A stretch of 64,000 bases of DNA, taken from contig JBBKWH010000095.1 of the NCBI GenBank assembly GCA_037968855.1, positions 11,223-75,222 on the forward strand. The letters are read 5' to 3'. Position 1 is the stretch's first letter. Each line of letters begins with the position of its first letter. Below the pieces are notes generated by a model. The model was not told the DNA's origin. It worked only from the letters and a program-made list of their open reading frames with translations, and did no database searches. Below are positions 1 to 64,000 of the stretch, piece after piece. The DNA comes from Moraxellaceae bacterium. GTDB taxonomy: Bacteria > Pseudomonadota > Gammaproteobacteria > Pseudomonadales > Moraxellaceae. Made by a program: the position numbers and the translations under genes.

Positions 1-2294
1 TGGTCGACCTCGATGACACCCCCGTATTGGACAAAAAAAAGAAGCACACCATTGAAGTGGTGATTGATCGCTTTAAAGTTCGGCCAGATCTGGGCAATCG
101 TGTCGCCGAATCATTTGAGACCACGCTACGTTTGGGTGGTGATTTGGCGATCTTGCACTTTATGGATGGTGATCGGCCAGACCAAGTGTTTTCGGCGCGG
201 CATAGCTGTCCGGTCTGTGACCGAGCGGTAGCCGAGCTTGAGCCGCGTTTATTCTCGTTTAATAACCCGTATGGTGCATGTCCGGTCTGTGATGGTTTGG
301 GCCATCGCAGTCATTTTGCCCCCGAAAAACTCATTCAAAATACCGAACTGTCCTTAAACCAAGGCGCTATTCGTGGTTGGGATCGTCAGCGTCCATATTA
401 TTTTCATCAACTTTGCACGGTGGCAGATCATTATCAAATTGATCGCAATGTGCCATGGCATACGCTGAACGAAACACAGCAATTGCTCATTTTAAATGGC
501 AGTGGACGCGACAAAATCAATTTTAGCCACGTGGATGAGCGAGGCCGTAAACAGAATCGCGTTCAGCCGTTTGAGGGGGTATTGCCTTATTTAGAACGGC
601 GCTATAAAGAAACCGAAAGCAATCTGGTTCGGGATGAGCTTGCTCAGTATTTATCCAACGCACCCTGTAATGTGTGTCATGGGTCACGTCTAAATGATAT
701 TGCACGTCATGTCAAAGTCGCTGATGTTACTTTGCCAGAGATAACCTGTCAGTCGATTGGTGATGCAACTCGTTATTATCAAGATTTACACCTTGACGGT
801 GCCAAAGGTGAAGTTGCAGATAAAATTTTTAAAGAAATTCGTGAACGGCTTCAGTTTTTGGTCAGTGTCGGTTTGAATTATCTCACCCTTGCTCGATCCG
901 CTGATACGTTATCTGGTGGTGAGGCTCAGCGGATTCGTTTGGCCTCGCAAATTGGTGCGGGTCTAATGGGTGTGATGTATGTACTAGACGAACCCTCGAT
1001 TGGCCTACATCAACGCGATAACGAACGACTCTTGGGCACGCTGATTCGCCTGCGTGATTTGGGCAATACCGTGCTGGTGGTTGAGCATGACGAAGATGCA
1101 ATTCGCGCCGCCGATTATATTATCGACATTGGGCCGGGTGCAGGGATTCATGGTGGACAAATCATTGCCGAAGGCTCGGCACAAGATTTGGCCGATCATC
1201 CCGACTCACTGACCGGACAGTATTTGTCGGGTGCATTGTCGATTGCCGTGCCTAGCGAGCGCCATCAACCTGACCCAGAGCGCACGCTCGCCCTCAATGG
1301 TGCGCAAGGCCATAACCTGCAACACGTCAATCTCAAAATCCCTTTGGGCCTGATGACCTGTATTACCGGCGTATCCGGTTCGGGCAAGTCCACGTTGATC
1401 AATCGCACCTTGATGCCGTTAGCGGCTACGCAACTCAATGGTGCCAGTACGCTTACCGCAGAGCGCTTTGAGTCGATTGATGGCCTACAACACTTAGACA
1501 AGGTGGTCGATATTGACCAAAGCCCTATTGGTCGTACACCACGCAGTAACCCTGCCACCTATACCGGCGTGTTTACACCATTGCGGGAGCTGTTCTCGCA
1601 GACGCCAGAGGCGCGAGCGCGCGGTTATGCACCCGGTCGCTTCTCGTTTAACGTCAAAGGCGGCCGCTGTGATGCCTGTGAAGGCGATGGCGTGCTCAAA
1701 GTCGCTATGCACTTTTTGCCTGACATGTATGTGCCGTGTGATGTCTGCCATGGCAAACGCTATAACCGCGAAACCTTAGAGGTGCATTACAAAGGTCAGA
1801 ACATCTCTGATGTGCTCAATATGACCGTTGAAGATGCGGCAACGTTCTTTGAGGCGATTCCCAGTATTCATCGTAAGCTTGATACCTTGATTCAGGTTGG
1901 TTTGGGTTACATTCGCTTGGGTCAAGCCGCCACCACGCTGTCTGGCGGTGAAGCACAACGGGTCAAACTGGCGCGTGAGTTGGCCAAACGAGACACGGGC
2001 CAAACCTTATATATCTTGGATGAGCCAACCACTGGCCTACACTTCCACGATATTGCCAAGTTGCTGGAAATCCTGCATCAACTGCGTAACAAGGGCAACA
2101 CTGTGGTAGTGATCGAGCACAATCTGGACGTGATCAAAACCGCCGACTGGGTGGTGGATCTTGGCCCAGAAGGTGGTTCTGGTGGTGGATTGATCATTGC
2201 CGAAGGCACCCCCGAACAAGTGGCTCAGGTCGAAGGCTCATTTACCGGTCAGTTCTTGCAACCGTTACTGGCATCAAGCACGAAACTCGCTTAA
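1..2294 (+). CDS. uvrA: Excinuclease ABC subunit A (UvrA), 5' end outside the window
   Basis: Open frame from position 3. It reads ...[23 protein letters not shown]..., two ABC ATPase modules (LSGGEAQR twice, GVSGSGKST), zinc-finger CxxC pairs. Stop at 2292-2294. Confidence 0.93.
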
Positions 2295-2308
2295 AGCCTC
2301 CTCAAAAA

Positions 2309-2335
2309 AGAGGTCATGATTTGGCCTCTTTTTTG
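2309..2335. terminator. Bidirectional rho-independent terminator between convergent uvrA and luxR-family gene
   Basis: Stem AGAGGTCA / TGGCCTCT with one mismatch, loop TGATT. An A-run precedes it and TTTTTTG follows. Confidence 0.5.
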
Positions 2336-2370
2336 TTTGCTGCTAGATGTGCTCTGCCTACCTCAGCCAC

Positions 2371-3081
2371 TTAAAATAATCCAAGCAATGCCGCCTTGAC
2401 TGCCGCCGCAGTTTTATTAGTGGCATTTAACTTTTTGATACAGTTAGCAATATGAAAATTCACCGTGCGCTCGGTGATATGCATGATGGTGGAAATATCC
2501 GAAGCTGTTTTGCCCTCAGCCGTCCAACGCAATACATCAATTTCGCGGCCAGATAACACTGACGCGCGCTCTGGTGCAATTTTTTCGGACAGTCGATTGG
2601 CCATCAATTGATGCGTGATTTGGGTCAGCCAAATCATCTTATAGCCCTTAACATCCAGCTCAGCCGTGCTCAAGGTCTCGTTAGATCTGGCCAGTGTCAT
2701 CATGCCACTGACCCCTTGCATATCGCAGGTTGATTGTGCCCAGCCCACGCTTAAGCCATACGCGCGAGCTTCTTCCCAAAAACCGCGCTCTGGCAAAAAT
2801 AGCTCGTCGGTCCACACCAATGGCATGGTGGACTTTAAGCCATGCTTTACCGAGGGATCGATCAGAAAATAACTTTGCTCGGCATAACGCTGTTGCCAAG
2901 ACTCTGGATAATTATTCAGCATGACGACCCGATGCTGGGACAAATGCATTGGTTGACGCACCCCATACGCAAAGTGGTCAAACCCCAACTCTAAAGCCAA
3001 TGCCGCCAGACGATTAAAAACGTCTTGCTCTGTTCCCGCCCCATCCAAATCTGCTAATAAATGCTCTTGCCAAACATGCAT
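2371..3081 (-). CDS. LuxR-family acyl-homoserine-lactone-responsive transcriptional regulator (AbaR-like)
   Basis: 236 aa. N-terminal autoinducer-binding domain, C-terminal HTH (LSGREIDVLRWTAEGKTASDISTIMHITERTVNFHIANCIKKL). True ATG start at 3081. Confidence 0.85.
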   Translation of the reverse strand: MHVWQEHLLADLDGAGTEQDVFNRLAALALELGFDHFAYGVRQPMHLSQHRVVMLNNYPESWQQRYAEQSYFLIDPSVKHGLKSTMPLVWTDELFLPERGFWEEARAYGLSVGWAQSTCDMQGVSGMMTLARSNETLSTAELDVKGYKMIWLTQITHQLMANRLSEKIAPERASVLSGREIDVLRWTAEGKTASDISTIMHITERTVNFHIANCIKKLNATNKTAAAVKAALLGLF

Positions 3082-3255
3082 CTTAAATTACTCACCTCAA
3101 TTTTTTTCCCTTTGACTTAATCATATTTCAAGCACAGTGACAGAATCACTATACAAAATTTGATAAAGGTCTCATTTCTCAGCTCCCCCGCCTGTTAAAA
3201 CTAACACTATCCCGATCTAGACGCATCGGTTAGCGTCTGCACCACTGCTGATTGG

Positions 3256-3708
3256 ATGCTAATGTTTATGAATTTACTCCCTGCCCGTCACAAGCCTTTG
3301 CCTATGCCTAAGATCTCATCGGATGGTTATGTCCGTCTAAGTGTTGATTTATTGAACAACATTCCTTTGCTGCATCTACTGTCTGCCCTAGACGATGATA
3401 CGCCATGTCATGCCGCGCCACAGGTGCTACCACCCTATATTAATGGCTACAGCGAGTGGATTAGCGAAGGGCAACCTGCCTTATCAATTGGCTGGGATTG
3501 GCAAGCAAGCTGGCAGGACCACCAATTAATATGTGAACTAATAGACACTCCTCGCAGCAATATCATGCTGATTGATCAGCAACAACAAGATCTTGGCCAC
3601 CATGCCACCCTCGACTTACTCAAAAACAAAATCCACATGCTGGACTGGCAGCCTGCCGTGATCAATGCAATTTTGCAGATCTATAGCTTGTCAAGCTGTC
3701 AAAACTAA
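3256..3708 (+). CDS. Small hypothetical protein in the position of the RsaM/TofM/AbaM quorum-sensing modulator
   Basis: 150-aa ORF between the luxR-type and luxI-type genes, same strand as luxI. The assignment is positional only; I recognise no motif. Confidence 0.45.
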   Translation: MLMFMNLLPARHKPLPMPKISSDGYVRLSVDLLNNIPLLHLLSALDDDTPCHAAPQVLPPYINGYSEWISEGQPALSIGWDWQASWQDHQLICELIDTPRSNIMLIDQQQQDLGHHATLDLLKNKIHMLDWQPAVINAILQIYSLSSCQN

Positions 3709-3711
3709 CAG
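3696..3711. promoter_or_regulatory. lux-box-like inverted repeat CTGTCAAAACTAACAG upstream of the AHL synthase gene
   Basis: CTGT-N8-ACAG dyad ending 73 nt upstream of the ATG at 3784. It overlaps the stop codon of the 3256..3708 ORF. It has the form of Acinetobacter-type lux boxes (CTGT...ACAG). Confidence 0.5.
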
Positions 3712-3783
3712 TTGTTCGAGCACCCCTCTACACCGTTAAATCGTCAGTGATGAGTCCCGCAACACATTGAAGGGATAACAATT

Positions 3784-4344
3784 ATGCGAATGCACTCAGG
3801 GATGAAAGAAACACTGCCAAGCCATCTGTACCGGCAACTTGGTGTGTATCGATACGATGTGTTTATCGAGCATTTGGGCTGGAATTTGAATGTTCGAGAT
3901 GGGTTGGAGCTGGATCAGTTTGATCGAGATAACGAGACGGTTTATGTCGTTGCTCAGCAAGAGGATGGAACGATTCAAGGGTGTGCACGACTCCTGCCCA
4001 CACTTGGACCATACCTGCTAAGCGAAGTCTTTCCGCAGTTGTTGAACGGACTAGAACCACCGTCATCGTCTGATGTTTGGGAACTCTCGCGCTTTGCTGC
4101 GGTAGACCTGAGCAAAAAGACAGGAAGCGGTGCTTCGGCCCAGTACTCATCGCCTGTTGCACTTGCACTGATCCAAGCGGCAATGGATTGTGCCAGACAA
4201 CAGGGTGCCAAACGGTTGATCACTGTATCGCCAGTGGGTGTGGAACGTCTACTCAGTCGAGCAGGCATTGTTGCACATCGTGCTGGACCACCGATGGTGA
4301 TCAATGGACATGCCTTAACCGCATGTTGGATTGAACTGGTTTAA
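3784..4344 (+). CDS. Acyl-homoserine-lactone synthase (LuxI family)
   Basis: 186 aa. Conserved LuxI-family block ...SDVWELSRFAA... ATG with upstream GGGATAACAATT; strong terminator follows. Confidence 0.85.
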   Translation: MRMHSGMKETLPSHLYRQLGVYRYDVFIEHLGWNLNVRDGLELDQFDRDNETVYVVAQQEDGTIQGCARLLPTLGPYLLSEVFPQLLNGLEPPSSSDVWELSRFAAVDLSKKTGSGASAQYSSPVALALIQAAMDCARQQGAKRLITVSPVGVERLLSRAGIVAHRAGPPMVINGHALTACWIELV

Positions 4345-4412
4345 GGAAAGCCAACAATAAACTAAACAATGCAGATAACTGTCAAACACTCTCAGCAGAC
4401 TACTTGTATCGT

Positions 4413-4448
4413 AAACGCCTTGAAGACCTCAAGGCGTTTTCCTTTTTT
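4413..4448 (+). terminator. Rho-independent terminator after luxI-type gene
   Basis: Stem AAACGCCTTGA / TCAAGGCGTTT (11 bp), loop AGACC, followed by TTTTCCTTTTTT. Confidence 0.65.
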
Positions 4449-4633
4449 CACTTTGGTGCTGATTGATGCTGACGGTTGATCGCGAACCAAGCCTATGAAG
4501 ACTGCATAACGGCATATCATGCCTATACAAAAAACACTCATAGCGTTCTATGCTATAACATTTTTACCTAACATCAGCATGGCTAAATTTGTCAGTATTA
4601 TCAATACCATTCGCAACACTATGCATTGATATC

Positions 4634-5692
4634 ATGGCCACCAATACCTTAGAAACCGTGGGCTCGGCAGCCAAAGATGCGGTCACTAGCAAAGCCATTC
4701 AGTACCAAGACATCTACACTACGGTTAATGACTTGGTGCAAGGTTTTTGGGAGCGTATGCCTTATTTTGTCATCGCACTCATTATCTTTATTATTTTTTG
4801 GTTAGTGGCCAAGCTGTTTAAGCTGATCATTCGTAAGACACTTGGCCAGCGCGCACATCGTAAGCAGAACCTTGTGTTGGTACTCAGTCGACTCGGTAGT
4901 AGCTTTATTATTTTTCTGGGTTTCTTGATTGCAATGGTTGTCGCAATCCCTGGTTTTACGCCGGCCCAACTGATCAGCGCGCTGGGCATTGGTTCGGTCG
5001 CGATTGGCTTTGCCTTTAAAGATATTTTTCAAAACATGCTGTCTGGCATCTTGTTGCTGCTATCTGAGCCGTTCCGGATTGGTGATCAGATCGTCACCAA
5101 CAACTATGAAGGGACGGTCGAAGACATTCAAATCCGCGCGACCTACATCAAAACCTATGATGGGCGCCGGATCGTGATCCCAAATGCTGATCTATATACC
5201 AGCCCCGTTCAAGTTAACACTGCCTTTAATATCCGCCGGATTCAGGTCGAAATTGGTATTGGTTATGGTGATCCGATCAATGAGACACGTCAGTTAATGC
5301 TGGATATTTTGGATCAGTGTTCCAGTGTGTATAAAGAATCTAAACCGACTGTGGTGGTGACCAATCTAGCTGATTTTGCAGTGATCATGCGCGTGCGCTG
5401 GTGGATTGATACCAGCACCCAAATGAACGTCATCAGCTCAACTGACGAAGTCCTAACCGCAATGAAGTATGGCCTGACCGAAGCAGGCGTGGATATGCCG
5501 TTCCCAACCAGTCAGATTTTGCTGCATGACCAAACCGAAGATGGCGATGGTGACCGTAGCAAACAACGTGAAGGCTGGCCACATCGCAAAGATAATACCG
5601 ACAAAGCCTGTGAAGCCGCCAAAGCTGCTACGGTTGGTCGTAAAAATGATGGTAAAGACCCCTCTGAGTCTTCTAAACCAGAACGCGATTAA
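4634..5692 (+). CDS. MscS-family mechanosensitive channel with charged C-terminal tail
   Basis: Three N-terminal TM helices, then the MscS beta-domain (IGDQIVTNNYEGTVEDIQIRATYIKTYDGRRIVIPNADL). The track start at 4589 is TTG; an ATG (MATNTLE...) lies at 4634. Confidence 0.8.
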   Translation: MATNTLETVGSAAKDAVTSKAIQYQDIYTTVNDLVQGFWERMPYFVIALIIFIIFWLVAKLFKLIIRKTLGQRAHRKQNLVLVLSRLGSSFIIFLGFLIAMVVAIPGFTPAQLISALGIGSVAIGFAFKDIFQNMLSGILLLLSEPFRIGDQIVTNNYEGTVEDIQIRATYIKTYDGRRIVIPNADLYTSPVQVNTAFNIRRIQVEIGIGYGDPINETRQLMLDILDQCSSVYKESKPTVVVTNLADFAVIMRVRWWIDTSTQMNVISSTDEVLTAMKYGLTEAGVDMPFPTSQILLHDQTEDGDGDRSKQREGWPHRKDNTDKACEAAKAATVGRKNDGKDPSESSKPERD

Positions 5693-5727
5693 ACGGTTTA
5701 AGCAGGGTGTATTCTGCCATGGCACGG

Positions 5728-6435
5728 TTATGCAAATAGCCGCCCCATCAGCACTGGAACAGCGGTTTCGGTGCGTAGGATTCGCCCGCCCAAGGCCACT
5801 GGTGTACAGCCATTGGCTGCCAACAAATCCACCTCAAACGGAATAAATCCGCCTTCTGGCCCGACCACCAGCACACAAGGCTGTTGAATGTTGGTCGGTG
5901 CCATTTGATCGGCATACGGGTGCGCAACCAAGGCGATTTTATCCTGACACAGCAGTGGCAACTCATCTTCAACAAAGGGCCGAAAGCGTTTTTTGAGTGA
6001 AATTGTGGGCCAGACCGTATCGCCCGCCTGCTCTAGCCCCAGCAGAATAAAATCGTCTATTTGATTTAAAAAAGGCGTCTGCCAATAGCTTTTATCCACG
6101 CGATAACTATGCAATAGCACTAAATGCCGCACACCCAAGGTCACCGCATCCATGATCACGCGGCGTAGCACTTTGGGTCTGGGCAAGGCCAAAATGAGCG
6201 TCAATGGTGGCTTGGCTGGCGGTATTTGATTGAGTTGAATATCGCTTAGCACCAACTGCTGATGATCAATCTGCTGCACTACCGCTTGGCCCTTCAGACC
6301 ATCACGCACACCCACTTTGATGGTGTCGCCCACGACCAGCTTGAGGTGTTCGGCAATATGCTTGAGACGTCGAGGATCGTTGAGGGTGGCCTGCTGACCT
6401 TGTAATTGCTCAGGCTGTAACAGTAACAGATTCAT
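5728..6435 (-). CDS. rsmE: 16S rRNA (uracil1498-N3)-methyltransferase RsmE
   Basis: RsmE-like PUA + SPOUT architecture (VLVVGPEGGF...). ATG at 6435 (MNLLLLQPEQL) preceded by AAGGTAAG. Confidence 0.75.
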   Translation of the reverse strand: MNLLLLQPEQLQGQQATLNDPRRLKHIAEHLKLVVGDTIKVGVRDGLKGQAVVQQIDHQQLVLSDIQLNQIPPAKPPLTLILALPRPKVLRRVIMDAVTLGVRHLVLLHSYRVDKSYWQTPFLNQIDDFILLGLEQAGDTVWPTISLKKRFRPFVEDELPLLCQDKIALVAHPYADQMAPTNIQQPCVLVVGPEGGFIPFEVDLLAANGCTPVALGGRILRTETAVPVLMGRLFA

Positions 6436-6439
6436 TCGC

Positions 6440-7729
6440 TTACCTTGATATCTGCACAGTAGACAACAACAGATCCAACACGGCCAACTGCCGCGCCAAT
6501 GCACCCTGATTGTCCAAACACACCTGCTGGCCGGCTTGACCAGCCTGCACGCGCAAGCCGTCGTTGCTCAGCCACGATTGCCATGTCTGTGCAACGCCAC
6601 TGGCGTCATCAGCTTGAATTAACCCGCCTGCGATTAGCAGCGCCTGTACGATAGGCTCAAAGTTAAAGGTATGACGCCCCATTACCACTGGCACACCAAG
6701 GCGCGCTGGCTCCAATGGATTATGCCCACCGGTAGTCGCCAAAGAACCACCGACAAAGGCCATCTGGGCCAAGGCATACCATGTCCACAACTCGCCCATA
6801 CTGTCAGCCAAATACACTGACGTGGCTGGCGTAATCGTCTGGCCTGCTGAACGCTTAGCCAATGACCAGCCTTTATCGGTGATGAGCGTCGCCACACGAT
6901 CAAAACGTTCGGGATGACGTGGCACGAGAATTAAACAAGCCTTTGGATAACGAGCGTGGATGGCTTTAAAGATATTCAGCAATTGGTTTTCTTCGGGTTC
7001 ATGCGTGCTGGCGGCCACCAAAATCGGGCGGTCTGCCAACTGCCAATCGACAAATAACTGTTGCGCCAAATCCAAGGCCGCCTGTGGTGGGGCCAGATCA
7101 AACTTTAAACTGCCAGTGACGTGTACCCGCTCAGGTTGTACACCAAGCTGAATAAAGCGTTGTGCGGTTGCCGTATCTTGCGCAGCAATACAGCTTAATT
7201 GCTGCACCATGGGCTGCGTAAGGCTGGCAAATTTGCCATAGCCTCGTGCAGAGCGTGCCGATAAACGGGCATTAAGCAAAACGGTTGGAATCTGACGTTG
7301 ACTGGCTTGGGCCAAGAGATTGGGCCATAACTCGGTTTCAATCAGGCCAATCGCACGTGGTTGGTAGGCATCAAAAAAATCTTGCATCAATGCCGCGCTA
7401 TCGACAGGTAAAAACACCGATTGCACCCGACCGGCAAACAATTGGCGTAATCTGGCCTGACCGGTACGGGTGGTATTGGTGACTAAGACTGGCCAGCCTT
7501 GTGCCAGCAAATGCGCAATGATCGGTTGGGCAGCATTGGTCTCGCCGACCGAGACGGCATGAATCCATACAGGACGCTGTTGCCGCTGGGCCTGCATATT
7601 GACAATCGGGCCAAAGCGTTCAGCTACCTCAATTGCATAGTCCACTTGATGCCGCGAGCGCAACCATACTCGCAAGCGATACAACGGCAAGATCATCAAC
7701 ACCAACAGCTGATACCAAAAAACCCGCAT
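6440..7729 (-). CDS. waaA: 3-deoxy-D-manno-octulosonic acid (Kdo) transferase WaaA/KdtA
   Basis: N-terminus MRVFWYQLLVLMILPLYRLRVWLRSR... resembles E. coli KdtA. Contains VWIHAVSVGE and a glycosyltransferase C-terminal domain. The track start at 7741 is GTG; ATG at 7729. Confidence 0.85.
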   Translation of the reverse strand: MRVFWYQLLVLMILPLYRLRVWLRSRHQVDYAIEVAERFGPIVNMQAQRQQRPVWIHAVSVGETNAAQPIIAHLLAQGWPVLVTNTTRTGQARLRQLFAGRVQSVFLPVDSAALMQDFFDAYQPRAIGLIETELWPNLLAQASQRQIPTVLLNARLSARSARGYGKFASLTQPMVQQLSCIAAQDTATAQRFIQLGVQPERVHVTGSLKFDLAPPQAALDLAQQLFVDWQLADRPILVAASTHEPEENQLLNIFKAIHARYPKACLILVPRHPERFDRVATLITDKGWSLAKRSAGQTITPATSVYLADSMGELWTWYALAQMAFVGGSLATTGGHNPLEPARLGVPVVMGRHTFNFEPIVQALLIAGGLIQADDASGVAQTWQSWLSNDGLRVQAGQAGQQVCLDNQGALARQLAVLDLLLSTVQISR

Positions 7730-7790
7730 AAAAAAAGCCACCGCAACTTGTGCAATGGCTCATCATACTGCATTTGCCGTCGATGTCAGA

Positions 7791-8858
7791 TTAGACGGTT
7801 TCGGCAGATGCGAGTGTCGGATAATCGGTATAGCCTTCTGGGCCAGCACCATAAAAGGTTGATGGATCAGGTGTATTCAACTCGGCATCTTGGGTAAAAC
7901 GGGTCACCAAGTCAGGGTTGGCAATATACGGAATGCCAAAAGCCACTGCATCGGCATCACCATGGGCAATGATCGCATTGGCACTGGCTTTATCGAATTT
8001 CTCATTGGCAATATACACCCCGCCAAAGATTTTTTTCAGTTGTGGGCCAAGGCTATCGTCGGCCTCGTGCTCACGTGCACAAATAAACGCGATCTGACGC
8101 TTGGCCAATTGCTCAGCCACATAACCAAAGGTCTCTAGCGGTGCGGCATCGCCCATGTCATGCGCATCGCGACGTGGCGCAAGGTGCATCCCAACCCGAC
8201 CAGCACCCCAAACGGCAATACATTCATCGGCAACCGCCAGCATTAAACGGGCGCGATTTTCGAGCGATCCACCGTATTGATCGGTGCGGGTATTGGTCGA
8301 TGTTTGCAAAAATTGATCGAGCAAATAACCATTGGCACCATGAATCTCAACCCCATCAAAGCCAGCTTTTTTGGCGTTTTCGGCACCCAAGCGATAGGCC
8401 GCAATCACCTCAGCGACTTCGCTGGTCTCTAGCGCACGCGGGGTGTCATAGGCTTTTTTAGGCCGAACCAAACTGACATGACCGTCTGGCTGAATGGCAC
8501 TTGGCGCAACCGGTTGTTGACCATCCAAATAAATCGGATCAGAAATACGGCCCACATGCCACAACTGCAACACCATACGACCACCGGCCTTGTGCACGGC
8601 ATCGGTGACCATGCACCAACCGGCCACTTGCTCATCAGACCAGATACCCGGTGTATCGGGATAACCCACACCCATTGGCATGACCGAGGTGGCTTCGCTA
8701 ATGATCAGACCGGCATCGGCGCGTTGCACATAGTATTCGGCCATCAACGCATTCGGTACCCGTCCGCTACTGGCACGACAGCGGGTCAACGGTGACATGA
8801 TGATTCGATTGGGCAAAGACAACTCGCCGACCTGTAACGGGCTAAATAAATCAGACAT
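7791..8858 (-). CDS. Old Yellow Enzyme family NADH:flavin oxidoreductase (NemA-like alkene reductase)
   Basis: MSDLFSPLQVGELSLPNRIIMSPLTRCRA... with a TIM-barrel OYE signature. ATG at 8858 preceded by GAGAGGAG. Confidence 0.85.
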   Translation of the reverse strand: MSDLFSPLQVGELSLPNRIIMSPLTRCRASSGRVPNALMAEYYVQRADAGLIISEATSVMPMGVGYPDTPGIWSDEQVAGWCMVTDAVHKAGGRMVLQLWHVGRISDPIYLDGQQPVAPSAIQPDGHVSLVRPKKAYDTPRALETSEVAEVIAAYRLGAENAKKAGFDGVEIHGANGYLLDQFLQTSTNTRTDQYGGSLENRARLMLAVADECIAVWGAGRVGMHLAPRRDAHDMGDAAPLETFGYVAEQLAKRQIAFICAREHEADDSLGPQLKKIFGGVYIANEKFDKASANAIIAHGDADAVAFGIPYIANPDLVTRFTQDAELNTPDPSTFYGAGPEGYTDYPTLASAETV

Positions 8859-8953
8859 GACTGCTCCTCTCACACAGCATCACTGCTGCATGTTGTGATC
8901 AATATGAAAAAGAACCTTGTGCATCGCACCATGACGAGGGCGATGGGTAACGG

Positions 8954-9292
8954 CTATAACTGCTGTTGCATTGCCTGCAAAAATGCCTGAATCACCGCAT
9001 CATTGCGCTTAAAAAAACTCCATTGGCCAACTTTTTTGCAGTCGAGCAAACCCGCACGCTGCAAAATGGCCAAGTGGGTCGAGATGGTTGATTGGGACAA
9101 CCCAGAACGTTGATCAATTTGGCCTGCACACACCCCCAGCTCTAGCGGTAATTCTTGCTCGGCAAAATGCGCTTGCGGATCTTTGAGCCAAGCCAAAATC
9201 TCTCGCCGAACCGGATGCGATAACGCTTTGATGATCAGATCAACATCCACATTAAAATCACTCGGCAGATCAGTATTCAGATCAGTGCTCAT
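8954..9292 (-). CDS. ArsR/SmtB-family transcriptional regulator
   Basis: About 110 aa with a winged-HTH core (LSQSTISTHLAILQRAGLL). The 5' end is uncertain (GTG at 9298, ATG at 9292). Confidence 0.6.
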   Translation of the reverse strand: MSTDLNTDLPSDFNVDVDLIIKALSHPVRREILAWLKDPQAHFAEQELPLELGVCAGQIDQRSGLSQSTISTHLAILQRAGLLDCKKVGQWSFFKRNDAVIQAFLQAMQQQL

Positions 9293-9430
9293 AGTCACCT
9301 ACAGACATCACGACTCGCACAGCGTATTCCTCTGTGAGTCATTGGTATATAGCCACTTACAAAAGTTTATATCTAGAACTATCGATATACGACAAAACAA
9401 AATAACCCCAGATAGACAGGCATAAAAAAA

Positions 9431-9454
9431 CCCAGCTCGCAGGCTGGGTTTTTT
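9431..9454. terminator. Bidirectional rho-independent terminator downstream of prfB
   Basis: A-run + CCCAGCTCGCAGGCTGGG + TTTTTT. Confidence 0.55.
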
Positions 9455-9614
9455 ACGTTCTACAGCAACAGTTTAGCAAAAACAAATACCCGCAACTTGC
9501 ATGTATCTCACCTCGCTAAGCGTCACACTACATCTCGAATATCGCAACTCAGCGCATCGCTGTCAAGCCTTGATCACCACTATTTTGATCAAGGTTTGAT
9601 CAAACGATACTTTT

Positions 9615-10710
9615 TTACAGACCCATCTTTAAGCTGGCTTCGATGAACTTGTCCAAATCACCATCAAGCACCGCGCCGGTATTGGAGGTTTCGACACTGG
9701 TGCGCAGGTCTTTAATCCGTGAATCATCCAATACATAGGAGCGAATCTGGCTGCCCCAACCAATGTCCGATTTGGTGGCTTCGAGCGCTTGCTGGGCCGC
9801 ACTACGCTTTTGTAGCTCTAGCTCATACAATTTGGCGCGTAATAATTTCCATGCACGGTCACGGTTGGCGTGTTGGCTGCGTTCGTTTTGGCAGGCCACC
9901 ACGGTATTGGTCGGGACGTGGGTCAAACGCACCGCAGAGTCGGTTTTGTTAATGTGCTGACCACCCGCACCGGAGGCGCGATAAGTATCGGTACGCACAT
10001 CCGCCGGATTGATATCGATGTCGATGTCATCGTCAACTTCGGGCGAGACAAACACCGATGAGAACGAGGTATGGCGACGGTTACCGCTATCAAACGGTGA
10101 CTTACGCACCAAACGATGCACGCCGGTTTCGGTACGCAACCAACCAAAGGCATACTCGCCTTCCACCCGAATGGTGGCACTTTTTAAGCCCGCGACTTCG
10201 CCGCTGGACTCTTCCATAATCTCGGCTTTAAAACCGTGGCGCTCAATCCAACGCAAGTACATGCGCATCAGCATCGAGGCCCAATCTTGCGCTTCTGTCC
10301 CGCCCGAACCGGCCTGAATATCAACAAAGCAGCAGTTTGGGTCCATTGGATTAGAGAACATACGGCGGAATTCGAGTTTGGCCATCTCGGCTTCGGACAC
10401 GTCTAATAGCGTGGTCACTTCGTCAAGCAGCTCTTCTTCGTCGGCTTCAACGGCAAGGTCTAACATCGCTTGCGCGTCTTCAAGTTGATCAGCCAAGGTG
10501 TCGAGCACGCCGACGCTGTTTTCTAGCTCGCCTTTTTCTTTGGCCATCGCTTGGGCGCGCGATTGGTCGTTCCAGATGTTTGGATCTTCCAATTCACGTA
10601 GGACTTCTTCCAAACGCTCTTTTTTCAGATCGTAGTTAAAGATACCCCCTGAGCGTGTTGCCACGCTCGCGAAGGTCTTTGAGTCGGTTCAGATACGGAT
10701 TAATTTCCAC
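9615..10710 (-). CDS. prfB: Peptide chain release factor 2 with programmed +1 ribosomal frameshift
   Basis: Frame 0 (start to 10636) encodes ...[24 protein letters not shown] then a stop. The +1 frame continues [12 protein letters not shown]... through SPF and GGQ motifs to 9615. Probable GTG start at 10710 (VEINPY...). Alignment to E. coli RF2 is unambiguous. Confidence 0.9.
10633..10651 (-). other. prfB frameshift cassette: internal SD AGGGGG, then TAT CTT TAA C
   Basis: Minus strand reads CTCAGGGGGTATCTTTAACTAC. The in-frame stop is TAA (plus 10636-10638), not TGA. Confidence 0.85.
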
Positions 10711-10897
10711 GGTAAAGACGCTCTTAGACTGGCTATGCACAAGGGGCGAGATTTTAGCATGTTGCGCCGATCCATTCACGCGATGCACGCCGACTGGTCT
10801 GTCAGCGCGGTCAAGCAACCGTTAGACAAGGCTGGTCTTGTATCGCGCTTAGAATGCTCTAGGATGAGCGTCGGTTGATTTAAACATTTGATGGGTC

Positions 10898-11890
10898 ATG
10901 GAACTTTTATTTTTGGGTACGTCTGCGGGCATTCCCACACGTCATCGCAATGTGACAGCATTGGCCCTCAAGCGACGCCAGTCTAAGGCATGGGTGTTGA
11001 TTGACTGTGGCGAAGGCACGCAGCATCAATTGCTGAATACCTCGCTGTCGCTCAAGCATTTAAGCGCGATTTGCATTACCCACGTGCATGGCGATCATTG
11101 CTTTGGCTTGTTTGGCGTATTGGCCAGTGCCGCGATGTATAAACGCAGCGAACCCTTGCTGATTATTTCCCCCGATGGCATCCAACAGATGGTTGAGCTG
11201 GTGATCGACAAAAGCGACACCCATCTGCCCTATCCATTGATCTTTCGCACACCGGATACGCTAGTGGCCTCGACCTGCCATGTCTTGCCGGTCGATGACT
11301 TTTGTATTCGCACGGTGGCTTTATCACATCGTGTGCCGTCGTATGCCTATGTGTTTAATGAGCGTTATACCAGCAGCGCGCTCAATGTCGATAAGCTTAA
11401 ACAAGATGATATCCCACAAGGCCCACTGTGGCAGCAGATTCAAAAAGGCGTTGATGTCGAGCTGAATGATGGACGACGGATTGTTGCCGAAGACTATCAA
11501 CTGCCTAAACCACCATCACGACGGGTGATTGTGGGTGGCGATAACGATACGCCCAAGCTGTTGGCAGAAGTTGCGCAAACCGCTCAAGTATTGGTTCACG
11601 AAGCCACCTACAGCCTAGAGATTTCGCAAAAAGTTGGCCCCTTCCCTCAACACACCGATGTCACAACCTTGGCTCAGTTTGCCGAGTCGGTGCATTTGCC
11701 CAACCTGATCATGACCCACTTTAGCGCGCGCTATGGTCACGAGCCTGAGCACGAACCGAGTGTGTATGACTTGTTAGCCGAAGCTCAGGCGTACTATCAG
11801 GGTCAGGTATTTTTAGCTGAAGATTTTGCGCAGTTTTATTTGGATGCAAACGGCGTGTTAAGCCAACAAAAAACCGCTATCGCTGGTTAG
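10898..11890 (+). CDS. rbn: Ribonuclease BN / RNase Z (metallo-beta-lactamase fold)
   Basis: MELLFLGTSAGIPTRHRNVTAL...DCGEGTQHQLL...HVHGDHCFG resembles E. coli RNase BN (ElaC). Confidence 0.85.
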   Translation: MELLFLGTSAGIPTRHRNVTALALKRRQSKAWVLIDCGEGTQHQLLNTSLSLKHLSAICITHVHGDHCFGLFGVLASAAMYKRSEPLLIISPDGIQQMVELVIDKSDTHLPYPLIFRTPDTLVASTCHVLPVDDFCIRTVALSHRVPSYAYVFNERYTSSALNVDKLKQDDIPQGPLWQQIQKGVDVELNDGRRIVAEDYQLPKPPSRRVIVGGDNDTPKLLAEVAQTAQVLVHEATYSLEISQKVGPFPQHTDVTTLAQFAESVHLPNLIMTHFSARYGHEPEHEPSVYDLLAEAQAYYQGQVFLAEDFAQFYLDANGVLSQQKTAIAG

Positions 11891-11927
11891 GCCATAGCGG
11901 TTTTATTCACCATAAATCGGACAGCGT

Positions 11928-13409
11928 TTAGAAGCCGATGCTGGTCAGCAGGAGCACTGTGGCTTCGCTGGTCAGACTAAACTGATAACGGTCTGCGGTG
12001 AAGTTTTTCTCTTTGGCCTTCATCAACGGTGCCGTTGGGTCGGTCAAGTTATTGAGATAGTCGTTCATGTCCAAGCCAAGCTCTTGGATGTCGGCAGTGC
12101 GGCCCACATTTGAGGTCATGGTATGGCCATACAACCAACGACGGGTGGCAGGGATATAAAAGCCATAGTTTGGGACAGGCTGCATCTTGTCGGTAAAGCG
12201 ATCAATGTCGATTTTCCAACGCGCCAAGGTATTGGCTTTACGCACCTCAGGATCATTGCCTTGGGTGTCGGTAAAGAAACGGCGATACGAATAAGTACCA
12301 AACACATAGTCTTCTTGTGTGGTGGTCATTGACAGACGATCTTTTGGCCAGCGATTGGCAGTGGCAATATTCAGCGTGCCAAAGTTGCTGACATCCAGAC
12401 CCGTCAACTCAACCTTGTACCAGTCCAGCAAGCTACGGAAGCTCCCATCAGCCAATTGGCGCTTTTCGGTTAAACCCCAAATCGGCAAGGCAGTCCGGTG
12501 TAGTGGTGCTGAAGGGTTGGCGGCATCGCTGCCGTTTTGATCGGCAAAAAATGACGGGCCAGCATCGTTAAGCATAAAGCCTTGCTTGACCGGAAACAGC
12601 AAGCGAACGGCGTGATATAGCGCCGTTGCACCCACACCACCAGCACTTTGACCAGTAAACATCAGTTGTTGTGGGGCTTGTAGGTTGTTACGCACCCACG
12701 CGGCCACTTGGAGCGAGTTAATAATCCCATTGTGATAAATGGTCACAGGCGGCTTGATGCCAGCCGGATCGGTATACACATGCGTCGACAGCCCCGCATG
12801 TACATCACCCGTGCAATACGGCACAAACACTTTGTTCCAGCCCATGACCTTATTGTCTAGATCTGGCGAGCTGTCTTTCAGCAAGGCCGAATAAATCGGA
12901 ATGAGCGCCGATTTGTCCGTGTTGCTCAGGCCAGAGGTCGCAATCACAGCACTGGTGTCTTTATTACTACTGGCTTTGAGCACGTTGCCTAGGGTATTGC
13001 CGGAGGCCAATGTGCTAGAGCAACTGTCGTAATCCCAACATGCCCCACCGCCTTCCAAAAACACCATCAGGTTGCTGGTTGAGGCGCGACGATTAACCCA
13101 AAATGAAAATGGCGAACCATCGCCACACTTTGCACCAGTCGATGGATCGAGTTTGACCTCTTGCCATTGATCATAGGCTTTGGGATCAAAGCCATCGTCA
13201 AATCCGGCCGGATTGCTATTGATGGCCAACGGAATCAGTTTTTTATCTGCCGCAGTAATGGGGCGATCGGCTGTTTTTGGAAAACTTTGGTTAAGGCGGG
13301 TTTGAAACGCCGAATAGTCACCAACGTCGGCATGTGCCAAGGTTATGGCACTGGATGCAACACCAAGTGCCAGCATCCCTGCAAGTCGGGTGCGATGGAT
13401 AAGGGACAT
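11928..13409 (-). CDS. Secreted alpha/beta hydrolase of the pectinacetylesterase/Notum-like family (putative esterase)
   Basis: Signal peptide MSLIHRTRLAGMLALGVASSAITLAHA. Contains LEGGGACWDYDSC (the GGGxC block typical of PAE/Notum) and GQSAGG (nucleophile elbow). ATG preceded by GAGAGGA. Confidence 0.55.
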   Translation of the reverse strand: MSLIHRTRLAGMLALGVASSAITLAHADVGDYSAFQTRLNQSFPKTADRPITAADKKLIPLAINSNPAGFDDGFDPKAYDQWQEVKLDPSTGAKCGDGSPFSFWVNRRASTSNLMVFLEGGGACWDYDSCSSTLASGNTLGNVLKASSNKDTSAVIATSGLSNTDKSALIPIYSALLKDSSPDLDNKVMGWNKVFVPYCTGDVHAGLSTHVYTDPAGIKPPVTIYHNGIINSLQVAAWVRNNLQAPQQLMFTGQSAGGVGATALYHAVRLLFPVKQGFMLNDAGPSFFADQNGSDAANPSAPLHRTALPIWGLTEKRQLADGSFRSLLDWYKVELTGLDVSNFGTLNIATANRWPKDRLSMTTTQEDYVFGTYSYRRFFTDTQGNDPEVRKANTLARWKIDIDRFTDKMQPVPNYGFYIPATRRWLYGHTMTSNVGRTADIQELGLDMNDYLNNLTDPTAPLMKAKEKNFTADRYQFSLTSEATVLLLTSIGF

Positions 13410-13514
13410 GAGATCCTCTCAATATTGTGATTATGGATTACGGGCAAACCTGTGTACCCTAGGCGCAGGGCCAACGCGCCAAAACAACAATACCCAAACC
13501 AAGGAGTGTGCGAG

Positions 13515-14174
13515 ATGCACAAACAGATCGGACTGGCCGCTCTTTTCATTCTGATCTTGGCGATGATTGCCATCGGTCTGAATCAGCGTTCTGAAGCTAA
13601 CAAAGCTGCGTTATTGCAACAAACAGATTCCGGCCAACTGCGCTCCGTTGATCGGAATGAACAACAAACTGCCAAGGACGACACACTTTTTAGCCGCGCC
13701 GCACCTGCCAATGATGCCAATCCCTTACGCACCGATGACACCACGCATGACCGGCTGATTCGCCACATGAAGCAACTGTATCTGCAAGCCAAGCTGCATC
13801 AGGGTTTAGATCTAGATGTGGTCAAGGCCAGCCTAGCCGATCTCGACAGTCTTGAAAGCAAAGGCATTATGCTGCCTGCCGAAGCCAAAGAGCATCGCCA
13901 ATGGTTAGCTGAACAACAGCCCCAACTGGCCAGCACGATTGCCCAGACTCAAGCGCGCTTTGATCAACAAGCCACAACCAAGGCCCAGCGTGATCAACAA
14001 CAACGCCAACAAGCACTCAGCAATGACAGTGCATTTAAACAATACAAAGTAGAAGAAAACCGGATTGTGACCGAGATCTTGCAACAGTACCCGCAAGCCT
14101 CAGTGCAACGGGATGCATTGATTGAGCAACGTTTGAATGCCTTGCATCGGCAGATTTATGGCGCAGGCAGTTAA
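13515..14174 (+). CDS. Hypothetical membrane-anchored, Gln-rich periplasmic protein
   Basis: ATG at 13515 with AAGGAG upstream. One N-terminal TM helix, then a helical Q/A/E-rich sequence. Stop overlaps recJ stop region. Confidence 0.45.
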   Translation: MHKQIGLAALFILILAMIAIGLNQRSEANKAALLQQTDSGQLRSVDRNEQQTAKDDTLFSRAAPANDANPLRTDDTTHDRLIRHMKQLYLQAKLHQGLDLDVVKASLADLDSLESKGIMLPAEAKEHRQWLAEQQPQLASTIAQTQARFDQQATTKAQRDQQQRQQALSNDSAFKQYKVEENRIVTEILQQYPQASVQRDALIEQRLNALHRQIYGAGS

Positions 14175-15901
14175 GCCAGCGGTTCGACATACTGCACCAT
14201 CAACTGCAAGCGCCGCTCACCACGAAAGTGATTAATGTCCAGTTGATAGGCCAGATACACCGTGCTGGCCGACTCAGGCCACGCCGGATCGGCATTAAAC
14301 CAAATGGCCTCGACCCATGCGCCGCCATCGGTAGGACGTAACAGCCATTTGATGTGTTTGCCTTGTAGCCAGCGCTGCTCAAGCACCGCAAACTGCCCCT
14401 CAAATACTGGCGCAGCAAAGCCCTGTCCCCATGGCCCACCCGTCAGCAACTGTTGAGCAAAACCCAGCGAGAGTTGGTCGGCAGCCAATACGCCATCGGT
14501 CAACAATACCGGCGCAAACAAGCTGTCGTCATGCTCGGCAATCACTGCTTCAAATGCAGCAATAAAGGTTGGTAACTGATCGGCAGCAAGTGTTAAGCCA
14601 GCCGCCATAGCATGACCACCAAAATGACTAATCACCCCTTGGTGCTGCTCGGCCACCCGTTCAATGGCATCGCGAATATGCACACCCGCAATCGAACGGG
14701 CCGAGCCTTTTAGCCATTGTGCTGACTCGTCGCTAGGTGCAAACACGATACTAGGCCGATGAAATTGCTCTTTAAGCCGTCCGGCCACAATGCCAATCAC
14801 CCCTTGGTGCCAGCTTGGTTCGTACAACACAATTGCATGTGGCAACTGACCATCGGCAAACAACACCCGATCCGACAACAAGGCCAAGGCATCGCTTTTC
14901 ATCTCGGCTTCAACATGACGGCGCTCACGATTGAGCTGATCGAGTTGCTCCGCCAACGGTCTGGCGCTGTCCATATCTGCTGCCAGCAAGCACTCAATGC
15001 CAATCCGCATATTGTCCATACGACCTGCGGCATTGATCCGAGGCCCCAGCACAAAGCCCAAATCCTGCGCGTTTAACTGATCTGGCTTACGTCCAGCAAT
15101 CTCTAGCAAGGCCAGCAATCCGGCACGGCATTGACCCGCTCGAATACGCTGTACGCCATGCGCCACCAAAATGCGGTTGTTGGCGTCTAAAGGCGCAACA
15201 TCGGCCACCGTACCAAGCGCCACCAAATCCAAATAATCGGTCAGTTTGGCCGTCGCCTTACCCAAGCCACGCCGATGGGTCGCCAGCGCAGCCAACAGAT
15301 AAAACGCCACACCGACCCCCGCCAAAGCTTTACTGGCAAAGGCACAGTCGGGTTGATTGGGATTGACCACTGCCAAGGCAGGCGGAACAGCTTTGCTGGT
15401 TAAGTGATGATCGGTAATGATCACCTCAACGCCCGCTGCATGGGCTGCCGCAACGCCTTGATGACTCGAAATACCGTTATCGACCGTGACAATCAGGTCT
15501 GGCTGATAGTCGGATAACGCCAAGCCAACAATCTCTGGCGTTAAGCCATAACCATACTTAAAACGATCTGGCACCAAAAAATCCACCAGCGCGCCCATCC
15601 GCCGCAAGGCCAACACCATTAACGCGGTACTGGTCGCGCCATCAGCATCAAAGTCACCGACAATCAAAATGCGCTGTTGCTGATCAATGGCCTGATCCAA
15701 GCGCGCAAGCGCTGTGCTGAGTCCTTTAAGGTCCTGTGCGGGCAATAACCGACTCAGCTTAAGCTGTAGTTCGTCCGGATGTTGTACGCCACGCGCCGCA
15801 TACAGGCGGGCTAATGCCAGCGGCAAACTGGACAATGTGGCGGGAATGGCGGTCTGTAAGCGCGGTTGCAGCGCTAAAGTCTGAGAAATAGTCATGACCA
15901 T
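14171..15901 (-). CDS. recJ: Single-stranded-DNA-specific exonuclease RecJ
   Basis: DHH/DHHA1 architecture (ILIVGDFDADGATSTAL..., ...DHH...), 576 aa, with a C-terminal OB-like domain. Confidence 0.9.
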   Translation of the reverse strand: MVMTISQTLALQPRLQTAIPATLSSLPLALARLYAARGVQHPDELQLKLSRLLPAQDLKGLSTALARLDQAIDQQQRILIVGDFDADGATSTALMVLALRRMGALVDFLVPDRFKYGYGLTPEIVGLALSDYQPDLIVTVDNGISSHQGVAAAHAAGVEVIITDHHLTSKAVPPALAVVNPNQPDCAFASKALAGVGVAFYLLAALATHRRGLGKATAKLTDYLDLVALGTVADVAPLDANNRILVAHGVQRIRAGQCRAGLLALLEIAGRKPDQLNAQDLGFVLGPRINAAGRMDNMRIGIECLLAADMDSARPLAEQLDQLNRERRHVEAEMKSDALALLSDRVLFADGQLPHAIVLYEPSWHQGVIGIVAGRLKEQFHRPSIVFAPSDESAQWLKGSARSIAGVHIRDAIERVAEQHQGVISHFGGHAMAAGLTLAADQLPTFIAAFEAVIAEHDDSLFAPVLLTDGVLAADQLSLGFAQQLLTGGPWGQGFAAPVFEGQFAVLEQRWLQGKHIKWLLRPTDGGAWVEAIWFNADPAWPESASTVYLAYQLDINHFRGERRLQLMVQYVEPLA

Positions 15902-15989
15902 ATTATGACTGATTCGGCATCAGACACATGACGATAGTAGCAAGCAAATTATGCACGATGCGCGATGCGATGTGATTTGGTCGTGCGCT

Positions 15990-16270
15990 GGGTTTTGGCT
16001 TTAATGACCTTCGCTTTAACCGTCTTTTTCTTGCTGGTTTTGACAGGTTGTGCCTTGGCTTTGCTTTTTTTCGCTTTGGCCTTGATCACCTTAGCTTTTA
16101 CGGCTTTTTTCTTGCTGGCTTTGACGGGCCGTGCCTGAGCTTTGCCTGACTTTACTTTTATTCGCTTTGGCCTTGATCACCTTGGCTTTTACGGCTTTTT
16201 TCTTGTTAGTTTTGTGACTGGCAGCGGTGCTGTGCTGGGTTGCTTTGGCCTTACGTGGGGGTACCGCTTG
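15990..16270. repeat. Tandem repeats of 81 and 91 nt encoding K/A/V-rich motifs
   Basis: Three imperfect copies, starting near 16204, 16113 and 16032 on the coding strand. The unit is AAGAAAAAAGCCGTAAAAGCCAAGGTGATCAAGGCCAAAGCGAA.... Copy spacings are 91 nt then 81 nt. Confidence 0.7.
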
Positions 16271-16414
16271 GCCTTTTTTGGCCTGCTCTAACTCGTAGCG
16301 TTCACGCACGCTCATGGCTTGGGCCGGTTGGATCATCAGCCAGCACGAGGCCAACATCACGAAAGCCGCAATGATTCGCCGAGTTGCGATAGAAAAATCA
16401 AACGTGCGTATCAT
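16091..16414 (-). CDS. Small secreted lysine-rich repeat protein (histone-H1/AlgP-like tail)
   Basis: ATG at 16414 (MIRTFDFSIATRRIIAAFVMLASCWLMIQPAQA signal). Mature part ...KKKAVKAKVIKAKANKSK.... The ORF stops at 16091 inside the second repeat copy. Confidence 0.5.
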   Translation of the reverse strand: MIRTFDFSIATRRIIAAFVMLASCWLMIQPAQAMSVRERYELEQAKKGQAVPPRKAKATQHSTAASHKTNKKKAVKAKVIKAKANKSKVRQSSGTARQSQQEKSRKS

Positions 16415-16522
16415 GATATATCGCCTGCCCAAAGCATCAAACCGAAGACGCGCATTATGCCGGATCACGCCCAGACCTGACCATCCTGTTGAGCGATCTG
16501 ATCTGGAACAGCGATCACAGCC

Positions 16523-17167
16523 TTATGGCATTAAGCGATTGATTTGCCAAGCATCACCGACGTACTGATATTCAAAACGATCATGCATCCGATTCGGCCG
16601 ACCTTGCCAAAACTCAAAATGATCGGGTATCAGCACATAACCGCCCCAAAACTCAGGCTTAGGCACAGTTTGACCATCAGGATATTGCTCGGCCAGTGCT
16701 GCAAAGCGCTGCTCTAAGGTCTCTCGATGATCGATCACGCCACTTTGCGGGGTACTCACCCACGCACCGAGCTGACTGTCATGCGGACGCTTATGAAAAT
16801 ACGCGGTCGATTCGGCCTCGCTCAAGCGCGCTACTCGCCCACCCACCCGAATTTGTTGCTCTAGCAATGGCCAGTAAAACAACAACTCAGCCTGTGGATT
16901 GATTGCCAAATCGTGGCCTTTTTGGCTGTCGTAATTGCTATAAAACACCAAACCCGCCGGACTAGAACCGCGCAATAATACGGTACGCGCATGCGGTCGG
17001 CCTGTTGCATCGGCAGTAGCCAAGGTCATGGCATACGGTTCGGGCAAGTCGGTTGAGAGCGCATGATTGAGCCAGTCGGTAAACTGGGCAAACGGATCAG
17101 CGCTTAAGTGCTCACGCTCTAACGCGCCTTTTTGGTAGCTCAGGCGTAGATCGCTTAAATCACTCAT
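16523..17167 (-). CDS. pdxH: Pyridoxamine 5'-phosphate oxidase PdxH
   Basis: [21 protein letters not shown]... aligns to PdxH throughout and ends ...[11 protein letters not shown] at 17167. Confidence 0.85.
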
Positions 17168-17199
17168 GGCATCTGATGATGCGGTGTGGTCTATTGACG

Positions 17200-18534
17200 T
17201 CATGCAGGCACACTCAACTGCTCACGCACCAAATCAGCCAATTGATGGGCCATTTGCTCGACTTGGCTGCTTGACTCGCCTTCGACCATCACCCGAATCA
17301 TCGGCTCGGTGCCGGACTTGCGGATCAACAAACGGCCACGTCCGGCCAGATCACGCTCGGCCTGCGCAAAGGCATCCACCAGCACAGTATTGGCAAACGG
17401 ATCAGACATCTGTGCCAGACGGACGTTGACCAGTTTTTGTGGCAAAACTTGCATGCCTGTAGATAGTTCATGCAGGCTCTTGCCTTGCTCGACCACGGCG
17501 GCCAATACTTGTAGACCGGCAATGATCGCATCGCCGGTGGTGCTTTTATCCAGACACAAAATATGGCCTGATGGCTCACCACCCAAAGTCCAGCCTTCGG
17601 TTTCCAGATCAGCCATCACATAGCGGTCGCCGACTTTGGCCCGTCGAAAGCCCACTTGATGCGCTTGCAAGGCCAACTCTAAGCCCATGTTGCTCATCAA
17701 GGTGCCAACCACGCCGACGGCTTTTTGGCTGCGCTGAGTGGCCAAAATATACAAAATCGAATCACCATCAATCAAACGGCCCGTGTGATCGACCATCACA
17801 ATCCGGTCGCTATCGCCATCTAGGGCAATGCCAACATCCGCGCCGTGCTCGACCACTGCGCGTTGAATTGCCTCAGGATGTGTTGAGCCGCAGCCATCAT
17901 TAATGTTACGGCCATTTGGCGTATTAAAAATAGGAATCACCGTTGCACCAAGCTCTTGCAACACCGCAGGGCCAACGCTATAACCCGCACCATTGGCGCA
18001 GTCGATCACAATGGTCAGACCACGCAGGCTTAAATGATACGGAAAACTGGACTTACAAAATTCGATATAACGCCCTTTGGCATCATCCACTCGATAGCTT
18101 TTGCCCAATTGATCGGGTGCGTCGATAGTCAGCGGCAAATCCAACTGTGCACTAATCGCGTCTTGCACCGAGTCTGGTAGTTTTTTGCCTTCGCTAGAAA
18201 ACAGCTTAATGCCGTTATCAAAATACGGATTATGCGAAGCCGAAATCACAATCCCTGCATCAGCATGGAACGCACGAGTCATATGGGCAATGGCAGGCGT
18301 GGGCAGTGGACCAAGCAGGCGAACATCGACACCAGCGGCATTGAGTCCGGCTTGTAAGGCGGCTTCTAGCACATAACCAGACAAGCGAGTGTCTTTGCCC
18401 ATCACCACTTGCGTACGGCGACCTTCACGCGCTAATACGCGGCCTGCGGCATAGCCCAAATGCAGGGCAAATTCTGGGGTAATTGGCGTATCACCAAACT
18501 TACCGCGAATACCATCGGTGCCAAAGTAGCTCAT
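17200..18534 (-). CDS. glmM: Phosphoglucosamine mutase GlmM
   Basis: [14 protein letters not shown]... and the [13 protein letters not shown] active-site serine loop. Confidence 0.9.
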
Positions 18535-18647
18535 GTTGTCTGCCTATTGATTGAGGTCAAAATAATTGTTCGATTGTGGCAAATAATCGCCACAGAACAT
18601 AGCGTAAATCGCGAGCCATTGATTGAGTGACATTGATCCTGTTGCAT

Positions 18648-18680
18648 AAAAAAGACCTCACAGATGCGAGGTCTTTTTTT
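18648..18680. terminator. Rho-independent terminator downstream of ppa (bidirectional form)
   Basis: AAAAAAGACCTC-ACAGATGC-GAGGTCTTTTTTT. Confidence 0.6.
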
Positions 18681-18726
18681 CATCATCAAACAGGTGCAGT
18701 GATCGCACAGGTTGAATCAGCTCGGC

Positions 18727-19254
18727 TTATTTTTGAAACGCGTCAATCGACTTCATGATTTCAGCTTTGGCCACGTCTGAGCCTTCCCAACCAGTCAGCT
18801 TGACCCATTTGCCTTTTTCGAGGTCTTTATAATGGGCAAAGAAGTGCTCGATTTGCTGGATCAGCAATTCTGGCAGGTCGGTATATTCTTGTACGTGGGT
18901 GTACAGCGGTGACAATTTGTCATGCGGTACAGCGATGAGCTTGGCATCAATCCCGCCGTCATCTTCCATGTTTAGCTTGCCGACCGGACGGCAGCGAATC
19001 ACCGAACCAGCTTGGACAGGATGTGGCGTCACCACCAACACGTCTAGCGGGTCACCATCTTCTGACAATGTGTTTGGCACATAGCCGTAGTTGGCTGGGT
19101 AGAACATCGCTGCCCCCATAAAGCGGTCAACGAACAATGCATCGGAGTCCTTGTCGATCTCGTATTTGATCGGATCGGCATTGGCTGGAATTTCGATGAT
19201 GACATAGATGTCATTTGGGGCGTCTTTGCCCGGTGGAATGTTGTTGTAGCTCAT
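18727..19254 (-). CDS. ppa: Inorganic pyrophosphatase
   Basis: 175 aa, family I PPase motifs (DGDPLDVLV, ...KLIAVP...). Confidence 0.9.
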
Positions 19255-19408
19255 AAGACAGGCTCAAAAGAGGTTAGACAAAAATCATTGGCGATTATAA
19301 CGGCTCAAGCGGATTTGGGGGCAGATCTATTATGCATCTGCGAGGCAATAGACCAACCGTTAATCGGCATTTCTATGGCCTGATGATTCGACCTGATGCG
19401 CTAAAGGA

Positions 19409-19807
19409 TTAACTCAGTCGTGCAGCAAACAACAGCAACATGATCGGACAGGCCAACCCAAGCACCCACAAAATCGACCGCAAGGTGGCCCAGTTAATCA
19501 GATACGCCACGCCATACAACACCCGCAAGATCACATAAAACATCGCCAATTGGTTAATCACCACCTGCGACACCACCATATACTCGGCCATCAAGACCGC
19601 CGCCAAAAATACTGGCAAGGTCTCATAACTATTGGCTTGTGCGGCATTGGCACGCGCCGCCAAACCGTGGGTCTGCGCCAAAAATGCACGCGGGTTTTGG
19701 TTATCTTTGGGCTTAAATCCAGCCGTAATTTTGGCAATCACGGCAAACAGCAACGGCAACAAACTGGCAGCGATCATGCTGTAAATCGCAGGACTAATTT
19801 GGCTCAT
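19409..19807 (-). CDS. MAPEG-family inner-membrane protein
   Basis: 132 aa with 3-4 TM helices and the conserved ...[12 protein letters not shown]... Its start overlaps the cysK stop (ATGA). Confidence 0.6.
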
Positions 19808-20823
19808 GGTGTGCTTTGTCCTTGTTCATCAAACAACCCATCAAACAACACCGATGACAAATAACGCTCACCCGAATCAGGCAAAATTACCACAATGGTT
19901 TTGCCTTGCATCTCTGGACGACTCGCGACGACCGCTGTCGCTGCCAATGCTGCACCGCAAGAGATACCGCACAAAATGCCTTCTTGGGTCATGGCTCGCC
20001 GCGCCCACGTCATCGCATCGCTGCTATCAATGGCTTGTACTTCATCAACAATCGATAAATCTAAATTACGCGGCAAAAAATTTGCGCCAATGCCTTGGAT
20101 CTTATGCGGTGCAGGTTGCAATGGCTGACCGGCCAGTGTTTGCGCGATTAATGGTGACTCTTCGGGTTCGACCGCCACGCTATATAGCGCTTGACCACGC
20201 GTTTGCTCAAAGTAACGCGAGATACCTGTAATCGTGCCACCAGTGCCAACACCAGCCACCAACACATCAACCTGCCCACCCGTTGCATCCCAAATCTCTG
20301 GGCCAGTCGTATTTTGGTGAATTTGTGGGTTAGCAGGATTATCAAACTGTTGTGGCAAAAAATACTGCTCAGGTGCAGCATCTTTGATCCGTTGGGCTTC
20401 ATCCACTGCGCCCTTCATGCCCAGTGCCGCCTCGGTTAAAATCAGATTTGCACCCAAGGCTTTGAGCACTTTACGCCGCTCAATACTCATGCTCGCAGGC
20501 ATAGTCAGGGTAATGTCATAGCCTTTGGCCGCAGCAACAAAGGCCAAAGCAATGCCTGTATTGCCGCTGGTTGGTTCGATAATTCGCACACCGGCTTTGA
20601 GTACGCCACGCGCCTCGGCGTCGGCAATCAACGATGCACCGACACGGCACTTGACCGAGAATGCGGGATTTCGGCTTTCAATTTTGGCCAATACCGTCAC
20701 ACCAGCAGGCATGATTCGATTAAGACGAACTAAAGGCGTGTTACCAATCGCTTCTGCATTATTGGCATACACCGCAATGCCTTTGTTAGTAGGGACTGCA
20801 TAGGCAGTATCCGTCGTCATCAT
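19804..20823 (-). CDS. cysK: Cysteine synthase A (O-acetylserine sulfhydrylase)
   Basis: Near full-length alignment to E. coli CysK ([11 protein letters not shown]..., [21 protein letters not shown]-like GIGANF). ATG-ATG start at 20823 preceded by GGAGAG. Confidence 0.85.
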
Positions 20824-21184
20824 GACTCTCCATTCACAGCACATGAAAAATTGAATCGTTTGATCTTGCACGCAAATGCGTGGTGCTTCAATGCACAGCC
20901 AACGGAACACACAGGATCATCTGCATCTGCGTACTCATGACGCTCTGACAGCATGCCCTGCATCGGGCATAAAAGGTAACTGCGATACAAAGCCGCACCC
21001 AAACCTATCGCTGACAGGCTGTTTTTTGCACCAAAAAAGCGCGCTTGCAGCGATCATCTCGGGGCATCCCAAGTACAGCGTTGTAGCCATGTAACGTTAT
21101 GCAGCCAAAATGGTCGATAAATACACTATTGGCATCTTTATTGCTTCTGTCTGAACTTATGCTCATTTTTGAGGAGGCCTCATT

Positions 21185-22657
21185 TTGGCCAGCCGCTTAC
21201 CGTTATTTCAATTCGGGTTACCCCGCGTCCGAGTACTCCACTACACGTGGTTTGCTTTTTTTATCACTTTTTTGATGTGGTTTGCCCATGCTGCCTTGAT
21301 GCCGACCATCAAAGTGGATTTTGGTCTGACTGATGCTCAAGTCAAAACGATTTTGGTGCTCAACGTTGCCCTGACCATTCCCGCCCGAATCTTGATTGGG
21401 GTGTTGGTTGATCGCTACGGCCCACGTAAAGCCTACAGCGTGTTGCTGTTTGTCAGTGGCTTACTGTGTTTCTTGTTTGCTGCGGCACAGAGTTTTGAGT
21501 GGCTGGCCATTAGCCGCTTCTTGCTCGGTTTTGTTGGCGCAGGCTTTGTGGTCGGTATTCGCTTGATCTCTGAGTGGTTCCCTGCCCGTGAAGTCGGTTC
21601 TGCTGAAGGGATCTACGGTGGTTGGGGTAACTTTGGCGCGGCGGTTGCCTCCATGTCGATGCCCTTTTTGGCCTTGGCCTTTGGTGGCGAAAATGGCTGG
21701 CGCTATGCGATTGCCACCACTGGCGTGATCGCGATTGTATATGCGTTTATTTTTTATCGTGGCGTACGTGACACCCCAGAAGGTGCAACGTACTTTAAAC
21801 CCAAAAAAGCTGGTGGTTTAGAAGTCACCACCAAGTCAGATTTTTGGTTTTATGCCCTAATGACCTTGCCGCTGTATGCCACCTTGGCATTGCTGACATG
21901 GCGCTTGTCACCAACAGGTCTAAAGCTGCTGTCAGATAGCCAAACCTTAATCGCTTATGCGGTGGTGTTTGCCTTAGCAGCTTATCAATACGTCAAAATC
22001 TGGCAGGTCAACAAGCACCTGTTTGCCAGCAACTATGTGGCTCAGCCGCATTTGGGTGGCTATAAATTTAAGCAAGTGGCGATCTTAAACATGGCGTATA
22101 TGGCCTGCTTTGGGTCTGAGCTGGCCGTGGTCTCCATGCTGCCGCAGTACTTTATTACCAACTACAGCATCAGCACCACCTTGGCAGGTCTGACCGCAGG
22201 TTGCTTTGCGGTGATGAACTTGTTTGCTCGTCCCGGTGGCGGCTTTTTGTCCGATGCAGTCGGTCGTCGTAAAGTATTGATGGTTGCACTGGCCGGTCAA
22301 ACCATTGGCTATCTGTTTATGGCACAAATGACCAATCTACCGTTGGTCGGTGCAGTCCTCATCGTGCTGTGTACCTCGGTCTTTGTACAGGCCGCCTGTG
22401 GCGCGGTGTACTCGGTTGTGCCGTTGATTCAACGTCGTATGACTGGTCAGATCGCGGGTATGGCGGGCGCTTACGGTAACGTCGGTGGCGTGCTGTTCTT
22501 GACCTTATTCTCGCTGATTAGCCCGATTGGTTTCTTCTGGACCTTGGCTGGTTTTGCCGGTATTGCCTTTGCCGCGTCACTATTCTTGGATGAGCCAGAA
22601 GGCCACATGATCGAAGTCCGCGAAGACGGTAGTATCGAAAAAATCGCTGTTCAATAA
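21185..22657 (+). CDS. MFS nitrate/nitrite transporter (NNP family, NarK/NasA-like)
   Basis: 12 TM helices with two NNP signature blocks (GGWGNFGAAV and AGAYGNVGGV). TTG start 7 nt after GAGGAGG. Confidence 0.75.
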   Translation: MASRLPLFQFGLPRVRVLHYTWFAFFITFLMWFAHAALMPTIKVDFGLTDAQVKTILVLNVALTIPARILIGVLVDRYGPRKAYSVLLFVSGLLCFLFAAAQSFEWLAISRFLLGFVGAGFVVGIRLISEWFPAREVGSAEGIYGGWGNFGAAVASMSMPFLALAFGGENGWRYAIATTGVIAIVYAFIFYRGVRDTPEGATYFKPKKAGGLEVTTKSDFWFYALMTLPLYATLALLTWRLSPTGLKLLSDSQTLIAYAVVFALAAYQYVKIWQVNKHLFASNYVAQPHLGGYKFKQVAILNMAYMACFGSELAVVSMLPQYFITNYSISTTLAGLTAGCFAVMNLFARPGGGFLSDAVGRRKVLMVALAGQTIGYLFMAQMTNLPLVGAVLIVLCTSVFVQAACGAVYSVVPLIQRRMTGQIAGMAGAYGNVGGVLFLTLFSLISPIGFFWTLAGFAGIAFAASLFLDEPEGHMIEVREDGSIEKIAVQ

Positions 22658-22683
22658 TCATGCAACATGTCCTGATGGACTGA

Positions 22684-22708
22684 TCTAACAAATACGCCCA
22701 GTTCGCTG
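22684..22708 (+). terminator. Intrinsic terminator/attenuator between NNP transporter gene and kinase gene
   Basis: ACGCCCAG-TTCG-CTGGGCGT followed by TTTTT. Confidence 0.5.
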
Positions 22709-22771
22709 GGCGTTTTTGTCTGTGTTATACCCCTACAGTCGTTTTTCTTTTTTTGAGCACTCGAGCCTGCC

Positions 22772-24460
22772 ATGTCTTTACTTGTCCAAATCGCCCAACG
22801 CAGCAGTGCCGGACCCAAAAGCAAGAACGATGATGCAGTGTGTATCCATATGCCGAGCGGTAGTGGACGTGCCAGCCGTAGCATGATTGCCACCATTGCC
22901 GATGGTGTGAGTGTGGCCCGTCATGGCGATGAAGCTGCCGCGATTGCAGCGCATAGCTTTTGCAGTGATTTTTTTGCCACTGACCCGCACTGGTCAATCC
23001 AAACCGCAGGGTATCGGGTGATTGAGGGCATTCATCGCTGGTTGGCAGGTCAGAGCCAGCATTATTTATACGAGGCCCACAATAGTCACCTCACCACCTT
23101 TAGCACTGTCATTGTGCAAGGCGAATCGGCTTATGTGTTTCATGTGGGTGATTCACGGGTATGGCGACTGCGCGAAGGCCAACTTGAACCTCTAACCAGC
23201 GACCACGTGATTCGTGGGATGGGGAGCAACCAACTGACCCGCGCCTTGGGCATGGAAGGTCGGATTGATGTGGATTTTCGCCAAGTTGATGTCAAAGCTG
23301 GCGACCGTTTTTTGTTGACCACCGATGGTATTCATGGCTTTGTACCCAACAACAAGTTAGTTGGATTGATTAGTGGCGATAATTTAGAAGATTGTTTAGA
23401 TGCCTTATTTGATATGGCGCAGGCGCGTGACAGTAACGACAACCAAAGTGCGCAACTGATCCAAATTGATCAAATCGACCCTGATTTACACGAAACCCAG
23501 CCCAATTATCACCTACCACCACTGCCTGATTTATTGACCGAAGGCCAACGGGTAGATGGCTATACCATCGTGCGTGAACTGCACGCCAATGCCCGCAGTA
23601 CCGTGTATCAAGCTATCCGCGAGAGCGATGGCGTACAAGTGGTGCTCAAAGCCCCTTCCCCACAACTGGCTCAAGACCACGACGCGCTACAAGCCTTTAT
23701 GCGTGAAGACTGGATTGGCCAGCGTATTGATCATCCTGATGTGGTGCGTACCTTTAGCCCTGATCCAGACCGCAAGTTTTTGTACCTGATTCAAGAGTAC
23801 CTGTCCGGTTGTAACCTACGGGTCTGGCGGCAAAACCATCCCGAAGCACCCGTGCAAACCGTGATTGGTTTGGCCCGTCCGGTGGTGCGTGCCTTACGCG
23901 CCTTGCACCGCCGCGAAACCCTGCACCAAGACATCAAGCCTGACAACCTAATTTTGCTGGACGATGGACGGGTCAAACTGATTGATCTGGGCAGCGCACG
24001 CGTCGGTAGTATTCACGACGAGCGCGCCCGACCGGGGGCTTATGAGTATGCCGCGCCCGAATATGTTTTGGGCCAACCGATTGACGGGAGGGCGGATCAA
24101 TTTGCCTTGGCGGTGAGTTTTTATGAGCTGTTAACCGGTGCATTTCCGTATGGCCCACACTATGTAGACGCCAGTACGACCAGCGATTTTAATCAACTTT
24201 TTTATACGCCAGCCAGCCAATACAATCCGCATGTACCCGCATGGATGGACGCTGCGCTCATGCGTGCCTCACACCTTGATGCCAATCTACGCTATGCTGA
24301 TTTGGGCGAATTTATGGCTGACCTTGAACGGCCAAATCCAGATCTGTCTCGTCCTAGACAGCCTTTAATTGAGCGGTCGCCGGTCAGGTTTTGGCAAACG
24401 GTCAGTGTATTGTTATTGCTTGGTCATCTGGTTTGGTTGATGATCTGGTTTAGACCATAA
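22772..24460 (+). CDS. Fusion protein: N-terminal PP2C-type Ser/Thr phosphatase domain + Ser/Thr protein kinase domain + C-terminal TM segment
   Basis: PP2C blocks (IADGVS..., LTTDGIHGFV, DNQSAQL). Kinase blocks (VVLK, HQDIKPDNLIL, DLGSARV, YAAPEY); the glycine-rich loop is degenerate. Hydrophobic tail WQTVSVLLLLGHLVWLMIWF. Confidence 0.7.
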   Translation: MSLLVQIAQRSSAGPKSKNDDAVCIHMPSGSGRASRSMIATIADGVSVARHGDEAAAIAAHSFCSDFFATDPHWSIQTAGYRVIEGIHRWLAGQSQHYLYEAHNSHLTTFSTVIVQGESAYVFHVGDSRVWRLREGQLEPLTSDHVIRGMGSNQLTRALGMEGRIDVDFRQVDVKAGDRFLLTTDGIHGFVPNNKLVGLISGDNLEDCLDALFDMAQARDSNDNQSAQLIQIDQIDPDLHETQPNYHLPPLPDLLTEGQRVDGYTIVRELHANARSTVYQAIRESDGVQVVLKAPSPQLAQDHDALQAFMREDWIGQRIDHPDVVRTFSPDPDRKFLYLIQEYLSGCNLRVWRQNHPEAPVQTVIGLARPVVRALRALHRRETLHQDIKPDNLILLDDGRVKLIDLGSARVGSIHDERARPGAYEYAAPEYVLGQPIDGRADQFALAVSFYELLTGAFPYGPHYVDASTTSDFNQLFYTPASQYNPHVPAWMDAALMRASHLDANLRYADLGEFMADLERPNPDLSRPRQPLIERSPVRFWQTVSVLLLLGHLVWLMIWFRP

Positions 24461-24526
24461 TGACGCTAGACAAGCGGGTTTAGGAAGAACAGCCGCCAAT
24501 AGCCAACTTAGCCTAGAAGAGGCCAC

Positions 24527-25339
24527 ATGAAACTGGATTTGATTGATGCATTTACCACCAGCCTACCTTTTTCGGGGAATCCAGCGGCGGTGATTCAAAG
24601 CAGTCAGCCTTTGTCTGATGAACTGATGCAACAGATTGCCGCCCAACATAATTTGTCCGAAACGGCATTTATTACGCCCATCGAAGACATGCCAGAGCAT
24701 TACTATATTCGCTGGTTTACCCCCACCACCGAAGTCGATCTATGTGGTCATGCCACACTCGCCGCAGCCTATGCGGTGTTTGTTGATCATCAAGTTCGGC
24801 AAGTCACGTTTCATACCAAAAAACATGGATCCTTGCCAGTTGTACTGCGCAATGAAGGTCTGTGCATGGACTTTCCCGTCCAGCCACAGCGTCGGGTCGA
24901 AACCGCCCCACTCACCTTGGTCAATGCCATCCCACAGGGCTTTAGTGAGGTGTTTTTTGGAACCGACTGGCTGGTGGTCTACGACGACCCCGAACTGGTA
25001 CTGACCGCCGAGCCTGACTTTAGTAGTCTGGCACGCCTGCCAGGTCGTGGGGTGATTTTGACCGCACCTGGTATTGGCGAGTATGACTTTATCAGCCGAT
25101 TTTTTGCACCGCGTGTAGGCATTAACGAAGACCCCGCCACAGGATCAGCCCATTGCGCCCTTGGCCCCTACTGGTGTGTACGTCTAGAGCGACAACGGGT
25201 GACCGGCTGGCAAGCCTCCAAACGTGGCGGCGCATTGACGGTTGATGTCGGCCATGGCCGTGTCAGCCTGATGGGGCGTTGTCGCTTATATAGCAGTAGC
25301 TGGATCCATCAAGACACCTTGGACCATCTGGGGCTATAA
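24527..25339 (+). CDS. PhzF-family (phenazine-biosynthesis-like) isomerase
   Basis: MKLDLIDAFT...SGNPAAV... and a second half with ...DPATGSAHCALGPYW..., the typical PhzF/YddE duplicated fold. Confidence 0.8.
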   Translation: MKLDLIDAFTTSLPFSGNPAAVIQSSQPLSDELMQQIAAQHNLSETAFITPIEDMPEHYYIRWFTPTTEVDLCGHATLAAAYAVFVDHQVRQVTFHTKKHGSLPVVLRNEGLCMDFPVQPQRRVETAPLTLVNAIPQGFSEVFFGTDWLVVYDDPELVLTAEPDFSSLARLPGRGVILTAPGIGEYDFISRFFAPRVGINEDPATGSAHCALGPYWCVRLERQRVTGWQASKRGGALTVDVGHGRVSLMGRCRLYSSSWIHQDTLDHLGL

Positions 25340-25423
25340 GCCGCGCTTAAACACACGGCGCGGACAGACAAGATAGCCGCGCTGCGTTATGCTTTACATC
25401 TGATTGATGTTGAGCGACGACTG

Positions 25424-25636
25424 ATGGTACTGACAGACGCAATGGTCACCAAAATTGGTATGGGAGTTGGCGTACCGATTGTACTGATCTTTTTGTTTTT
25501 TATTATTTGGGATTTGGCCAGAGAGTCAAAGGCTGGACGCTTTGGCACCATCATGATGTTCTTGGTACTTGGTGGCGGATTTATTAGTTATATTATTAAA
25601 GAAGTGATTGTGTTCTTTATGGAACGCAATATTTAA
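25424..25636 (+). CDS. Small hydrophobic protein (two predicted TM helices)
   Basis: 70-aa ORF, IVLIFLFFIIWDL and IMMFLVLGGGFISYII. No homology recognised. Confidence 0.3.
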   Translation: MVLTDAMVTKIGMGVGVPIVLIFLFFIIWDLARESKAGRFGTIMMFLVLGGGFISYIIKEVIVFFMERNI

Positions 25637-25720
25637 AGCCCGAGATTATCTAAAGAGGTGGCTCGAAGTTGAATATTTGGCAGTAAACCTCTAGTGCATT
25701 TGGTCTCAATACCACCCCAC

Positions 25721-25749
25721 AAAAAAGCAGCCCGAAGGCTGCTTTTTTT
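25721..25749. terminator. Bidirectional rho-independent terminator (fadD 3' end)
   Basis: AAAAAAGCAGCC-CGAA-GGCTGCTTTTTTT. Confidence 0.6.
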
Positions 25750-25778
25750 GGCTAGACGTTATCTGTCAGCATGGACGC

Positions 25779-27449
25779 TTATTTGCGCAGTTCTTTACGC
25801 AAGATTTTACCGACTGGAGACTTTGGTAGCTCGTCCATAAACTCAACATGACGAGGCTGTTTGTAGCCAGTCAGGTTTTCGCGGGTAAATGCCAATACTT
25901 CTTCAACCGTTAGGCTTGGGTCGCTTTTTACAACAAACAACTTAGGCACTTCACCGCTTTTTTCGTCTGGTACGCCAATCGCCGCCGCTTCCAATACTTT
26001 TGGATGCTGAGTAATGACTTCTTCGATCTCGGCTGGATAGACGTTAAAGCCAGAAACCAAAATCATGTCTTTTTTGCGGTCAACAATCTTGGTATAGCCT
26101 TTGTCATCCATCACACCGATATCGCCAGTACGGAAGAATCCATCGCTGGTCATGACGTTGGCGGTGTCTTCTGGACGCTGCCAATAGCCCTTCATGACCT
26201 GTGGGCCACGAATGGCAATTTCGCCACGCTCGCCCAAGGCAACCGGCTGGCCATCATCGTCCAAAATCGCCACTTCAGTAGATGGCAATGGAATACCAAT
26301 GTTACCGGTATAGGCTTTGATATCTGGTGGATTGGCAGTGGCCACTGGCGAGGTTTCAGACAGACCATAACCTTCGACAATCGGAACACCAGTGATTTTT
26401 TGCCATGCTTCAGCCGTTGATTGCAGAACCGCCATCCCGCCACCCATCGCCATGCTCATTTTGGAATGATCAAGCTTTTGGAAGTCTGGGTTATGCACGA
26501 GGGCATTAAACAAGGTGTTAACCGCTGGGAAGAAGGCCGGTTGATACTTGCCAACTTCTTTGACCAAACCCGGAATATCGCGCGGGTTCGGCACCAGCAG
26601 GTTCATGCTGCCTTTGTACATGCCGTACATGGCACAGACCATAAAGGCAAAAATATGATACAGCGGCAAGGCACACAAGATCACTTGACCGTCTTGCTCA
26701 CCATCACCAAACGCCACCACAAACATGGCATCAACCTGCATCAGATTGGCGACCAAGTTACGATGGGTCAGCTCGGCACCTTTAGACACACCAGTGGTAC
26801 CACCGGTGTATTGCAGCACGGCTGTATCAGCCAGCGCGACGGTTGGACGGCTGTATTTTTTGCCTTTGCCACGTGCCAAGGCTTTGTTAAACAACACATG
26901 GCCGGGAATAGACCATGCTGGAATTTCTTTGCGCACATGACGCAACACGGTGTTGACGATCAAGCCTTTCGGGAAGCCCAGCAAGTCGCCAACGGAGGCA
27001 ACCACCACATGACGAACAGGTGTGCCTTTGGCAATCTGTTGATAGACGGTGGCAAACTTGTCCAAAATGATCAGCACTTCAGAGCCTGAGTCTTTGAGTT
27101 GATGCTCAAGCTCGCGTGAGGTGTAGAGCGGGTTGACGTTCACCAGCACAAAACCTGCGCGCAAAATAGCAACCGCAGTAATTGGATACTGCAAGACGTT
27201 GGGCAGCATCACGGCCACGCGTGCGCCTTTTTTTAGACCCAGTGACTGTAGGTAAGCCGCAAACTCACGGCTGGCCTGATCCAGTTCACGATAGGTGATT
27301 CGCTTGTCCATACAGACAAAGGCATCACGGCTGCCAAATTTTTGGAAGTTGCGCTCAAAGATGTCTACCAGTGAGGTGTTATCCGCAGGCAAAACGACTT
27401 CAGGGGCAATACCGGAGGACTTGTAGGTATCAAGCCAAATTTTTTCCAT
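25779..27449 (-). CDS. fadD: Long-chain-fatty-acid--CoA ligase
   Basis: 556 aa, AMP-binding signature (YTGGTTGVSKGA), and ends ...GKILRKELRK. Confidence 0.85.
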   Translation of the reverse strand: MEKIWLDTYKSSGIAPEVVLPADNTSLVDIFERNFQKFGSRDAFVCMDKRITYRELDQASREFAAYLQSLGLKKGARVAVMLPNVLQYPITAVAILRAGFVLVNVNPLYTSRELEHQLKDSGSEVLIILDKFATVYQQIAKGTPVRHVVVASVGDLLGFPKGLIVNTVLRHVRKEIPAWSIPGHVLFNKALARGKGKKYSRPTVALADTAVLQYTGGTTGVSKGAELTHRNLVANLMQVDAMFVVAFGDGEQDGQVILCALPLYHIFAFMVCAMYGMYKGSMNLLVPNPRDIPGLVKEVGKYQPAFFPAVNTLFNALVHNPDFQKLDHSKMSMAMGGGMAVLQSTAEAWQKITGVPIVEGYGLSETSPVATANPPDIKAYTGNIGIPLPSTEVAILDDDGQPVALGERGEIAIRGPQVMKGYWQRPEDTANVMTSDGFFRTGDIGVMDDKGYTKIVDRKKDMILVSGFNVYPAEIEEVITQHPKVLEAAAIGVPDEKSGEVPKLFVVKSDPSLTVEEVLAFTRENLTGYKQPRHVEFMDELPKSPVGKILRKELRK

Positions 27450-27547
27450 GGGGATCTCTCCAGATCGTTTCGAATAAAATGTGTTGACCGTGGCTTGGCG
27501 ATTGACCAGCCCGAATGAGATTTATGCTCCTTCAGTCAATGCGAATC

Positions 27548-28855
27548 CTAACAGGAATGCGCATCAACAAAAAAGCGATGACGCCCATCCCGTTTGGCTA
27601 AATACAAGGCACTGTCAACACGACGCAAAAACTCTAACTCATCGGCATCCTCTGCAATCGCTGTTGCCACACCCGCACTGACGGTTAAATGGGCTGCAAC
27701 CTGCGACCACCGATGCTCAATTAACAAACGATCCACTGCCGCAATCACTCGCTTGGCGACTTCGGATGCACCATTTAACCCTGTGTTGGGCAGCATCAAC
27801 ATAAAGGATTCGCCACTGTAACGACAGGCTTGATCAGCTGGACGCAATAACGCACCACGCAGGCAACTCGCCACTTCTTGCAATGCGGTATCGCCAGCCA
27901 GATGACCGTAGTTGTCGTTATACAGCTTAAAATAATCAATATCGATAAACACCAAGGCCAGCGGCTGCTGGTCACGGCGGGTTCGCTCCCACTCTCGATG
28001 AAATAAATCATCAAAGGCTTGGCGATTGGGCAAACCGCTCAATACATCCTCTCTCGCCACGCGCACCAACTGTTGATTGAGTGACTCTAACTGAGTGGCC
28101 TGTTGTGACAGCATCAGGGTTTGCAAAAACCCCAAGCGATCCTTGGCCTCAATCAGCGCCATCACAAACACCACCACCACACAGTACAACAAGAAAAAAT
28201 GCCCCATCTTGAGCCAGTCAATATGCGCATTGAGCAATAAGCCCGTGAGCAAGGCACAACTGGTCGCCCCAACCAACATCAACACAAAGGTTGAGGTCCT
28301 AATACGCGAGGCAAACGCGGTCAGCATCAACATCATGTTGACGTTAACGCTGGCATGAAAGGCAAAATCTAAGGTCACGGACAAAAAAACAGCCAACAGC
28401 AGTAGCAGCAATAAAATGCCACCAGATACGCTAATGATCAGTTCAAAATGATGTGCCAAACGACGATGCTGTGGCAGCAACAGTGCCGCCAGCAAAGCCG
28501 CCAAACCCGGCAAGAGCAATAGCTTGAGATACAAGCCATTTTGAGAAAAAACATCGGTCGGAAAAAACTGCACCGCCATGCCTAGTAGCATGACGTACAT
28601 GATCATCATCATGGGCCAGGCGGGCCGTACCAAGGTGCGATACTCACGACTGCGCTGGGCTAAAAACAGCGACTCAAGCTCATCAAAAGCAAAGCGCAAA
28701 GTCAATCCACGATGGTCTAACAACTCGCGCATATATTGCACAATTTGTGGCGACAGATGGCCTACGGCGGCGGCAGCATGATCCTGCTCAGAGCCATCTT
28801 GCTCAGCCTGAGCCTGATGCGAAAGGACGGTAGAAGACTCGCCACGATTACTCAA
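27548..28855 (-). CDS. Membrane-anchored GGDEF-domain protein with degenerate active-site motif
   Basis: About 8 N-terminal TM helices, then a GGDEF fold (LALVFIDIDYFKLYNDNYGHLAGDTAL). The signature reads RYSGESF instead of RYGG(D/E)EF. Confidence 0.75.
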   Translation of the reverse strand: MSNRGESSTVLSHQAQAEQDGSEQDHAAAAVGHLSPQIVQYMRELLDHRGLTLRFAFDELESLFLAQRSREYRTLVRPAWPMMMIMYVMLLGMAVQFFPTDVFSQNGLYLKLLLLPGLAALLAALLLPQHRRLAHHFELIISVSGGILLLLLLLAVFLSVTLDFAFHASVNVNMMLMLTAFASRIRTSTFVLMLVGATSCALLTGLLLNAHIDWLKMGHFFLLYCVVVVFVMALIEAKDRLGFLQTLMLSQQATQLESLNQQLVRVAREDVLSGLPNRQAFDDLFHREWERTRRDQQPLALVFIDIDYFKLYNDNYGHLAGDTALQEVASCLRGALLRPADQACRYSGESFMLMLPNTGLNGASEVAKRVIAAVDRLLIEHRWSQVAAHLTVSAGVATAIAEDADELEFLRRVDSALYLAKRDGRHRFFVDAHSC

Positions 28856-29008
28856 CGATGTACTCCTTGGCCTATTTTTGACATGCGGGACGATCCTGTC
28901 CGGTCTATTTTGGCGACATAGACGCCCAATCTTTCACACCCCGCAGCAAAAGGCAACAACCGCTAGACCAAGTGGTGCATCCTTTTTGCCGCATTGGTGA
29001 TGCTGTGC

Positions 29009-31231
29009 TTAGCCAGCCGCCTGCATTTGACTGGCTTTTTGGTAGCCTCTTGGCAATAAATGACCGCGCAGGCCACGTTTACCGCTGTAATGATCCAAGT
29101 CAATTTCTTTGAGGGTCAGTGGTCGACTACCCGCAATCAACACCAAGGCGTCTTGTGGCGCTAATGCAGCGATGGCTTGAATCGACTCACCAGCTTCTAG
29201 CTGCATCAGCTTATTGCCTTTGCCTTTGCCCATCACTGGCAATTCGCTCCGTTTAAACACCAACAATCGGCCAACTGAGGACAATACGGCAATTCGATCC
29301 ACTGTCTCGTTTAACGGCAATATCGGCATCAACTCCGCACCATCAGCCAAATTGACCACGGCCTTGCCTGCCTTGGCGTTGCTATCAAAGGTGCCCAAAT
29401 GACTGATAAAACCATAACCATGATTGCCCGCCAGCAAGATGGTTTGTTGGTCATCGCCCATCAGCACTTCGATAAAACGACTACCGGTCGGTGGCGACAG
29501 CTTACTGGTCAGTGGTTCGCCCAGACCGCGTGCCGATGGCAAGGTGGCAGCGGCAATCCCGTAACTGCGTCCAGTGGAATCCAGCACATACACCCGTTGG
29601 TTGCTCTTGCCGCTGGTGTGGCTTTGGTAGGCATCACCGGCCCGATAGTTGAGGCTATGCGCATCAACATCTGACCCTTTGGCCGAGCGAATCCAACCGG
29701 CTTGCGACAGCACCACTGTGATCGCCTCGGCGGGCATCAAGTCACTTTCTTTCAGTTCGACCGCCGCGGCACGTTGGGCAATCGGTGAACGACGGTCATC
29801 ACCATATTTTTTGGCATCGGCGGTCAGCTCGTCGCTGATCAGTTTTTTCAATGAGTCGGGATTATTCAGTTGCTCGCTAATCCGTGCTTGTTCGGCCAAT
29901 AGCTCGTCTTGCTCGCGGCGCAGTTCCATTTCTTCCAAACGCGCCAGATGACGTAGTTTTAAATCCAAAATCGCATCAGCTTGAATGCCATCTAAGCCAA
30001 ATGCTTGCATCAAGGCCGCTTTGGGCTGGTCTTCTTCCCGAATGATCCGAATCACCTCATCCAAATTCAGATAGGCAATCAACAAACCGCCCAGCACATG
30101 CAGGCGTTTTTCGATTTTGCTCAGCGCATAGCTTAAACGACGGCGCACGGTATTTTGCCGAGCCTCTAGCCATTCCAGCAACATGGTTCGAATGGATTTG
30201 ACCTGTGGCCGACCATCTAGGCCGATCATGTTCAGGTTGACCCGATAACTTGACTCAAGCTCGGTGGTGGCAAACAAATGGCTCATCAGCGCATCGGCAT
30301 CGACACGGTTGGACCGCAGCACAATCACCAAACGGGTTGGATATTCGTGGTCAGACTCGTCGCGTAGGTCAGTCACTAGCGGGAGTTTTTTGGCGTTCAT
30401 TTGATCGGCAATTTGGCTGATCACTTTGTTGCCCGACACTTGATACGGCAGTTCGCTGATGATGATTTCGTTTTTATCGACGGTATATACCGCGCGCATC
30501 CGGTAGCTGCCACGTCCGGTGGTTTGGATTTTCAACAACTCATCGGCAGGCGTGATGATCTCAGCACGGGTGGGCAAGTCGGGTGCGGGAATATAAGTGG
30601 CGAGTTTTTCGTCAGTCAGATTGGGGTTTTTCAGCAAGGCAATCGTGCCTTTGACCACTTCGCGCAGGTTATGCGGCGGAATGTCGGTGGCCATGCCAAC
30701 GGCAATGCCGGTGGTTCCGTTCAGCAAAATATTCGGCAGACGCGCAGGCAAGGTCATCGGCTCTTGCATAGAGCCATCAAAGTTGTCTTGCCACTCGACC
30801 GTGCCTTGGCCCAACTCGCTGAGCAGCGTTTCGCTATAGGCCGATAGTTTGGCTTCGGTATAGCGCATGGCGGCAAACGATTTAGGGTCATCCGGCGAAC
30901 CCCAGTTGCCCTGCCCTTCAACCAAGGGATAGCGATAGCTAAATGGCTGCGCCATCAATACCATCGCCTCATAACAGGCCGAGTCGCCATGCGGATGGTA
31001 CTTGCCCAGTACATCACCGACGGTACGAGCGGATTTTTTCGGTTTACCGCTATTTTTAAGCCCAAGCTCGCTCATGGCATACACAATGCGCCGTTGCACT
31101 GGCTTTAGGCCGTCGGCCACATGCGGCAAGGCGCGATCCATAATGACGTACATGGCGTAGTTGAGGTACGCCTGTTCGGTGAATTCGGCGACCGAACGGC
31201 TTTCGGTGGCGGCATTAACAAGACTGGTCAT
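29009..31231 (-). CDS. parC: DNA topoisomerase IV subunit A
   Basis: 740 aa, GyrA/ParC N-terminal breakage-reunion domain ([10 protein letters not shown]; the length fits ParC rather than GyrA). Confidence 0.88.
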
Positions 31232-31651
31232 GAGCGATGCGATACGGTGTTGCTAACAGTGCCCTGATCATAGGCGGTTTTGTGGCGTTTGCCCATGCGG
31301 AGGGCGTCGGGATGTGTCGTACTCCATCATTGACCAGCATGATCAGCCGTTCAGACACGACCGATTGTTGCCGGTTTTTCTTGCCCTAGAGGGTCATTTC
31401 ACGGTATAAAATCCTTAACGATTTAAAAGCATTTATCGGCAGCTAAGCAAAGGATAATGCGGGATTTATGTGCTTTTTTTCAGCACTGTATTCATGAAAA
31501 AATAGCTAAAACATCAGCATCATGTCTCGTCTAACTCCCGCCTTGCTCATCCTCACTGTGCCGATGATTTTTTGGCGTCGCAACCGACACAATCAAGACG
31601 CATAAATCGTGGTGCATATCGCTAGATATGACCAATAAGGAGGGTGCGGTG

Positions 31652-32299
31652 ATGGATCGTTTTTTGACAGTCGTTGGCTCATTTCCAACCGCTATTTTTT
31701 CGGTACTGCTGGTGATTGCCGTGCTGTATTGGTTGATTTCCATGACCGGTATGCTAGGTGATTTAGACGCCGATGGCCTTGATGCTGGCGATGGCAGCGA
31801 TGCCGATGGTTCAGCCGTAGGCGGCATGCTCGAAGCACTGGGGATTCGTGGCATCCCATTGTCGATTTTGCTCACGCTGACCTTTTTGTTTGCGTGGGTG
31901 TTTAGCTACAGCATCAGCAGTCTATTCGGTGGCTGGTGGTCTGGTGTGGTGGCGATTTTGGTCGGCGTCGCGATTATTCCAGTGGCGCTGGTGATTGGCT
32001 TGTTGATTACCGCAACGTTATTACGACCCTTTCGCGCAGCCTTTCATACCGAGCCACTACTGGCTACCGAGCTACGGGTGATTGGACAAGTCGGCGTGGT
32101 GATTTCTGGCGAGGTCAACGCCCAACAAGGCCGTGCTGAGGTGCATTTAAATGGCGCACACATGATTTTTAATGTGCGCTCAGAGACACCGCTGCATCGG
32201 GGCGATCTGGTTATTTTTATGGATTACCGTGCAGACCAACACTTGTATCGGGTGATCCCAGAAACACCAGCGCTCACCACATCGGCCATGGATATCTGA
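31652..32299 (+). CDS. YqiJ-like inner-membrane protein (DUF1449 / NfeD-like OB-fold C-terminus)
   Basis: ATG at 31652 follows AAGGAGG. N-terminal TM, acidic loop LDADGLDAGDGSDADG, two TM helices, then a C-terminal beta-rich region ...GQVGVVISGEVNAQQGRAEVHLNGAHMIFNV.... The architecture matches E. coli YqiJ. Confidence 0.6.
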   Translation: MDRFLTVVGSFPTAIFSVLLVIAVLYWLISMTGMLGDLDADGLDAGDGSDADGSAVGGMLEALGIRGIPLSILLTLTFLFAWVFSYSISSLFGGWWSGVVAILVGVAIIPVALVIGLLITATLLRPFRAAFHTEPLLATELRVIGQVGVVISGEVNAQQGRAEVHLNGAHMIFNVRSETPLHRGDLVIFMDYRADQHLYRVIPETPALTTSAMDI

Positions 32300-32407
32300 T
32301 GGCTTGAATCAGCGTCCGTATCGCGATGGATTCATCTTGATGTTTTAACATCCAACGCAGTAAGCACAGTCATCAAAAAACAGACAACACATAGGGGAAA
32401 GTAACAC

Positions 32408-34561
32408 ATGGAATGGCTCATTATGGCAGCAGTGGTTGTGGTGGTGGTTATCACCGTGATCATTGGTATTTTATTATTATTTAAGATTTTTTATCGCAAG
32501 ATCAACCAAGGCCAAGCCTTAATCAAGAACGATCTGTCCGCCACGCCCAAGGTGTATTTTACCGGTGCAATGATTTTGCCGGTCATTCACCGTGCCGAAG
32601 TGATGGACATCTCGGTGATTACCCTAGAGATCAACCGGACTGGCAAAGAAGGTCTGATCTGCCGCGACAACTTGCGTGCCGACATTACCGTGGCGTTTTA
32701 TCTACGGGTCAATGAAACCGCCGAAGACGTGTTACGCGTCGCCAAGTCGGTCGGTGTCAACCGCGCCTCAGATCGCCAAGCGGTCAACGAACTGTTTAAT
32801 GCCAAGTTTAGTGAAGCGCTGAAAACCGTCGGTAAAAAACTCGACTTTATGCAGTTGTTTGAAGAACGGCAGAATTTTCGTGATGCGATTGTCGCCACCA
32901 TTGGCGAAGACTTAAACGGTTATGTCCTCGAAGATGTGGCGATTGATTATCTTGAGCAAACGCCAAAAAGCGCGCTGGATGTCAACAACATCTTGGACGC
33001 CGAAGGCATCCGCCGCATTACTGAAATCACCGCCAAACACAATGTCGAAACCAACCGACTAGAGCGTGATCAAGAGCTAGAGATTCAACGCAAAAACGTC
33101 TCGGCACGCGAAGCCGGTCTAGAGCTAGAGCGCAGCCAAGCCGATGCCGAAGCGCGCCAAGCCCGCGAAGTGCAAACCTTAAAAATGCGCGAGCAGTCGG
33201 CCACCGCACAAGTGCAGCAAGAAGAGCGCTCCAAGATCGAAGCCTCACGGATCAAAACCGATGAAGAACTGGCGATTGGTGAAGAGAACAAAAATCGCCA
33301 AATCGAACTGGCCGAAAAAGCCCGTCAACGTGCCATTCAAATTGAAGATGTGCGGATTCAACAGGCACGCGAGCTAGAAGACGTCAATCGTCAACGCGCG
33401 GTCGAAGTCGAACGCATCAGCATGCAAAAAGAGCTGGAGCAAGAACGCAAAGAAATTGCCGAGATCACTAGTCAGCGCATTGCAGTCGAACGGCATGTGG
33501 CTGAAGAAGAAGAAAACATCAAAGACGTGCGCAACCGCTCCGAAGCCGAACGCAAAAAAGTGGTCTCACTGACCGCCGCCAGCGCCGAAGCCGAAGAAGA
33601 CAAACTCAAACGAGTCAAAGCCGCTGAAGCCACCTTTGAAGCCTCCAAACTTGAGGCCGATGAAGTGCTCATCCGCGCCCAAGCTGAGTTTGACGCTGCC
33701 GACAAAAAAGCTGCATCGGAAGAAAAACAAGCCCGTGGTCGCCAAGCACTGGCCGCCGCCGATGGTCTGGCCGCCGCCCAAGTGATGGAAGCACGTAGCC
33801 AAGCCGAAAAAGTCGCCGGACTGACCCAAGCTGAAGTCAAACTGGCGATGGCCAAAGCCCAAGAAGAAACCGGCATGGCCGATGTACGCGTGCTGGATCA
33901 ACGCCTACAAATCGAAGCCGATGGCGAAGAAAAACAAGGCCACGCCAAAGCCATGGCGCGGCAAGAAATGGCTAAAGCCGAGCAAATGGCCGGTCTGGCT
34001 GAAGCTGATGTGATGGAAAAACGTCTGACCGCGCAAGCCGAAGGCGAACGCCGCATGGGTGAAGCCAAAGCCGTGGCACGCGAAGCGATGGCAAAAGCCG
34101 ACCAACAAGCCGGTCTGGCCGAAGCCGACGTGATGGAAAAACGCATGACCGCGCAAGCCGAAGGTGAGCGCAAACTGGGCGAATCCAAAGCCGCTGCGAT
34201 TGAGGCCATCTCGATTGCCGATGCCAACGGCCTGCTCGCCAAGCTAAAAACCTACGAAAATCTGTCCAGCGACGCCCGTTCGTTTGAAGAGTTCCGCATG
34301 GGTCTGGCCCTGCATGAAAAAGAAATCTTGGCCCATATCGACGCCCAGCGCACCGTGGCACAAGAGAACGCCAAAATCATGGCTGCCGCTATGCAAAACG
34401 CCAAGTTTGAACTGATTGGCGGCGACAGTGATGTGTTTGAAAAACTCACCACAGGCTTGGGTTATGGCAAAGCGGTGGAAGGCATCTTGTCTAAATCGCC
34501 ACAACTGCAAGCAGTACTAGCGGGCATTGCCAACCGCGTGCATGACCATAAAAGCGACTAA
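32408..34561 (+). CDS. Flotillin-like SPFH/band-7 protein (YqiK-like), N-terminal TM anchor, long E/A/Q/R-rich coiled coil
   Basis: 717 aa. TM AAVVVVVVITVIIGILLLF, an SPFH core (VITLEINRTGKEGLICRDNLRADITVAFYLRV), then flotillin-type EA-rich repeats. Confidence 0.8.
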   Translation: MEWLIMAAVVVVVVITVIIGILLLFKIFYRKINQGQALIKNDLSATPKVYFTGAMILPVIHRAEVMDISVITLEINRTGKEGLICRDNLRADITVAFYLRVNETAEDVLRVAKSVGVNRASDRQAVNELFNAKFSEALKTVGKKLDFMQLFEERQNFRDAIVATIGEDLNGYVLEDVAIDYLEQTPKSALDVNNILDAEGIRRITEITAKHNVETNRLERDQELEIQRKNVSAREAGLELERSQADAEARQAREVQTLKMREQSATAQVQQEERSKIEASRIKTDEELAIGEENKNRQIELAEKARQRAIQIEDVRIQQARELEDVNRQRAVEVERISMQKELEQERKEIAEITSQRIAVERHVAEEEENIKDVRNRSEAERKKVVSLTAASAEAEEDKLKRVKAAEATFEASKLEADEVLIRAQAEFDAADKKAASEEKQARGRQALAAADGLAAAQVMEARSQAEKVAGLTQAEVKLAMAKAQEETGMADVRVLDQRLQIEADGEEKQGHAKAMARQEMAKAEQMAGLAEADVMEKRLTAQAEGERRMGEAKAVAREAMAKADQQAGLAEADVMEKRMTAQAEGERKLGESKAAAIEAISIADANGLLAKLKTYENLSSDARSFEEFRMGLALHEKEILAHIDAQRTVAQENAKIMAAAMQNAKFELIGGDSDVFEKLTTGLGYGKAVEGILSKSPQLQAVLAGIANRVHDHKSD
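33870..34229 (+). repeat. Three tandem about-120-nt (40-aa) in-frame repeats inside the flotillin gene
   Basis: 33990-34109 versus 34110-34229 are roughly 85% identical at nucleotide level (GLAEADVMEKRLTAQAEGERRMGEAKAVAREAMAKADQQA / GLAEADVMEKRMTAQAEGERKLGESKAAAIEAISIADANG). A more diverged copy lies upstream. Confidence 0.7.
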
Positions 34562-34649
34562 CGGGTCTGATTGACTCATTAGGCATCGGTCATTGCATGA
34601 TGGCCGATGCCCTACGCCACCTTATTCGCGTGACCACATTAAAAAATCA

Positions 34650-37600
34650 ATGGAATCTCACAACATGTCCGACACGATCCGCCCAAACGACCCGCAGCAA
34701 GACCAGAGCCATCTGGAACAACTCGTGCGTGAAGGCTCATCGTTTGAGACCATTTTGCGCCGCCTGCGCGATCAAGGCGAACACCTGCGTCAAGGCATTC
34801 GCCAACTCAATACTGAACGAACTGCCGTGTTTGGCAGCGTCAATATGGCGATCTTGGGTCGGGCGCGTGTGCGAACCGAACAAAACGCCATTGCACGCGA
34901 TGTGATCCAACTGGGTCAGCAACTGTTGTTTGGTTTTAACCTGCAATTGGGCCTGCGCAAGACCTTAAGCGTCGATGACGTGTTTGTGCTGTATCACTTG
35001 GACGAACAAGACGATCAGTTTGAACTGACTGCGATCAACAGCGCCGGTACATTTTTGGCCGATGGCGGATTTTTGCGTGATTTTAATGAGTTGCAGCAGT
35101 ATTACAGCCAAGCCTTTTTAAGCCAACTGATCCGTATGGACGGCAAGCTGTTGGCGGTTTTTCAGATTGGCGAAAAGGTCACTGATATTCGGGTGTTTCG
35201 TTGGGAGTTGTACCCCAACGGCAGCGTCAACCGCTATATCGACAACCGTGGCGAGCGCGATCTTAAATTTCCAGATCGCTTTGGCTTTAAATGGCAAGTC
35301 GCCGGACGGGATCGCCAAGTGCAAGGCCGCCAGCCGCACCTGAATATTCTGGACACGATTTTTGTTGATAACTTACGCGGTGACATCACCGTCAAAATCG
35401 AAAACAACACCAGCACGGGACAGGGCATTTTTTCTGATCCGGTCGAGATCGACTCGCAGTCTTTAGACGATGCCAGCTTTGAATACGCAGATCTGGGTAG
35501 CATGATTGTGCTGCGCATCTTGCCGTTTACCGAGACCACATGGCGTTATTACATCTATAACCGCGATACCCAAACGGTCTTGCGTGAGGATCAACTGGCT
35601 GGCTCCATCGTGCCGCTACCGGAGAATCACGGGCTGATTTTTCCGGCGGGGTTTTATCTATCAACCGGTGAACTAAAAACCTACGATATCCCCGAGCAAG
35701 ACTTTCGCTTTGTACGCAGCATTCGCGCACCGAATGGCGAAGACGTGCTGTTTGCTTTTTTTGCCCAAAAAACCGGCCACGTCTTGCTGTATCGCTACAA
35801 CTTAATCAGCAAGCAAACCGACACGCCGATGATCGGTCATGGCTATGCCCTACACGACAGTGGCCGCTTGGCGATTTTTCATGCCGAAGACGAACCAACC
35901 CAAGTGCATCCGCTGCAACTGTGGCATACGCCGTTTATGGCCGACCGTGTGCACGCCGAACAAGCCGATCAAAACCAACATCCACTAGGCAAAATTGGCA
36001 ACCCAGAATTAGTACGTGGCATTGCCGAACTCAACACCATCATCAAACTAATCGAGCAGCCAACCGGCAGCGCCCTGCATTTTCATCGCTTGATCAAAAC
36101 CATTGACCGCACGCTGGATCAATGTTTTTGGCTGGATGATTTGGCCGAGATCAGCTTGCAGCCGCAATTGATCGAGGCACGGCAAAGCGCCGAGTTGATG
36201 ATTGACGAATACGACAAAGTCCAAGCGATTCGCCAGCAATCCAATCAAGCGATTGATAGCGCCGCCACCACCCAAGCGCAACTGCTACGCGACCTCAAGC
36301 CCAACCAGTGGAAAAGCCCAGATGCCTTTGTCAGTTATCTAAAAATCCTGCGCGACCATCACGGTCAGTTGATGACGCTTAAAGATCGCCGCTATATCGC
36401 CCTTGAACGCTTACAGCAGTTAGAACAAGCGCTGCAACAGGCGCAAGATGATCTGACGATCAAAACCTTTGACTTCTTAGCCAGCGAGCAAGCCCTAGGC
36501 GGCTATCGCAACACCTTGGCCGAACTGTCCGAACAGGTCCGCCAAGCCGAGCGCCGCGAGCAACTGGCCACGCTGGTGGAACGCTACCGCGAGCTAACCC
36601 AAGGCTTGGACATGATCCAAAGCATGTTGGCCTCCATGAGCGGCGATAACACCACCCAACAAACCCAAATTGCCGACAACATCTCCAGCATTTACGCCAG
36701 TATCAACCAACAACGCGCGCACGCCGAAGTGCGCTTGCGCGAGCAAGGCAGCGCCGAAGCACGGGCGCAATTTGCCGCGCGGATGCGCCTGTATGAGCAA
36801 AGTCTGGCCAATGGCATTAATGCGCTGACAGGGCCAGAAGACTGCGACCCGCTGCTGACCCGAATGCTGGATCAACTACAAGAACTCGAAAGCCAGTTTG
36901 GCGAATTTGACGACTTTTTGGCCCTGATCTTGGCCGAGCGCGAACGCAGTCAAGAGAGCATTGAAGCACGCCGCCAACAACTGCAAGAACAACGTCAGCG
37001 CCGCATCAACACCTTAAGCGATGCCAGCACGCGTATTTTACAAAACATCCGCCAGCGTACCGAACGCTTTGGGCAATTGGCCGAACTGCATGCGTTTTTT
37101 GCCAGCGATGCGATGGTACAAAAAGTGCGGCAAATGGCCGAGCAACTGCGCCAGATGGGCGCAAGCCTCGAAGCCGATAGCGCCGCCAGCCAACTGCGCG
37201 CCGCGCAAGATGGCGCGATGCGTAGCGTGCGTGACCGCGCTGATATCTTTGAAGATGGCGGACAGGTGATCAAGCTTGGCCCGCGCCATCGCTTTAGTGT
37301 TAATCAACAGCAACTTGATCTAACTCTGTTGGTGCGTGACGGCCAACCGATGCTGCACCTGACCGGCACCCAGTTTTATGAACCGCTGCACGATGCCAGA
37401 CTGACCCCGCTGCAAGCCTATTGGGACATCAACCTACCGTCCGAGTCGCCACAGGTCTATCGGGCCGAATACTTGGCCTATCTGGTCATGCAACAACTGC
37501 TCATACAACAACAGGGCAAACCACAGCAAACGCCCATCAATGTGGCCGACCTTGCCGCGCTAACGGATTATATTCGCCAGTTTGCCTCGCCACGCTACCA

Positions 37601-40169
37601 AGAAGGCTACGAAAAAGGCATCCACGATGCCGATGCCGCGCTGATCGTCAGCACCTTATGGCCCGCGCAACAACAAGCCGGACTGCTGCGCTACTCACCG
37701 ACTGCCCGCGCCATTGCCATGTTGTATTGGAGCGACCTTAACCAGCCTGACCAGACCAAGACAGACAGCGCCAAGACAAACAGCACCGAGCAAGCCAGCA
37801 GTCTATTGGCCCGTTGTCGCTCGGCTGGCACGCTCAAGACTGTGCTGGGCAGTGATCATTTGCAACGCAAGCTGAGCGCGCAACTATTGCCTACACTGCA
37901 CAGCTTTTGCAGTAGTTTTGAATTGCCTGCCAGCAGCAGTCAGATCAGTCAAGCCGCCGATTATTTGGTGCAACAACTGGCGAATGGCGACAGTGCAAAC
38001 AGCAATCTCAGCAGCGCAAAGCCCAGCTTTGTGATCAGCCAATACGCCAGCGATTTGGTCAGTCAGTTTAAGCAACAACTGAGCAGCCACCAACGCGAAT
38101 TCGAACAGGCACTAAGTGCCGCCAAAGGCCAACACGGTCTACGCTGGCAGATCACTGCCGAATGGCTACGCGCTTTTGCCGAGCAGCTAGATCAACCGGC
38201 TGCTCTACACTATTTGCCTGAAGCCATCGCTCTAATTAATCAAGACAGTACCCTGCTCACGCAAACCCAACATGTGAAACTCAGCTTTGAGATTAGCGGG
38301 TTGATCGGCCAGCATCCGCGCATTCACAGCCAGACCTTAAGTCTGCAATTAGACGAATTTGCCGAGCGATTGGATCATCATCAACACGTGGTGATGGCCG
38401 GTTGGCAGCAACTTCAACAGGTGCGCCAAGTGGTACTGCAAGAACAACGCGAACGCCTGCGCCTAGACGAATACACGCCCAAGCCGTTGTCCTCTTTTGT
38501 GCGCAATAAATTGATTTCCGAAAGCTATCTGCCGCTGATTGGGGACAATCTCGCCAAGCAAATTGGCACCGTGGGCGAAAACCGCCGTACCGATCTGATG
38601 GGTTTGCTGATGATGATCTCGCCACCGGGTTATGGCAAAACCACCTTGATGGAATACGTCGCCAGCCGTCTGGGCTTGATCTTTATGAAGATCAATTGCC
38701 CAAGCTTAGGCCACGAGGTCACCTCATTAGACCCTGAACGCGCACCGCACTCCACGGCCCGCGCCGAGTTAATCAAGCTTAACCTTGCCTTAGAAATGGG
38801 CAATAACGTGATGCTGTATTTGGATGATATCCAACACACCAACCCAGAGTTTTTGCAAAAGTTTATCTCGTTGTGTGATGGCAGCCGCCGCATTGAGGGC
38901 ATCTGGCAAGGCCGCACCCAGACCTATGATTTGCGCGGTAAGCGCTTTTGTGTGGCAATGGCGGGCAACCCGTACACCGAAAGCGGCGAGGTGTTTAAGA
39001 TTCCAGACATGTTGGCCAACCGTGCCGACATCTACAACTTGGGCGATGTACTGAGCGGCATGGAAGACGTGTTTGCCCTGTCGTATATCGAAAACGCGAT
39101 TAGCTCTAGCCCGATCCTTGCGCCACTAGCGACCCGTGGTATGGAAGACTTTTATCGCTTTGCCGATCTAGCGCGTGGCCGCGAGGTCGCCAGTACCGAC
39201 TTTGAACACGACTACAGCGCCGCCGAACGACAAGACATTGTCAACACCCTGCAAAACCTCTACACCGTGCGCGATACCGTGCTTAAGGTCAATCAAGCCT
39301 ATATCGCCTCAAGCGCACAGGCCGATGCCTACCGCACCGAGCCAAATTTTCGCTTGCAAGGCAGTTACCGCAACATGAACCGCTTGGCCGAAAAAATCTC
39401 GCCCATCATGACTGCCGCCGAGCTACAACGCTTGGTCGATGATCATTACGTCGGCGAAGCACAATTGCTAACCCAAGGCGCAGAAGAAAACCTACTCAAA
39501 CTCAAAGAAATGCGCGGCACTTTAAACCCAGATGAAGCCCAACGCTGGGCCGAGATCAAACTGGAATATCAACGCCGTCAGCAAGCCGGTGGTGATCAAG
39601 ACACCGGCGTTAAAGTGGTCCGGCAATTGGGCTTTATTGCCGAGGGGCTGAACAATGGCTTAAGCCACCTCAAGCAAGCAGCCAGCGAACAACAGGTTCA
39701 TCATCGTCAACTGTACGAACATGGGATCAGCCAACACAGCGCCAGCCTTGAACAAGCCAAGCAGCAACAGAGCCATCTGCATGACCTGATCAGCCAATTG
39801 ATCAACCGACTGGGCGAGCAATTGCATCAACTGGATCTTGCACCCAACATTGCCGTCAACGTGGCCGAGCCAGTGGGCATGCAAGAAGCCATGCGCCAAC
39901 TCACCGCAGTGCTGAATCAAAGCCTACTGGCCCTACAACCGACCGAACAACAACTTAGCCAAGCCAGCAGCATCAACAACAACGCCAAACAAACCCAACA
40001 AGCCGTCGAGGATGTCAAAACCTCGCTCCAGCAACTGGGCCAACAAATCAGCGAACTGAAGCTCAGCAGTGTTGGCGTGCAGCAACACGCACCTGCATCA
40101 TCGCCAACCTACATTGAATATCCTGATGGGCCACGGCCACCGCCTTTGCCACCTAAGGTAACGGAATAG
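34650..40169 (+). CDS. Giant (about 1840 aa) coiled-coil protein with a single dynein/MoxR-type (AAA_5-like) ATPase cassette and Pro-rich C-terminus; function unknown
   Basis: Continuous ORF. Walker A ISPPGYGKTT (about 38624-38650), Walker B LYLDDIQH (about 38811), sensor MAGNPY, and an Arg in PDMLANRADIY. Long Q/E/R-rich heptad-like stretches flank the cassette. The N-terminal 480 aa is not coiled-coil. Tail ...YPDGPRPPPLPPKVTE. The start is uncertain (TTG 34593, ATG 34650 or 34665; no strong SD). Confidence 0.7.
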   Translation: MESHNMSDTIRPNDPQQDQSHLEQLVREGSSFETILRRLRDQGEHLRQGIRQLNTERTAVFGSVNMAILGRARVRTEQNAIARDVIQLGQQLLFGFNLQLGLRKTLSVDDVFVLYHLDEQDDQFELTAINSAGTFLADGGFLRDFNELQQYYSQAFLSQLIRMDGKLLAVFQIGEKVTDIRVFRWELYPNGSVNRYIDNRGERDLKFPDRFGFKWQVAGRDRQVQGRQPHLNILDTIFVDNLRGDITVKIENNTSTGQGIFSDPVEIDSQSLDDASFEYADLGSMIVLRILPFTETTWRYYIYNRDTQTVLREDQLAGSIVPLPENHGLIFPAGFYLSTGELKTYDIPEQDFRFVRSIRAPNGEDVLFAFFAQKTGHVLLYRYNLISKQTDTPMIGHGYALHDSGRLAIFHAEDEPTQVHPLQLWHTPFMADRVHAEQADQNQHPLGKIGNPELVRGIAELNTIIKLIEQPTGSALHFHRLIKTIDRTLDQCFWLDDLAEISLQPQLIEARQSAELMIDEYDKVQAIRQQSNQAIDSAATTQAQLLRDLKPNQWKSPDAFVSYLKILRDHHGQLMTLKDRRYIALERLQQLEQALQQAQDDLTIKTFDFLASEQALGGYRNTLAELSEQVRQAERREQLATLVERYRELTQGLDMIQSMLASMSGDNTTQQTQIADNISSIYASINQQRAHAEVRLREQGSAEARAQFAARMRLYEQSLANGINALTGPEDCDPLLTRMLDQLQELESQFGEFDDFLALILAERERSQESIEARRQQLQEQRQRRINTLSDASTRILQNIRQRTERFGQLAELHAFFASDAMVQKVRQMAEQLRQMGASLEADSAASQLRAAQDGAMRSVRDRADIFEDGGQVIKLGPRHRFSVNQQQLDLTLLVRDGQPMLHLTGTQFYEPLHDARLTPLQAYWDINLPSESPQVYRAEYLAYLVMQQLLIQQQGKPQQTPINVADLAALTDYIRQFASPRYQEGYEKGIHDADAALIVSTLWPAQQQAGLLRYSPTARAIAMLYWSDLNQPDQTKTDSAKTNSTEQASSLLARCRSAGTLKTVLGSDHLQRKLSAQLLPTLHSFCSSFELPASSSQISQAADYLVQQLANGDSANSNLSSAKPSFVISQYASDLVSQFKQQLSSHQREFEQALSAAKGQHGLRWQITAEWLRAFAEQLDQPAALHYLPEAIALINQDSTLLTQTQHVKLSFEISGLIGQHPRIHSQTLSLQLDEFAERLDHHQHVVMAGWQQLQQVRQVVLQEQRERLRLDEYTPKPLSSFVRNKLISESYLPLIGDNLAKQIGTVGENRRTDLMGLLMMISPPGYGKTTLMEYVASRLGLIFMKINCPSLGHEVTSLDPERAPHSTARAELIKLNLALEMGNNVMLYLDDIQHTNPEFLQKFISLCDGSRRIEGIWQGRTQTYDLRGKRFCVAMAGNPYTESGEVFKIPDMLANRADIYNLGDVLSGMEDVFALSYIENAISSSPILAPLATRGMEDFYRFADLARGREVASTDFEHDYSAAERQDIVNTLQNLYTVRDTVLKVNQAYIASSAQADAYRTEPNFRLQGSYRNMNRLAEKISPIMTAAELQRLVDDHYVGEAQLLTQGAEENLLKLKEMRGTLNPDEAQRWAEIKLEYQRRQQAGGDQDTGVKVVRQLGFIAEGLNNGLSHLKQAASEQQVHHRQLYEHGISQHSASLEQAKQQQSHLHDLISQLINRLGEQLHQLDLAPNIAVNVAEPVGMQEAMRQLTAVLNQSLLALQPTEQQLSQASSINNNAKQTQQAVEDVKTSLQQLGQQISELKLSSVGVQQHAPASSPTYIEYPDGPRPPPLPPKVTE

Positions 40170-40246
40170 CATTGATTCGCTTAAAAAAACAAGGCACACC
40201 CAAGCGCACCCTGTTGAAAAAACTGTCAGATACAGCCCAACCCGAT

Positions 40247-40795
40247 TTAAGCTTTGGCCCACTCTGTGGTGGTTTTTGCGCCGCGTGCATGCAGCAATTT
40301 GAGCGTGGCTTCTTCTTCTGGCAGCGCATCAGACCATTCGATCAGGTCAAAATCGACATCAAACCATAGATCACTAATCGACGACAAAATGGTCATGCCA
40401 TCATCATCAAGTTTGTTAGGATCAACACCAGCATCCAGCAACTTGGTCACCACGGGTACACAGGCTGCGCTGGCAGCATCCCACAACGGGCCAAAAAACT
40501 CCTCAACATCCCACATGTGAATATTGGCTTTGGCCGCAATTAAAGCATCAACAATAGCCATATATGGGGTGAGCAAACGGGCTTTTTCTTCTTCTGACAA
40601 TGGCGCTTCGGTTTCGTAGCCATGTACCACCGCTTCCCACCACGAAAACAACTGATCACAGATCTGGGTCAACGGTGGGCCAAGTTCTGGGTCCAAAAAA
40701 TTTGGGTTCACATCGGCGGCCAAAAGCTGCTTGACGGCTTCGACATCGAGCGCGCTAATCGCTTGGGTCAGGGCCATTTGTTGTTGGTCTAACAT
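40247..40795 (-). CDS. Hypothetical cytoplasmic protein with ankyrin-like repeats
   Basis: ATG at 40795 follows GAGGAG. Contains ...VKQLLAADVNPNFLD... and ...VTKLLDAGVDPNKLDDDGMTILS..., which resemble ANK repeats. Convergent with the giant gene. Confidence 0.4.
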   Translation of the reverse strand: MLDQQQMALTQAISALDVEAVKQLLAADVNPNFLDPELGPPLTQICDQLFSWWEAVVHGYETEAPLSEEEKARLLTPYMAIVDALIAAKANIHMWDVEEFFGPLWDAASAACVPVVTKLLDAGVDPNKLDDDGMTILSSISDLWFDVDFDLIEWSDALPEEEATLKLLHARGAKTTTEWAKA

Positions 40796-41176
40796 GACGA
40801 CGAACTCCTCAAAAAAGTTCGGCCATTTTGTCACGTCTGATATGAATGCGCCGTGACCTTTGACAGTTTTTCGTGATTTGATCGTTAAATAACGGAGCGG
40901 CATGCGGTGTTGTCACAATTGATTGGGCCATTCCCCATCAAAAATATTTCAAAAACAGCTAGGTGATCCATCACCCGATCATTGATTACTGGTCATACAT
41001 GTTCTTTTATAGGCTGATGGTTTTACCAACCACAACAGCATCAACCACGCGTTACATCACGGCTAAAACAAGGCGATCCGGCCAGACGCTACTGGCCGAG
41101 ATCGCAACAGGACAATCCGATTCATCAACATATTGATGCAGGCATGCCGCCATCACGACGGGAAAGATCACCTGCA

Positions 41177-41365
41177 TTAGCGATGAATCAAGCGATACGA
41201 TGAGGCACGGACAAAACGACGGCGCTCATTAGGCATGACGTGGCTACGTTCTTCTGGACGACGAAAGCGATCCAAAATGATAGTACCCAGTCGACCCACC
41301 ACAATAGCGGCAAATAGCATCAACATGACAAAGAACACCGGATGAACGTCTGATAGCATCAACAT
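41177..41365 (-). CDS. Small hypothetical membrane protein
   Basis: 62-aa ORF with one TM helix and a basic tail. Weak support. Confidence 0.25.
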   Translation of the reverse strand: MLMLSDVHPVFFVMLMLFAAIVVGRLGTIILDRFRRPEERSHVMPNERRRFVRASSYRLIHR

Positions 41366-41651
41366 GATGTTGACTCCTCTATGAATTAAACATGGGTTTA
41401 GACATCAAGCGCAGCAAACTCAATGAACAGATGTTCACTGAACTGCGCTTGGCTTAAACATATAGAAATTTATGTGATGAGCATCACGCTACTTGTCCGA
41501 CAAGATTTAAAAAAACACAATGAATACTGAATCTTGTCTAACAGCTAGACACAAATGTAAGCAAATATAATTGTTGTATGCAAAGCCTGTTAACCACTGC
41601 TTTTAAATCATTAAAGACGCATCGCGCATGCACACACAAAAACAGGTGACC

Positions 41652-41676
41652 AAAAAAAGCCCGCAAATCTGCGGGC
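41652..41676 (-). terminator. Rho-independent terminator of actP
   Basis: Minus strand reads GCCCGCAGATTTGCGGGC followed by TTTTTTT. Confidence 0.6.
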
Positions 41677-41737
41677 AAAGGAGGGTACAACAAACAGCAG
41701 TCACAGCATCTCGCTGTTATCTCACTACCACAACGCC

Positions 41738-43447
41738 TTAATGATCACTGGCTTGACTGGCACCAATGCCGGTCATTGAACGGACAAACTGCTCATCAAA
41801 GCTCTCGCGTTCGGCTTTGGCCCGTTCGCTATGGTCAGTCACCGAGCCAATCCAGCAACCCAAGAAGGCCAAGGTCATCGAGAACAATGCCGGATTGGTA
41901 TACGGAATCGGCGCGCTGTCGCTAATGTGCAAGGTTTCCACCCAGACCGCTTTGGTCAAGGCAATAAACAGCACCGACGACACCAAGCCCAACACGCCGC
42001 CAATCACCGCGCCACGCGTGGTGAGACCACGCCAAAACATCGACAACAACAACACAGGGAAGTTGGCCGAGGCCGCCACCGCAAAGGCCAGACCGACCAT
42101 AAAGGCAACGTTTTGTTTTTCAAAGGCAATGCCCAGCAACATGGCCAGCAGACCCAAGCCCAACACGGCCATTTTGGACACGCGCATTTCTTGCTTTTCG
42201 GTGGCACGACCATGCGCAATCACATTGGCATACAAGTCATGTGATACCGCCGATGCGCCCGATAAGGTCAGACCGGCAACCACTGCCAAGATGGTGGCAA
42301 AAGCAACCGCCGAGATAAAGCCCAAAAACCAGCTTCCGCCCAAGGCATGCGACAAATGAACCGCTGCCATATTGCCACCACCGAGCAACTCAAGTTTGCC
42401 GGTTTCGGCCATTTTGGCCAGATCCAAATACTGCGGGTTTTGCGCCACGAACAAGATCGCACCAAAGCCAATGATAAAGGTCAGCAGATAGAAGTAACCA
42501 ATAAATCCAGTGGCAAAAAACACCGATTTACGCGATTCTTTGGCACTGTTGACGGTAAAAAAGCGCATCAAAATGTGTGGCAAACCCGCCGTACCAAACA
42601 TCAGCGCCACACCCAAAGAAATGGCATCAATCGGATTGCTGATCAATGAACCCGGCCCCATGATCTTCATGCCGTCGGTGTTGTTGACCTTGCCGTACAC
42701 ATCTACCGCGCTGGCAAACATTGATTCAAGACTAAAGTCATACGCCTTGAGCACCATAAAGGCCATAAATGACGCGCCACATAGCAGCAACACTGCCTTG
42801 ATGATTTGCACCCACGTGGTCGCCAACATCCCGCCAAACAGCACATAGGCCATCATCAGTACGCCCACCACCACCACAGCGATGTTGTAGTTCAGGCCAA
42901 ACAACAGCTTGATCAACTGTCCTGCCCCAACCATCTGGGCAATCAAATAAAACGCCACCACCACCAACGTACTGACCGCTGCCATGGTGCGCACAGGCCG
43001 TCGACCTAAGCGATAGGCCACCACATCAGCAAAGGTGTATTTGCCCAAGTTGCGCAAGCGTTCGGCAATCACAAACAAGATGATCGGCCAGCCGACCAAA
43101 AAGCCAATCGAGTACAGCAAGCCGTCATAGCCCTTGCTAAACACCATCGCCGAGATGCCCAAAAACGACGCAGCCGACATAAAATCACCGGCAATCGCAA
43201 GGCCGTTTTTAAAGCCCGAAATCCCACCACCAGCGGTATAAAAATCGGATGCCGATTGGGTTTTGCTGGCGGCCCATTTGGTAATAAATAAGGTCAAACC
43301 GACAAACAATACAAACATGCCAATGGCAGTCCAGTTGGTCGCTTGTTGGGCAGCCTGACCAAAATCACCGCCAGCGGCCATTGCACCCATGGGCAATAGT
43401 GACAGTAGGCTGAGTAAGCCCAAACCCAGTGAGGAGATGCGACTCAT
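41738..43447 (-). CDS. actP: Cation/acetate symporter ActP (sodium:solute symporter family)
   Basis: 569 aa, signal-like N-terminus, SSS-family TM core (...[32 protein letters not shown]...). Translationally coupled to the upstream yjcH (ATGA). Confidence 0.85.
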
Positions 43448-43764
43448 GATTTCACCTCTTCAACCACACGGCGGGTCAGCTCGTCAAAACGACTGTTGGC
43501 ATACCAGACATACACGCCAGACAGTACAAAGGCCGACAAAATCACCGCCACGCCCAACGGCATGCCCACAGTGGTGACACCGCCCGATAGCGATTGGCTT
43601 AAGGTCTCTGGTGACAGCGCAACCAGTAACACAAAGCCAAAATAAATCACCAATTGAATGATGGTGAGTGTCCAGCCCAAGCGCACTTTTTGTCGAACCA
43701 AGGTCTTAAAGCCTTGATCATTTAAAATGGCCTGAACGCGCTTTTGCTCCATCGTCTTGTTCAT
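43444..43764 (-). CDS. yjcH: DUF485 inner-membrane protein YjcH-like, co-transcribed with actP
   Basis: [26 protein letters not shown]... and two TM helices resemble E. coli YjcH. Confidence 0.75.
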
Positions 43765-43925
43765 GATGCGATGCTCCATGCAGATCAGAATAATTCACCC
43801 TTTGACCATACCTAGATTGCATGCGCTTGGAACTTCGACTTTGGTCGATGAGACCACACCAAACAGATCAGTGGCCGGTATGATCAATCCATTACCATCA
43901 ACACGCCCACGCGCAAGGACTGCCC

Positions 43926-46900
43926 ATGAATGGCTGGTGGATCACCTCGGCATTGGCGCTGTATATCGGTGTGCTGTTTGCCTGTGCATTTTTGGGCGAG
44001 CGACAGTCGGCACGCTTTAGCGCACGCGGGCGGCAGTGGTTATATGCGCTGACCTTGGGCGTGTATTGCACCTCGTGGACGTTTTATGGCGCGGTCGGTT
44101 CGGCGGTGCGTGATGGCTGGGGGTTTTTGCCGATTTATCTGGGGCCATTGCTGTTTTTGTGGTGGGGCAAAGACATCTGGCAACGCTTGGTACAGATTCG
44201 TGCGCGCCAATCCATTAGCTCGATTGCCGACTTTATTGCGGCACGTTATGGCAAGTCGCCGGTGTTAGCCTCAATGGTCACGGTCTGCGCGGTGGTCGGC
44301 ATCCTGCCCTATCTAGCCTTACAGTTACGCGCGGTGGATTCGAGTGTCACGGTGCTACTGGGCGATGCCCTCACACAGGCCCATAGCGACTGGTCAAGCT
44401 TGGGTGTACTGATTTTGACCGCAGGTTTGGCCGGTCTGGCGATGCTGTTTGGCACACGGCAAATGTTGGCCAACGAACACCATGGCGGCCTCATGCTGGC
44501 CGTAGCGCTTGAATCTGCGGTGAAGCTAATCGCTTTGTTGGCGATTGGCGTTTATGCCCTGTGGCAATTGCTGGATGTCAATGCAGCCGCCTTTGCCCCT
44601 GTGCAGCAGTTGGCGATGCCGGATCAGTTGCCTAGTGGCTTTTGGGCGCAGACCTTACTGGCAGCCTTGGCAATGATTTGTTTGCCACGCCAGTTTCATG
44701 TTGGGGTAGTCGAGTGCCCTGATCAAGCGGTTGTACCGGCAGCACGCAAGCTGTTTGCGCTGTATTTGCTGTTGACAGTGTTGGCGATTTTGCCGATTGC
44801 AGCATGGGCGCTGACCCGCAGCCAAGCCTTAGCCGATCCCGACATGGCGGTATTGTTATTACCGTTATTGCATGATCAAACTGCCCTTGCCTTACTGGCC
44901 TTTTTGGGTGGTTTTTCGGCGTCGACTGGCATGATGCTGGTGGCCAGCGTTGCGCTGTCGATCATGATCAGCAACGACTTAATTTTGCCTGCGCTATGGC
45001 GTATCGGCTGGCTGAAACAAGATGATTCTCGCTTGGCGCAAGTGGTGCGTTGGATTCGCCGTGTGGCGCTGCTTGGCTTGATGTTATTGGGTTATTTGAT
45101 GTACCGCTTATTTGATGGTACAGCGCAATTGGCTTCCATCGGCTTGTTGGCGTTTGCCGCGGTGGCCCAGTTTGCACCGGCCTTGATTGGCGGCTTGTAT
45201 TGGCGTGGTGGCAGCAAAATGGGCGTGATGCTGGGGCTATCAGCAGGGTTTGTGTTGTGGGGATTTTGCCTGTTGCTGCCTGCCCTCTTACACTTGGGCA
45301 TTGGCCCTGCCGATTGGCAAAGTGACGGGATGTTTGGCTTGGGCTTGCTACGGCCCGAAGCGCTATTTGGCAGTCATGGCCTTGATCCGTTGACTCATGG
45401 CGTGCTGTGGTCATTATCGGTCAATGTGTTGCTGTATGTGGGTGGCTCGATTCAATGGCGCGCATCAGTGCCCGAACAGATGCAAGCGCTGCCCTTTTTA
45501 CAACCCGAAGACCAACTTGATGCGCCTTATCTGTCCAAACAACATGGCCCCAGTCGTTTTCGCCTGAATGATTTGTATGCCTTGGTCGAACGGATCAATG
45601 GCCCTGCGGTGGCCGAACGACGCTTTGCCGAATTTGCTGCCCAACAGCAAGAAGTGCTCAATCTGCATCAAGCTGCCGACAGCCGTTGGTGGCGCATGAC
45701 CGAGCAATGTTTGGCTGGTGCGATTGGTACGGCATCGGCGCGGCGTTTGCTCAGTACCGCATTACATGATCAAGGCATTGGCGTGGCGGAAGTCGCAGGC
45801 TTGCTGGATCATGCCTCGCAGTGGCAGCGTTTTAATCAGGCACTGCTGGCCACCATGATGGATCACATGAGCCAAGGTGTGAGCGTGGTGGATGCCGATT
45901 TACGCATGGTGGCGTGGAATCGGCGTTATTTAGAACTGTTTGATTATCCTTTAGATTTGGTCTATGTCGGCTGCCCAGTCGCCGATTTGATCCGCTTTAA
46001 TGCCGAGCGCGGCGAATGCGGCACAGGCACGGTGCAAGCGCATATCGACAAACGTCTATATTGGATGCGTCTGGGCAATCCGCACACCTTTGAACGGGTG
46101 CGCAAAGATGGCCGCGTGATTGAGATGCGCGGCCAACCAATCAAAGGCGGTGGCTTTGTCACCACCTTTGCCGACATTAGCGATTTTCGTCAGACCGAAA
46201 GTCTACTGGCGCAACGGGTGACTGAGCGCACCGAACAACTCGAAACCGCATTACTCGAACAAGCCACTGCCCGACAACTGGCCGACACCGCCAATCAATC
46301 CAAAAGCCGTTTTGTGGCCGCAGCCAGTCATGATCTATTGCAACCGATGCATGCGGCACGGTTATTTGCCGCCAGTCTTGAGCATGCCGACCTCAATGCA
46401 GACGCACGCGACTTGGTGCAGCAACTGGATCGCTCCTTACATGGTGCCGAGAGCATTTTGTCTTCGTTATTGGACATTGCACGATTGGATACTGGCGCAC
46501 TCCAACCCCATCTAGAACCCGTGGCACTTGGCCCATTGCTGGCCGATCTTGAGTCGCAATACGCCCCCACCGCGCAACAGCGCCAACTGACCTTAAACGT
46601 CCATTCCAGCAATATCTGGGTGTTAAGCGATGCGCAATGGCTACGGCGGATGCTACAAAACTTGCTCAGTAACGCCTTACGCTATACCGCCTCTGGTCGG
46701 GTGGTCATGGGTACACGACGCGGCACTGATGGCAGCATTCGGATTGGGGTATGGGATACGGGTATGGGCATTGCGCCCGAACAACAGCAACAGATTTTTG
46801 ATGAATTTCAACGTGGTCAACATGCGTCGCCGTGGGGTGAACAAGGCTTAGGCTTGGGGCTTGCCATTACCTTACGGATGGCCAAACGGCTGGCGCATTC

Positions 46901-47378
46901 CTTGCAGTTATATTCGGTGGTGGGGCGTGGCTCGTGTTTTTGGCTCAGTGTGCCGATCATTCAAGCACCTACCCAACTGATGCAGGCCGTGCCCGTCAGC
47001 AGCAAACCATTGGACGGTTTAAGTGTGTTGTGTTTGGACAATGATCCAGTGATTTTGGCGGGTATGCAGCAACTGTTGATCCGCTGGGGCTGTCAGGTAC
47101 AGATCGCCAGCACGCTGGCTGAGGCACTGCGCCAGCACCAAACACAACCGGCACAGGTTTGGCTGATTGATCAACACCTTGATGCTGAGCAATCGGGCCT
47201 ACAAGTGTTGCAAGATGAACTCCCCGTCGGCTGCGTAGCGGCATTGATCACCGCCGACAGTGATCCAGACCTCCCCCAACAAGTGCGTAATCTGGGCGCA
47301 GTGTTTCTAAAAAAACCGTTACAACCCGCCGCATTGCGCGCGTTTTTAAGCAGTGTAAATGTACAGCGCCCTGCGTGA
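43926..47378 (+). CDS. CrbS/CbrA-like hybrid sensor histidine kinase with N-terminal sodium:solute-symporter domain, PAS, HisKA/HATPase and C-terminal receiver
   Basis: 1150 aa. 13 or more TM helices of SSS type, a PAS region, an H-box (AAASHDLLQPM), N/G boxes, then a REC domain (VLCLDNDPVILAGMQQLL...). Confidence 0.8.
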   Translation: MNGWWITSALALYIGVLFACAFLGERQSARFSARGRQWLYALTLGVYCTSWTFYGAVGSAVRDGWGFLPIYLGPLLFLWWGKDIWQRLVQIRARQSISSIADFIAARYGKSPVLASMVTVCAVVGILPYLALQLRAVDSSVTVLLGDALTQAHSDWSSLGVLILTAGLAGLAMLFGTRQMLANEHHGGLMLAVALESAVKLIALLAIGVYALWQLLDVNAAAFAPVQQLAMPDQLPSGFWAQTLLAALAMICLPRQFHVGVVECPDQAVVPAARKLFALYLLLTVLAILPIAAWALTRSQALADPDMAVLLLPLLHDQTALALLAFLGGFSASTGMMLVASVALSIMISNDLILPALWRIGWLKQDDSRLAQVVRWIRRVALLGLMLLGYLMYRLFDGTAQLASIGLLAFAAVAQFAPALIGGLYWRGGSKMGVMLGLSAGFVLWGFCLLLPALLHLGIGPADWQSDGMFGLGLLRPEALFGSHGLDPLTHGVLWSLSVNVLLYVGGSIQWRASVPEQMQALPFLQPEDQLDAPYLSKQHGPSRFRLNDLYALVERINGPAVAERRFAEFAAQQQEVLNLHQAADSRWWRMTEQCLAGAIGTASARRLLSTALHDQGIGVAEVAGLLDHASQWQRFNQALLATMMDHMSQGVSVVDADLRMVAWNRRYLELFDYPLDLVYVGCPVADLIRFNAERGECGTGTVQAHIDKRLYWMRLGNPHTFERVRKDGRVIEMRGQPIKGGGFVTTFADISDFRQTESLLAQRVTERTEQLETALLEQATARQLADTANQSKSRFVAAASHDLLQPMHAARLFAASLEHADLNADARDLVQQLDRSLHGAESILSSLLDIARLDTGALQPHLEPVALGPLLADLESQYAPTAQQRQLTLNVHSSNIWVLSDAQWLRRMLQNLLSNALRYTASGRVVMGTRRGTDGSIRIGVWDTGMGIAPEQQQQIFDEFQRGQHASPWGEQGLGLGLAITLRMAKRLAHSLQLYSVVGRGSCFWLSVPIIQAPTQLMQAVPVSSKPLDGLSVLCLDNDPVILAGMQQLLIRWGCQVQIASTLAEALRQHQTQPAQVWLIDQHLDAEQSGLQVLQDELPVGCVAALITADSDPDLPQQVRNLGAVFLKKPLQPAALRAFLSSVNVQRPA

Positions 47379-47406
47379 TGACGGAACGCTGCGCCAGCGT
47401 TTTGGC

Positions 47407-47772
47407 TTAACGCGCCCCAAACAACCCGACGTCATAACCTGCCTGACGTAGCGCACTGGTGGCCCGCACACTCATCGACAGCAAAATCACAAAGTTGGCC
47501 AACGGAATAAATAAACATAGCACCGCCAATGCACGGCTCCACAACGGAAAATCCAGCCCTTTACCCACTAGCCATACCGCAAACACGCCCATCACCATGC
47601 CCCAAATGGCCAGATACAGACTCATACTGGTTTCGCCCCAGTGTTGCGCCAGTGCAGCCGCCACAAAGTAAACCAGCATGGACAACGCCGCGAGCTTTTG
47701 ACCCGCTCCCACCCAAAACAGATCCACATCGGTCTGATCGGCAACCGCCACCCAGCGTCTGGTTTCACTCAT
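47407..47772 (-). CDS. Hypothetical membrane protein
   Basis: ATG at 47772 (MSETRRW...). Three predicted TM helices. Confidence 0.35.
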   Translation of the reverse strand: MSETRRWVAVADQTDVDLFWVGAGQKLAALSMLVYFVAAALAQHWGETSMSLYLAIWGMVMGVFAVWLVGKGLDFPLWSRALAVLCLFIPLANFVILLSMSVRATSALRQAGYDVGLFGAR

Positions 47773-48256
47773 GAGTCGACTCCGATCCTTGGACTGTCGT
47801 AGGGGTAGACATGGCAGATTTTGCTGGCGTCGCATACGTGCCAGCACACTGCGCCGGATCAAAACGAATGCGGGTCAAAATCAAATCATTGGCATTAAAA
47901 TATTTGGCTTCAATGGTTAATTGATCACGCTCAAACTGTTGAGCAAAGCCCTGATCGCGAATAAAAAACACACAGAACATCTTCTGTACGCTCTGCCGTA
48001 ACGCAGGCTTAGAGGACTCATCAAGATTAAAGCCTTGATAATCCATTAAGTGATAACTGATCACAATGGTACGACCCACCACGGTAAGTTCGTCTACCCG
48101 TGTCGTGCCATTATCCACCGTCGGCAAGGCCAATTCGATATTCCACTGTTGTACCAATTGCGACACGTTAAGCGGTTCATCTTGAATGGCTTGATAGCCC
48201 CAATAGATAAACGCGGCAATCACCGCAGACAACAACACATACACTGAGACTTTCAT
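47765..48256 (-). CDS. Hypothetical exported protein
   Basis: 163 aa with an N-terminal signal/anchor MKVSVYVLLSAVIAAFIYWG. Confidence 0.4.
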   Translation of the reverse strand: MKVSVYVLLSAVIAAFIYWGYQAIQDEPLNVSQLVQQWNIELALPTVDNGTTRVDELTVVGRTIVISYHLMDYQGFNLDESSKPALRQSVQKMFCVFFIRDQGFAQQFERDQLTIEAKYFNANDLILTRIRFDPAQCAGTYATPAKSAMSTPTTVQGSESTHE

Positions 48257-48381
48257 ATATTGGCCGAGTTTAAGGCGTTCTTTGACTATTTAGGCATGAC
48301 ATGTGAATAGATACAACGCTGTAGCGCGCAGGTCATCGGCTTTTTGCCTCCTGCCAGTACATACCCGCTCAAGCTGAAAAG

Positions 48382-49236
48382 CTATTCCGGCTGTATCCAA
48401 CATTCGACCACCCGCACCAGACTGGCCACGCGTGAACTTGGGATCGGTAGTACATCATAATAAGCCTCTGGAATATGCACCTTGATCGACTCAAAACCAC
48501 AGTCAATAAAGCCCATCTCGATGGCATCGTGATCATCAAAGTGCAGACTGACCGTACTACGGGTGGCCAACGCCAAACTGCGTTTAAACGCACGCGACAG
48601 CTTAACCATCGGATGCCAACGCAAATTGGGATACAGATCCGTCACATATGCTGCCTTGGCAAACGGACTCAAAGCCAGCGCCAGACGCTGCCAAAATCCC
48701 GTGATCACCGCCAGCTCAAAATAATTGACCAAGCCTTCGGTAATCACCAACGTGCGCCGCTGTGGGTCAAGCTGCTTGGCAAAAACCTGCGACACCGACA
48801 ACGGGCCGTCGGGCTGCAAAATATCCAGATCCACCACCTGATGGACACGGCTTAACAAGCCATGGTGTTTGAGCAAATGCCGCTTACGCGCCGCCATCTC
48901 TGGCAAGTCGGCCTCAATATAATGCAGATGCGGATAATGCTCACGCAGTCGCACTCCACGCGGCGAAAAACCACAGGCAATCTCAACAATCTGGCTCACT
49001 CCATGCTGCTCAATGGCCTGCTTGACCACTGCATCAATGATTTGATGACGCTGCAACAAAGTGATACCTATCGACGTCCCCGCCAACAACCGCGCCATCG
49101 CCTCAGCCGGTCGGCCCAATTGATACAACACCTGCCCCGTTGGATTGGTAAAAATGGGCGAGGACAATCCCTGCTGACGCCAGACTTCGCCGGTGTAATA
49201 CGCCGTAAAACTAATACTCGAACTATCTTTAGACAT
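48382..49236 (-). CDS. Class I SAM-dependent methyltransferase (TcmP/LCM-like)
   Basis: ATG at 49236 (MSKDSS...). Contains ...IVEIACGFSPRG... (motif I) and ...YIEADLPEM.... Confidence 0.6.
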   Translation of the reverse strand: MSKDSSSISFTAYYTGEVWRQQGLSSPIFTNPTGQVLYQLGRPAEAMARLLAGTSIGITLLQRHQIIDAVVKQAIEQHGVSQIVEIACGFSPRGVRLREHYPHLHYIEADLPEMAARKRHLLKHHGLLSRVHQVVDLDILQPDGPLSVSQVFAKQLDPQRRTLVITEGLVNYFELAVITGFWQRLALALSPFAKAAYVTDLYPNLRWHPMVKLSRAFKRSLALATRSTVSLHFDDHDAIEMGFIDCGFESIKVHIPEAYYDVLPIPSSRVASLVRVVECWIQPE

Positions 49237-49419
49237 ACAGTGCCCCACACCAGCAGCCAAAAGGAGATTACAGCATCACCAAACGGTCGATACACTAGCC
49301 TAAAATAGCGCTATCCCTAGGGCCAATCTGCTCAATTCATCGGCAAAACTGTTGCCTCTGGCCAGTGATCTCGCCTTTGCACACTCAAAAACGCGGCCCA
49401 CAGGGTCTATGCACCACCA

Positions 49420-50097
49420 TTAGGGTAAGCGCACACCCTCTACATCCAAACGATGCAAAGCCAATACAGCCTGTGTACGGTTTTGCACGCCTAACTTACG
49501 AAAAATTGCGGTCATATGCGCTTTGATGGTGGCTTCGGAAACGTTGAGGGTATAGGCGATTTGTTTATTCAATTGGCCTTCGGCCAGCATCAGCAACACT
49601 CGAAACTGCTGCGGTGTCAGGTCACGCAAACGGTCTGCGGTGTCGAGTTCGTCTTGGGCCGGATGATGCGCTGGATTGTGTGCAGGGTTGCCATGCGCCA
49701 GATGACCGTGTGGATACCAGTCGTCACCATTTAACACGGTTTGGATCACCGCCAGCATCTCGTCGGGTGCAGCAGATTTGCGAATATAGGCCGCCGCGCC
49801 ATGTGCCATCGCCCGTTGAATCACCACCGCTTCTTCGTGTGCGGAAATGACAATCACTGGCAAGCTGGGATAATGCGCGCGCACATGTACGAGTGTAGAA
49901 AACCCTGATGCATCCGGTAGATGCAGATCGAGCAACAGGAGGTCTGGCACGTGTTGCGCTAAAGCGTCGTGCAGGCTAGCGACTGTGCCCACACCAAGCA
50001 CACGTGCATCCGGTCGTCCTTGTCGCACGGCTCGCATGAGTGCGTCACGAAACAGGGGGTGATCATCCGTAATCAAAATATTCATCGTGGCAAGCAT
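49420..50097 (-). CDS. NarL/FixJ (LuxR-type HTH) response regulator, CrbR-like
   Basis: REC domain (ILITDDHPLFRDAL...LLLDLHLPDASG), an unusual His/Pro-rich linker (GNPAHNPAHHPAQ), and a C-terminal LuxR HTH (LTPQQFRVLLMLAEGQLNKQIAYTLNVSEATIKAHMTAIFRKLGV). Confidence 0.75.
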   Translation of the reverse strand: MLATMNILITDDHPLFRDALMRAVRQGRPDARVLGVGTVASLHDALAQHVPDLLLLDLHLPDASGFSTLVHVRAHYPSLPVIVISAHEEAVVIQRAMAHGAAAYIRKSAAPDEMLAVIQTVLNGDDWYPHGHLAHGNPAHNPAHHPAQDELDTADRLRDLTPQQFRVLLMLAEGQLNKQIAYTLNVSEATIKAHMTAIFRKLGVQNRTQAVLALHRLDVEGVRLP

Positions 50098-50106
50098 CAG
50101 ACCTGA

Positions 50107-50205
50107 CGATTGGGGGTGGTCTGACTATACCGATTGTTGTGCGCGATGCGATAGGTTGTTTGTGCGGTGGGGGTGGATGTGGGCTTGTGGGGCTGAGGGT
50201 TTTGT
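50107..50205 (+). other. G-run-rich (GT-rich) tract with G-quadruplex potential
   Basis: GGGGGTGG...GGTGGGGGTGGATGTGGGCTTGTGGGGCTGAGGG at the boundary between core-GC DNA and the low-GC islet. Confidence 0.4.
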
Positions 50206-50360
50206 TGTTTACTGTTGGTTGGGTTGCATAAGATCGTCTTTGAATTGATAAATTTTTAATGTTATTGGGTTTATCAGTTTTTGAATGGGCTCTTATTTGT
50301 CAGGGTGACACATAAGAGTAGTTAGCAATTATTGCTCCAGCTTTTATTTGAGGTAAAAAT

Positions 50361-51197
50361 ATGTCAGATAGAGAATTAGATATTACGAAATTTTCTTATG
50401 AGTCTTATCGCAAGTTAAAGAAAAATCTTGGAGAGTTTGATGCGGTAGTCGAGTGTAATGAAATTGCTATCAGAGAGTTTATTGAGAAAGCACAAGCTAA
50501 AGATGCTGGCGATTATATAAAAAATTTATCATTTAAGCATAGAGTGAAAGTCGATGCAGTAGATTTTATAAAATTTGGTTCAAGAATAAGGCATTACTAT
50601 CTTACCTCTGTTTTTCAACAATCAGAACAATTCCTGAAGGACTTTAAAGAAGAATGGAAGCTTTACTTCCCCAACAAAGAATGGTTAGAGATCAAAAGTG
50701 GTGAAACAATCCTTCAAAACACTCTAAGGACTCTTTCTTTAAGAATTTCATCTGACCTAATAGAATTTTATGAGTATTATAGATTAGTCAGAAATCATAT
50801 GTCCCATAATGATAGGGATATCGATAAGCTAAGATCTCTCCTCAGAAAAACCCAAGAAAACAAAAATGAATTTTTAAGCGATTTAAATTTATCTGGCACA
50901 CCAAACTCACTAGAGACTATTGGTTTTGATGACTTTTTAATATTAACAAATATTGTTAAACATATTGCGTTTTCTATATGCTCACAATCTAAACCAGACA
51001 ACAATAAAATTGCAGAAGCACTATTTGAACACTCAAAAAAAAATAATGGAAGCGCATACAAGGGTTTAAAAAAATTAAAAAATAATGAAAAAAGATACAA
51101 CAATGCTTTAAAAAGCTTTATCATAACCACGTTTGGTAGGTTTAGCTCTACGGATATTGAAGAAGTTGTAAGTGAGTTAAAACGTTTGCTAGCTTAA
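50361..51197 (+). CDS. Hypothetical protein on a low-GC islet; candidate HEPN/Abi2-like (abortive-infection-type) protein
   Basis: 278 aa, about 30% GC against roughly 50% in the flanks. Contains YYRLVRNHMSHND (R-x4-H). ATG with GAGGT SD. Confidence 0.45.
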   Translation: MSDRELDITKFSYESYRKLKKNLGEFDAVVECNEIAIREFIEKAQAKDAGDYIKNLSFKHRVKVDAVDFIKFGSRIRHYYLTSVFQQSEQFLKDFKEEWKLYFPNKEWLEIKSGETILQNTLRTLSLRISSDLIEFYEYYRLVRNHMSHNDRDIDKLRSLLRKTQENKNEFLSDLNLSGTPNSLETIGFDDFLILTNIVKHIAFSICSQSKPDNNKIAEALFEHSKKNNGSAYKGLKKLKNNEKRYNNALKSFIITTFGRFSSTDIEEVVSELKRLLA

Positions 51198-51255
51198 TGG
51201 CTAAAGCGTCCCCTCCACAAGCCAACTTGATGAGTTGGTTTGTGAAGGAGAAATT

Positions 51256-51283
51256 ATTGGTTCGATTCCAATAGCAGGCTCCA
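51256..51283 (+). other. tRNA 3'-end-like fragment (T-arm + acceptor 3' strand + CCA), possible att-site relic
   Basis: ATTGG-TTCGATT-CCAAT-AGCAGGC-T-CCA. No canonical D and anticodon arms or 5' acceptor strand could be assembled upstream. Confidence 0.4.
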
Positions 51284-51418
51284 TCTCTAGCTTTCTCTTC
51301 AAGCGCTTTAAGTACCATAACGCCCAAGCCACTTATGGCTCACTGCTTGATAGCTCCAGCGGATTCTCATATTTTGATTCCACTGTGTAGTGTTACGACT
51401 TGCCCAATTAATTAGACC

Positions 51419-51449
51419 AAAAAAAGACAGCCCAAAAGCTGTCTTTTTT
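51419..51449. terminator. Bidirectional rho-independent terminator between islet ORF and acs
   Basis: AAAAAAGACAGC-CCAAAA-GCTGTCTTTTTT. Confidence 0.65.
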
Positions 51450-51461
51450 CCCCTCACCCAA

Positions 51462-53414
51462 TCAAGCACTCTTCGCCGGATACACCACCGCAATCAGGTG
51501 ATCCACCACCGATGGATCGGCCAGCGTCGAGGTATCACCCAGCCCATCCAACTCATTGGCCGCAATCTTGCGCAAAATCCGCCGCATAATTTTGCCAGAA
51601 CGCGTCTTGGGCAACCCCACCGCCCAATGAATCGCATCGGGCGTAGCAATCGGGCCAATCTCGTGGCGTACAAAATCGCGTAGCGCCTTGCGTAGCTCCT
51701 CGCTTTCTTCCACACCCGCCTGCAAGCTCACAAACGCACAAATGCCCTGCCCTTTAATGTCATGCGGCATACCGACCACAGCGGCTTCAGCCACCGCTTT
51801 ATGCAACACCAAGGCGCTTTCCACTTCGGCCGTGCCCAAACGATGGCCCGACACGTTCAGCACGTCGTCCACACGGCCGGTAATCCAATAGTCACCATCG
51901 GCATCGCGGCGCGCGCCATCGCCAGTAAAGTACATGCCTTTAAAGGTACTAAAATAGGTTTCAATAAAGCGCTGATGATCGCCATACACCGAGCGCATTT
52001 GCGCAGGCCACGAATCAATCAGCACCAAGTTGCCTTCGCACGTGCCTTCCAATAGATTGCCTTCAGCATCGACAATCGCCGGTTGCACGCCAAACATCGG
52101 GCGCATCGCCGAACCTGCTTTCATGCGACCTGCGTTGGGTAGCGGTGCAATCAACACGCCGCCGGTTTCGGTCTGCCACCATGTATCGACAATCGGGCAA
52201 CGCGACTCGCCGACCACGCGGTAATACCAATCCCAAGCTTCAGGGTTGATTGGCTCACCCACCGAACCGAGCAAGCGCAAGCTGCTGCGATTACTCTGCC
52301 GTACAAAGTCATCGCCTTCACGCATCATGGCGCGAATCGCGGTGGGTGCGGTGTACAAGATGGTCACGTCGTGCTTATCGACAATCTGACCAATCCGCGC
52401 CCACGTTGGATACTGCGGCACGCCTTCAAACATCAAGGTGGTCGCGCCGTTCGACAGTGGGCCGTACAACAAATAACTATGGCCGGTAATCCAGCCCACA
52501 TCAGCGGTACACCAGTACACGTCGTCTTCTTTTAAATCAAAGACTTCTTTAAAGGTGGTGGTGGCATACACCAAATAACCGCCGGTGGTATGCAGTACGC
52601 CTTTGGGTTTGCCGGTACTGCCGGAGGTATACAAAATAAATAGCGGATCTTCGGCATTCATCGCCACAGCGGGGCAATCGTCCGAGGCGTCAGCGATCAG
52701 TTCGTGATACCAACGGTCGCGGCCTTCATGCCAGACCACATCGCCGCCAGTGCGATGCACCACAATCACGTCAGTGACTTGCTCGCCACCAGCAATGGCG
52801 ACGGCGGCATCGACGTTGGCTTTGAGCGGGATGCTTTTGCCACCGCGTAAGCCTTCGTCGGCGGTGATGACCACATGCGAGTCACAATCGACAATCCGAC
52901 CGGCCAGCGCATCGGGTGAGAAACCACCAAACACCACCGAATGCACTGCGCCAATGCGGGTACAGGCCAGCATTGCCACCGCCGCTTCGGGGATCATCGG
53001 CATATAGATGGTGACGCGGTCGCCTTTTTTGACGTTTAAGGCGTTGAGCGCATTGGCAAAACGGCAGACTTCGTCGTGTAGCTCGCGGTAAGAAATAATC
53101 TTGTGATCAGCGGGATGGTCGCCTTCCCAAATGATCGCAGGCTTATCAGGATGGGTGGCTAAATGGCGGTCTAAGCAGTTGGCCGAGACGTTAAGTTCGC
53201 CGTCTTCAAACCATTTAATTCTAAAGTCTTCGACCTGATAGGACACATCACGCACCACGCTAAACGGCTTGATCCAATCCACACATTGCGCCTTGTCACG
53301 CCAATAGGCGCTGCTATCTTGCACCGAGGCCTGATACTGCTGTTGATACTGCTCAGGGGTCAGGTTGGCTTTTTCGGCAAAGCTGGCCGAAGGCAAAAGA
53401 TGATGTTCCGTCAT
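51462..53414 (-). CDS. acs: Acetyl-CoA synthetase
   Basis: Near full-length alignment to E. coli Acs ([20 protein letters not shown], ...[13 protein letters not shown]). ATG at 53414 (MTEHHLLP...). Confidence 0.9.
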
Positions 53415-53758
53415 AACAAGCGTCCTATTAGGTGGCAGGCTGTGCAACGCCTTCATTCAAAATTTATACCATGACATCGAGTATGCCCAGCCATCGTTGC
53501 TGGCTCTATTAGGCTTTGGTCTAAGGCTTTGCGCTAAGGTTTAGCACAATAGCGTGTGTGGCAAAAAATACACTGGTGTTTATAACCAATATCCACATGT
53601 AGATTGGTCAACAGGTCTGGATTGCGACCAACCACCGATCCAAAACCGCTCCACTCTACGACCAAAGGCGAATGGGCAAGCGAAGGGTTCTAATCGTTAG
53701 ATGACAATCAGATGTCAGTCAGATTTCAGCCAGTTTTCAACAACGAAAGGATCTCGTC

Positions 53759-55126
53759 ATGCGCCCAACCGCCCTTGCCATTAGCCTGTTTGCCTTATGT
53801 TTGCATAGCACTAGCTTTGCCGCCGATAGCAGCATCAATACCAGCCCAGACAACACCCCAAACAACAACAGCAACGCCGCCATGCAAACCGAAATTAGCG
53901 CGCTTAAGCAACGCCTCGCAGCACTCGAAGACAGCATCCAAAGCAGTGCACAAGCAGCACCTGCACCCACCGTGGTGGTTAGCCTGCCCACACCTGTTAC
54001 GCCCACTAGCAGTAAGCCGATATTTAATATGGACGGCAGCAACACCACCTTTAGCTACAAAGGCTATGTCAAAGTCGATGCGCTGGCCAGCCGATTTAGC
54101 GCAGGCGAAGTGGCCAGTAGCAGCGCCGCGCGTGATTTTTATGTGCCTTCTGCCACTCCAGTTGGCAATGGCGAGAGCAGCCAAGTGTTAGACGCGCATG
54201 CCAAACAAACCCGTATCACCTTTGCCAGCAAGACCGCGCTCGACAACGGCAAGTCGATCAATACCCAAGTCGAAATGGACTTTATGGTCGCCTTAGACGG
54301 CAACGAGCGCGCCACCAATGGCTATGAACCTGAGTTGCGCCATGCGTTTATTCAATACGATAAATACCTGATCGGCCAAACATGGTCCAACTTTATGGAC
54401 GTCAACGCCCTACCCGACAGCCTTGATTTTATCGGTCCAACCGAAGGCACGGTGTTTGTACGCCAACCGCAGTTTCGCTATAGCCAAGGTGCTTGGGCCG
54501 TGTCGGTGGAAAACCCAGAAACCAGCCTCAGCACTGCCACGCCCACTGGCGTGACCAACACGGTCAGTGGCGATGGTCGTTTGCCCGATCTGACCGCCCG
54601 TTATACCCACAGCATGGGCCAGCAAGGTCATCTGAGTGCGGCGCTATTGCTGCGTGAACTGCGCAACGACAACAACGGCATTAACTCAGATCACAGCACC
54701 GGTGCAGGTGTGAGCGTGTCGGGTCGCTACAACCTTGACGCGGCCAACAACCTACGCGGTGCAGTCACGTATGGTCAGGGTATTGGTCGTTATGTGGGGG
54801 TGAATGTGGTCAATGACGCAGCCTTAGATGGCAATGGCCAACTGCATAATATTGACGTGACCGCAGGCTTTTTGGCGTATCAGCATCAATGGCGGTCTGA
54901 CCTGCGCTCTAGTGTTGGCTTGTCTTATTTTAACGCCGACATCCCCACCGAGATTGTGGGAAATGGCCTAACCAAAACCTCGCAATCGGCCTTAGTCAAC
55001 GTGATCTACAACATTGCACCGGCCTTAGAAGTCGGTGCAGAGCTATTGCATGGCAAGCGTGAACTGTCTTCCGGCTTGGATGGCAGTTTGGATCGCTTAC
55101 AGTTGTCGGCAAAGTATCGGTTTTAA
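53759..55126 (+). CDS. DcaP-like outer-membrane porin (signal peptide, N-terminal coiled coil, beta-barrel ending YRF)
   Basis: Signal MRPTALAISLFALCLHSTSFA, coiled coil EISALKQRLAALEDSIQS, alternating beta-strand pattern, and a C-terminal aromatic residue. Confidence 0.55.
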   Translation: MRPTALAISLFALCLHSTSFAADSSINTSPDNTPNNNSNAAMQTEISALKQRLAALEDSIQSSAQAAPAPTVVVSLPTPVTPTSSKPIFNMDGSNTTFSYKGYVKVDALASRFSAGEVASSSAARDFYVPSATPVGNGESSQVLDAHAKQTRITFASKTALDNGKSINTQVEMDFMVALDGNERATNGYEPELRHAFIQYDKYLIGQTWSNFMDVNALPDSLDFIGPTEGTVFVRQPQFRYSQGAWAVSVENPETSLSTATPTGVTNTVSGDGRLPDLTARYTHSMGQQGHLSAALLLRELRNDNNGINSDHSTGAGVSVSGRYNLDAANNLRGAVTYGQGIGRYVGVNVVNDAALDGNGQLHNIDVTAGFLAYQHQWRSDLRSSVGLSYFNADIPTEIVGNGLTKTSQSALVNVIYNIAPALEVGAELLHGKRELSSGLDGSLDRLQLSAKYRF

Positions 55127-55159
55127 GCCCATCAATATTGCTGATTGATCGATAAAACA

Positions 55160-55189
55160 GAAAAACCGCCAACGAACTTGGCGGTTTTT
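55160..55189. terminator. Bidirectional terminator between convergent porin and OmpA-family genes
   Basis: ACCGCCAA-CGAAC-TTGGCGGT followed by TTTTT. Confidence 0.6.
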
Positions 55190-55214
55190 AACATGGTTTT
55201 GCTGGCTTAGTTGA

Positions 55215-56438
55215 TTATTTTGGCGGCTCCACCGTGATGGTATTGGTATCGACCACCACTTGAGTCTCCGCACTTGGGACGGTAGCTGGGGTCACGTCAT
55301 AGCCTTGACCCGTTGCGGTATCCACCACCCAAAACTCAATCCGACGGTTACGAAAGCGACCCTGTGCGGTGACGTTGTCGGCAATTGGTTGGTTTTCACC
55401 CATACCCATCGCGTTCAGACGATCCGCTGGGACACCTTTGGACAGCAAATAATCACGCACGGCATCGGCGCGTTTTTTGGACAATTCCATGTTGTATTGA
55501 TCGGTATCGACCGAATCGGTAAAGCCGTGAATTTCAACCATCAGGTTTGGCGTGCTGGACATCAGTGGTGCAACCCGATCCAAAACTGGCTTATTGATGT
55601 CTGGAATAATCGCTTTGTCAAAATCAAAGTTAATGATCTGGGTATTGAGTACCCGTGCAATATCAATCGGACGGATGCCTGTGGTTGGAAGTTGATCCAG
55701 CATCTGCATGGCACGCTGAATACTGCGTTGTGCTTCGGCGGTTTCGTCGACTGCAACCAAGCTGGTAACAGCAAATTGACTACCGACTTGCTCGGCCAAG
55801 CCTTGCTGAATTTTTGCCAAATTTGCGGCATTGGCAGTATTCACCACAATCGATCCTTGGGTATTACCCAAGGCGCTATCAGGCAAAAACTCATCATAGT
55901 TAATTGCCAACATGGTGTCAGGTATACCGCGCACCACTTGCAAGACGTGATCTAGCATATCCAGATCCATCAGTTGCGTGTTGTAAGCAGGATCAACCAA
56001 TAGGCGGCAACGGTCGGTGGTCTGAGTATAAATATTGTCCACACGCTCGTTGATCAAGCGTGCGGTGGTTTGGTTGCCCACCGCACCAGAACAGCCCATC
56101 AGCTTGCCGGTGCTATCGGTCACAATACTGAGGCGTGCCGGATAGACCGTTTGTTTGGTCATTGGATTTTGCGACGCATTATTACTGCCTTGTGCTGCCG
56201 ATGGCACGGCCATCATGGGTTGTTCACGCTGCTCATCAACCTCGTGTTTTTTCCACAAGGCACCGGCTGCACCGACTGCCAAAATTGCGCCAATCAGTAG
56301 GCTTAAAATCCCGTTTTGCGTCATGCCCGCCTGTGCGCTCAAGGCATGTCTGAGCGGTTGTCCTGTGGCATGTCTATGTCGAATCGCACGCTGTAAGGCG
56401 GTAACTGGCTGATATTGTTGGGTTGGCTTAGTCATCAA
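55215..56438 (-). CDS. OmpA/MotB-family peptidoglycan-binding protein with N-terminal TM anchor
   Basis: C-terminal OmpA-like domain (...NFDFDKAIIPDINKPVLDRVA...HGFTDSVDTDQYNMELSKKRADAV...RRIEFWV). TM ILSLLIGAILAVGAAGALW. Confidence 0.7.
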   Translation of the reverse strand: MMTKPTQQYQPVTALQRAIRHRHATGQPLRHALSAQAGMTQNGILSLLIGAILAVGAAGALWKKHEVDEQREQPMMAVPSAAQGSNNASQNPMTKQTVYPARLSIVTDSTGKLMGCSGAVGNQTTARLINERVDNIYTQTTDRCRLLVDPAYNTQLMDLDMLDHVLQVVRGIPDTMLAINYDEFLPDSALGNTQGSIVVNTANAANLAKIQQGLAEQVGSQFAVTSLVAVDETAEAQRSIQRAMQMLDQLPTTGIRPIDIARVLNTQIINFDFDKAIIPDINKPVLDRVAPLMSSTPNLMVEIHGFTDSVDTDQYNMELSKKRADAVRDYLLSKGVPADRLNAMGMGENQPIADNVTAQGRFRNRRIEFWVVDTATGQGYDVTPATVPSAETQVVVDTNTITVEPPK

Positions 56439-56725
56439 AAATCCTCATGCTGTTGTGGTTTTCTTTAGACTTTAAAGACTTAGCCGCCGCAACATCGTCA
56501 CAACGCACACGACTTGTGTAGCAATCGCTGAGCATCTTGCCGCCAATGATGCACTTGCGTAAAAAAACACCGTACGCATTGCGGTTGTGTGGCACAAAGG
56601 CGCGCTTTTTGTGATCCACAAACCGACTGAATGCGCCATTTGACTGTGTTTTTCCTGTCAGCGATCAGGTGGGTTGGCCCATCTTGTGCTACAACCCAGA
56701 CAGTACGATTTAATGTAGGTTTAGC

Positions 56726-58045
56726 ATGAAGTTACATCATCAGATTTTTTTGGCGATCTTTTTGGGTGCGCTGTTTGGCGCGATGACTGGCGCGGATGGT
56801 CTACTGTTTAGCGTTCCTATCATGAGTGGCTATGAGTTTTTGGGCACAATATTTTTAAACGCACTCAAGATGGTGGTGATCCCGTTGATCATGACCGCCA
56901 TCATCAGCGGCATGGTCGGTGTGGGTCAAGATTCTGGGCTTGGTAAGCTGGGGATTAAGACGGTGGGCTTTTATATGCTGACCAGTTTTATGGCCATCAT
57001 GACGGGCCTTATCTTGGTCAATCTGTTTCACCCTGGCGTGATCAATGGTCAACCTGCCAAAGACTTGTTGGGCTTGGCCACCGATACCGCCCAAGTGCTC
57101 CAAAAAGTTGAAGGTCGTAGCACCGGCGATTTTGCCCAGATTTTTTTGCAGTTATTTCCGCCTAATTTGATTGATGCAGCCGCCAATAACCAACTGCTCG
57201 GTCTGATCGTATTTTCGCTGTTGTTTGGTTTTTATTTACGCACCGCGCATGGTCGTGCGGGCGAGACCTTACGCCAAGTGATGCAAGCCTCATATCAAAT
57301 CATGATGAGCATCACCATGCTGATCATTCGCTTTGCACCGATTGGGGTATTTGGTTTGATTGCTGCGGTGGTGGCCAAAACTGGCTTTAATGCGATCAAG
57401 CCATTGTCGTTTTTCTTTGTGACTGTGCTGTTGGCGTTGGCTGTGCATGCGTTTGTGGTGTTGCCACTGATGATCAAGTTTTTGGCCCGTCGCTCGCCGC
57501 TGCGCATGATTCAGGCCATGTCACCTGCCTTGTTGACGGCATTTTCGTCGGCCAGTTCTGCGGCCACCTTGCCTCTCAATCTGGAGTGTGTACAAAAACG
57601 CGCGGGGGTGTCGACCCGTGTCAGTAGCTTTGTCATGCCACTCGGCGCAACGGTCAACATGGACGGCACGGCGCTGTATGAAGTGGTCGCGGTGATGTTT
57701 ATTGTGCAAGCCTATGGTTTGGAATTGTCGTTTGCCACCCAGTTTTTGATTGCTATTACGGCCCTGCTCACCTCAATTGGTGTGGCGGCAGTGCCAGCGG
57801 CGTCGTTGGTGGCGATTACCTTGATCTTAGGCATGGTTGGTGTGCCTGCCGAAGCGATTGGCTTGATTTTGGTCACGGATCGCATTTTGGATATGTGCCG
57901 CACCTCGGTAAATGTCTGGGGCGATGCGGTAGGCGCGATGGTATTGGCTCGTTCTGAGGGTGAGGACTTACCGCTCAGTCTGCCTGTTGATGAGATGGAA
58001 GCGCAGCAAAAAATTGCTGGCGTGGGGCATACCTATAGCAGTTAA
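56726..58045 (+). CDS. Dicarboxylate/amino acid:cation symporter (DAACS; GltP/DctA family)
   Basis: 439 aa with family blocks (...TSSSAATLP..., ...MPLGATVNMDGTALYE..., ...DRILDMCRT...). Confidence 0.8.
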   Translation: MKLHHQIFLAIFLGALFGAMTGADGLLFSVPIMSGYEFLGTIFLNALKMVVIPLIMTAIISGMVGVGQDSGLGKLGIKTVGFYMLTSFMAIMTGLILVNLFHPGVINGQPAKDLLGLATDTAQVLQKVEGRSTGDFAQIFLQLFPPNLIDAAANNQLLGLIVFSLLFGFYLRTAHGRAGETLRQVMQASYQIMMSITMLIIRFAPIGVFGLIAAVVAKTGFNAIKPLSFFFVTVLLALAVHAFVVLPLMIKFLARRSPLRMIQAMSPALLTAFSSASSAATLPLNLECVQKRAGVSTRVSSFVMPLGATVNMDGTALYEVVAVMFIVQAYGLELSFATQFLIAITALLTSIGVAAVPAASLVAITLILGMVGVPAEAIGLILVTDRILDMCRTSVNVWGDAVGAMVLARSEGEDLPLSLPVDEMEAQQKIAGVGHTYSS

Positions 58046-58131
58046 TGAGCTATTGGTCGCCTGCACGATGCGCACCGATGCAGATCACGCAGGTGCGCAT
58101 TTGTATCACTCAGATGATCAATAATAAGCCT

Positions 58132-58803
58132 TTAATTTTCTGGCCATTCAAAGCGATAGCCCACGCCATACACCGAGACGACCCAATCATGCCGATCTGC
58201 ACGATCTGCGCTATCACTCAGTTTGCGGCGTAGATTTTTGATATGGCTATCAATCACCCGATCTGCCACATCAAGGTTGTCCGGATTGGCCTCATCCAAC
58301 AAGCGACCACGCGAGAACACCTGTCCGGCATGCGCCATAAACAAGGCCAACAAGCGAAACTCGGTTGGCGTGAGGGTGAGTCGCTTGCCATTCATGGTAG
58401 CGCTCTGACGTGCACTGTCTAGCGCCAAACCCATCGTCGGTTGTGGCTGACTACGGCGCAAAATTGCCCGCACCCGTGCCACCAACTCACGCGGACTAAA
58501 CGGCTTGCATAGATAATCATCCGCGCCAATCTCAAGACCCAGTAAGCGATCAACCTCCTCGCTACGCGCCGTCACCATAATGATTGGCAAGCTAGAAAAC
58601 TGCCGAACTTCACGGCACACCACCAGTCCATCCATACCAGGCAACATCAAGTCCAGTACCATCAAATCTGGAGGTTGACGTTTGGCTGCGGCCAGCGCCT
58701 CCCCGCCATGATGATAAACTGTCACCTCATGACCGGCTTGAATCAAATAGTCGCGAACCAAACCAGCCAGCTCAACTTCATCTTCAACCACCATAATGTT
58801 CAT
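58132..58803 (-). CDS. OmpR-family response regulator
   Basis: REC (MNIMVVEDE...LMVLDLMLPGMDG) and a winged-helix domain (...GVGYRFEWP). Confidence 0.85.
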   Translation of the reverse strand: MNIMVVEDEVELAGLVRDYLIQAGHEVTVYHHGGEALAAAKRQPPDLMVLDLMLPGMDGLVVCREVRQFSSLPIIMVTARSEEVDRLLGLEIGADDYLCKPFSPRELVARVRAILRRSQPQPTMGLALDSARQSATMNGKRLTLTPTEFRLLALFMAHAGQVFSRGRLLDEANPDNLDVADRVIDSHIKNLRRKLSDSADRADRHDWVVSVYGVGYRFEWPEN

Positions 58804-58855
58804 CAGTGCGCGCTCCTTTTTTGCCCAACAGTTGTTGATCTATTCAGGTTAATGA

Positions 58856-60460
58856 TCATGGGGCTAGTGGTAAGCGCAAGCATGCCCGCACACCCCCAAT
58901 TGGTGAGGCCGAAAACAACAACTCACCGCCTTGTGCTTCGGCCAGTTGTCGCGATAACGCCAAGCCCAAACCACTGCCGCCACTAAGACGACTACGCGAT
59001 GCATCTGCACGAAAAAAGCGCTCGCCCAAACGCGGTAATAATTCGGCTGGGACGCTTGGTGCGGTGTCTTCAATGCATAGCACCCAAAAGCCGTTTTCGA
59101 CTGTGTCATGCAAGGCCACGTGGCCACCAGTGTCGGTATATCTGGCACTGTTTTCAAACAAGTTATCAACAATCTGACGCAAGCGATCGGGATCAACCAT
59201 AATCCGCACATCGCAAGGCTCGGCAGGTCGCTCAACCGTTAAGCCCACGGTGCGGAAACGATCCGCAAAGCTCTCTAGCTCCCGATCCAACAAGCGCCAT
59301 GGATTAATAGAAATCGGCGTGCATAACAACTGGCCCGCATCGGCTTGCGACAAGGCATTTAGATCGCCAATCAAACGTCCCAACTGTTTGACATGCCGCT
59401 GCATAGTGGCGAGATGCTCAGGCGTGGGCTGGCGCACGCCATCTTGCATGGCCTCAATCTGGGCCTGCAATACCGCAACAGGGGTACGCAACTCATGCGA
59501 GGTATCAGCCACCCATTGCTGCCGCGATTGTTCGTGCTGTTCGAGCATTTGCGCCAATTGGTTCATGGCTTGACCTAGATCGCCTAACTCATCACTGCGA
59601 CCCAGTTGAATGCGGGTATCAAAGCGGCGCTGAGTCATCAGCCGTGCCGCATCAACCAAGCGGCGGATCGGTCGATTAAAATGACTGGCCAACAACCCTG
59701 CTGCAATCACACTGGCCAACAATGCGGTCAATGACACCCAAAAAATCTGCCGACGTTGGTCAGAAAAATAAGTTTGCGATAACGCATCATCTGGATTCAC
59801 TTGCGGCTGAATAGTCAGGTAGCCCACCACCTGTTGATTGACCGTCAAGGCACGGCGTGGGGCATGGATATCAGGTGCAAAGCCAGACAGCCAATTACCT
59901 TCGGCAGACAACAAACCCAAACGCTCACCCAAAATCAGTTGATCCGGTGGGGGGCGTTTAAAGTGCTTGCGCGGTTTGTCTGTCGGAATGCCATTTGCAC
60001 GATTATCACGTCGATCTTCTCGCTCACGACGATCAGCAAAATTCGGTGGCATAGGCGGCATGTCATCTTCGGCGCTCAGGGTTTTTCCGGCAGCCAGCAA
60101 CTTCAGACGGCGCTCTTGGTGCATGGCAATAAAGTGCTGTTTCATCAGCCAAAACATCGGCTCAGACTGCGACATATCGGGCCAATGCCCCAGCACTTGA
60201 TACTGCTGCTCTAGCTGGGTGGCCAAGCCATCTAAACGGCTCATCTCAACCTGTGCCACATAACGCGCAAAGCCTTCGCGCAAGGCACGATCCAGCACCC
60301 ATAAGCTGCTCATGCCCACGATCATCACCGTGAGCAACACCGCCACAAAAATCCGCACTGCAATTGGAATCCGTCTCAATCCCCTGACTCCACTCATCAA
60401 CTCATCATGCCTTGATCTCAATATGGCTCTCAACATGCCTGCGCTGCGCTCAACTGGCAA
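58856..60460 (-). CDS. Sensor histidine kinase (two TM helices, periplasmic domain, HAMP, HisKA, HATPase), cognate of 58132..58803
   Basis: H-box ADTSHELRTP, N and G boxes (...LFENSARYT..., GGSGLGLAL). The 5' end is uncertain. Confidence 0.8.
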   Translation of the reverse strand: MPVERSAGMLRAILRSRHDELMSGVRGLRRIPIAVRIFVAVLLTVMIVGMSSLWVLDRALREGFARYVAQVEMSRLDGLATQLEQQYQVLGHWPDMSQSEPMFWLMKQHFIAMHQERRLKLLAAGKTLSAEDDMPPMPPNFADRREREDRRDNRANGIPTDKPRKHFKRPPPDQLILGERLGLLSAEGNWLSGFAPDIHAPRRALTVNQQVVGYLTIQPQVNPDDALSQTYFSDQRRQIFWVSLTALLASVIAAGLLASHFNRPIRRLVDAARLMTQRRFDTRIQLGRSDELGDLGQAMNQLAQMLEQHEQSRQQWVADTSHELRTPVAVLQAQIEAMQDGVRQPTPEHLATMQRHVKQLGRLIGDLNALSQADAGQLLCTPISINPWRLLDRELESFADRFRTVGLTVERPAEPCDVRIMVDPDRLRQIVDNLFENSARYTDTGGHVALHDTVENGFWVLCIEDTAPSVPAELLPRLGERFFRADASRSRLSGGSGLGLALSRQLAEAQGGELLFSASPIGGVRACLRLPLAP

Positions 60461-60585
60461 GTGCTGGCGTATTCATGCTTTCTCCACCATTCACGCATAG
60501 CGTAAGCAACACCACCACGCAGCACTACACACCAGTCCAATCAAGACTACATGGCGAAGGTGTGACCACCATGGAGCAAATCGAT

Positions 60586-60921
60586 ATGTTTTTACTCAAG
60601 CGCGTTTCGTGTTTAGCCATTCTTGTGCCTGTTGTTGCACTGGCGGGTTGTCAAAACATGTCACCCAAAGCTCCACCGATGGGCGACAACCCTATGGACG
60701 GCAAAAAACACAGCATGCGCGGTGATCAACGCGAAGATAAACAGCGTAAACGCTCATCACGCAAAGACAATCGCGAGATGCACAAAGAGGCCTTGAGCAA
60801 AGCCTGTGACGGTCATGCACTCGGCGATGCAACCACACTCCAAACACCACGGGGTGAACTCAAAGGCCAATGCCAACTGATGTTTGTGCCTGATCAACCA
60901 CCGGCTGACCCACAGCCATAA
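60586..60921 (+). CDS. Hypothetical lipoprotein, highly basic/charged
   Basis: MFLLKRVSCLAILVPVVALAGC (lipobox LAGC), then a K/R/D-rich sequence. Upstream ATGs lie at 60571 and 60586. Confidence 0.4.
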   Translation: MFLLKRVSCLAILVPVVALAGCQNMSPKAPPMGDNPMDGKKHSMRGDQREDKQRKRSSRKDNREMHKEALSKACDGHALGDATTLQTPRGELKGQCQLMFVPDQPPADPQP

Positions 60922-61101
60922 GCCGCCTAGCGCTGCTGACACAAGGACTGTGCCCATGTTGACACCGACCCACTGGAATGCCCTTATCGGTCTACTCTTG
61001 GGATTTTATAAGCTTGGTCTACAGGCCCCACCACAGCCACGGTTGCCAGCCATACCCAAAGCTATACCCTCAGCCGCGCCAGTGCCCTGAGCCTCACCGG
61101 C

Positions 61102-61479
61102 ATGAGTGCCAAAGCAGCGGGGCTGACTCTCTCCAATGTCAATATGAACAACATTCCACTCAGCAACATTCACCAGACTTTATTGGCTGGAGACTCGGCA
61201 GGCACAACTGCCAGTCAAGACGTGTATTTGTCACTGCAAAAGACCGACCTGATCTGGCAAACCACCAGTACCGGCACCTTTGGCACTACGGCAGCGCAGA
61301 CAGGCTGGTGGATCAACCTACCTGACGTGCAAATCCCCAACATCGTGACCGATCAATCGGTCCGCCTGACCTTGCTCCAAGCAGGGGCAGGATTGCTTGG
61401 TGGTGTGGTTAATCTCAATGCAGTCGACCTACAACAACAACCGGTCGACAACTGTTATGGCACGCTGACGTTCTGCTAA
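61102..61479 (+). CDS. Hypothetical Thr/Gly-rich protein, possibly 5'-disrupted secreted protein
   Basis: The frame is open from 61012 with no ATG before 61102. A hydrophobic signal-like segment (MLTPTHWNALIGLLLGFYKLGLQA) sits in another frame at 60956. Followed by a strong terminator. Confidence 0.3.
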   Translation: MSAKAAGLTLSNVNMNNIPLSNIHQTLLAGDSAGTTASQDVYLSLQKTDLIWQTTSTGTFGTTAAQTGWWINLPDVQIPNIVTDQSVRLTLLQAGAGLLGGVVNLNAVDLQQQPVDNCYGTLTFC

Positions 61480-61525
61480 TCGCAATATAGTCAGCGGCTT
61501 TGGTTCCGGCTTAGCCGGTTTGATA

Positions 61526-61568
61526 CGGGTACAAGCTTTCGGTGGACGTGGCTTGTACCCGTTTTTTT
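61526..61568 (+). terminator. Rho-independent terminator
   Basis: CGGGTACAAGC / GCTTGTACCCG, an 11-bp stem followed by TTTTTTT. Confidence 0.65.
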
Positions 61569-61629
61569 ATGTTTTTATCCTGATGCAAGCGGCACTGAAT
61601 CAGCAGAATTTCAAGCACGCAACTCACAT

Positions 61630-61660
61630 AAAAAAATCCGGCCAATTGACCGGATTTTTT
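61630..61660. terminator. Bidirectional terminator at hpf 3' end
   Basis: AAAAAATCCGG-CCAATTGA-CCGGATTTTTT. Confidence 0.6.
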
Positions 61661-61675
61661 GACATCATCATGTGC

Positions 61676-62098
61676 TTATTTGGCCAGTGCAACACCAGCG
61701 GCTTGCAAGGCTTCTTCTTCATCCAAAATGGCGTCCACCGCCACCAATTGCGGGTCTTCCATCAGATCTGGTGCAGGGGCATGACGTGAGCCTTCTGCTT
61801 TGGCAAAGGTGTGATCCAACAAATGATGCAATTTATCAATTGCCAGCTCAAAAGTATGATCAATATTGTCACCCTTTGCCGTCACAGCCAGTGGCTTCAT
61901 GCCAGCAGGACGTGCTTCGATCATACATTTTTTATCGTGCTCACCATGCTTGGCGGCATTGGCATCACTAAAGTGAACTTCAAAATGGGTAATCCGTTGA
62001 CTGAGTCGGTCAAACTCCTGTTCCAATCGCTCTTTCACATGTTCGATTAAGCGAGCACCACCTTCAATATGATTATCATGACGAACTTGAATATTCAT
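61676..62098 (-). CDS. hpf: Ribosome hibernation promoting factor / RaiA-family protein (with acidic C-terminal extension)
   Basis: MNIQVRHDNHIEGGARLIEHVKERLE...FEVHFSDANAAKHG... matches the YfiA/HPF fold. ATG at 62098 follows AAGAGG. Confidence 0.75.
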   Translation of the reverse strand: MNIQVRHDNHIEGGARLIEHVKERLEQEFDRLSQRITHFEVHFSDANAAKHGEHDKKCMIEARPAGMKPLAVTAKGDNIDHTFELAIDKLHHLLDHTFAKAEGSRHAPAPDLMEDPQLVAVDAILDEEEALQAAGVALAK

Positions 62099-62384
62099 GC
62101 TTGATGTAACCTCTTTCCACAGTGAGTTCACCCCCACTGTAGACAGACCAGCGTGTAACATTCTGTTGATCTAAATGTAGAGTTTCGTATCCAAAGTAGC
62201 GCTTACCCACCACTTGTCTAGATTTTGTGATATTTGATCCGAATTGGTCATTTTTTGATGACTTCCTGTCATCGCAGAGTCACAGACCACTTCGGGTGGT
62301 AGGCGATTTTATGTTCAGAAGCGCTTCATAAGTATCAATCAAGCTGTTTATTTTTAAAGCAATCCTCGCAAATCGACCGATCTT

Positions 62385-63974
62385 TTAACGCAGTTGACGC
62401 TGTATCATAATCACGCCAGCGACCATCAACGCCAGTACAGCAAGTACCTCATACATCTGCTCGGCAGCCAATAATTGTGCTTGCTGATGAACCCGTTGCG
62501 CCAACATTCCCATGGCCACCTGCTGCGCCTGCACCGTCTCTAAGCCCTGTTGCATGAGCATCAGACGAGTCTGATCCAACCAATTTAAAACCCCCGTCCG
62601 ATCCGGTGTCAGCCCTGCGCGTAACTGTGCATCCACGCTACTGACTCGATTTTGCAGCATGACTGCGGCAATCGCCGTCGATGAAGACACCGCAATCTGC
62701 CGCATCAGATTTTTGCCCTGATAACCATGTGCAAAGCGATCATCGCTATCCAACTGACTAAAAGTTAGTCCCGCAACCGGTAGCACCAACAGCACGCCAA
62801 ACACACCCTTGGCCACCAAACCCACCCACAGTTGGGCAAAACCTGCATCTGCACCCACCCGCGAAAACCACCACGCTGCAATCGCCAAAGCCACAGCACC
62901 TGCCACCATCACCACTTTTTTGCGCGGAAAATACCGACCCAGCCATGCCACATACAGATAACCGACCACTACCCCACTTAAACCCACCAAACCATTCATC
63001 CAGCCAACATTGAGCAACGAAAAGCCCAAGCCCTGCTCGGCATAAATCGGAAAAATATAATTGCCAAAACTGGCAACAAAGTAATACAGAAAATACAGCC
63101 CCAAACCCGTCAGATAGACCGGACTATTCAGCTCACGCAAATGAATTAACGGCTCAGGATGCCGCCACTGCTGCCATAAAAACCCCAACAACAGCCCCGC
63201 ACCCAACAGCAACAACCCCCACAACCGCAACGGGTGGGTAAACACATCAAAGCGTGTGACCGTCAGCACCCATTGCAAAATCAACACCGCAGTCGCAAAT
63301 AATACCAATGGCAACATCGACAACGCTGGCACATCACGCCGTCGGCCAATGCCCTTGGGCAGCAACCACCAAATCAGCCCCGCACACCACAGCGCAAACG
63401 GCAACGGGCCATAAAACACCCACCGCCACTCGCCATACTCGATCAAGTGCGAAGCCAACACTGGTGCAATCCCACCTGACGCCATCATAATCAACATAAA
63501 ATATTTGATCGCGCGGGGTCGCTCCTCCACGCTAAACATCAAATTGATCAAAATTCGACTACTGGTAAAAAATGCCCCTCCACCAAAGCCTTGCAGCAAG
63601 CGCGATAATGTCAAACTCCACAAATGATCGCTCCACGCACAGGCCACACCACCAACGATAAACAACAGCAGCGAGGCCAACAAATAACGGCGATAACCCA
63701 TCCGCCGCGACAGCCACTGCTGCAATACCACCATCAGCATAATGCCCACTGCATACGCCGTCTGTACCTGCGCAAACTCGCGCGGCCCTGCATCCACCCC
63801 GCCAATAATATGGCTGGATGCAAAGATAAACATTTGGCTTTCTAAAAACTCAGTAAAGGTCAGCAAGCCGAGCAACATCATCAACGAGCGTCTTTTTTGC
63901 GCACGAATCTGCTGCCGCACTTGCTGCTGCAAATGCTTGCTAAAGGCCACAACATGATCGGCAGCGTCGCTCAT
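62385..63974 (-). CDS. MFS drug-efflux transporter, DHA2 (EmrB/QacA, 14-TM) family
   Basis: About 530 aa with 14 predicted TM helices and MFS motif-A-like loops. ATG at 63974 follows GGAGCG. Confidence 0.75.
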   Translation of the reverse strand: MSDAADHVVAFSKHLQQQVRQQIRAQKRRSLMMLLGLLTFTEFLESQMFIFASSHIIGGVDAGPREFAQVQTAYAVGIMLMVVLQQWLSRRMGYRRYLLASLLLFIVGGVACAWSDHLWSLTLSRLLQGFGGGAFFTSSRILINLMFSVEERPRAIKYFMLIMMASGGIAPVLASHLIEYGEWRWVFYGPLPFALWCAGLIWWLLPKGIGRRRDVPALSMLPLVLFATAVLILQWVLTVTRFDVFTHPLRLWGLLLLGAGLLLGFLWQQWRHPEPLIHLRELNSPVYLTGLGLYFLYYFVASFGNYIFPIYAEQGLGFSLLNVGWMNGLVGLSGVVVGYLYVAWLGRYFPRKKVVMVAGAVALAIAAWWFSRVGADAGFAQLWVGLVAKGVFGVLLVLPVAGLTFSQLDSDDRFAHGYQGKNLMRQIAVSSSTAIAAVMLQNRVSSVDAQLRAGLTPDRTGVLNWLDQTRLMLMQQGLETVQAQQVAMGMLAQRVHQQAQLLAAEQMYEVLAVLALMVAGVIMIQRQLR

Positions 63975-64000
63975 GCCACGCTCCAAAAGAGCCGATAATT

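Follow-up and report, generated by a model that had tools for sequence, protein, structure and literature searches.

The prfB frameshift site of several uncultured Moraxellaceae lineages carries UAA in place of the canonical UGA

The +1 frameshift cassette of prfB has been shown experimentally to shift in E. coli. Its UGA is the textbook argument for RF2-specific feedback, which makes sites with UAA, where RF1 can also terminate, natural experiments. In a survey of 87 species, CUU UGA C was "always conserved" (Baranov et al. 2002, in the quotation given by PMC5289835). A later survey based on RefSeq genomes (Prince, Lin & Feaga, mBio 2025, PMC12421855) gives CTTTGA for 98.6% and CTTTAA for 1.4% of 8,164 motif-bearing genomes, and TAG for none; the first-pass annotation of our locus, which took UAA variants to be rare at best, was correct on this point. 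In the part of the survey's table that was examined, Guyparkeria hydrothermalis (GCF_023555375.1), entered as "frameshift TAA", is the sole TAA row, and the rows for Psychrobacter, Moraxella, Acinetobacter and Alkanindiges are not TAA. The survey reads TAA as poorly tolerated, scattered and not broadly fixed in clades, argues that TAA sites still respond to RF2, since much UAA decoding outside E. coli K-12 falls to this factor, and states, citing Weiss et al. 1987, that changes to the E. coli cassette, stop identity included, lower frameshift efficiency. An E. coli RF2 with Ala246 shares UAA decoding with RF1, which is then dispensable (PMC5373646), and in this species RF2 outnumbers RF1 3-9 fold (PMC10798248). 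Bacteria have lost the prfB frameshift repeatedly (PMC13245932). The UAA type of site is therefore already described; what is new here is the uncultured Moraxellaceae lineages in which we find it, and our case mainly adds taxa.

The site lies in a 64,000-nt stretch of DNA from a Moraxellaceae bacterium (hereafter the window), where frame 0 of prfB reads GTG GAA ATT AAT ... CTC AGG GGG TAT CTT TAA C (Table 1). There is a single copy of the 16-nt cassette in the window, while shuffles predict 0.00. A short ORF0 (~25 codons) provides the RF2 N-terminus and the RF2 body follows in the +1 frame, the purine-rich Shine-Dalgarno (SD)-like element is placed 3 nt before CUU and 6 nt before the stop, and the slippery CUU U runs into a stop with a +4 C at 10641-10635. 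The stop itself is UAA and not the RF2-specific UGA, which puts the site outside the classical cassette definition but within the documented TAA subclass. In the window, and in four related contigs described below (L081-L084), CTTTAA stands in an otherwise canonical motif, as in the TAA type of Prince et al. 2025. The sole departure from the textbook site is a G-to-A transition turning UGA into UAA and Asp26 into Asn: when TGA-C becomes TAA-C, GAC becomes AAC, and hence Asn25 stands opposite E. coli Asp26. Scanning of the window for Rfam families (at gathering cut-offs) and for tRNAs returned none, so that no RNA family is relevant, and a promoter/terminator scan around prfB did no better than shuffles.

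Table 1. Coordinates of the prfB frameshift cassette and of neighbouring genes in the window
Feature	Position	Strand	Basis or remark
GTG start codon, prfB ORF0	10708..10710	-	conservation boundary exactly there in 14 Moraxellaceae loci
prfB ORF0, 24 codons, GTG to slippery CTT	10639..10710	-	frame-0 reading
Internal SD-like AGGGGG, 3 nt 5' of CTT	10645..10650	-	read directly
Spacer TAT between AGGGGG and CTT	10642..10644	-	read directly
Slippery CTT T	10638..10641 (CTT 10639..10641)	-	sequence; putative re-pairing by analogy with E. coli prfB
In-frame stop TAA (UAA); canonical TGA	10636..10638	-	sequence and independent assemblies L081-L084
+4 C, weak termination context	10635	-	read directly
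First +1-frame codon AAC (Asn25)	10635..10637	-	AA of TAA plus C
prfB ORF1, +1 frame, 340 codons plus TAA stop (9615..9617)	9615..10637	-	
prfB ORF1 domain content: PCRF, RF-1, SPF, GGQ	9615..10637	-	profiles and alignment
recJ	14171-15901	-	upstream of prfB
240-aa ORF	13452-14174		between recJ and prfB
Pectinacetylesterase (PAE)-family gene	11928-13409		between recJ and prfB
MBL-fold gene, Anti-Pycsar Apyc1/Lactamase_B matches	10898-11890	+	between recJ and prfB
ArsR-type HTH regulator gene	8954-9298		downstream of prfB
Oxidored_FMN gene, Old Yellow Enzyme-type oxidoreductase	7791-8873		downstream of prfB

Joining ORF0 and ORF1 yields a protein of 364 aa that scores 504.4 bits with the TIGR00020 prfB model (cut-off 370), and 275-277 bits with RF1 models, under their cut-offs of 400-423. 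This protein aligns colinearly over its full length with RF2 of E. coli (1gqe, E = 7.7e-168): its KSPFDS and SGAGGQH fall on the corresponding motifs, and an Ala occupies the position equivalent to E. coli 246. The first-pass annotation had described a classic RF2 +1 cassette with an internal SD, which the directly read elements and frames and the TIGR00020 score bear out; the sequence is present as it described, but on the other strand, since prfB lies on the minus strand. The ORF0 product aligns to residues 3-25 of E. coli RF2, and ORF0 evolves as a frame-0 coding sequence: summed over all pairs of 14 loci, there are 403, 174 and 838 differences at the first, second and third codon position, respectively. 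Because ORF0 is coding in frame 0, and the +1 frame carries a stop within it, a +1 shift is needed for full-length RF2. Values of dN/dS for prfB against relatives are 0.02-0.07, about 0.04, and the gene appears to be functional and under purifying selection, not a pseudogene. The NCBI pipeline already annotates the TAA-type homologues P0003 and P0005 as full-length 364-aa RF2.

The start codon GTG, which the first-pass annotation had also pointed out, is confirmed, but it is not peculiar to this gene. GTG GAA ATT AAY is kept in all 14 Moraxellaceae loci examined, Acinetobacter included, with a variable codon before it (ACC, ATC, CAC, AAC, CTC or CGC) and a GAG-containing purine patch ~10-12 nt upstream, and NCBI-annotated homologues are 364 aa long and begin MEINPY. 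By comparison, prfB of Enterobacterales and Vibrio starts with ATG TTT GAA (MFEINP). As judged from these alignments, the GTG start is a family-wide trait.

The same +1-frame protein (P0001) recurs in different samples, on at least 22 contigs in all. Four of these contigs (L081-L084) were read as DNA and all have CTT TAA C, which upholds the first-pass reading of UAA instead of UGA. They belong to the same species as the window: their prfB has a nucleotide identity of 0.967 (3.3% different) to the window gene, with dS 0.17 and dN 0, and a synonymous CTG/TTG polymorphism sets them apart from it a few codons upstream of the stop. TAA is also found in lineages L001, L091-L097, L101, L102, L105, L106 and L108. 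It is fixed in the window species as sampled and common to two other related lineages.

How widespread is this stop among relatives? A scan of species genomes for a conserved RF2 peptide returned 5 Moraxellaceae among the 80 loci listed, and a strict regular expression for the cassette had no match in 40 of these 80, from remote taxa. The closest species-level genome among the matches listed, an uncultured Moraxellaceae MAG (L001) with 89% RF2 identity, has CTT TAA C, and four Acinetobacter species, at 83-84% RF2 identity, have CTT TGA C. The clade itself was sampled from a protein database by taking the best 120 of about 8,000 matches, 115 of which, together with the window, gave 116 usable sequences. 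Stop identity was deduced from the residue after GGIF/RGYL, N meaning AAC and thus TAA, and D meaning GAC and thus TGA; for clusters without DNA, N is read as TAA-C, which held in every checked case. DNA look-ups gave TAA in P0001, P0022 and P0017, and TGA in P0009, P0004 and P0048. By this measure, 33 of the 116 sequences have TAA and 83 have TGA, among the best 120 of about 8,000 matches and counted as protein-database clusters, which are not equivalent to independent species and over-represent abundant organisms. The 32 clusters with N represent 91 contigs. All 116 sequences keep GGIF/RGYL followed by N or D, and none has an in-frame (fused) prfB. In relatives the SD-like element is AGGGGG or CGGGGG, with unchanged spacing, and this element, the 3-nt spacer, CTT and the +4 C are perfectly conserved in all TAA lineages; no compensating change was seen when the cassettes of TAA and TGA lineages were compared.

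Of the 11 stretches that a metagenome-wide scan for GGGGGTAYCTTTARCTAYGA found, 8 are genuine TAA-type prfB genes. Five of these belong to the present Moraxellaceae neighbourhood; the other three, L100, L103 and L107, stem from unrelated lineages, with 67-69% RF2 identity and CTT TAA C in otherwise canonical cassettes. The match L099 was rejected because it is not prfB. When a cassette with TAG, which is RF1-specific, was sought in metagenomes, there were 2 pattern matches, neither of them prfB.

The relationships of these genes were examined in bootstrapped neighbour-joining (NJ) trees of a single protein, the RF2 body. The window species (TAA) pairs with a TGA-bearing sister, P0009, at 92.3% RF2 identity and 97% bootstrap. 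A large multi-species group, with 99% bootstrap and 91.4-100% identity, comprises 31 clusters, 29 with TAA and 2 with TGA, and its TAA-bearing genes differ from one another by dS 0.5-0.9. A third TAA lineage, P0022/L001, has no firm placement. The three are roughly as distant from each other as from Alkanindiges, Aquirhabdus and several further groups, all of them TGA-bearing (~88-92%). Monophyly of all TAA lineages, seen in a first NJ tree, received 0% bootstrap with corrected distances, and a single origin is therefore not claimed: the single-protein tree fits one TAA origin with reversions or three origins, and does not discriminate between them. Parsimony counts 4-5 TAA/TGA changes in this neighbourhood. 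The two TGA tips of the mostly-TAA group, L089 and L090, are not mutual nearest relatives; L090 has 91-92% nucleotide identity to TAA-bearing L101 and L105 and only 88% to L089.

With TAA in 33 of 116 sequences, spread over three Moraxellaceae lineages, and in 29 of the 31 clusters that make up one group, the variant is a lineage trait, not a one-time oddity. The first-pass annotation had taken the UAA for an oddity, to be seen as a lineage trait should it prove common in the clade; it is common there, and the oddity is withdrawn. The alignment of shift sites across related taxa that it had suggested gave TAA in the three lineages and TGA in all Alkanindiges, Aquirhabdus and Acinetobacter relatives examined. 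TAA lasts over species-level divergence with occasional flips, and the data suggest that stop identity toggled more than once within the mostly-TAA group. The published picture is thereby modestly refined: in this Moraxellaceae neighbourhood, TAA is kept over the distances that separate species and yet alternates with TGA among near relatives. Sister pairs that differ in the stop, such as the window species and P0009, are suited to tests of the RF2 set-point or of the RF1/RF2 balance.

The reading that we favour, with a probability of about 0.82, is that the window prfB is functional and expressed via the canonical +1 programmed frameshift, with an inherited TAA of the rare class. By analogy with E. 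coli, AGGGGG, three bases upstream of CTT, would pair with the anti-SD of 16S rRNA, the P-site tRNA-Leu would slip from CUU to UUU, and decoding would pick up at AAC (Asn) to yield full-length RF2. Since all the mechanistic elements of the E. coli site are intact, the same tRNA-Leu slip is expected. Release-factor termination at UAA would compete with the shift, so that a high termination capacity would lower RF2 synthesis. Since RF1 as well as RF2 reads UAA, as the first-pass annotation rightly stated, the circuit would sense combined UAA-termination activity (RF1 + RF2) and not RF2 alone, and the feedback gain for RF2 would be scaled by the RF2 share of UAA termination. RF2 probably contributes a large share of this signal because the window RF2 is of the efficient Ala246 type. 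Autoregulation is probably retained but less RF2-specific, and the weakening of RF2-specific feedback that had been predicted for the site is probably only a partial loss, as an RF2 of the Ala246 type shares UAA decoding. Given the drop in efficiency upon a stop change in E. coli, as stated in PMC12421855, the set-point in the window organism may differ. The anatomy of the site, the RF2 identity, the frame-0 coding of ORF0, the purifying selection and the phylogenetic distribution are read from the sequences; that the site shifts, how efficiently it does so and the change in what the feedback senses are inferred, the slip from work on E. coli. Stop usage in 48 mechanically chosen window ORFs is 35 TAA (73%), 8 TGA (17%) and 5 TAG; since 5 of the 48 end in TAG, RF1 is presumably present in the organism. 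A phmmer search for RF1 (prfA) within the window found none.

More tentatively, and with the odds against it, UAA could be a stable inherited recoding stop of prfB across several uncultured Moraxellaceae species, with occasional returns to UGA. If so, this would run contrary to the published view that TAA is poorly tolerated and never fixed in clades; the RF2 circuit would be a sensor of total UAA-termination capacity (RF1 + RF2), and these species would offer a natural system for how much RF2 specificity autoregulation needs. A stronger version, which we consider unlikely, is that the circuit has been adaptively re-tuned into such a sensor and that TAA is actively maintained. Re-tuning would suit genomes that use UAA far more than the other stop codons, and the stop usage in the 48 window ORFs, with TAA so far ahead of TGA, points the same way. 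Likewise, TAA is held by nearly all clusters of one group despite the synonymous divergence of its members, and most of the genuine TAA cassettes in metagenomes come from this neighbourhood. However, the Acinetobacter, Alkanindiges and Aquirhabdus relatives examined all keep TGA, there is no co-varying change in the cassette, and TGA occurs in the window sister P0009 as well as in two tips that sit within the TAA group, which means that the stop state flips both ways.

Those 4-5 flips could also be taken as a sign of drift, in which a slightly deleterious or neutral TAA marks a cassette decaying toward lost autoregulation. The published survey reads TAA as poorly tolerated and scattered (PMC12421855), and the recurrent loss of the prfB frameshift in bacteria (PMC13245932) would fit such decay. 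Against this, the SD-like sequence, the 3-nt spacer, CTT and the +4 C show no decay across TAA lineages, fused prfB is absent from the 116 sequences, and TAA persists over near-saturated synonymous divergence. We therefore regard decay as improbable, well behind the inherited functional cassette set out above.

It is very improbable that there is no frameshift at all, with the +1 ORF starting internally at GTG 10664 and ORF0 being a leader peptide or untranslated. ORF lists and metagenome gene callers do give a 349-aa ORF from this GTG, but its 9 extra residues, MATRSGGIF, are the conserved cassette read in the +1 frame, and the residues before GGIF vary freely in relatives (MAKRF, MVQRF, MGRRS and others). 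ORF0, in contrast, aligns residue for residue to the E. coli RF2 N-terminus and evolves as frame-0 coding sequence, and the same cassette is established to shift in E. coli. The 349-aa ORF is an artefact that arises when the cassette is read in the +1 frame. In annotation, detection of the prfB frameshift must allow both CTTTAA and a GTG start. Finally, there is next to no chance that TAA is a sequencing or assembly error (the true base being G) or that prfB is a pseudogene: although the site is one base away from canonical, the identical base in at least 22 contigs of independent samples and in several divergent lineages refutes a base-call error, and a dN/dS of about 0.04 speaks against a pseudogene.

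The surroundings of the gene also differ from those in E. coli, where the gene order is recJ-prfB-lysS. In both loci recJ is upstream of prfB, but in the window three genes are interposed and lysS is replaced, an arrangement that is the same in the window species, P0009 and P0022 (Table 1). The heptamer TGATCAA has 61 copies in the window vs. 11.6 +/- 3.3 expected from dinucleotide-preserving shuffles. Three copies lie within 35 nt (9570-9603), just 3' of the prfB stop, and this cluster adjoins a match to a sigma-70-like promoter on the minus strand (9566-9538), which lies upstream of the ArsR-type gene. Codon usage, a GATC-linked signal or an operator could account for the heptamer. Elsewhere in the window, an ORF of 1,858 aa at 32408-40169 (+) has DUF3686 ("ATPase involved in DNA repair"), DUF7902 and AAA domains; it directly follows a 717-aa ORF for which there was no Pfam match at 1e-5, and the two may form a two-gene module. 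A 1,150-aa hybrid sensor kinase at 43926-47378 (+), with PAS_7, HisKA, HATPase_c and receiver domains, appears ordinary.

Among known systems, the window locus is close to E. coli prfB itself, with which it shares the gene, the position at the 25th/26th codon, AGGGGG, the 3-nt spacer TAT, CTT T and the +4 C. It differs in the stop (UAA, whereas E. coli has the RF2-specific UGA), in the first +1 codon (AAC for Asn, whereas E. coli has GAC for Asp), in a GTG-Glu start and 364 aa where E. coli has ATG-Phe-Glu and 365 aa, and in having no lysS downstream. Relatives in Acinetobacter, Alkanindiges and Aquirhabdus have an RF2 that is 81-88% identical, with the same GTG start, cassette and downstream continuation, but with CTT TGA C (Asp) where the window has CTT TAA C (Asn). 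The frameshift-free prfB genes of Actinobacteriota and some Pseudomonas represent another relaxation of strictly RF2-specific autoregulation, yet those genes have neither the stop nor the SD-like element nor the slippery site any more, whereas in the window all but the stop identity is intact. The locus is of the same kind as the TAA motif of Prince et al. 2025, which is likewise CTTTAA within an otherwise canonical motif. TAA is described there as not broadly fixed, whereas here it is found in three uncultured Moraxellaceae lineages and in 29 of 31 clusters of one group, which is thus a local counter-example that mildly qualifies the published view that TAA is not fixed in clades.

Follow-up and report, generated by a model that had tools for sequence, protein, structure and literature searches.

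Within the 64-kb window (the whole stretch of DNA analysed here), the ORF list and translations place three co-directional genes on the plus strand at 31652-32299, 32408-34561 and 34665-40169. They are separated by spacers of 108 nt and 88 nt, the latter widening to 103 nt with the 34665 start of gene 3. A divergent intergenic leader of 420 nt (31232-31651), read directly from the sequence, lies between gene 1 and parC (29009-31231, minus strand), and the promoter of the module is presumably located there; the leader gave no Rfam match of note and holds no sigma-54-like site, and a consensus scan found no strong sigma-70 consensus on its plus strand. On the other side the unit is closed by a convergent gene for an ankyrin-repeat protein (40247-40903, minus strand). 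Between the gene 3 and ankyrin-gene stop codons, consensus scan and sequence also reveal a minus-strand hairpin at 40188-40215 that has a T-run and resembles a terminator; on the plus strand the stem is followed by GAAAAAAC, so for gene 3 it does not qualify as a canonical terminator. The layout reported in a first-pass annotation of this DNA, with its two gaps, leader, intergenic stem-loop, four ATPase motifs and convergent closing gene, is all present in the sequence.

The product of gene 1 is a polytopic membrane protein of 215 aa whose C-terminal domain is soluble. Its ORF is listed as 31628-32299, and ATG 31652 is favoured as the best start because an AAGGAGG Shine-Dalgarno sequence lies 8 nt upstream; gene callers also report 215 aa on identical contigs. 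Hydrophobic segments cover about residues 3-38, 62-91 and 90-131. Plain BLASTP against E. coli YqiJ is not significant, and a family alignment compared with YqiJ by hhalign reaches 91% (E 1e-6, 135 columns); on this remote likeness, gene 1 is classed as a flotillin partner distantly related to YqiJ/YuaF (short NfeD). Gene 2 encodes a 717-aa flotillin (YqiK-type SPFH protein) composed of an N-terminal membrane anchor (a single TM segment, residues 1-32), an SPFH region and a long helical stretch rich in Ala and Glu. It is homologous to E. coli YqiK by BLASTP (2e-42, 27% identity across 518 aa) and hhalign (99.9%), and its homologues are named "flotillin family protein" or "YqiK" in the databases; NCBIfam returns only a weak FloT match. 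The AlphaFold model is helical from residue 198 to 664 at a low confidence (pLDDT 58) that is too poor to use. Tandem Repeats Finder detects a 120-bp repeat at 33915-34193 on the plus strand (2.3 copies, 77% matches), also visible in the translation as repeated 40-aa Ala/Glu-rich units, and this repeat probably explains much of the length excess over the orthologues of 645-690 aa. The two genes had been taken for a familiar NfeD-like/DUF1449 plus SPFH pair. Direct comparison, and nothing else, brings out the YqiJ/NfeD-like and flotillin identities, and the pair is too divergent to be called familiar: neither gene matches DUF1449, YqiJ_N, NfeD or Band_7 in Pfam even at E<=10, and gene 1 has no Pfam match of any kind. 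E. coli yqiJ-yqiK shares the order, membrane partner first and flotillin second, whereas YqiK is 164 residues shorter than gene 2, and in K-12 no ATPase gene lies downstream, where sibD/ibsD comes next instead.

Gene 3 encodes a soluble giant ATPase of 1,834 aa, assigned to the DUF3686/DUF7902 family by Pfam and its homologues and containing no hydrophobic segment. Its candidate starts are ATG 34650 (1839 aa), chosen in the first-pass annotation, and ATG 34665 (1834 aa), which is preferred because gene callers use it and it fits the family alignment better. The DUF3686 domain (PF12458; 34785-36125) is matched over its full length (2-447 of 448, E 8.9e-170, 565 bits), and a search of 1.84 billion proteins with the N-terminal 700 aa retrieves 767 clusters (50% identity). 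DUF7902 (PF25472; 36489-36743, E 4.4e-18) lies inside a helical, coiled-coil-prone segment. The earlier description of the giant as mostly coiled-coil is overstated: a crude heuristic profile marks only about residues 480-865 as coiled-coil-prone, and conserved globular blocks are placed, equally crudely, at 1-470, 866-1020 and 1260-1640. The MoxR/AAA_5-type AAA+ module (38442-39584) is recognised by four motifs in the translation, namely Walker A PPGYGKTT (38622-38645), Walker B LYLDDIQH (38814-38837), sensor-1 MAGNPY (38958-38975) and PDMLANRAD (39003-39029), the last with a conserved Arg in PDMLANR (39003-39023). Against Pfam AAA_5 the module scores 21.8, just short of the 22-bit cut-off. 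The AlphaFold model of the ATPase domain is good, and its best structural matches are the MoxR proteins CbbQ and NorQ, followed by midasin and dynein, in agreement with the dynein/MoxR-type class proposed at first. All four motifs stay invariant even in homologues of only about 30% overall identity, so the enzyme is probably active, although Walker B carries DD, not DE; an identical DDIQ motif occurs in DnaA, which does hydrolyse ATP. The MoxR systems to which the modelled module comes closest are CbbQ-CbbO (Rubisco activase), NorQ-NorD and RavA-ViaA, and the GNP of sensor-1 and an Arg past the sensor-1 strand appear to be common to them and gene 3; the latter differs from them in its Walker B and in the fusion of the ATPase to about 1,250 N-terminal residues. 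A VWA-domain partner is usual for MoxR ATPases; that none is encoded in the neighbourhood of the module speaks against the remodelling role proposed below.

The association of the three genes extends far beyond this contig. Among 80 species-level genomes from six major lineages (Gamma-, Beta- and Zetaproteobacteria, Myxococcota, Actinomycetota and a Clostridia MAG), 73 loci were informative, and in 72 of them homologues of genes 1 and 2 lie directly upstream of gene 3 in the same order and on the same strand. Ten further loci, including Bacteroidota, Actinomycetota and Lachnospiraceae, keep this order, three of them located from the flotillin side. The giant is consistently found beside SPFH/NfeD genes, as the first-pass annotation had suggested checking. 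Spacers are short across the loci and some stop and start codons overlap; the three genes are a conserved module and putative operon. PspA lies directly upstream of the module in at least 29 loci and DUF2170/YjfI next to it in at least 25, and yjfKLMC-like genes accompany it on pQBR103. Rhomboid protease genes adjoin it in about 12 loci, and a PLDc_2 gene follows on the same strand in about 17, its product resembling the defence nucleases DrmC and MkoC at the level of domains. A TerB-domain gene adjoins the module in one Bacteroidota locus.

It had been stated at first that no family was described in which such a giant ATPase is the third operon member. This claim of novelty fails because a curated family and a described architecture both exist: the domains of the giant are already in Pfam as DUF3686 and DUF7902, and Ravi et al. 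(mSystems 2024, PMC11237479; bioRxiv 2020.09.24.301986) report these three proteins, identically ordered, in an operon that they describe as partnering CesT/Tir-PspA and as occurring with or without it. Their Table S3 entry for Dokdonia runs CesT_Tir, YqiJ-YuaF, Band-7+coiled-coil+flotillin, and beta-propeller+coiled-coil+AAA-ATPase. The DUF3686 region is termed beta-propeller repeats by these authors, which is the sole source of its predicted fold. According to them, abbreviated operons without the PspA dyad are widespread and may cooperate with PspA encoded elsewhere, and the link to PspA and membrane stress is already drawn there from comparative genomics (PMC11237479). Compared with that operon the window copy is abbreviated. 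In the passages of Ravi et al. that deal with the operon, the ATPase is called only a "novel AAA+ ATPase" and is not placed in the MoxR clade, the partners named do not include rhomboid or Zn-ribbon genes, and no experiments on the operon are reported (PMC11237479). Our literature search also found no experimental work on any member of the three-gene module.

We consider that this locus may represent, in its minimal three-gene version, a widespread envelope-stress module in which gene 3 would use ATP to remodel a flotillin/NfeD scaffold in the membrane, in envelope-stress repair alongside the PspA/ESCRT-III-like system; the chance that this reading is right we put at about even. The flotillin, anchored by one N-terminal helix, and gene 1 would assemble into an oligomeric scaffold on the inner membrane, facing the cytoplasm, as suggested by homology to characterised flotillin-NfeD pairs. 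In S. aureus the FloA-NfeD pair works as a holdase on unfolded clients and needs no ATP; the two proteins contact each other directly, the OB-like domain of NfeD binding the flotillin coiled coil (PMC11222466). The MoxR-type AAA+ domain of the soluble gene 3 product is probably ring-forming, its DUF3686 domain and helical arm probably dock on the scaffold or its clients, and ATP hydrolysis would put the scaffold together, open it or take it apart, or else free the cargo held by it. Since the three genes are co-operonic with PspA and the CesT/Tir-like YjfI in many genomes, the module most likely takes part in membrane damage control together with the PspA/ESCRT-III-like system. A B. subtilis SPFH protein is described as recruiting PspA to the membrane (PMC8581546), and in pspA-ydjGHI the SPFH protein YdjI is linked to the PspA/ESCRT-III-family polymer (PMC8581546; PMC10936438), although the ydj operon, unlike the window module, has no AAA+ ATPase. 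At the window locus the PspA link is indirect, because PspA, YjfI, PLD, rhomboid and Zn-ribbon accessory genes are absent from the 64-kb window; a PspA-type system, if the genome has any, must sit outside it. Vps4/ESCRT-III, in which an AAA+ enzyme remodels a membrane polymer, offers a possible functional analogy for gene 3, but Vps4 belongs to the classical AAA clade and has an MIT domain. In HflK/HflC-FtsH, too, an SPFH scaffold of the inner membrane is described as functionally tied to an AAA+ ATPase, but FtsH is a protease of the classical AAA clade and carries a TM anchor of its own, whereas gene 3 is soluble and MoxR-like and has no protease domain.

The same parts could instead serve membrane protein quality control, flotillin/NfeD holding unfolded or damaged membrane-associated proteins and the ATPase releasing, refolding or extracting them, as with FtsH in the HflK/C cage, while the scaffold itself is not remodelled. 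The FloA-NfeD holdase activity fits such a role, as do the rhomboid neighbours and the remodelling of client complexes by the MoxR relatives CbbQ and NorQ (database descriptions); against it, no client is known, gene 3 has neither a protease nor a canonical chaperone domain by Pfam, and the rhomboid genes are present in a minority of loci and missing from the window, so that we regard this explanation as rather unlikely. It overlaps the remodelling explanation and differs from it only in the substrate of the ATPase.

An anti-phage or conflict system, also raised by the first-pass annotation, would have the ATPase sense infection and trigger a membrane or nuclease effector on a flotillin platform. 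The PLDc_2 protein akin to DrmC/MkoC, the TerB-domain neighbour and the copy on the megaplasmid pQBR103 speak for it, yet none of the three core proteins matches a PADLOC model and the dominant accessory genes are the PspA-type stress genes PspA and YjfI. Homologues were found in none of 50,697 phage records and in only 13 of 72,556 plasmid records, mostly chromids or megaplasmids, sequence identity within the family roughly follows taxonomy, and the window copy adjoins parC and genes for transporters, defence genes being absent from its surroundings; a defence function is improbable. Hardly credible is a DNA-repair ATPase that merely neighbours a flotillin operon. It has on its side the divergent parC and database labels, the NCBI family name "DNA repair ATPase" and "ATPase involved in DNA repair" for Pfam DUF3686. 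This label has no visible basis: DNA-binding, nuclease and SMC/Rad50-type domains were not detected in gene 3, weak RuvB matches are confined to the P-loop, the best structural matches are MoxR chaperone-type ATPases, and the literature search found no mention of DUF3686 or PF12458. The neighbours are invariably membrane proteins, and parC is not conserved beside the module in other genera.

The spacer between genes 2 and 3 holds a perfect 13-bp stem-loop at 34582-34611 on the plus strand, 21 nt past the gene 2 stop codon. It was first noted as a 10-bp stem at 34584-34609 without a T-run; the stem is real and indeed followed by no T-run or U-tract, but its length had been understated. The stem-loop is single-copy in the window and folds with a dG of -21.2 kcal/mol (z = -3.2 for the 112-nt spacer that holds it). 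The earlier view that it is no ordinary terminator agrees with its non-canonical form, and it has counterparts in other taxa. Across loci the gene 2-gene 3 spacers are structured (median z -2.26, 55% below -2, n=60) compared with the gene 1-gene 2 spacers (median z +0.64, 5% below -2, n=61; Mann-Whitney p = 5e-12). Hairpins with dG <= -15 are present in the gene 2-gene 3 spacer of 36 of 56 loci, a T-rich tail following in only 5-8 of those 36. The passages of Ravi et al. on the operon leave the intergenic hairpin unmentioned (PMC11237479), and the recurrence across taxa of a stable hairpin past the flotillin stop codon appears to be a new observation. The stem-loop is a candidate partial terminator or 3'-end stabiliser setting the flotillin:ATPase expression ratio; by probably cutting read-through or stabilising the upstream transcript, it would keep the scaffold proteins in excess over the ATPase.

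The three genes lie in one direction on the + strand, as the first-pass annotation had read them and as the ORF list confirms. Gene 1, which encodes a YqiJ-like membrane protein of 215 aa, is listed as 31628-32299; its ATG at 31652 (hence 31652-32299) is preferred because an AAGGAGG Shine-Dalgarno sequence stands 8 nt upstream, and the same 215-aa product is also called by gene callers on identical metagenome contigs. It is followed by gene 2, the flotillin gene (32408-34561, 717 aa, from the ORF list), and by gene 3, which encodes the giant MoxR-type ATPase (34665-40169, 1,834 aa, from the gene callers). The start of gene 3 at ATG 34665 is backed by the gene callers and by the family alignment, and the start first proposed, 34650, is five codons off. 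The spacer between genes 1 and 2 measures 108 nt and that between genes 2 and 3 measures 88 or 103 nt according to the start chosen. On the 5' side a leader of 420 nt separates gene 1 from the divergent parC; searches of this leader against Rfam and with a sigma-54 promoter pattern gave no match, and a sigma-70 scan did no better on it than on shuffled sequence.

When one genome per species was scanned, a relative of gene 3 turned up in at least 567 species, with Stenotrophomonas maltophilia, Pseudomonas, Xenorhabdus, Myxococcus and Marinobacter among the carriers; from these the 80 best loci were taken further. Seven of these are cut by a contig end and were left out as uninformative; in 72 of the 73 informative loci, gene 3 is preceded on its own strand by homologues of genes 1 and 2, arranged as in the window, with identities of 24-43% for gene 1 and 39-77% for gene 2, so that homologues of gene 3 are indeed consistently found beside SPFH/NfeD genes. 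The sole exception, a Polyangiaceae MAG (L080), has genes 2 and 3 and is missing gene 1; a 240-aa hydrolase-like protein is encoded in its place upstream of the flotillin gene (L080:30-752). The 80 loci span Gamma-, Beta- and Zetaproteobacteria, Myxococcota, Nocardiopsis and a Clostridia MAG, the spacers within the module are short across loci, and some of the genes overlap. The order is also kept in 10 further loci beyond the best 80, namely Hahella and Vreelandella, the more distant Carboxylicivirga, Natronoglycomyces, a Lachnospiraceae MAG and one additional contig, three loci found by starting from the flotillin, and the megaplasmid pQBR103, where it was judged by annotation alone. Genes 1, 2 and 3 clearly form a functional unit.

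Pfam and NCBIfam returned nothing usable for genes 1 and 2, with no match of either protein to the Band_7, DUF1449/YqiJ_N or NfeD models, and both were therefore compared directly with E. coli YqiJ and YqiK. Gene 2 aligns with YqiK over 518 residues at 27% identity (BLASTP E 2e-42), the alignment covering both the SPFH region and the YqiK coiled coil, and its family profile matches YqiK with an hhalign probability of 99.9%. The SPFH region follows a single N-terminal transmembrane anchor (residues 1-32), as in flotillins of the YqiK type, and is in turn followed by the long Ala/Glu-rich C-terminal region of flotillins, which an AlphaFold model of low confidence (pLDDT 58 from 20 sequences) draws as a continuous helix at 198-664. 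Although the window protein itself escapes PF01145 (Band_7), this model is matched by the orthologues P0155 and P0159 and by the Natronoglycomyces neighbour; sequence and profile searches of the PDB with gene 2 found nothing. Judged by these comparisons, gene 2 is a genuine flotillin. It is longer than its Marinobacter and Halomonas orthologues (717 against 645-690 aa), and a 120-bp tandem repeat of 2.3 copies at 33915-34193, which encodes repeated 40-aa Ala/Glu-rich units, may lie behind much of the extra length.

The case of gene 1 is more distant. Its product has three to four hydrophobic segments followed by a soluble C-terminal domain; plain BLASTP against YqiJ is not significant, while the profile of its family matches E. 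coli YqiJ with an hhalign probability of 91% (E 1e-6) over 135 columns that take in the transmembrane region and the C-terminal domain. The protein has no Pfam match at E<=10 to place it in YqiJ_N, DUF1449 or NfeD, and YqiJ_N is matched, weakly (0.02), by only two of 22 members of its family. Its topology, with a polytopic N-terminal half, and its position directly upstream of an SPFH gene fit YqiJ, YuaF and the short NfeD proteins, and "distant YqiJ/short-NfeD-like protein" is the most apt description. The earlier reading of genes 1 and 2 as an NfeD-like/DUF1449 plus SPFH pair thus holds as a likeness to YqiJ and YqiK and fails as membership of the corresponding Pfam families.

Gene 3 carries PF12458 (DUF3686; 565.4 bits against a cut-off of 25, covering 2-447 of 448 model positions) and PF25472 (DUF7902; 65.7 bits against 26), followed by a C-terminal AAA+ module, and its homologues have a like architecture and length (about 1,600-1,900 aa across the family). 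No transmembrane segment was found in it. Residues 1200-1700, modelled from a 53-sequence alignment with a pLDDT of 81.9, adopt a fold closest to MoxR, midasin and dynein, with Foldseek in agreement, so the original call of a dynein/MoxR-type ATPase was right; the Pfam AAA_5 model itself is narrowly missed at 21.8 bits against its 22-bit cut-off. The four ATPase motifs reported by the first-pass annotation translate exactly at 38622-39029. A canonical hhhhDE Walker B is absent, the segment reading LYLDDIQH with a DD that is invariant family-wide, and this DD, the Walker A, the GNP sensor-1 and the PDMLANR arginine remain invariant even in homologues of about 30% identity, which argues for a working ATPase. 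No VWA Pfam family occurs among the called neighbours on the identical contigs and in the distant loci that would supply a VWA-domain partner. The description of the protein as mostly coiled-coil does not hold: by a crude heptad and conservation heuristic only residues ~480-865 look coiled-coil-prone, and residues 1-470, 866-1020 and 1260-1640 form conserved blocks of globular character. Ravi et al. (PMC11237479) assign the DUF3686 region to a beta-propeller; sequence and profile searches of the PDB with gene 3 returned only P-loop matches and nothing for this region.

The first-pass annotation stated that no family of this kind had been described. This is incorrect, since precisely this system is described in the comparative genomics of PspA-linked operons by Ravi et al. 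(mSystems 2024; bioRxiv 2020), and gene 3 is moreover a full-length member of the Pfam families DUF3686 and DUF7902; by the standard that the annotation had set itself, the claim is refuted. In the operon passages of that article, a CesT/Tir-PspA dyad is encoded together with three proteins, among them a 3TM protein of the YqiJ/YuaF type, a PLD gene is present in some of the operons, and abbreviated operons without the PspA dyad are said to be widespread and may pair with PspA encoded elsewhere. The three proteins of the window agree with this flotillin/YqiJ/AAA+ operon in kind and in order, the gene order given for Dokdonia in Table S3 being the same. The full operon has the adjacent CesT/Tir (DUF2170/YjfI)-PspA dyad, whereas no PspA or YjfI is encoded in the 64-kb window, and the window locus therefore fits the abbreviated form; it adds a further copy, from a Moraxellaceae-like organism, to an operon that comparative genomics had already brought to notice. 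Literature searches found no experimental study of any module member, and nothing relevant on DUF3686/PF12458 or on flotillin with MoxR or "DNA repair ATPase".

Clustering of the flanking ORFs in related loci, followed by tblastn, shows which genes accompany the module. At least 29 loci have PspA immediately upstream, and at least 25 have a DUF2170/YjfI (CesT/Tir-like) protein on the upstream side. In some 17 loci a PLDc_2 protein is encoded after the module on the same strand, some 14 have a protein of 107 aa, and some 12 have a rhomboid protease gene beside the module, in most cases downstream. A Zn_ribbon_TFIIB-like protein of about 180 aa is found in several loci: in five Burkholderiales its gene stands between the flotillin and ATPase genes (~5380-5960 in L064, L065, L072, L073 and L076), and in Hahella and Vreelandella (L001:13318-13869; L002:13044-13598) it is convergent and downstream. 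The Zn-ribbon and rhomboid proteins are not named as operon partners in the operon passages of Ravi et al. None of PspA, YjfI, PLD, rhomboid, Zn-ribbon or the 107-aa protein was found in the 64-kb window, the tblastn queries for PspA and YjfI being the Hahella proteins, and the window locus is the bare core of the module. On pQBR103, a megaplasmid of Pseudomonas fluorescens SBW25 (L091; NC_009444.1, 86.4-103.3 kb), the module lies directly 3' of DUF2491-DUF350-DUF1190-glutathionylspermidine-synthase genes (yjfKLMC-like), and this plasmid in SBW25 offers a tractable experimental system.

The stem without a T-run that had been noticed between genes 2 and 3 is real, and at 34582-34611 forms a perfect 13-bp stem (dG -21.2 kcal/mol) without a U-tract. 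It is single-copy in the window, and for this reason a REP-like repeat was rejected. In the set of loci as a whole, the spacer between genes 2 and 3 is far more structured than its shuffles (median z -2.26; 55% below -2; n = 60), whereas the gene 1-gene 2 spacer is not (median z +0.64; 5% below -2; n = 61; Mann-Whitney p = 5e-12), on the basis of shuffles that kept mononucleotide content only and of spacer bounds set by the ends of tblastn matches. Of 56 loci, 36 have a compact hairpin of dG <= -15 kcal/mol, generally 10-60 nt past the flotillin stop codon, and a T-rich tail follows in only 5-8 of those 36. The likeliest role would be that of a leaky terminator or a 3'-end protector, by which the scaffold genes would be expressed in excess over the ATPase. 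The hairpin is not mentioned in the operon passages of Ravi et al.

What the ATPase does may be approached through its partners. Flotillin and NfeD make contact through the OB-like domain of NfeD and the flotillin coiled coil, and together they keep unfolded clients stable with no need of ATP (PMC11222466); in B. subtilis PspA is recruited to the membrane by an SPFH protein (PMC8581546). From these facts, together with the strict linkage of flotillin/NfeD with the ATPase and the frequent presence of PspA/YjfI in the operon, we infer, with about even confidence for and against, that gene 3 would serve in inner-membrane damage control: with ATP it would assemble the flotillin/NfeD scaffold, open it or take it apart, or alternatively free the clients that the scaffold holds. 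The close variant in which the clients, and not the scaffold, are the substrate of gene 3 seems rather unlikely. An anti-phage role, which the first-pass annotation had suggested, is more improbable still: the optional PLD accessory, absent from the window, resembles defence PLD nucleases at the domain level only, as a generic PLD-domain similarity in PADLOC-DB 2.0, but none of the three core proteins matches a defence model there at E<=0.01, no phage copies of the homologues were found, only 13 plasmid records carry one, and the neighbourhood in the window is of housekeeping character. That gene 3 is a DNA-repair ATPase is hardly credible; the database name "DNA repair ATPase" would favour it, yet no domain or context supports that reading, which was rejected, and the name is probably misleading.

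The scaffold-directed action of gene 3 can be put in a more specific and more doubtful form, for which the chances are clearly below even: gene 3 might be a dedicated flotillin motor, a long-armed AAA+ ring that opens or dismantles the flotillin/NfeD scaffold, with the conserved hairpin setting the stoichiometry of scaffold to motor. Bacterial flotillins have been widely studied, and we know of no energy-consuming partner. Such a motor would be without precedent as an energy-dependent regulator of a flotillin microdomain, and it would give bacteria a counterpart to the Vps4-ESCRT-III logic, in which SPFH scaffolds would be tied to PspA-mediated membrane repair. The module pairs flotillin/NfeD with a large ATPase almost without exception. 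It provides a genetic handle on the regulation of flotillin assembly, and equally on how SPFH scaffolds and PspA are connected.

Several observations concern the surroundings of the module. The gene 3' of it, on the - strand and convergent (40247-40903), encodes ankyrin repeats; it was not counted as a member because it has no homologue in the 80 related loci. Now and then, ankyrin proteins may act as partners of the module: two ankyrin-repeat genes lie just upstream of it in a distant locus (L090:1-3978), and in the family member P0404 ankyrin repeats are fused to the DUF3686 ATPase. In a near-identical metagenome contig the genes for the ATPase and the ankyrin protein are separated by an additional PNPOx-family gene (L003:17831-18439) that is absent from the window at 40170-40246, which points to strain-level variation at this junction. 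GC content falls to 0.42 at 50001-52000 against about 0.51 elsewhere, the dip lying around an ORF at 50361-51197, and the DNA there may be a recent acquisition. At 22772-24460 (+) the window encodes a 562-aa protein in which PP2C phosphatase and Ser/Thr kinase domains are combined, according to the Pfam annotation of identical contigs.
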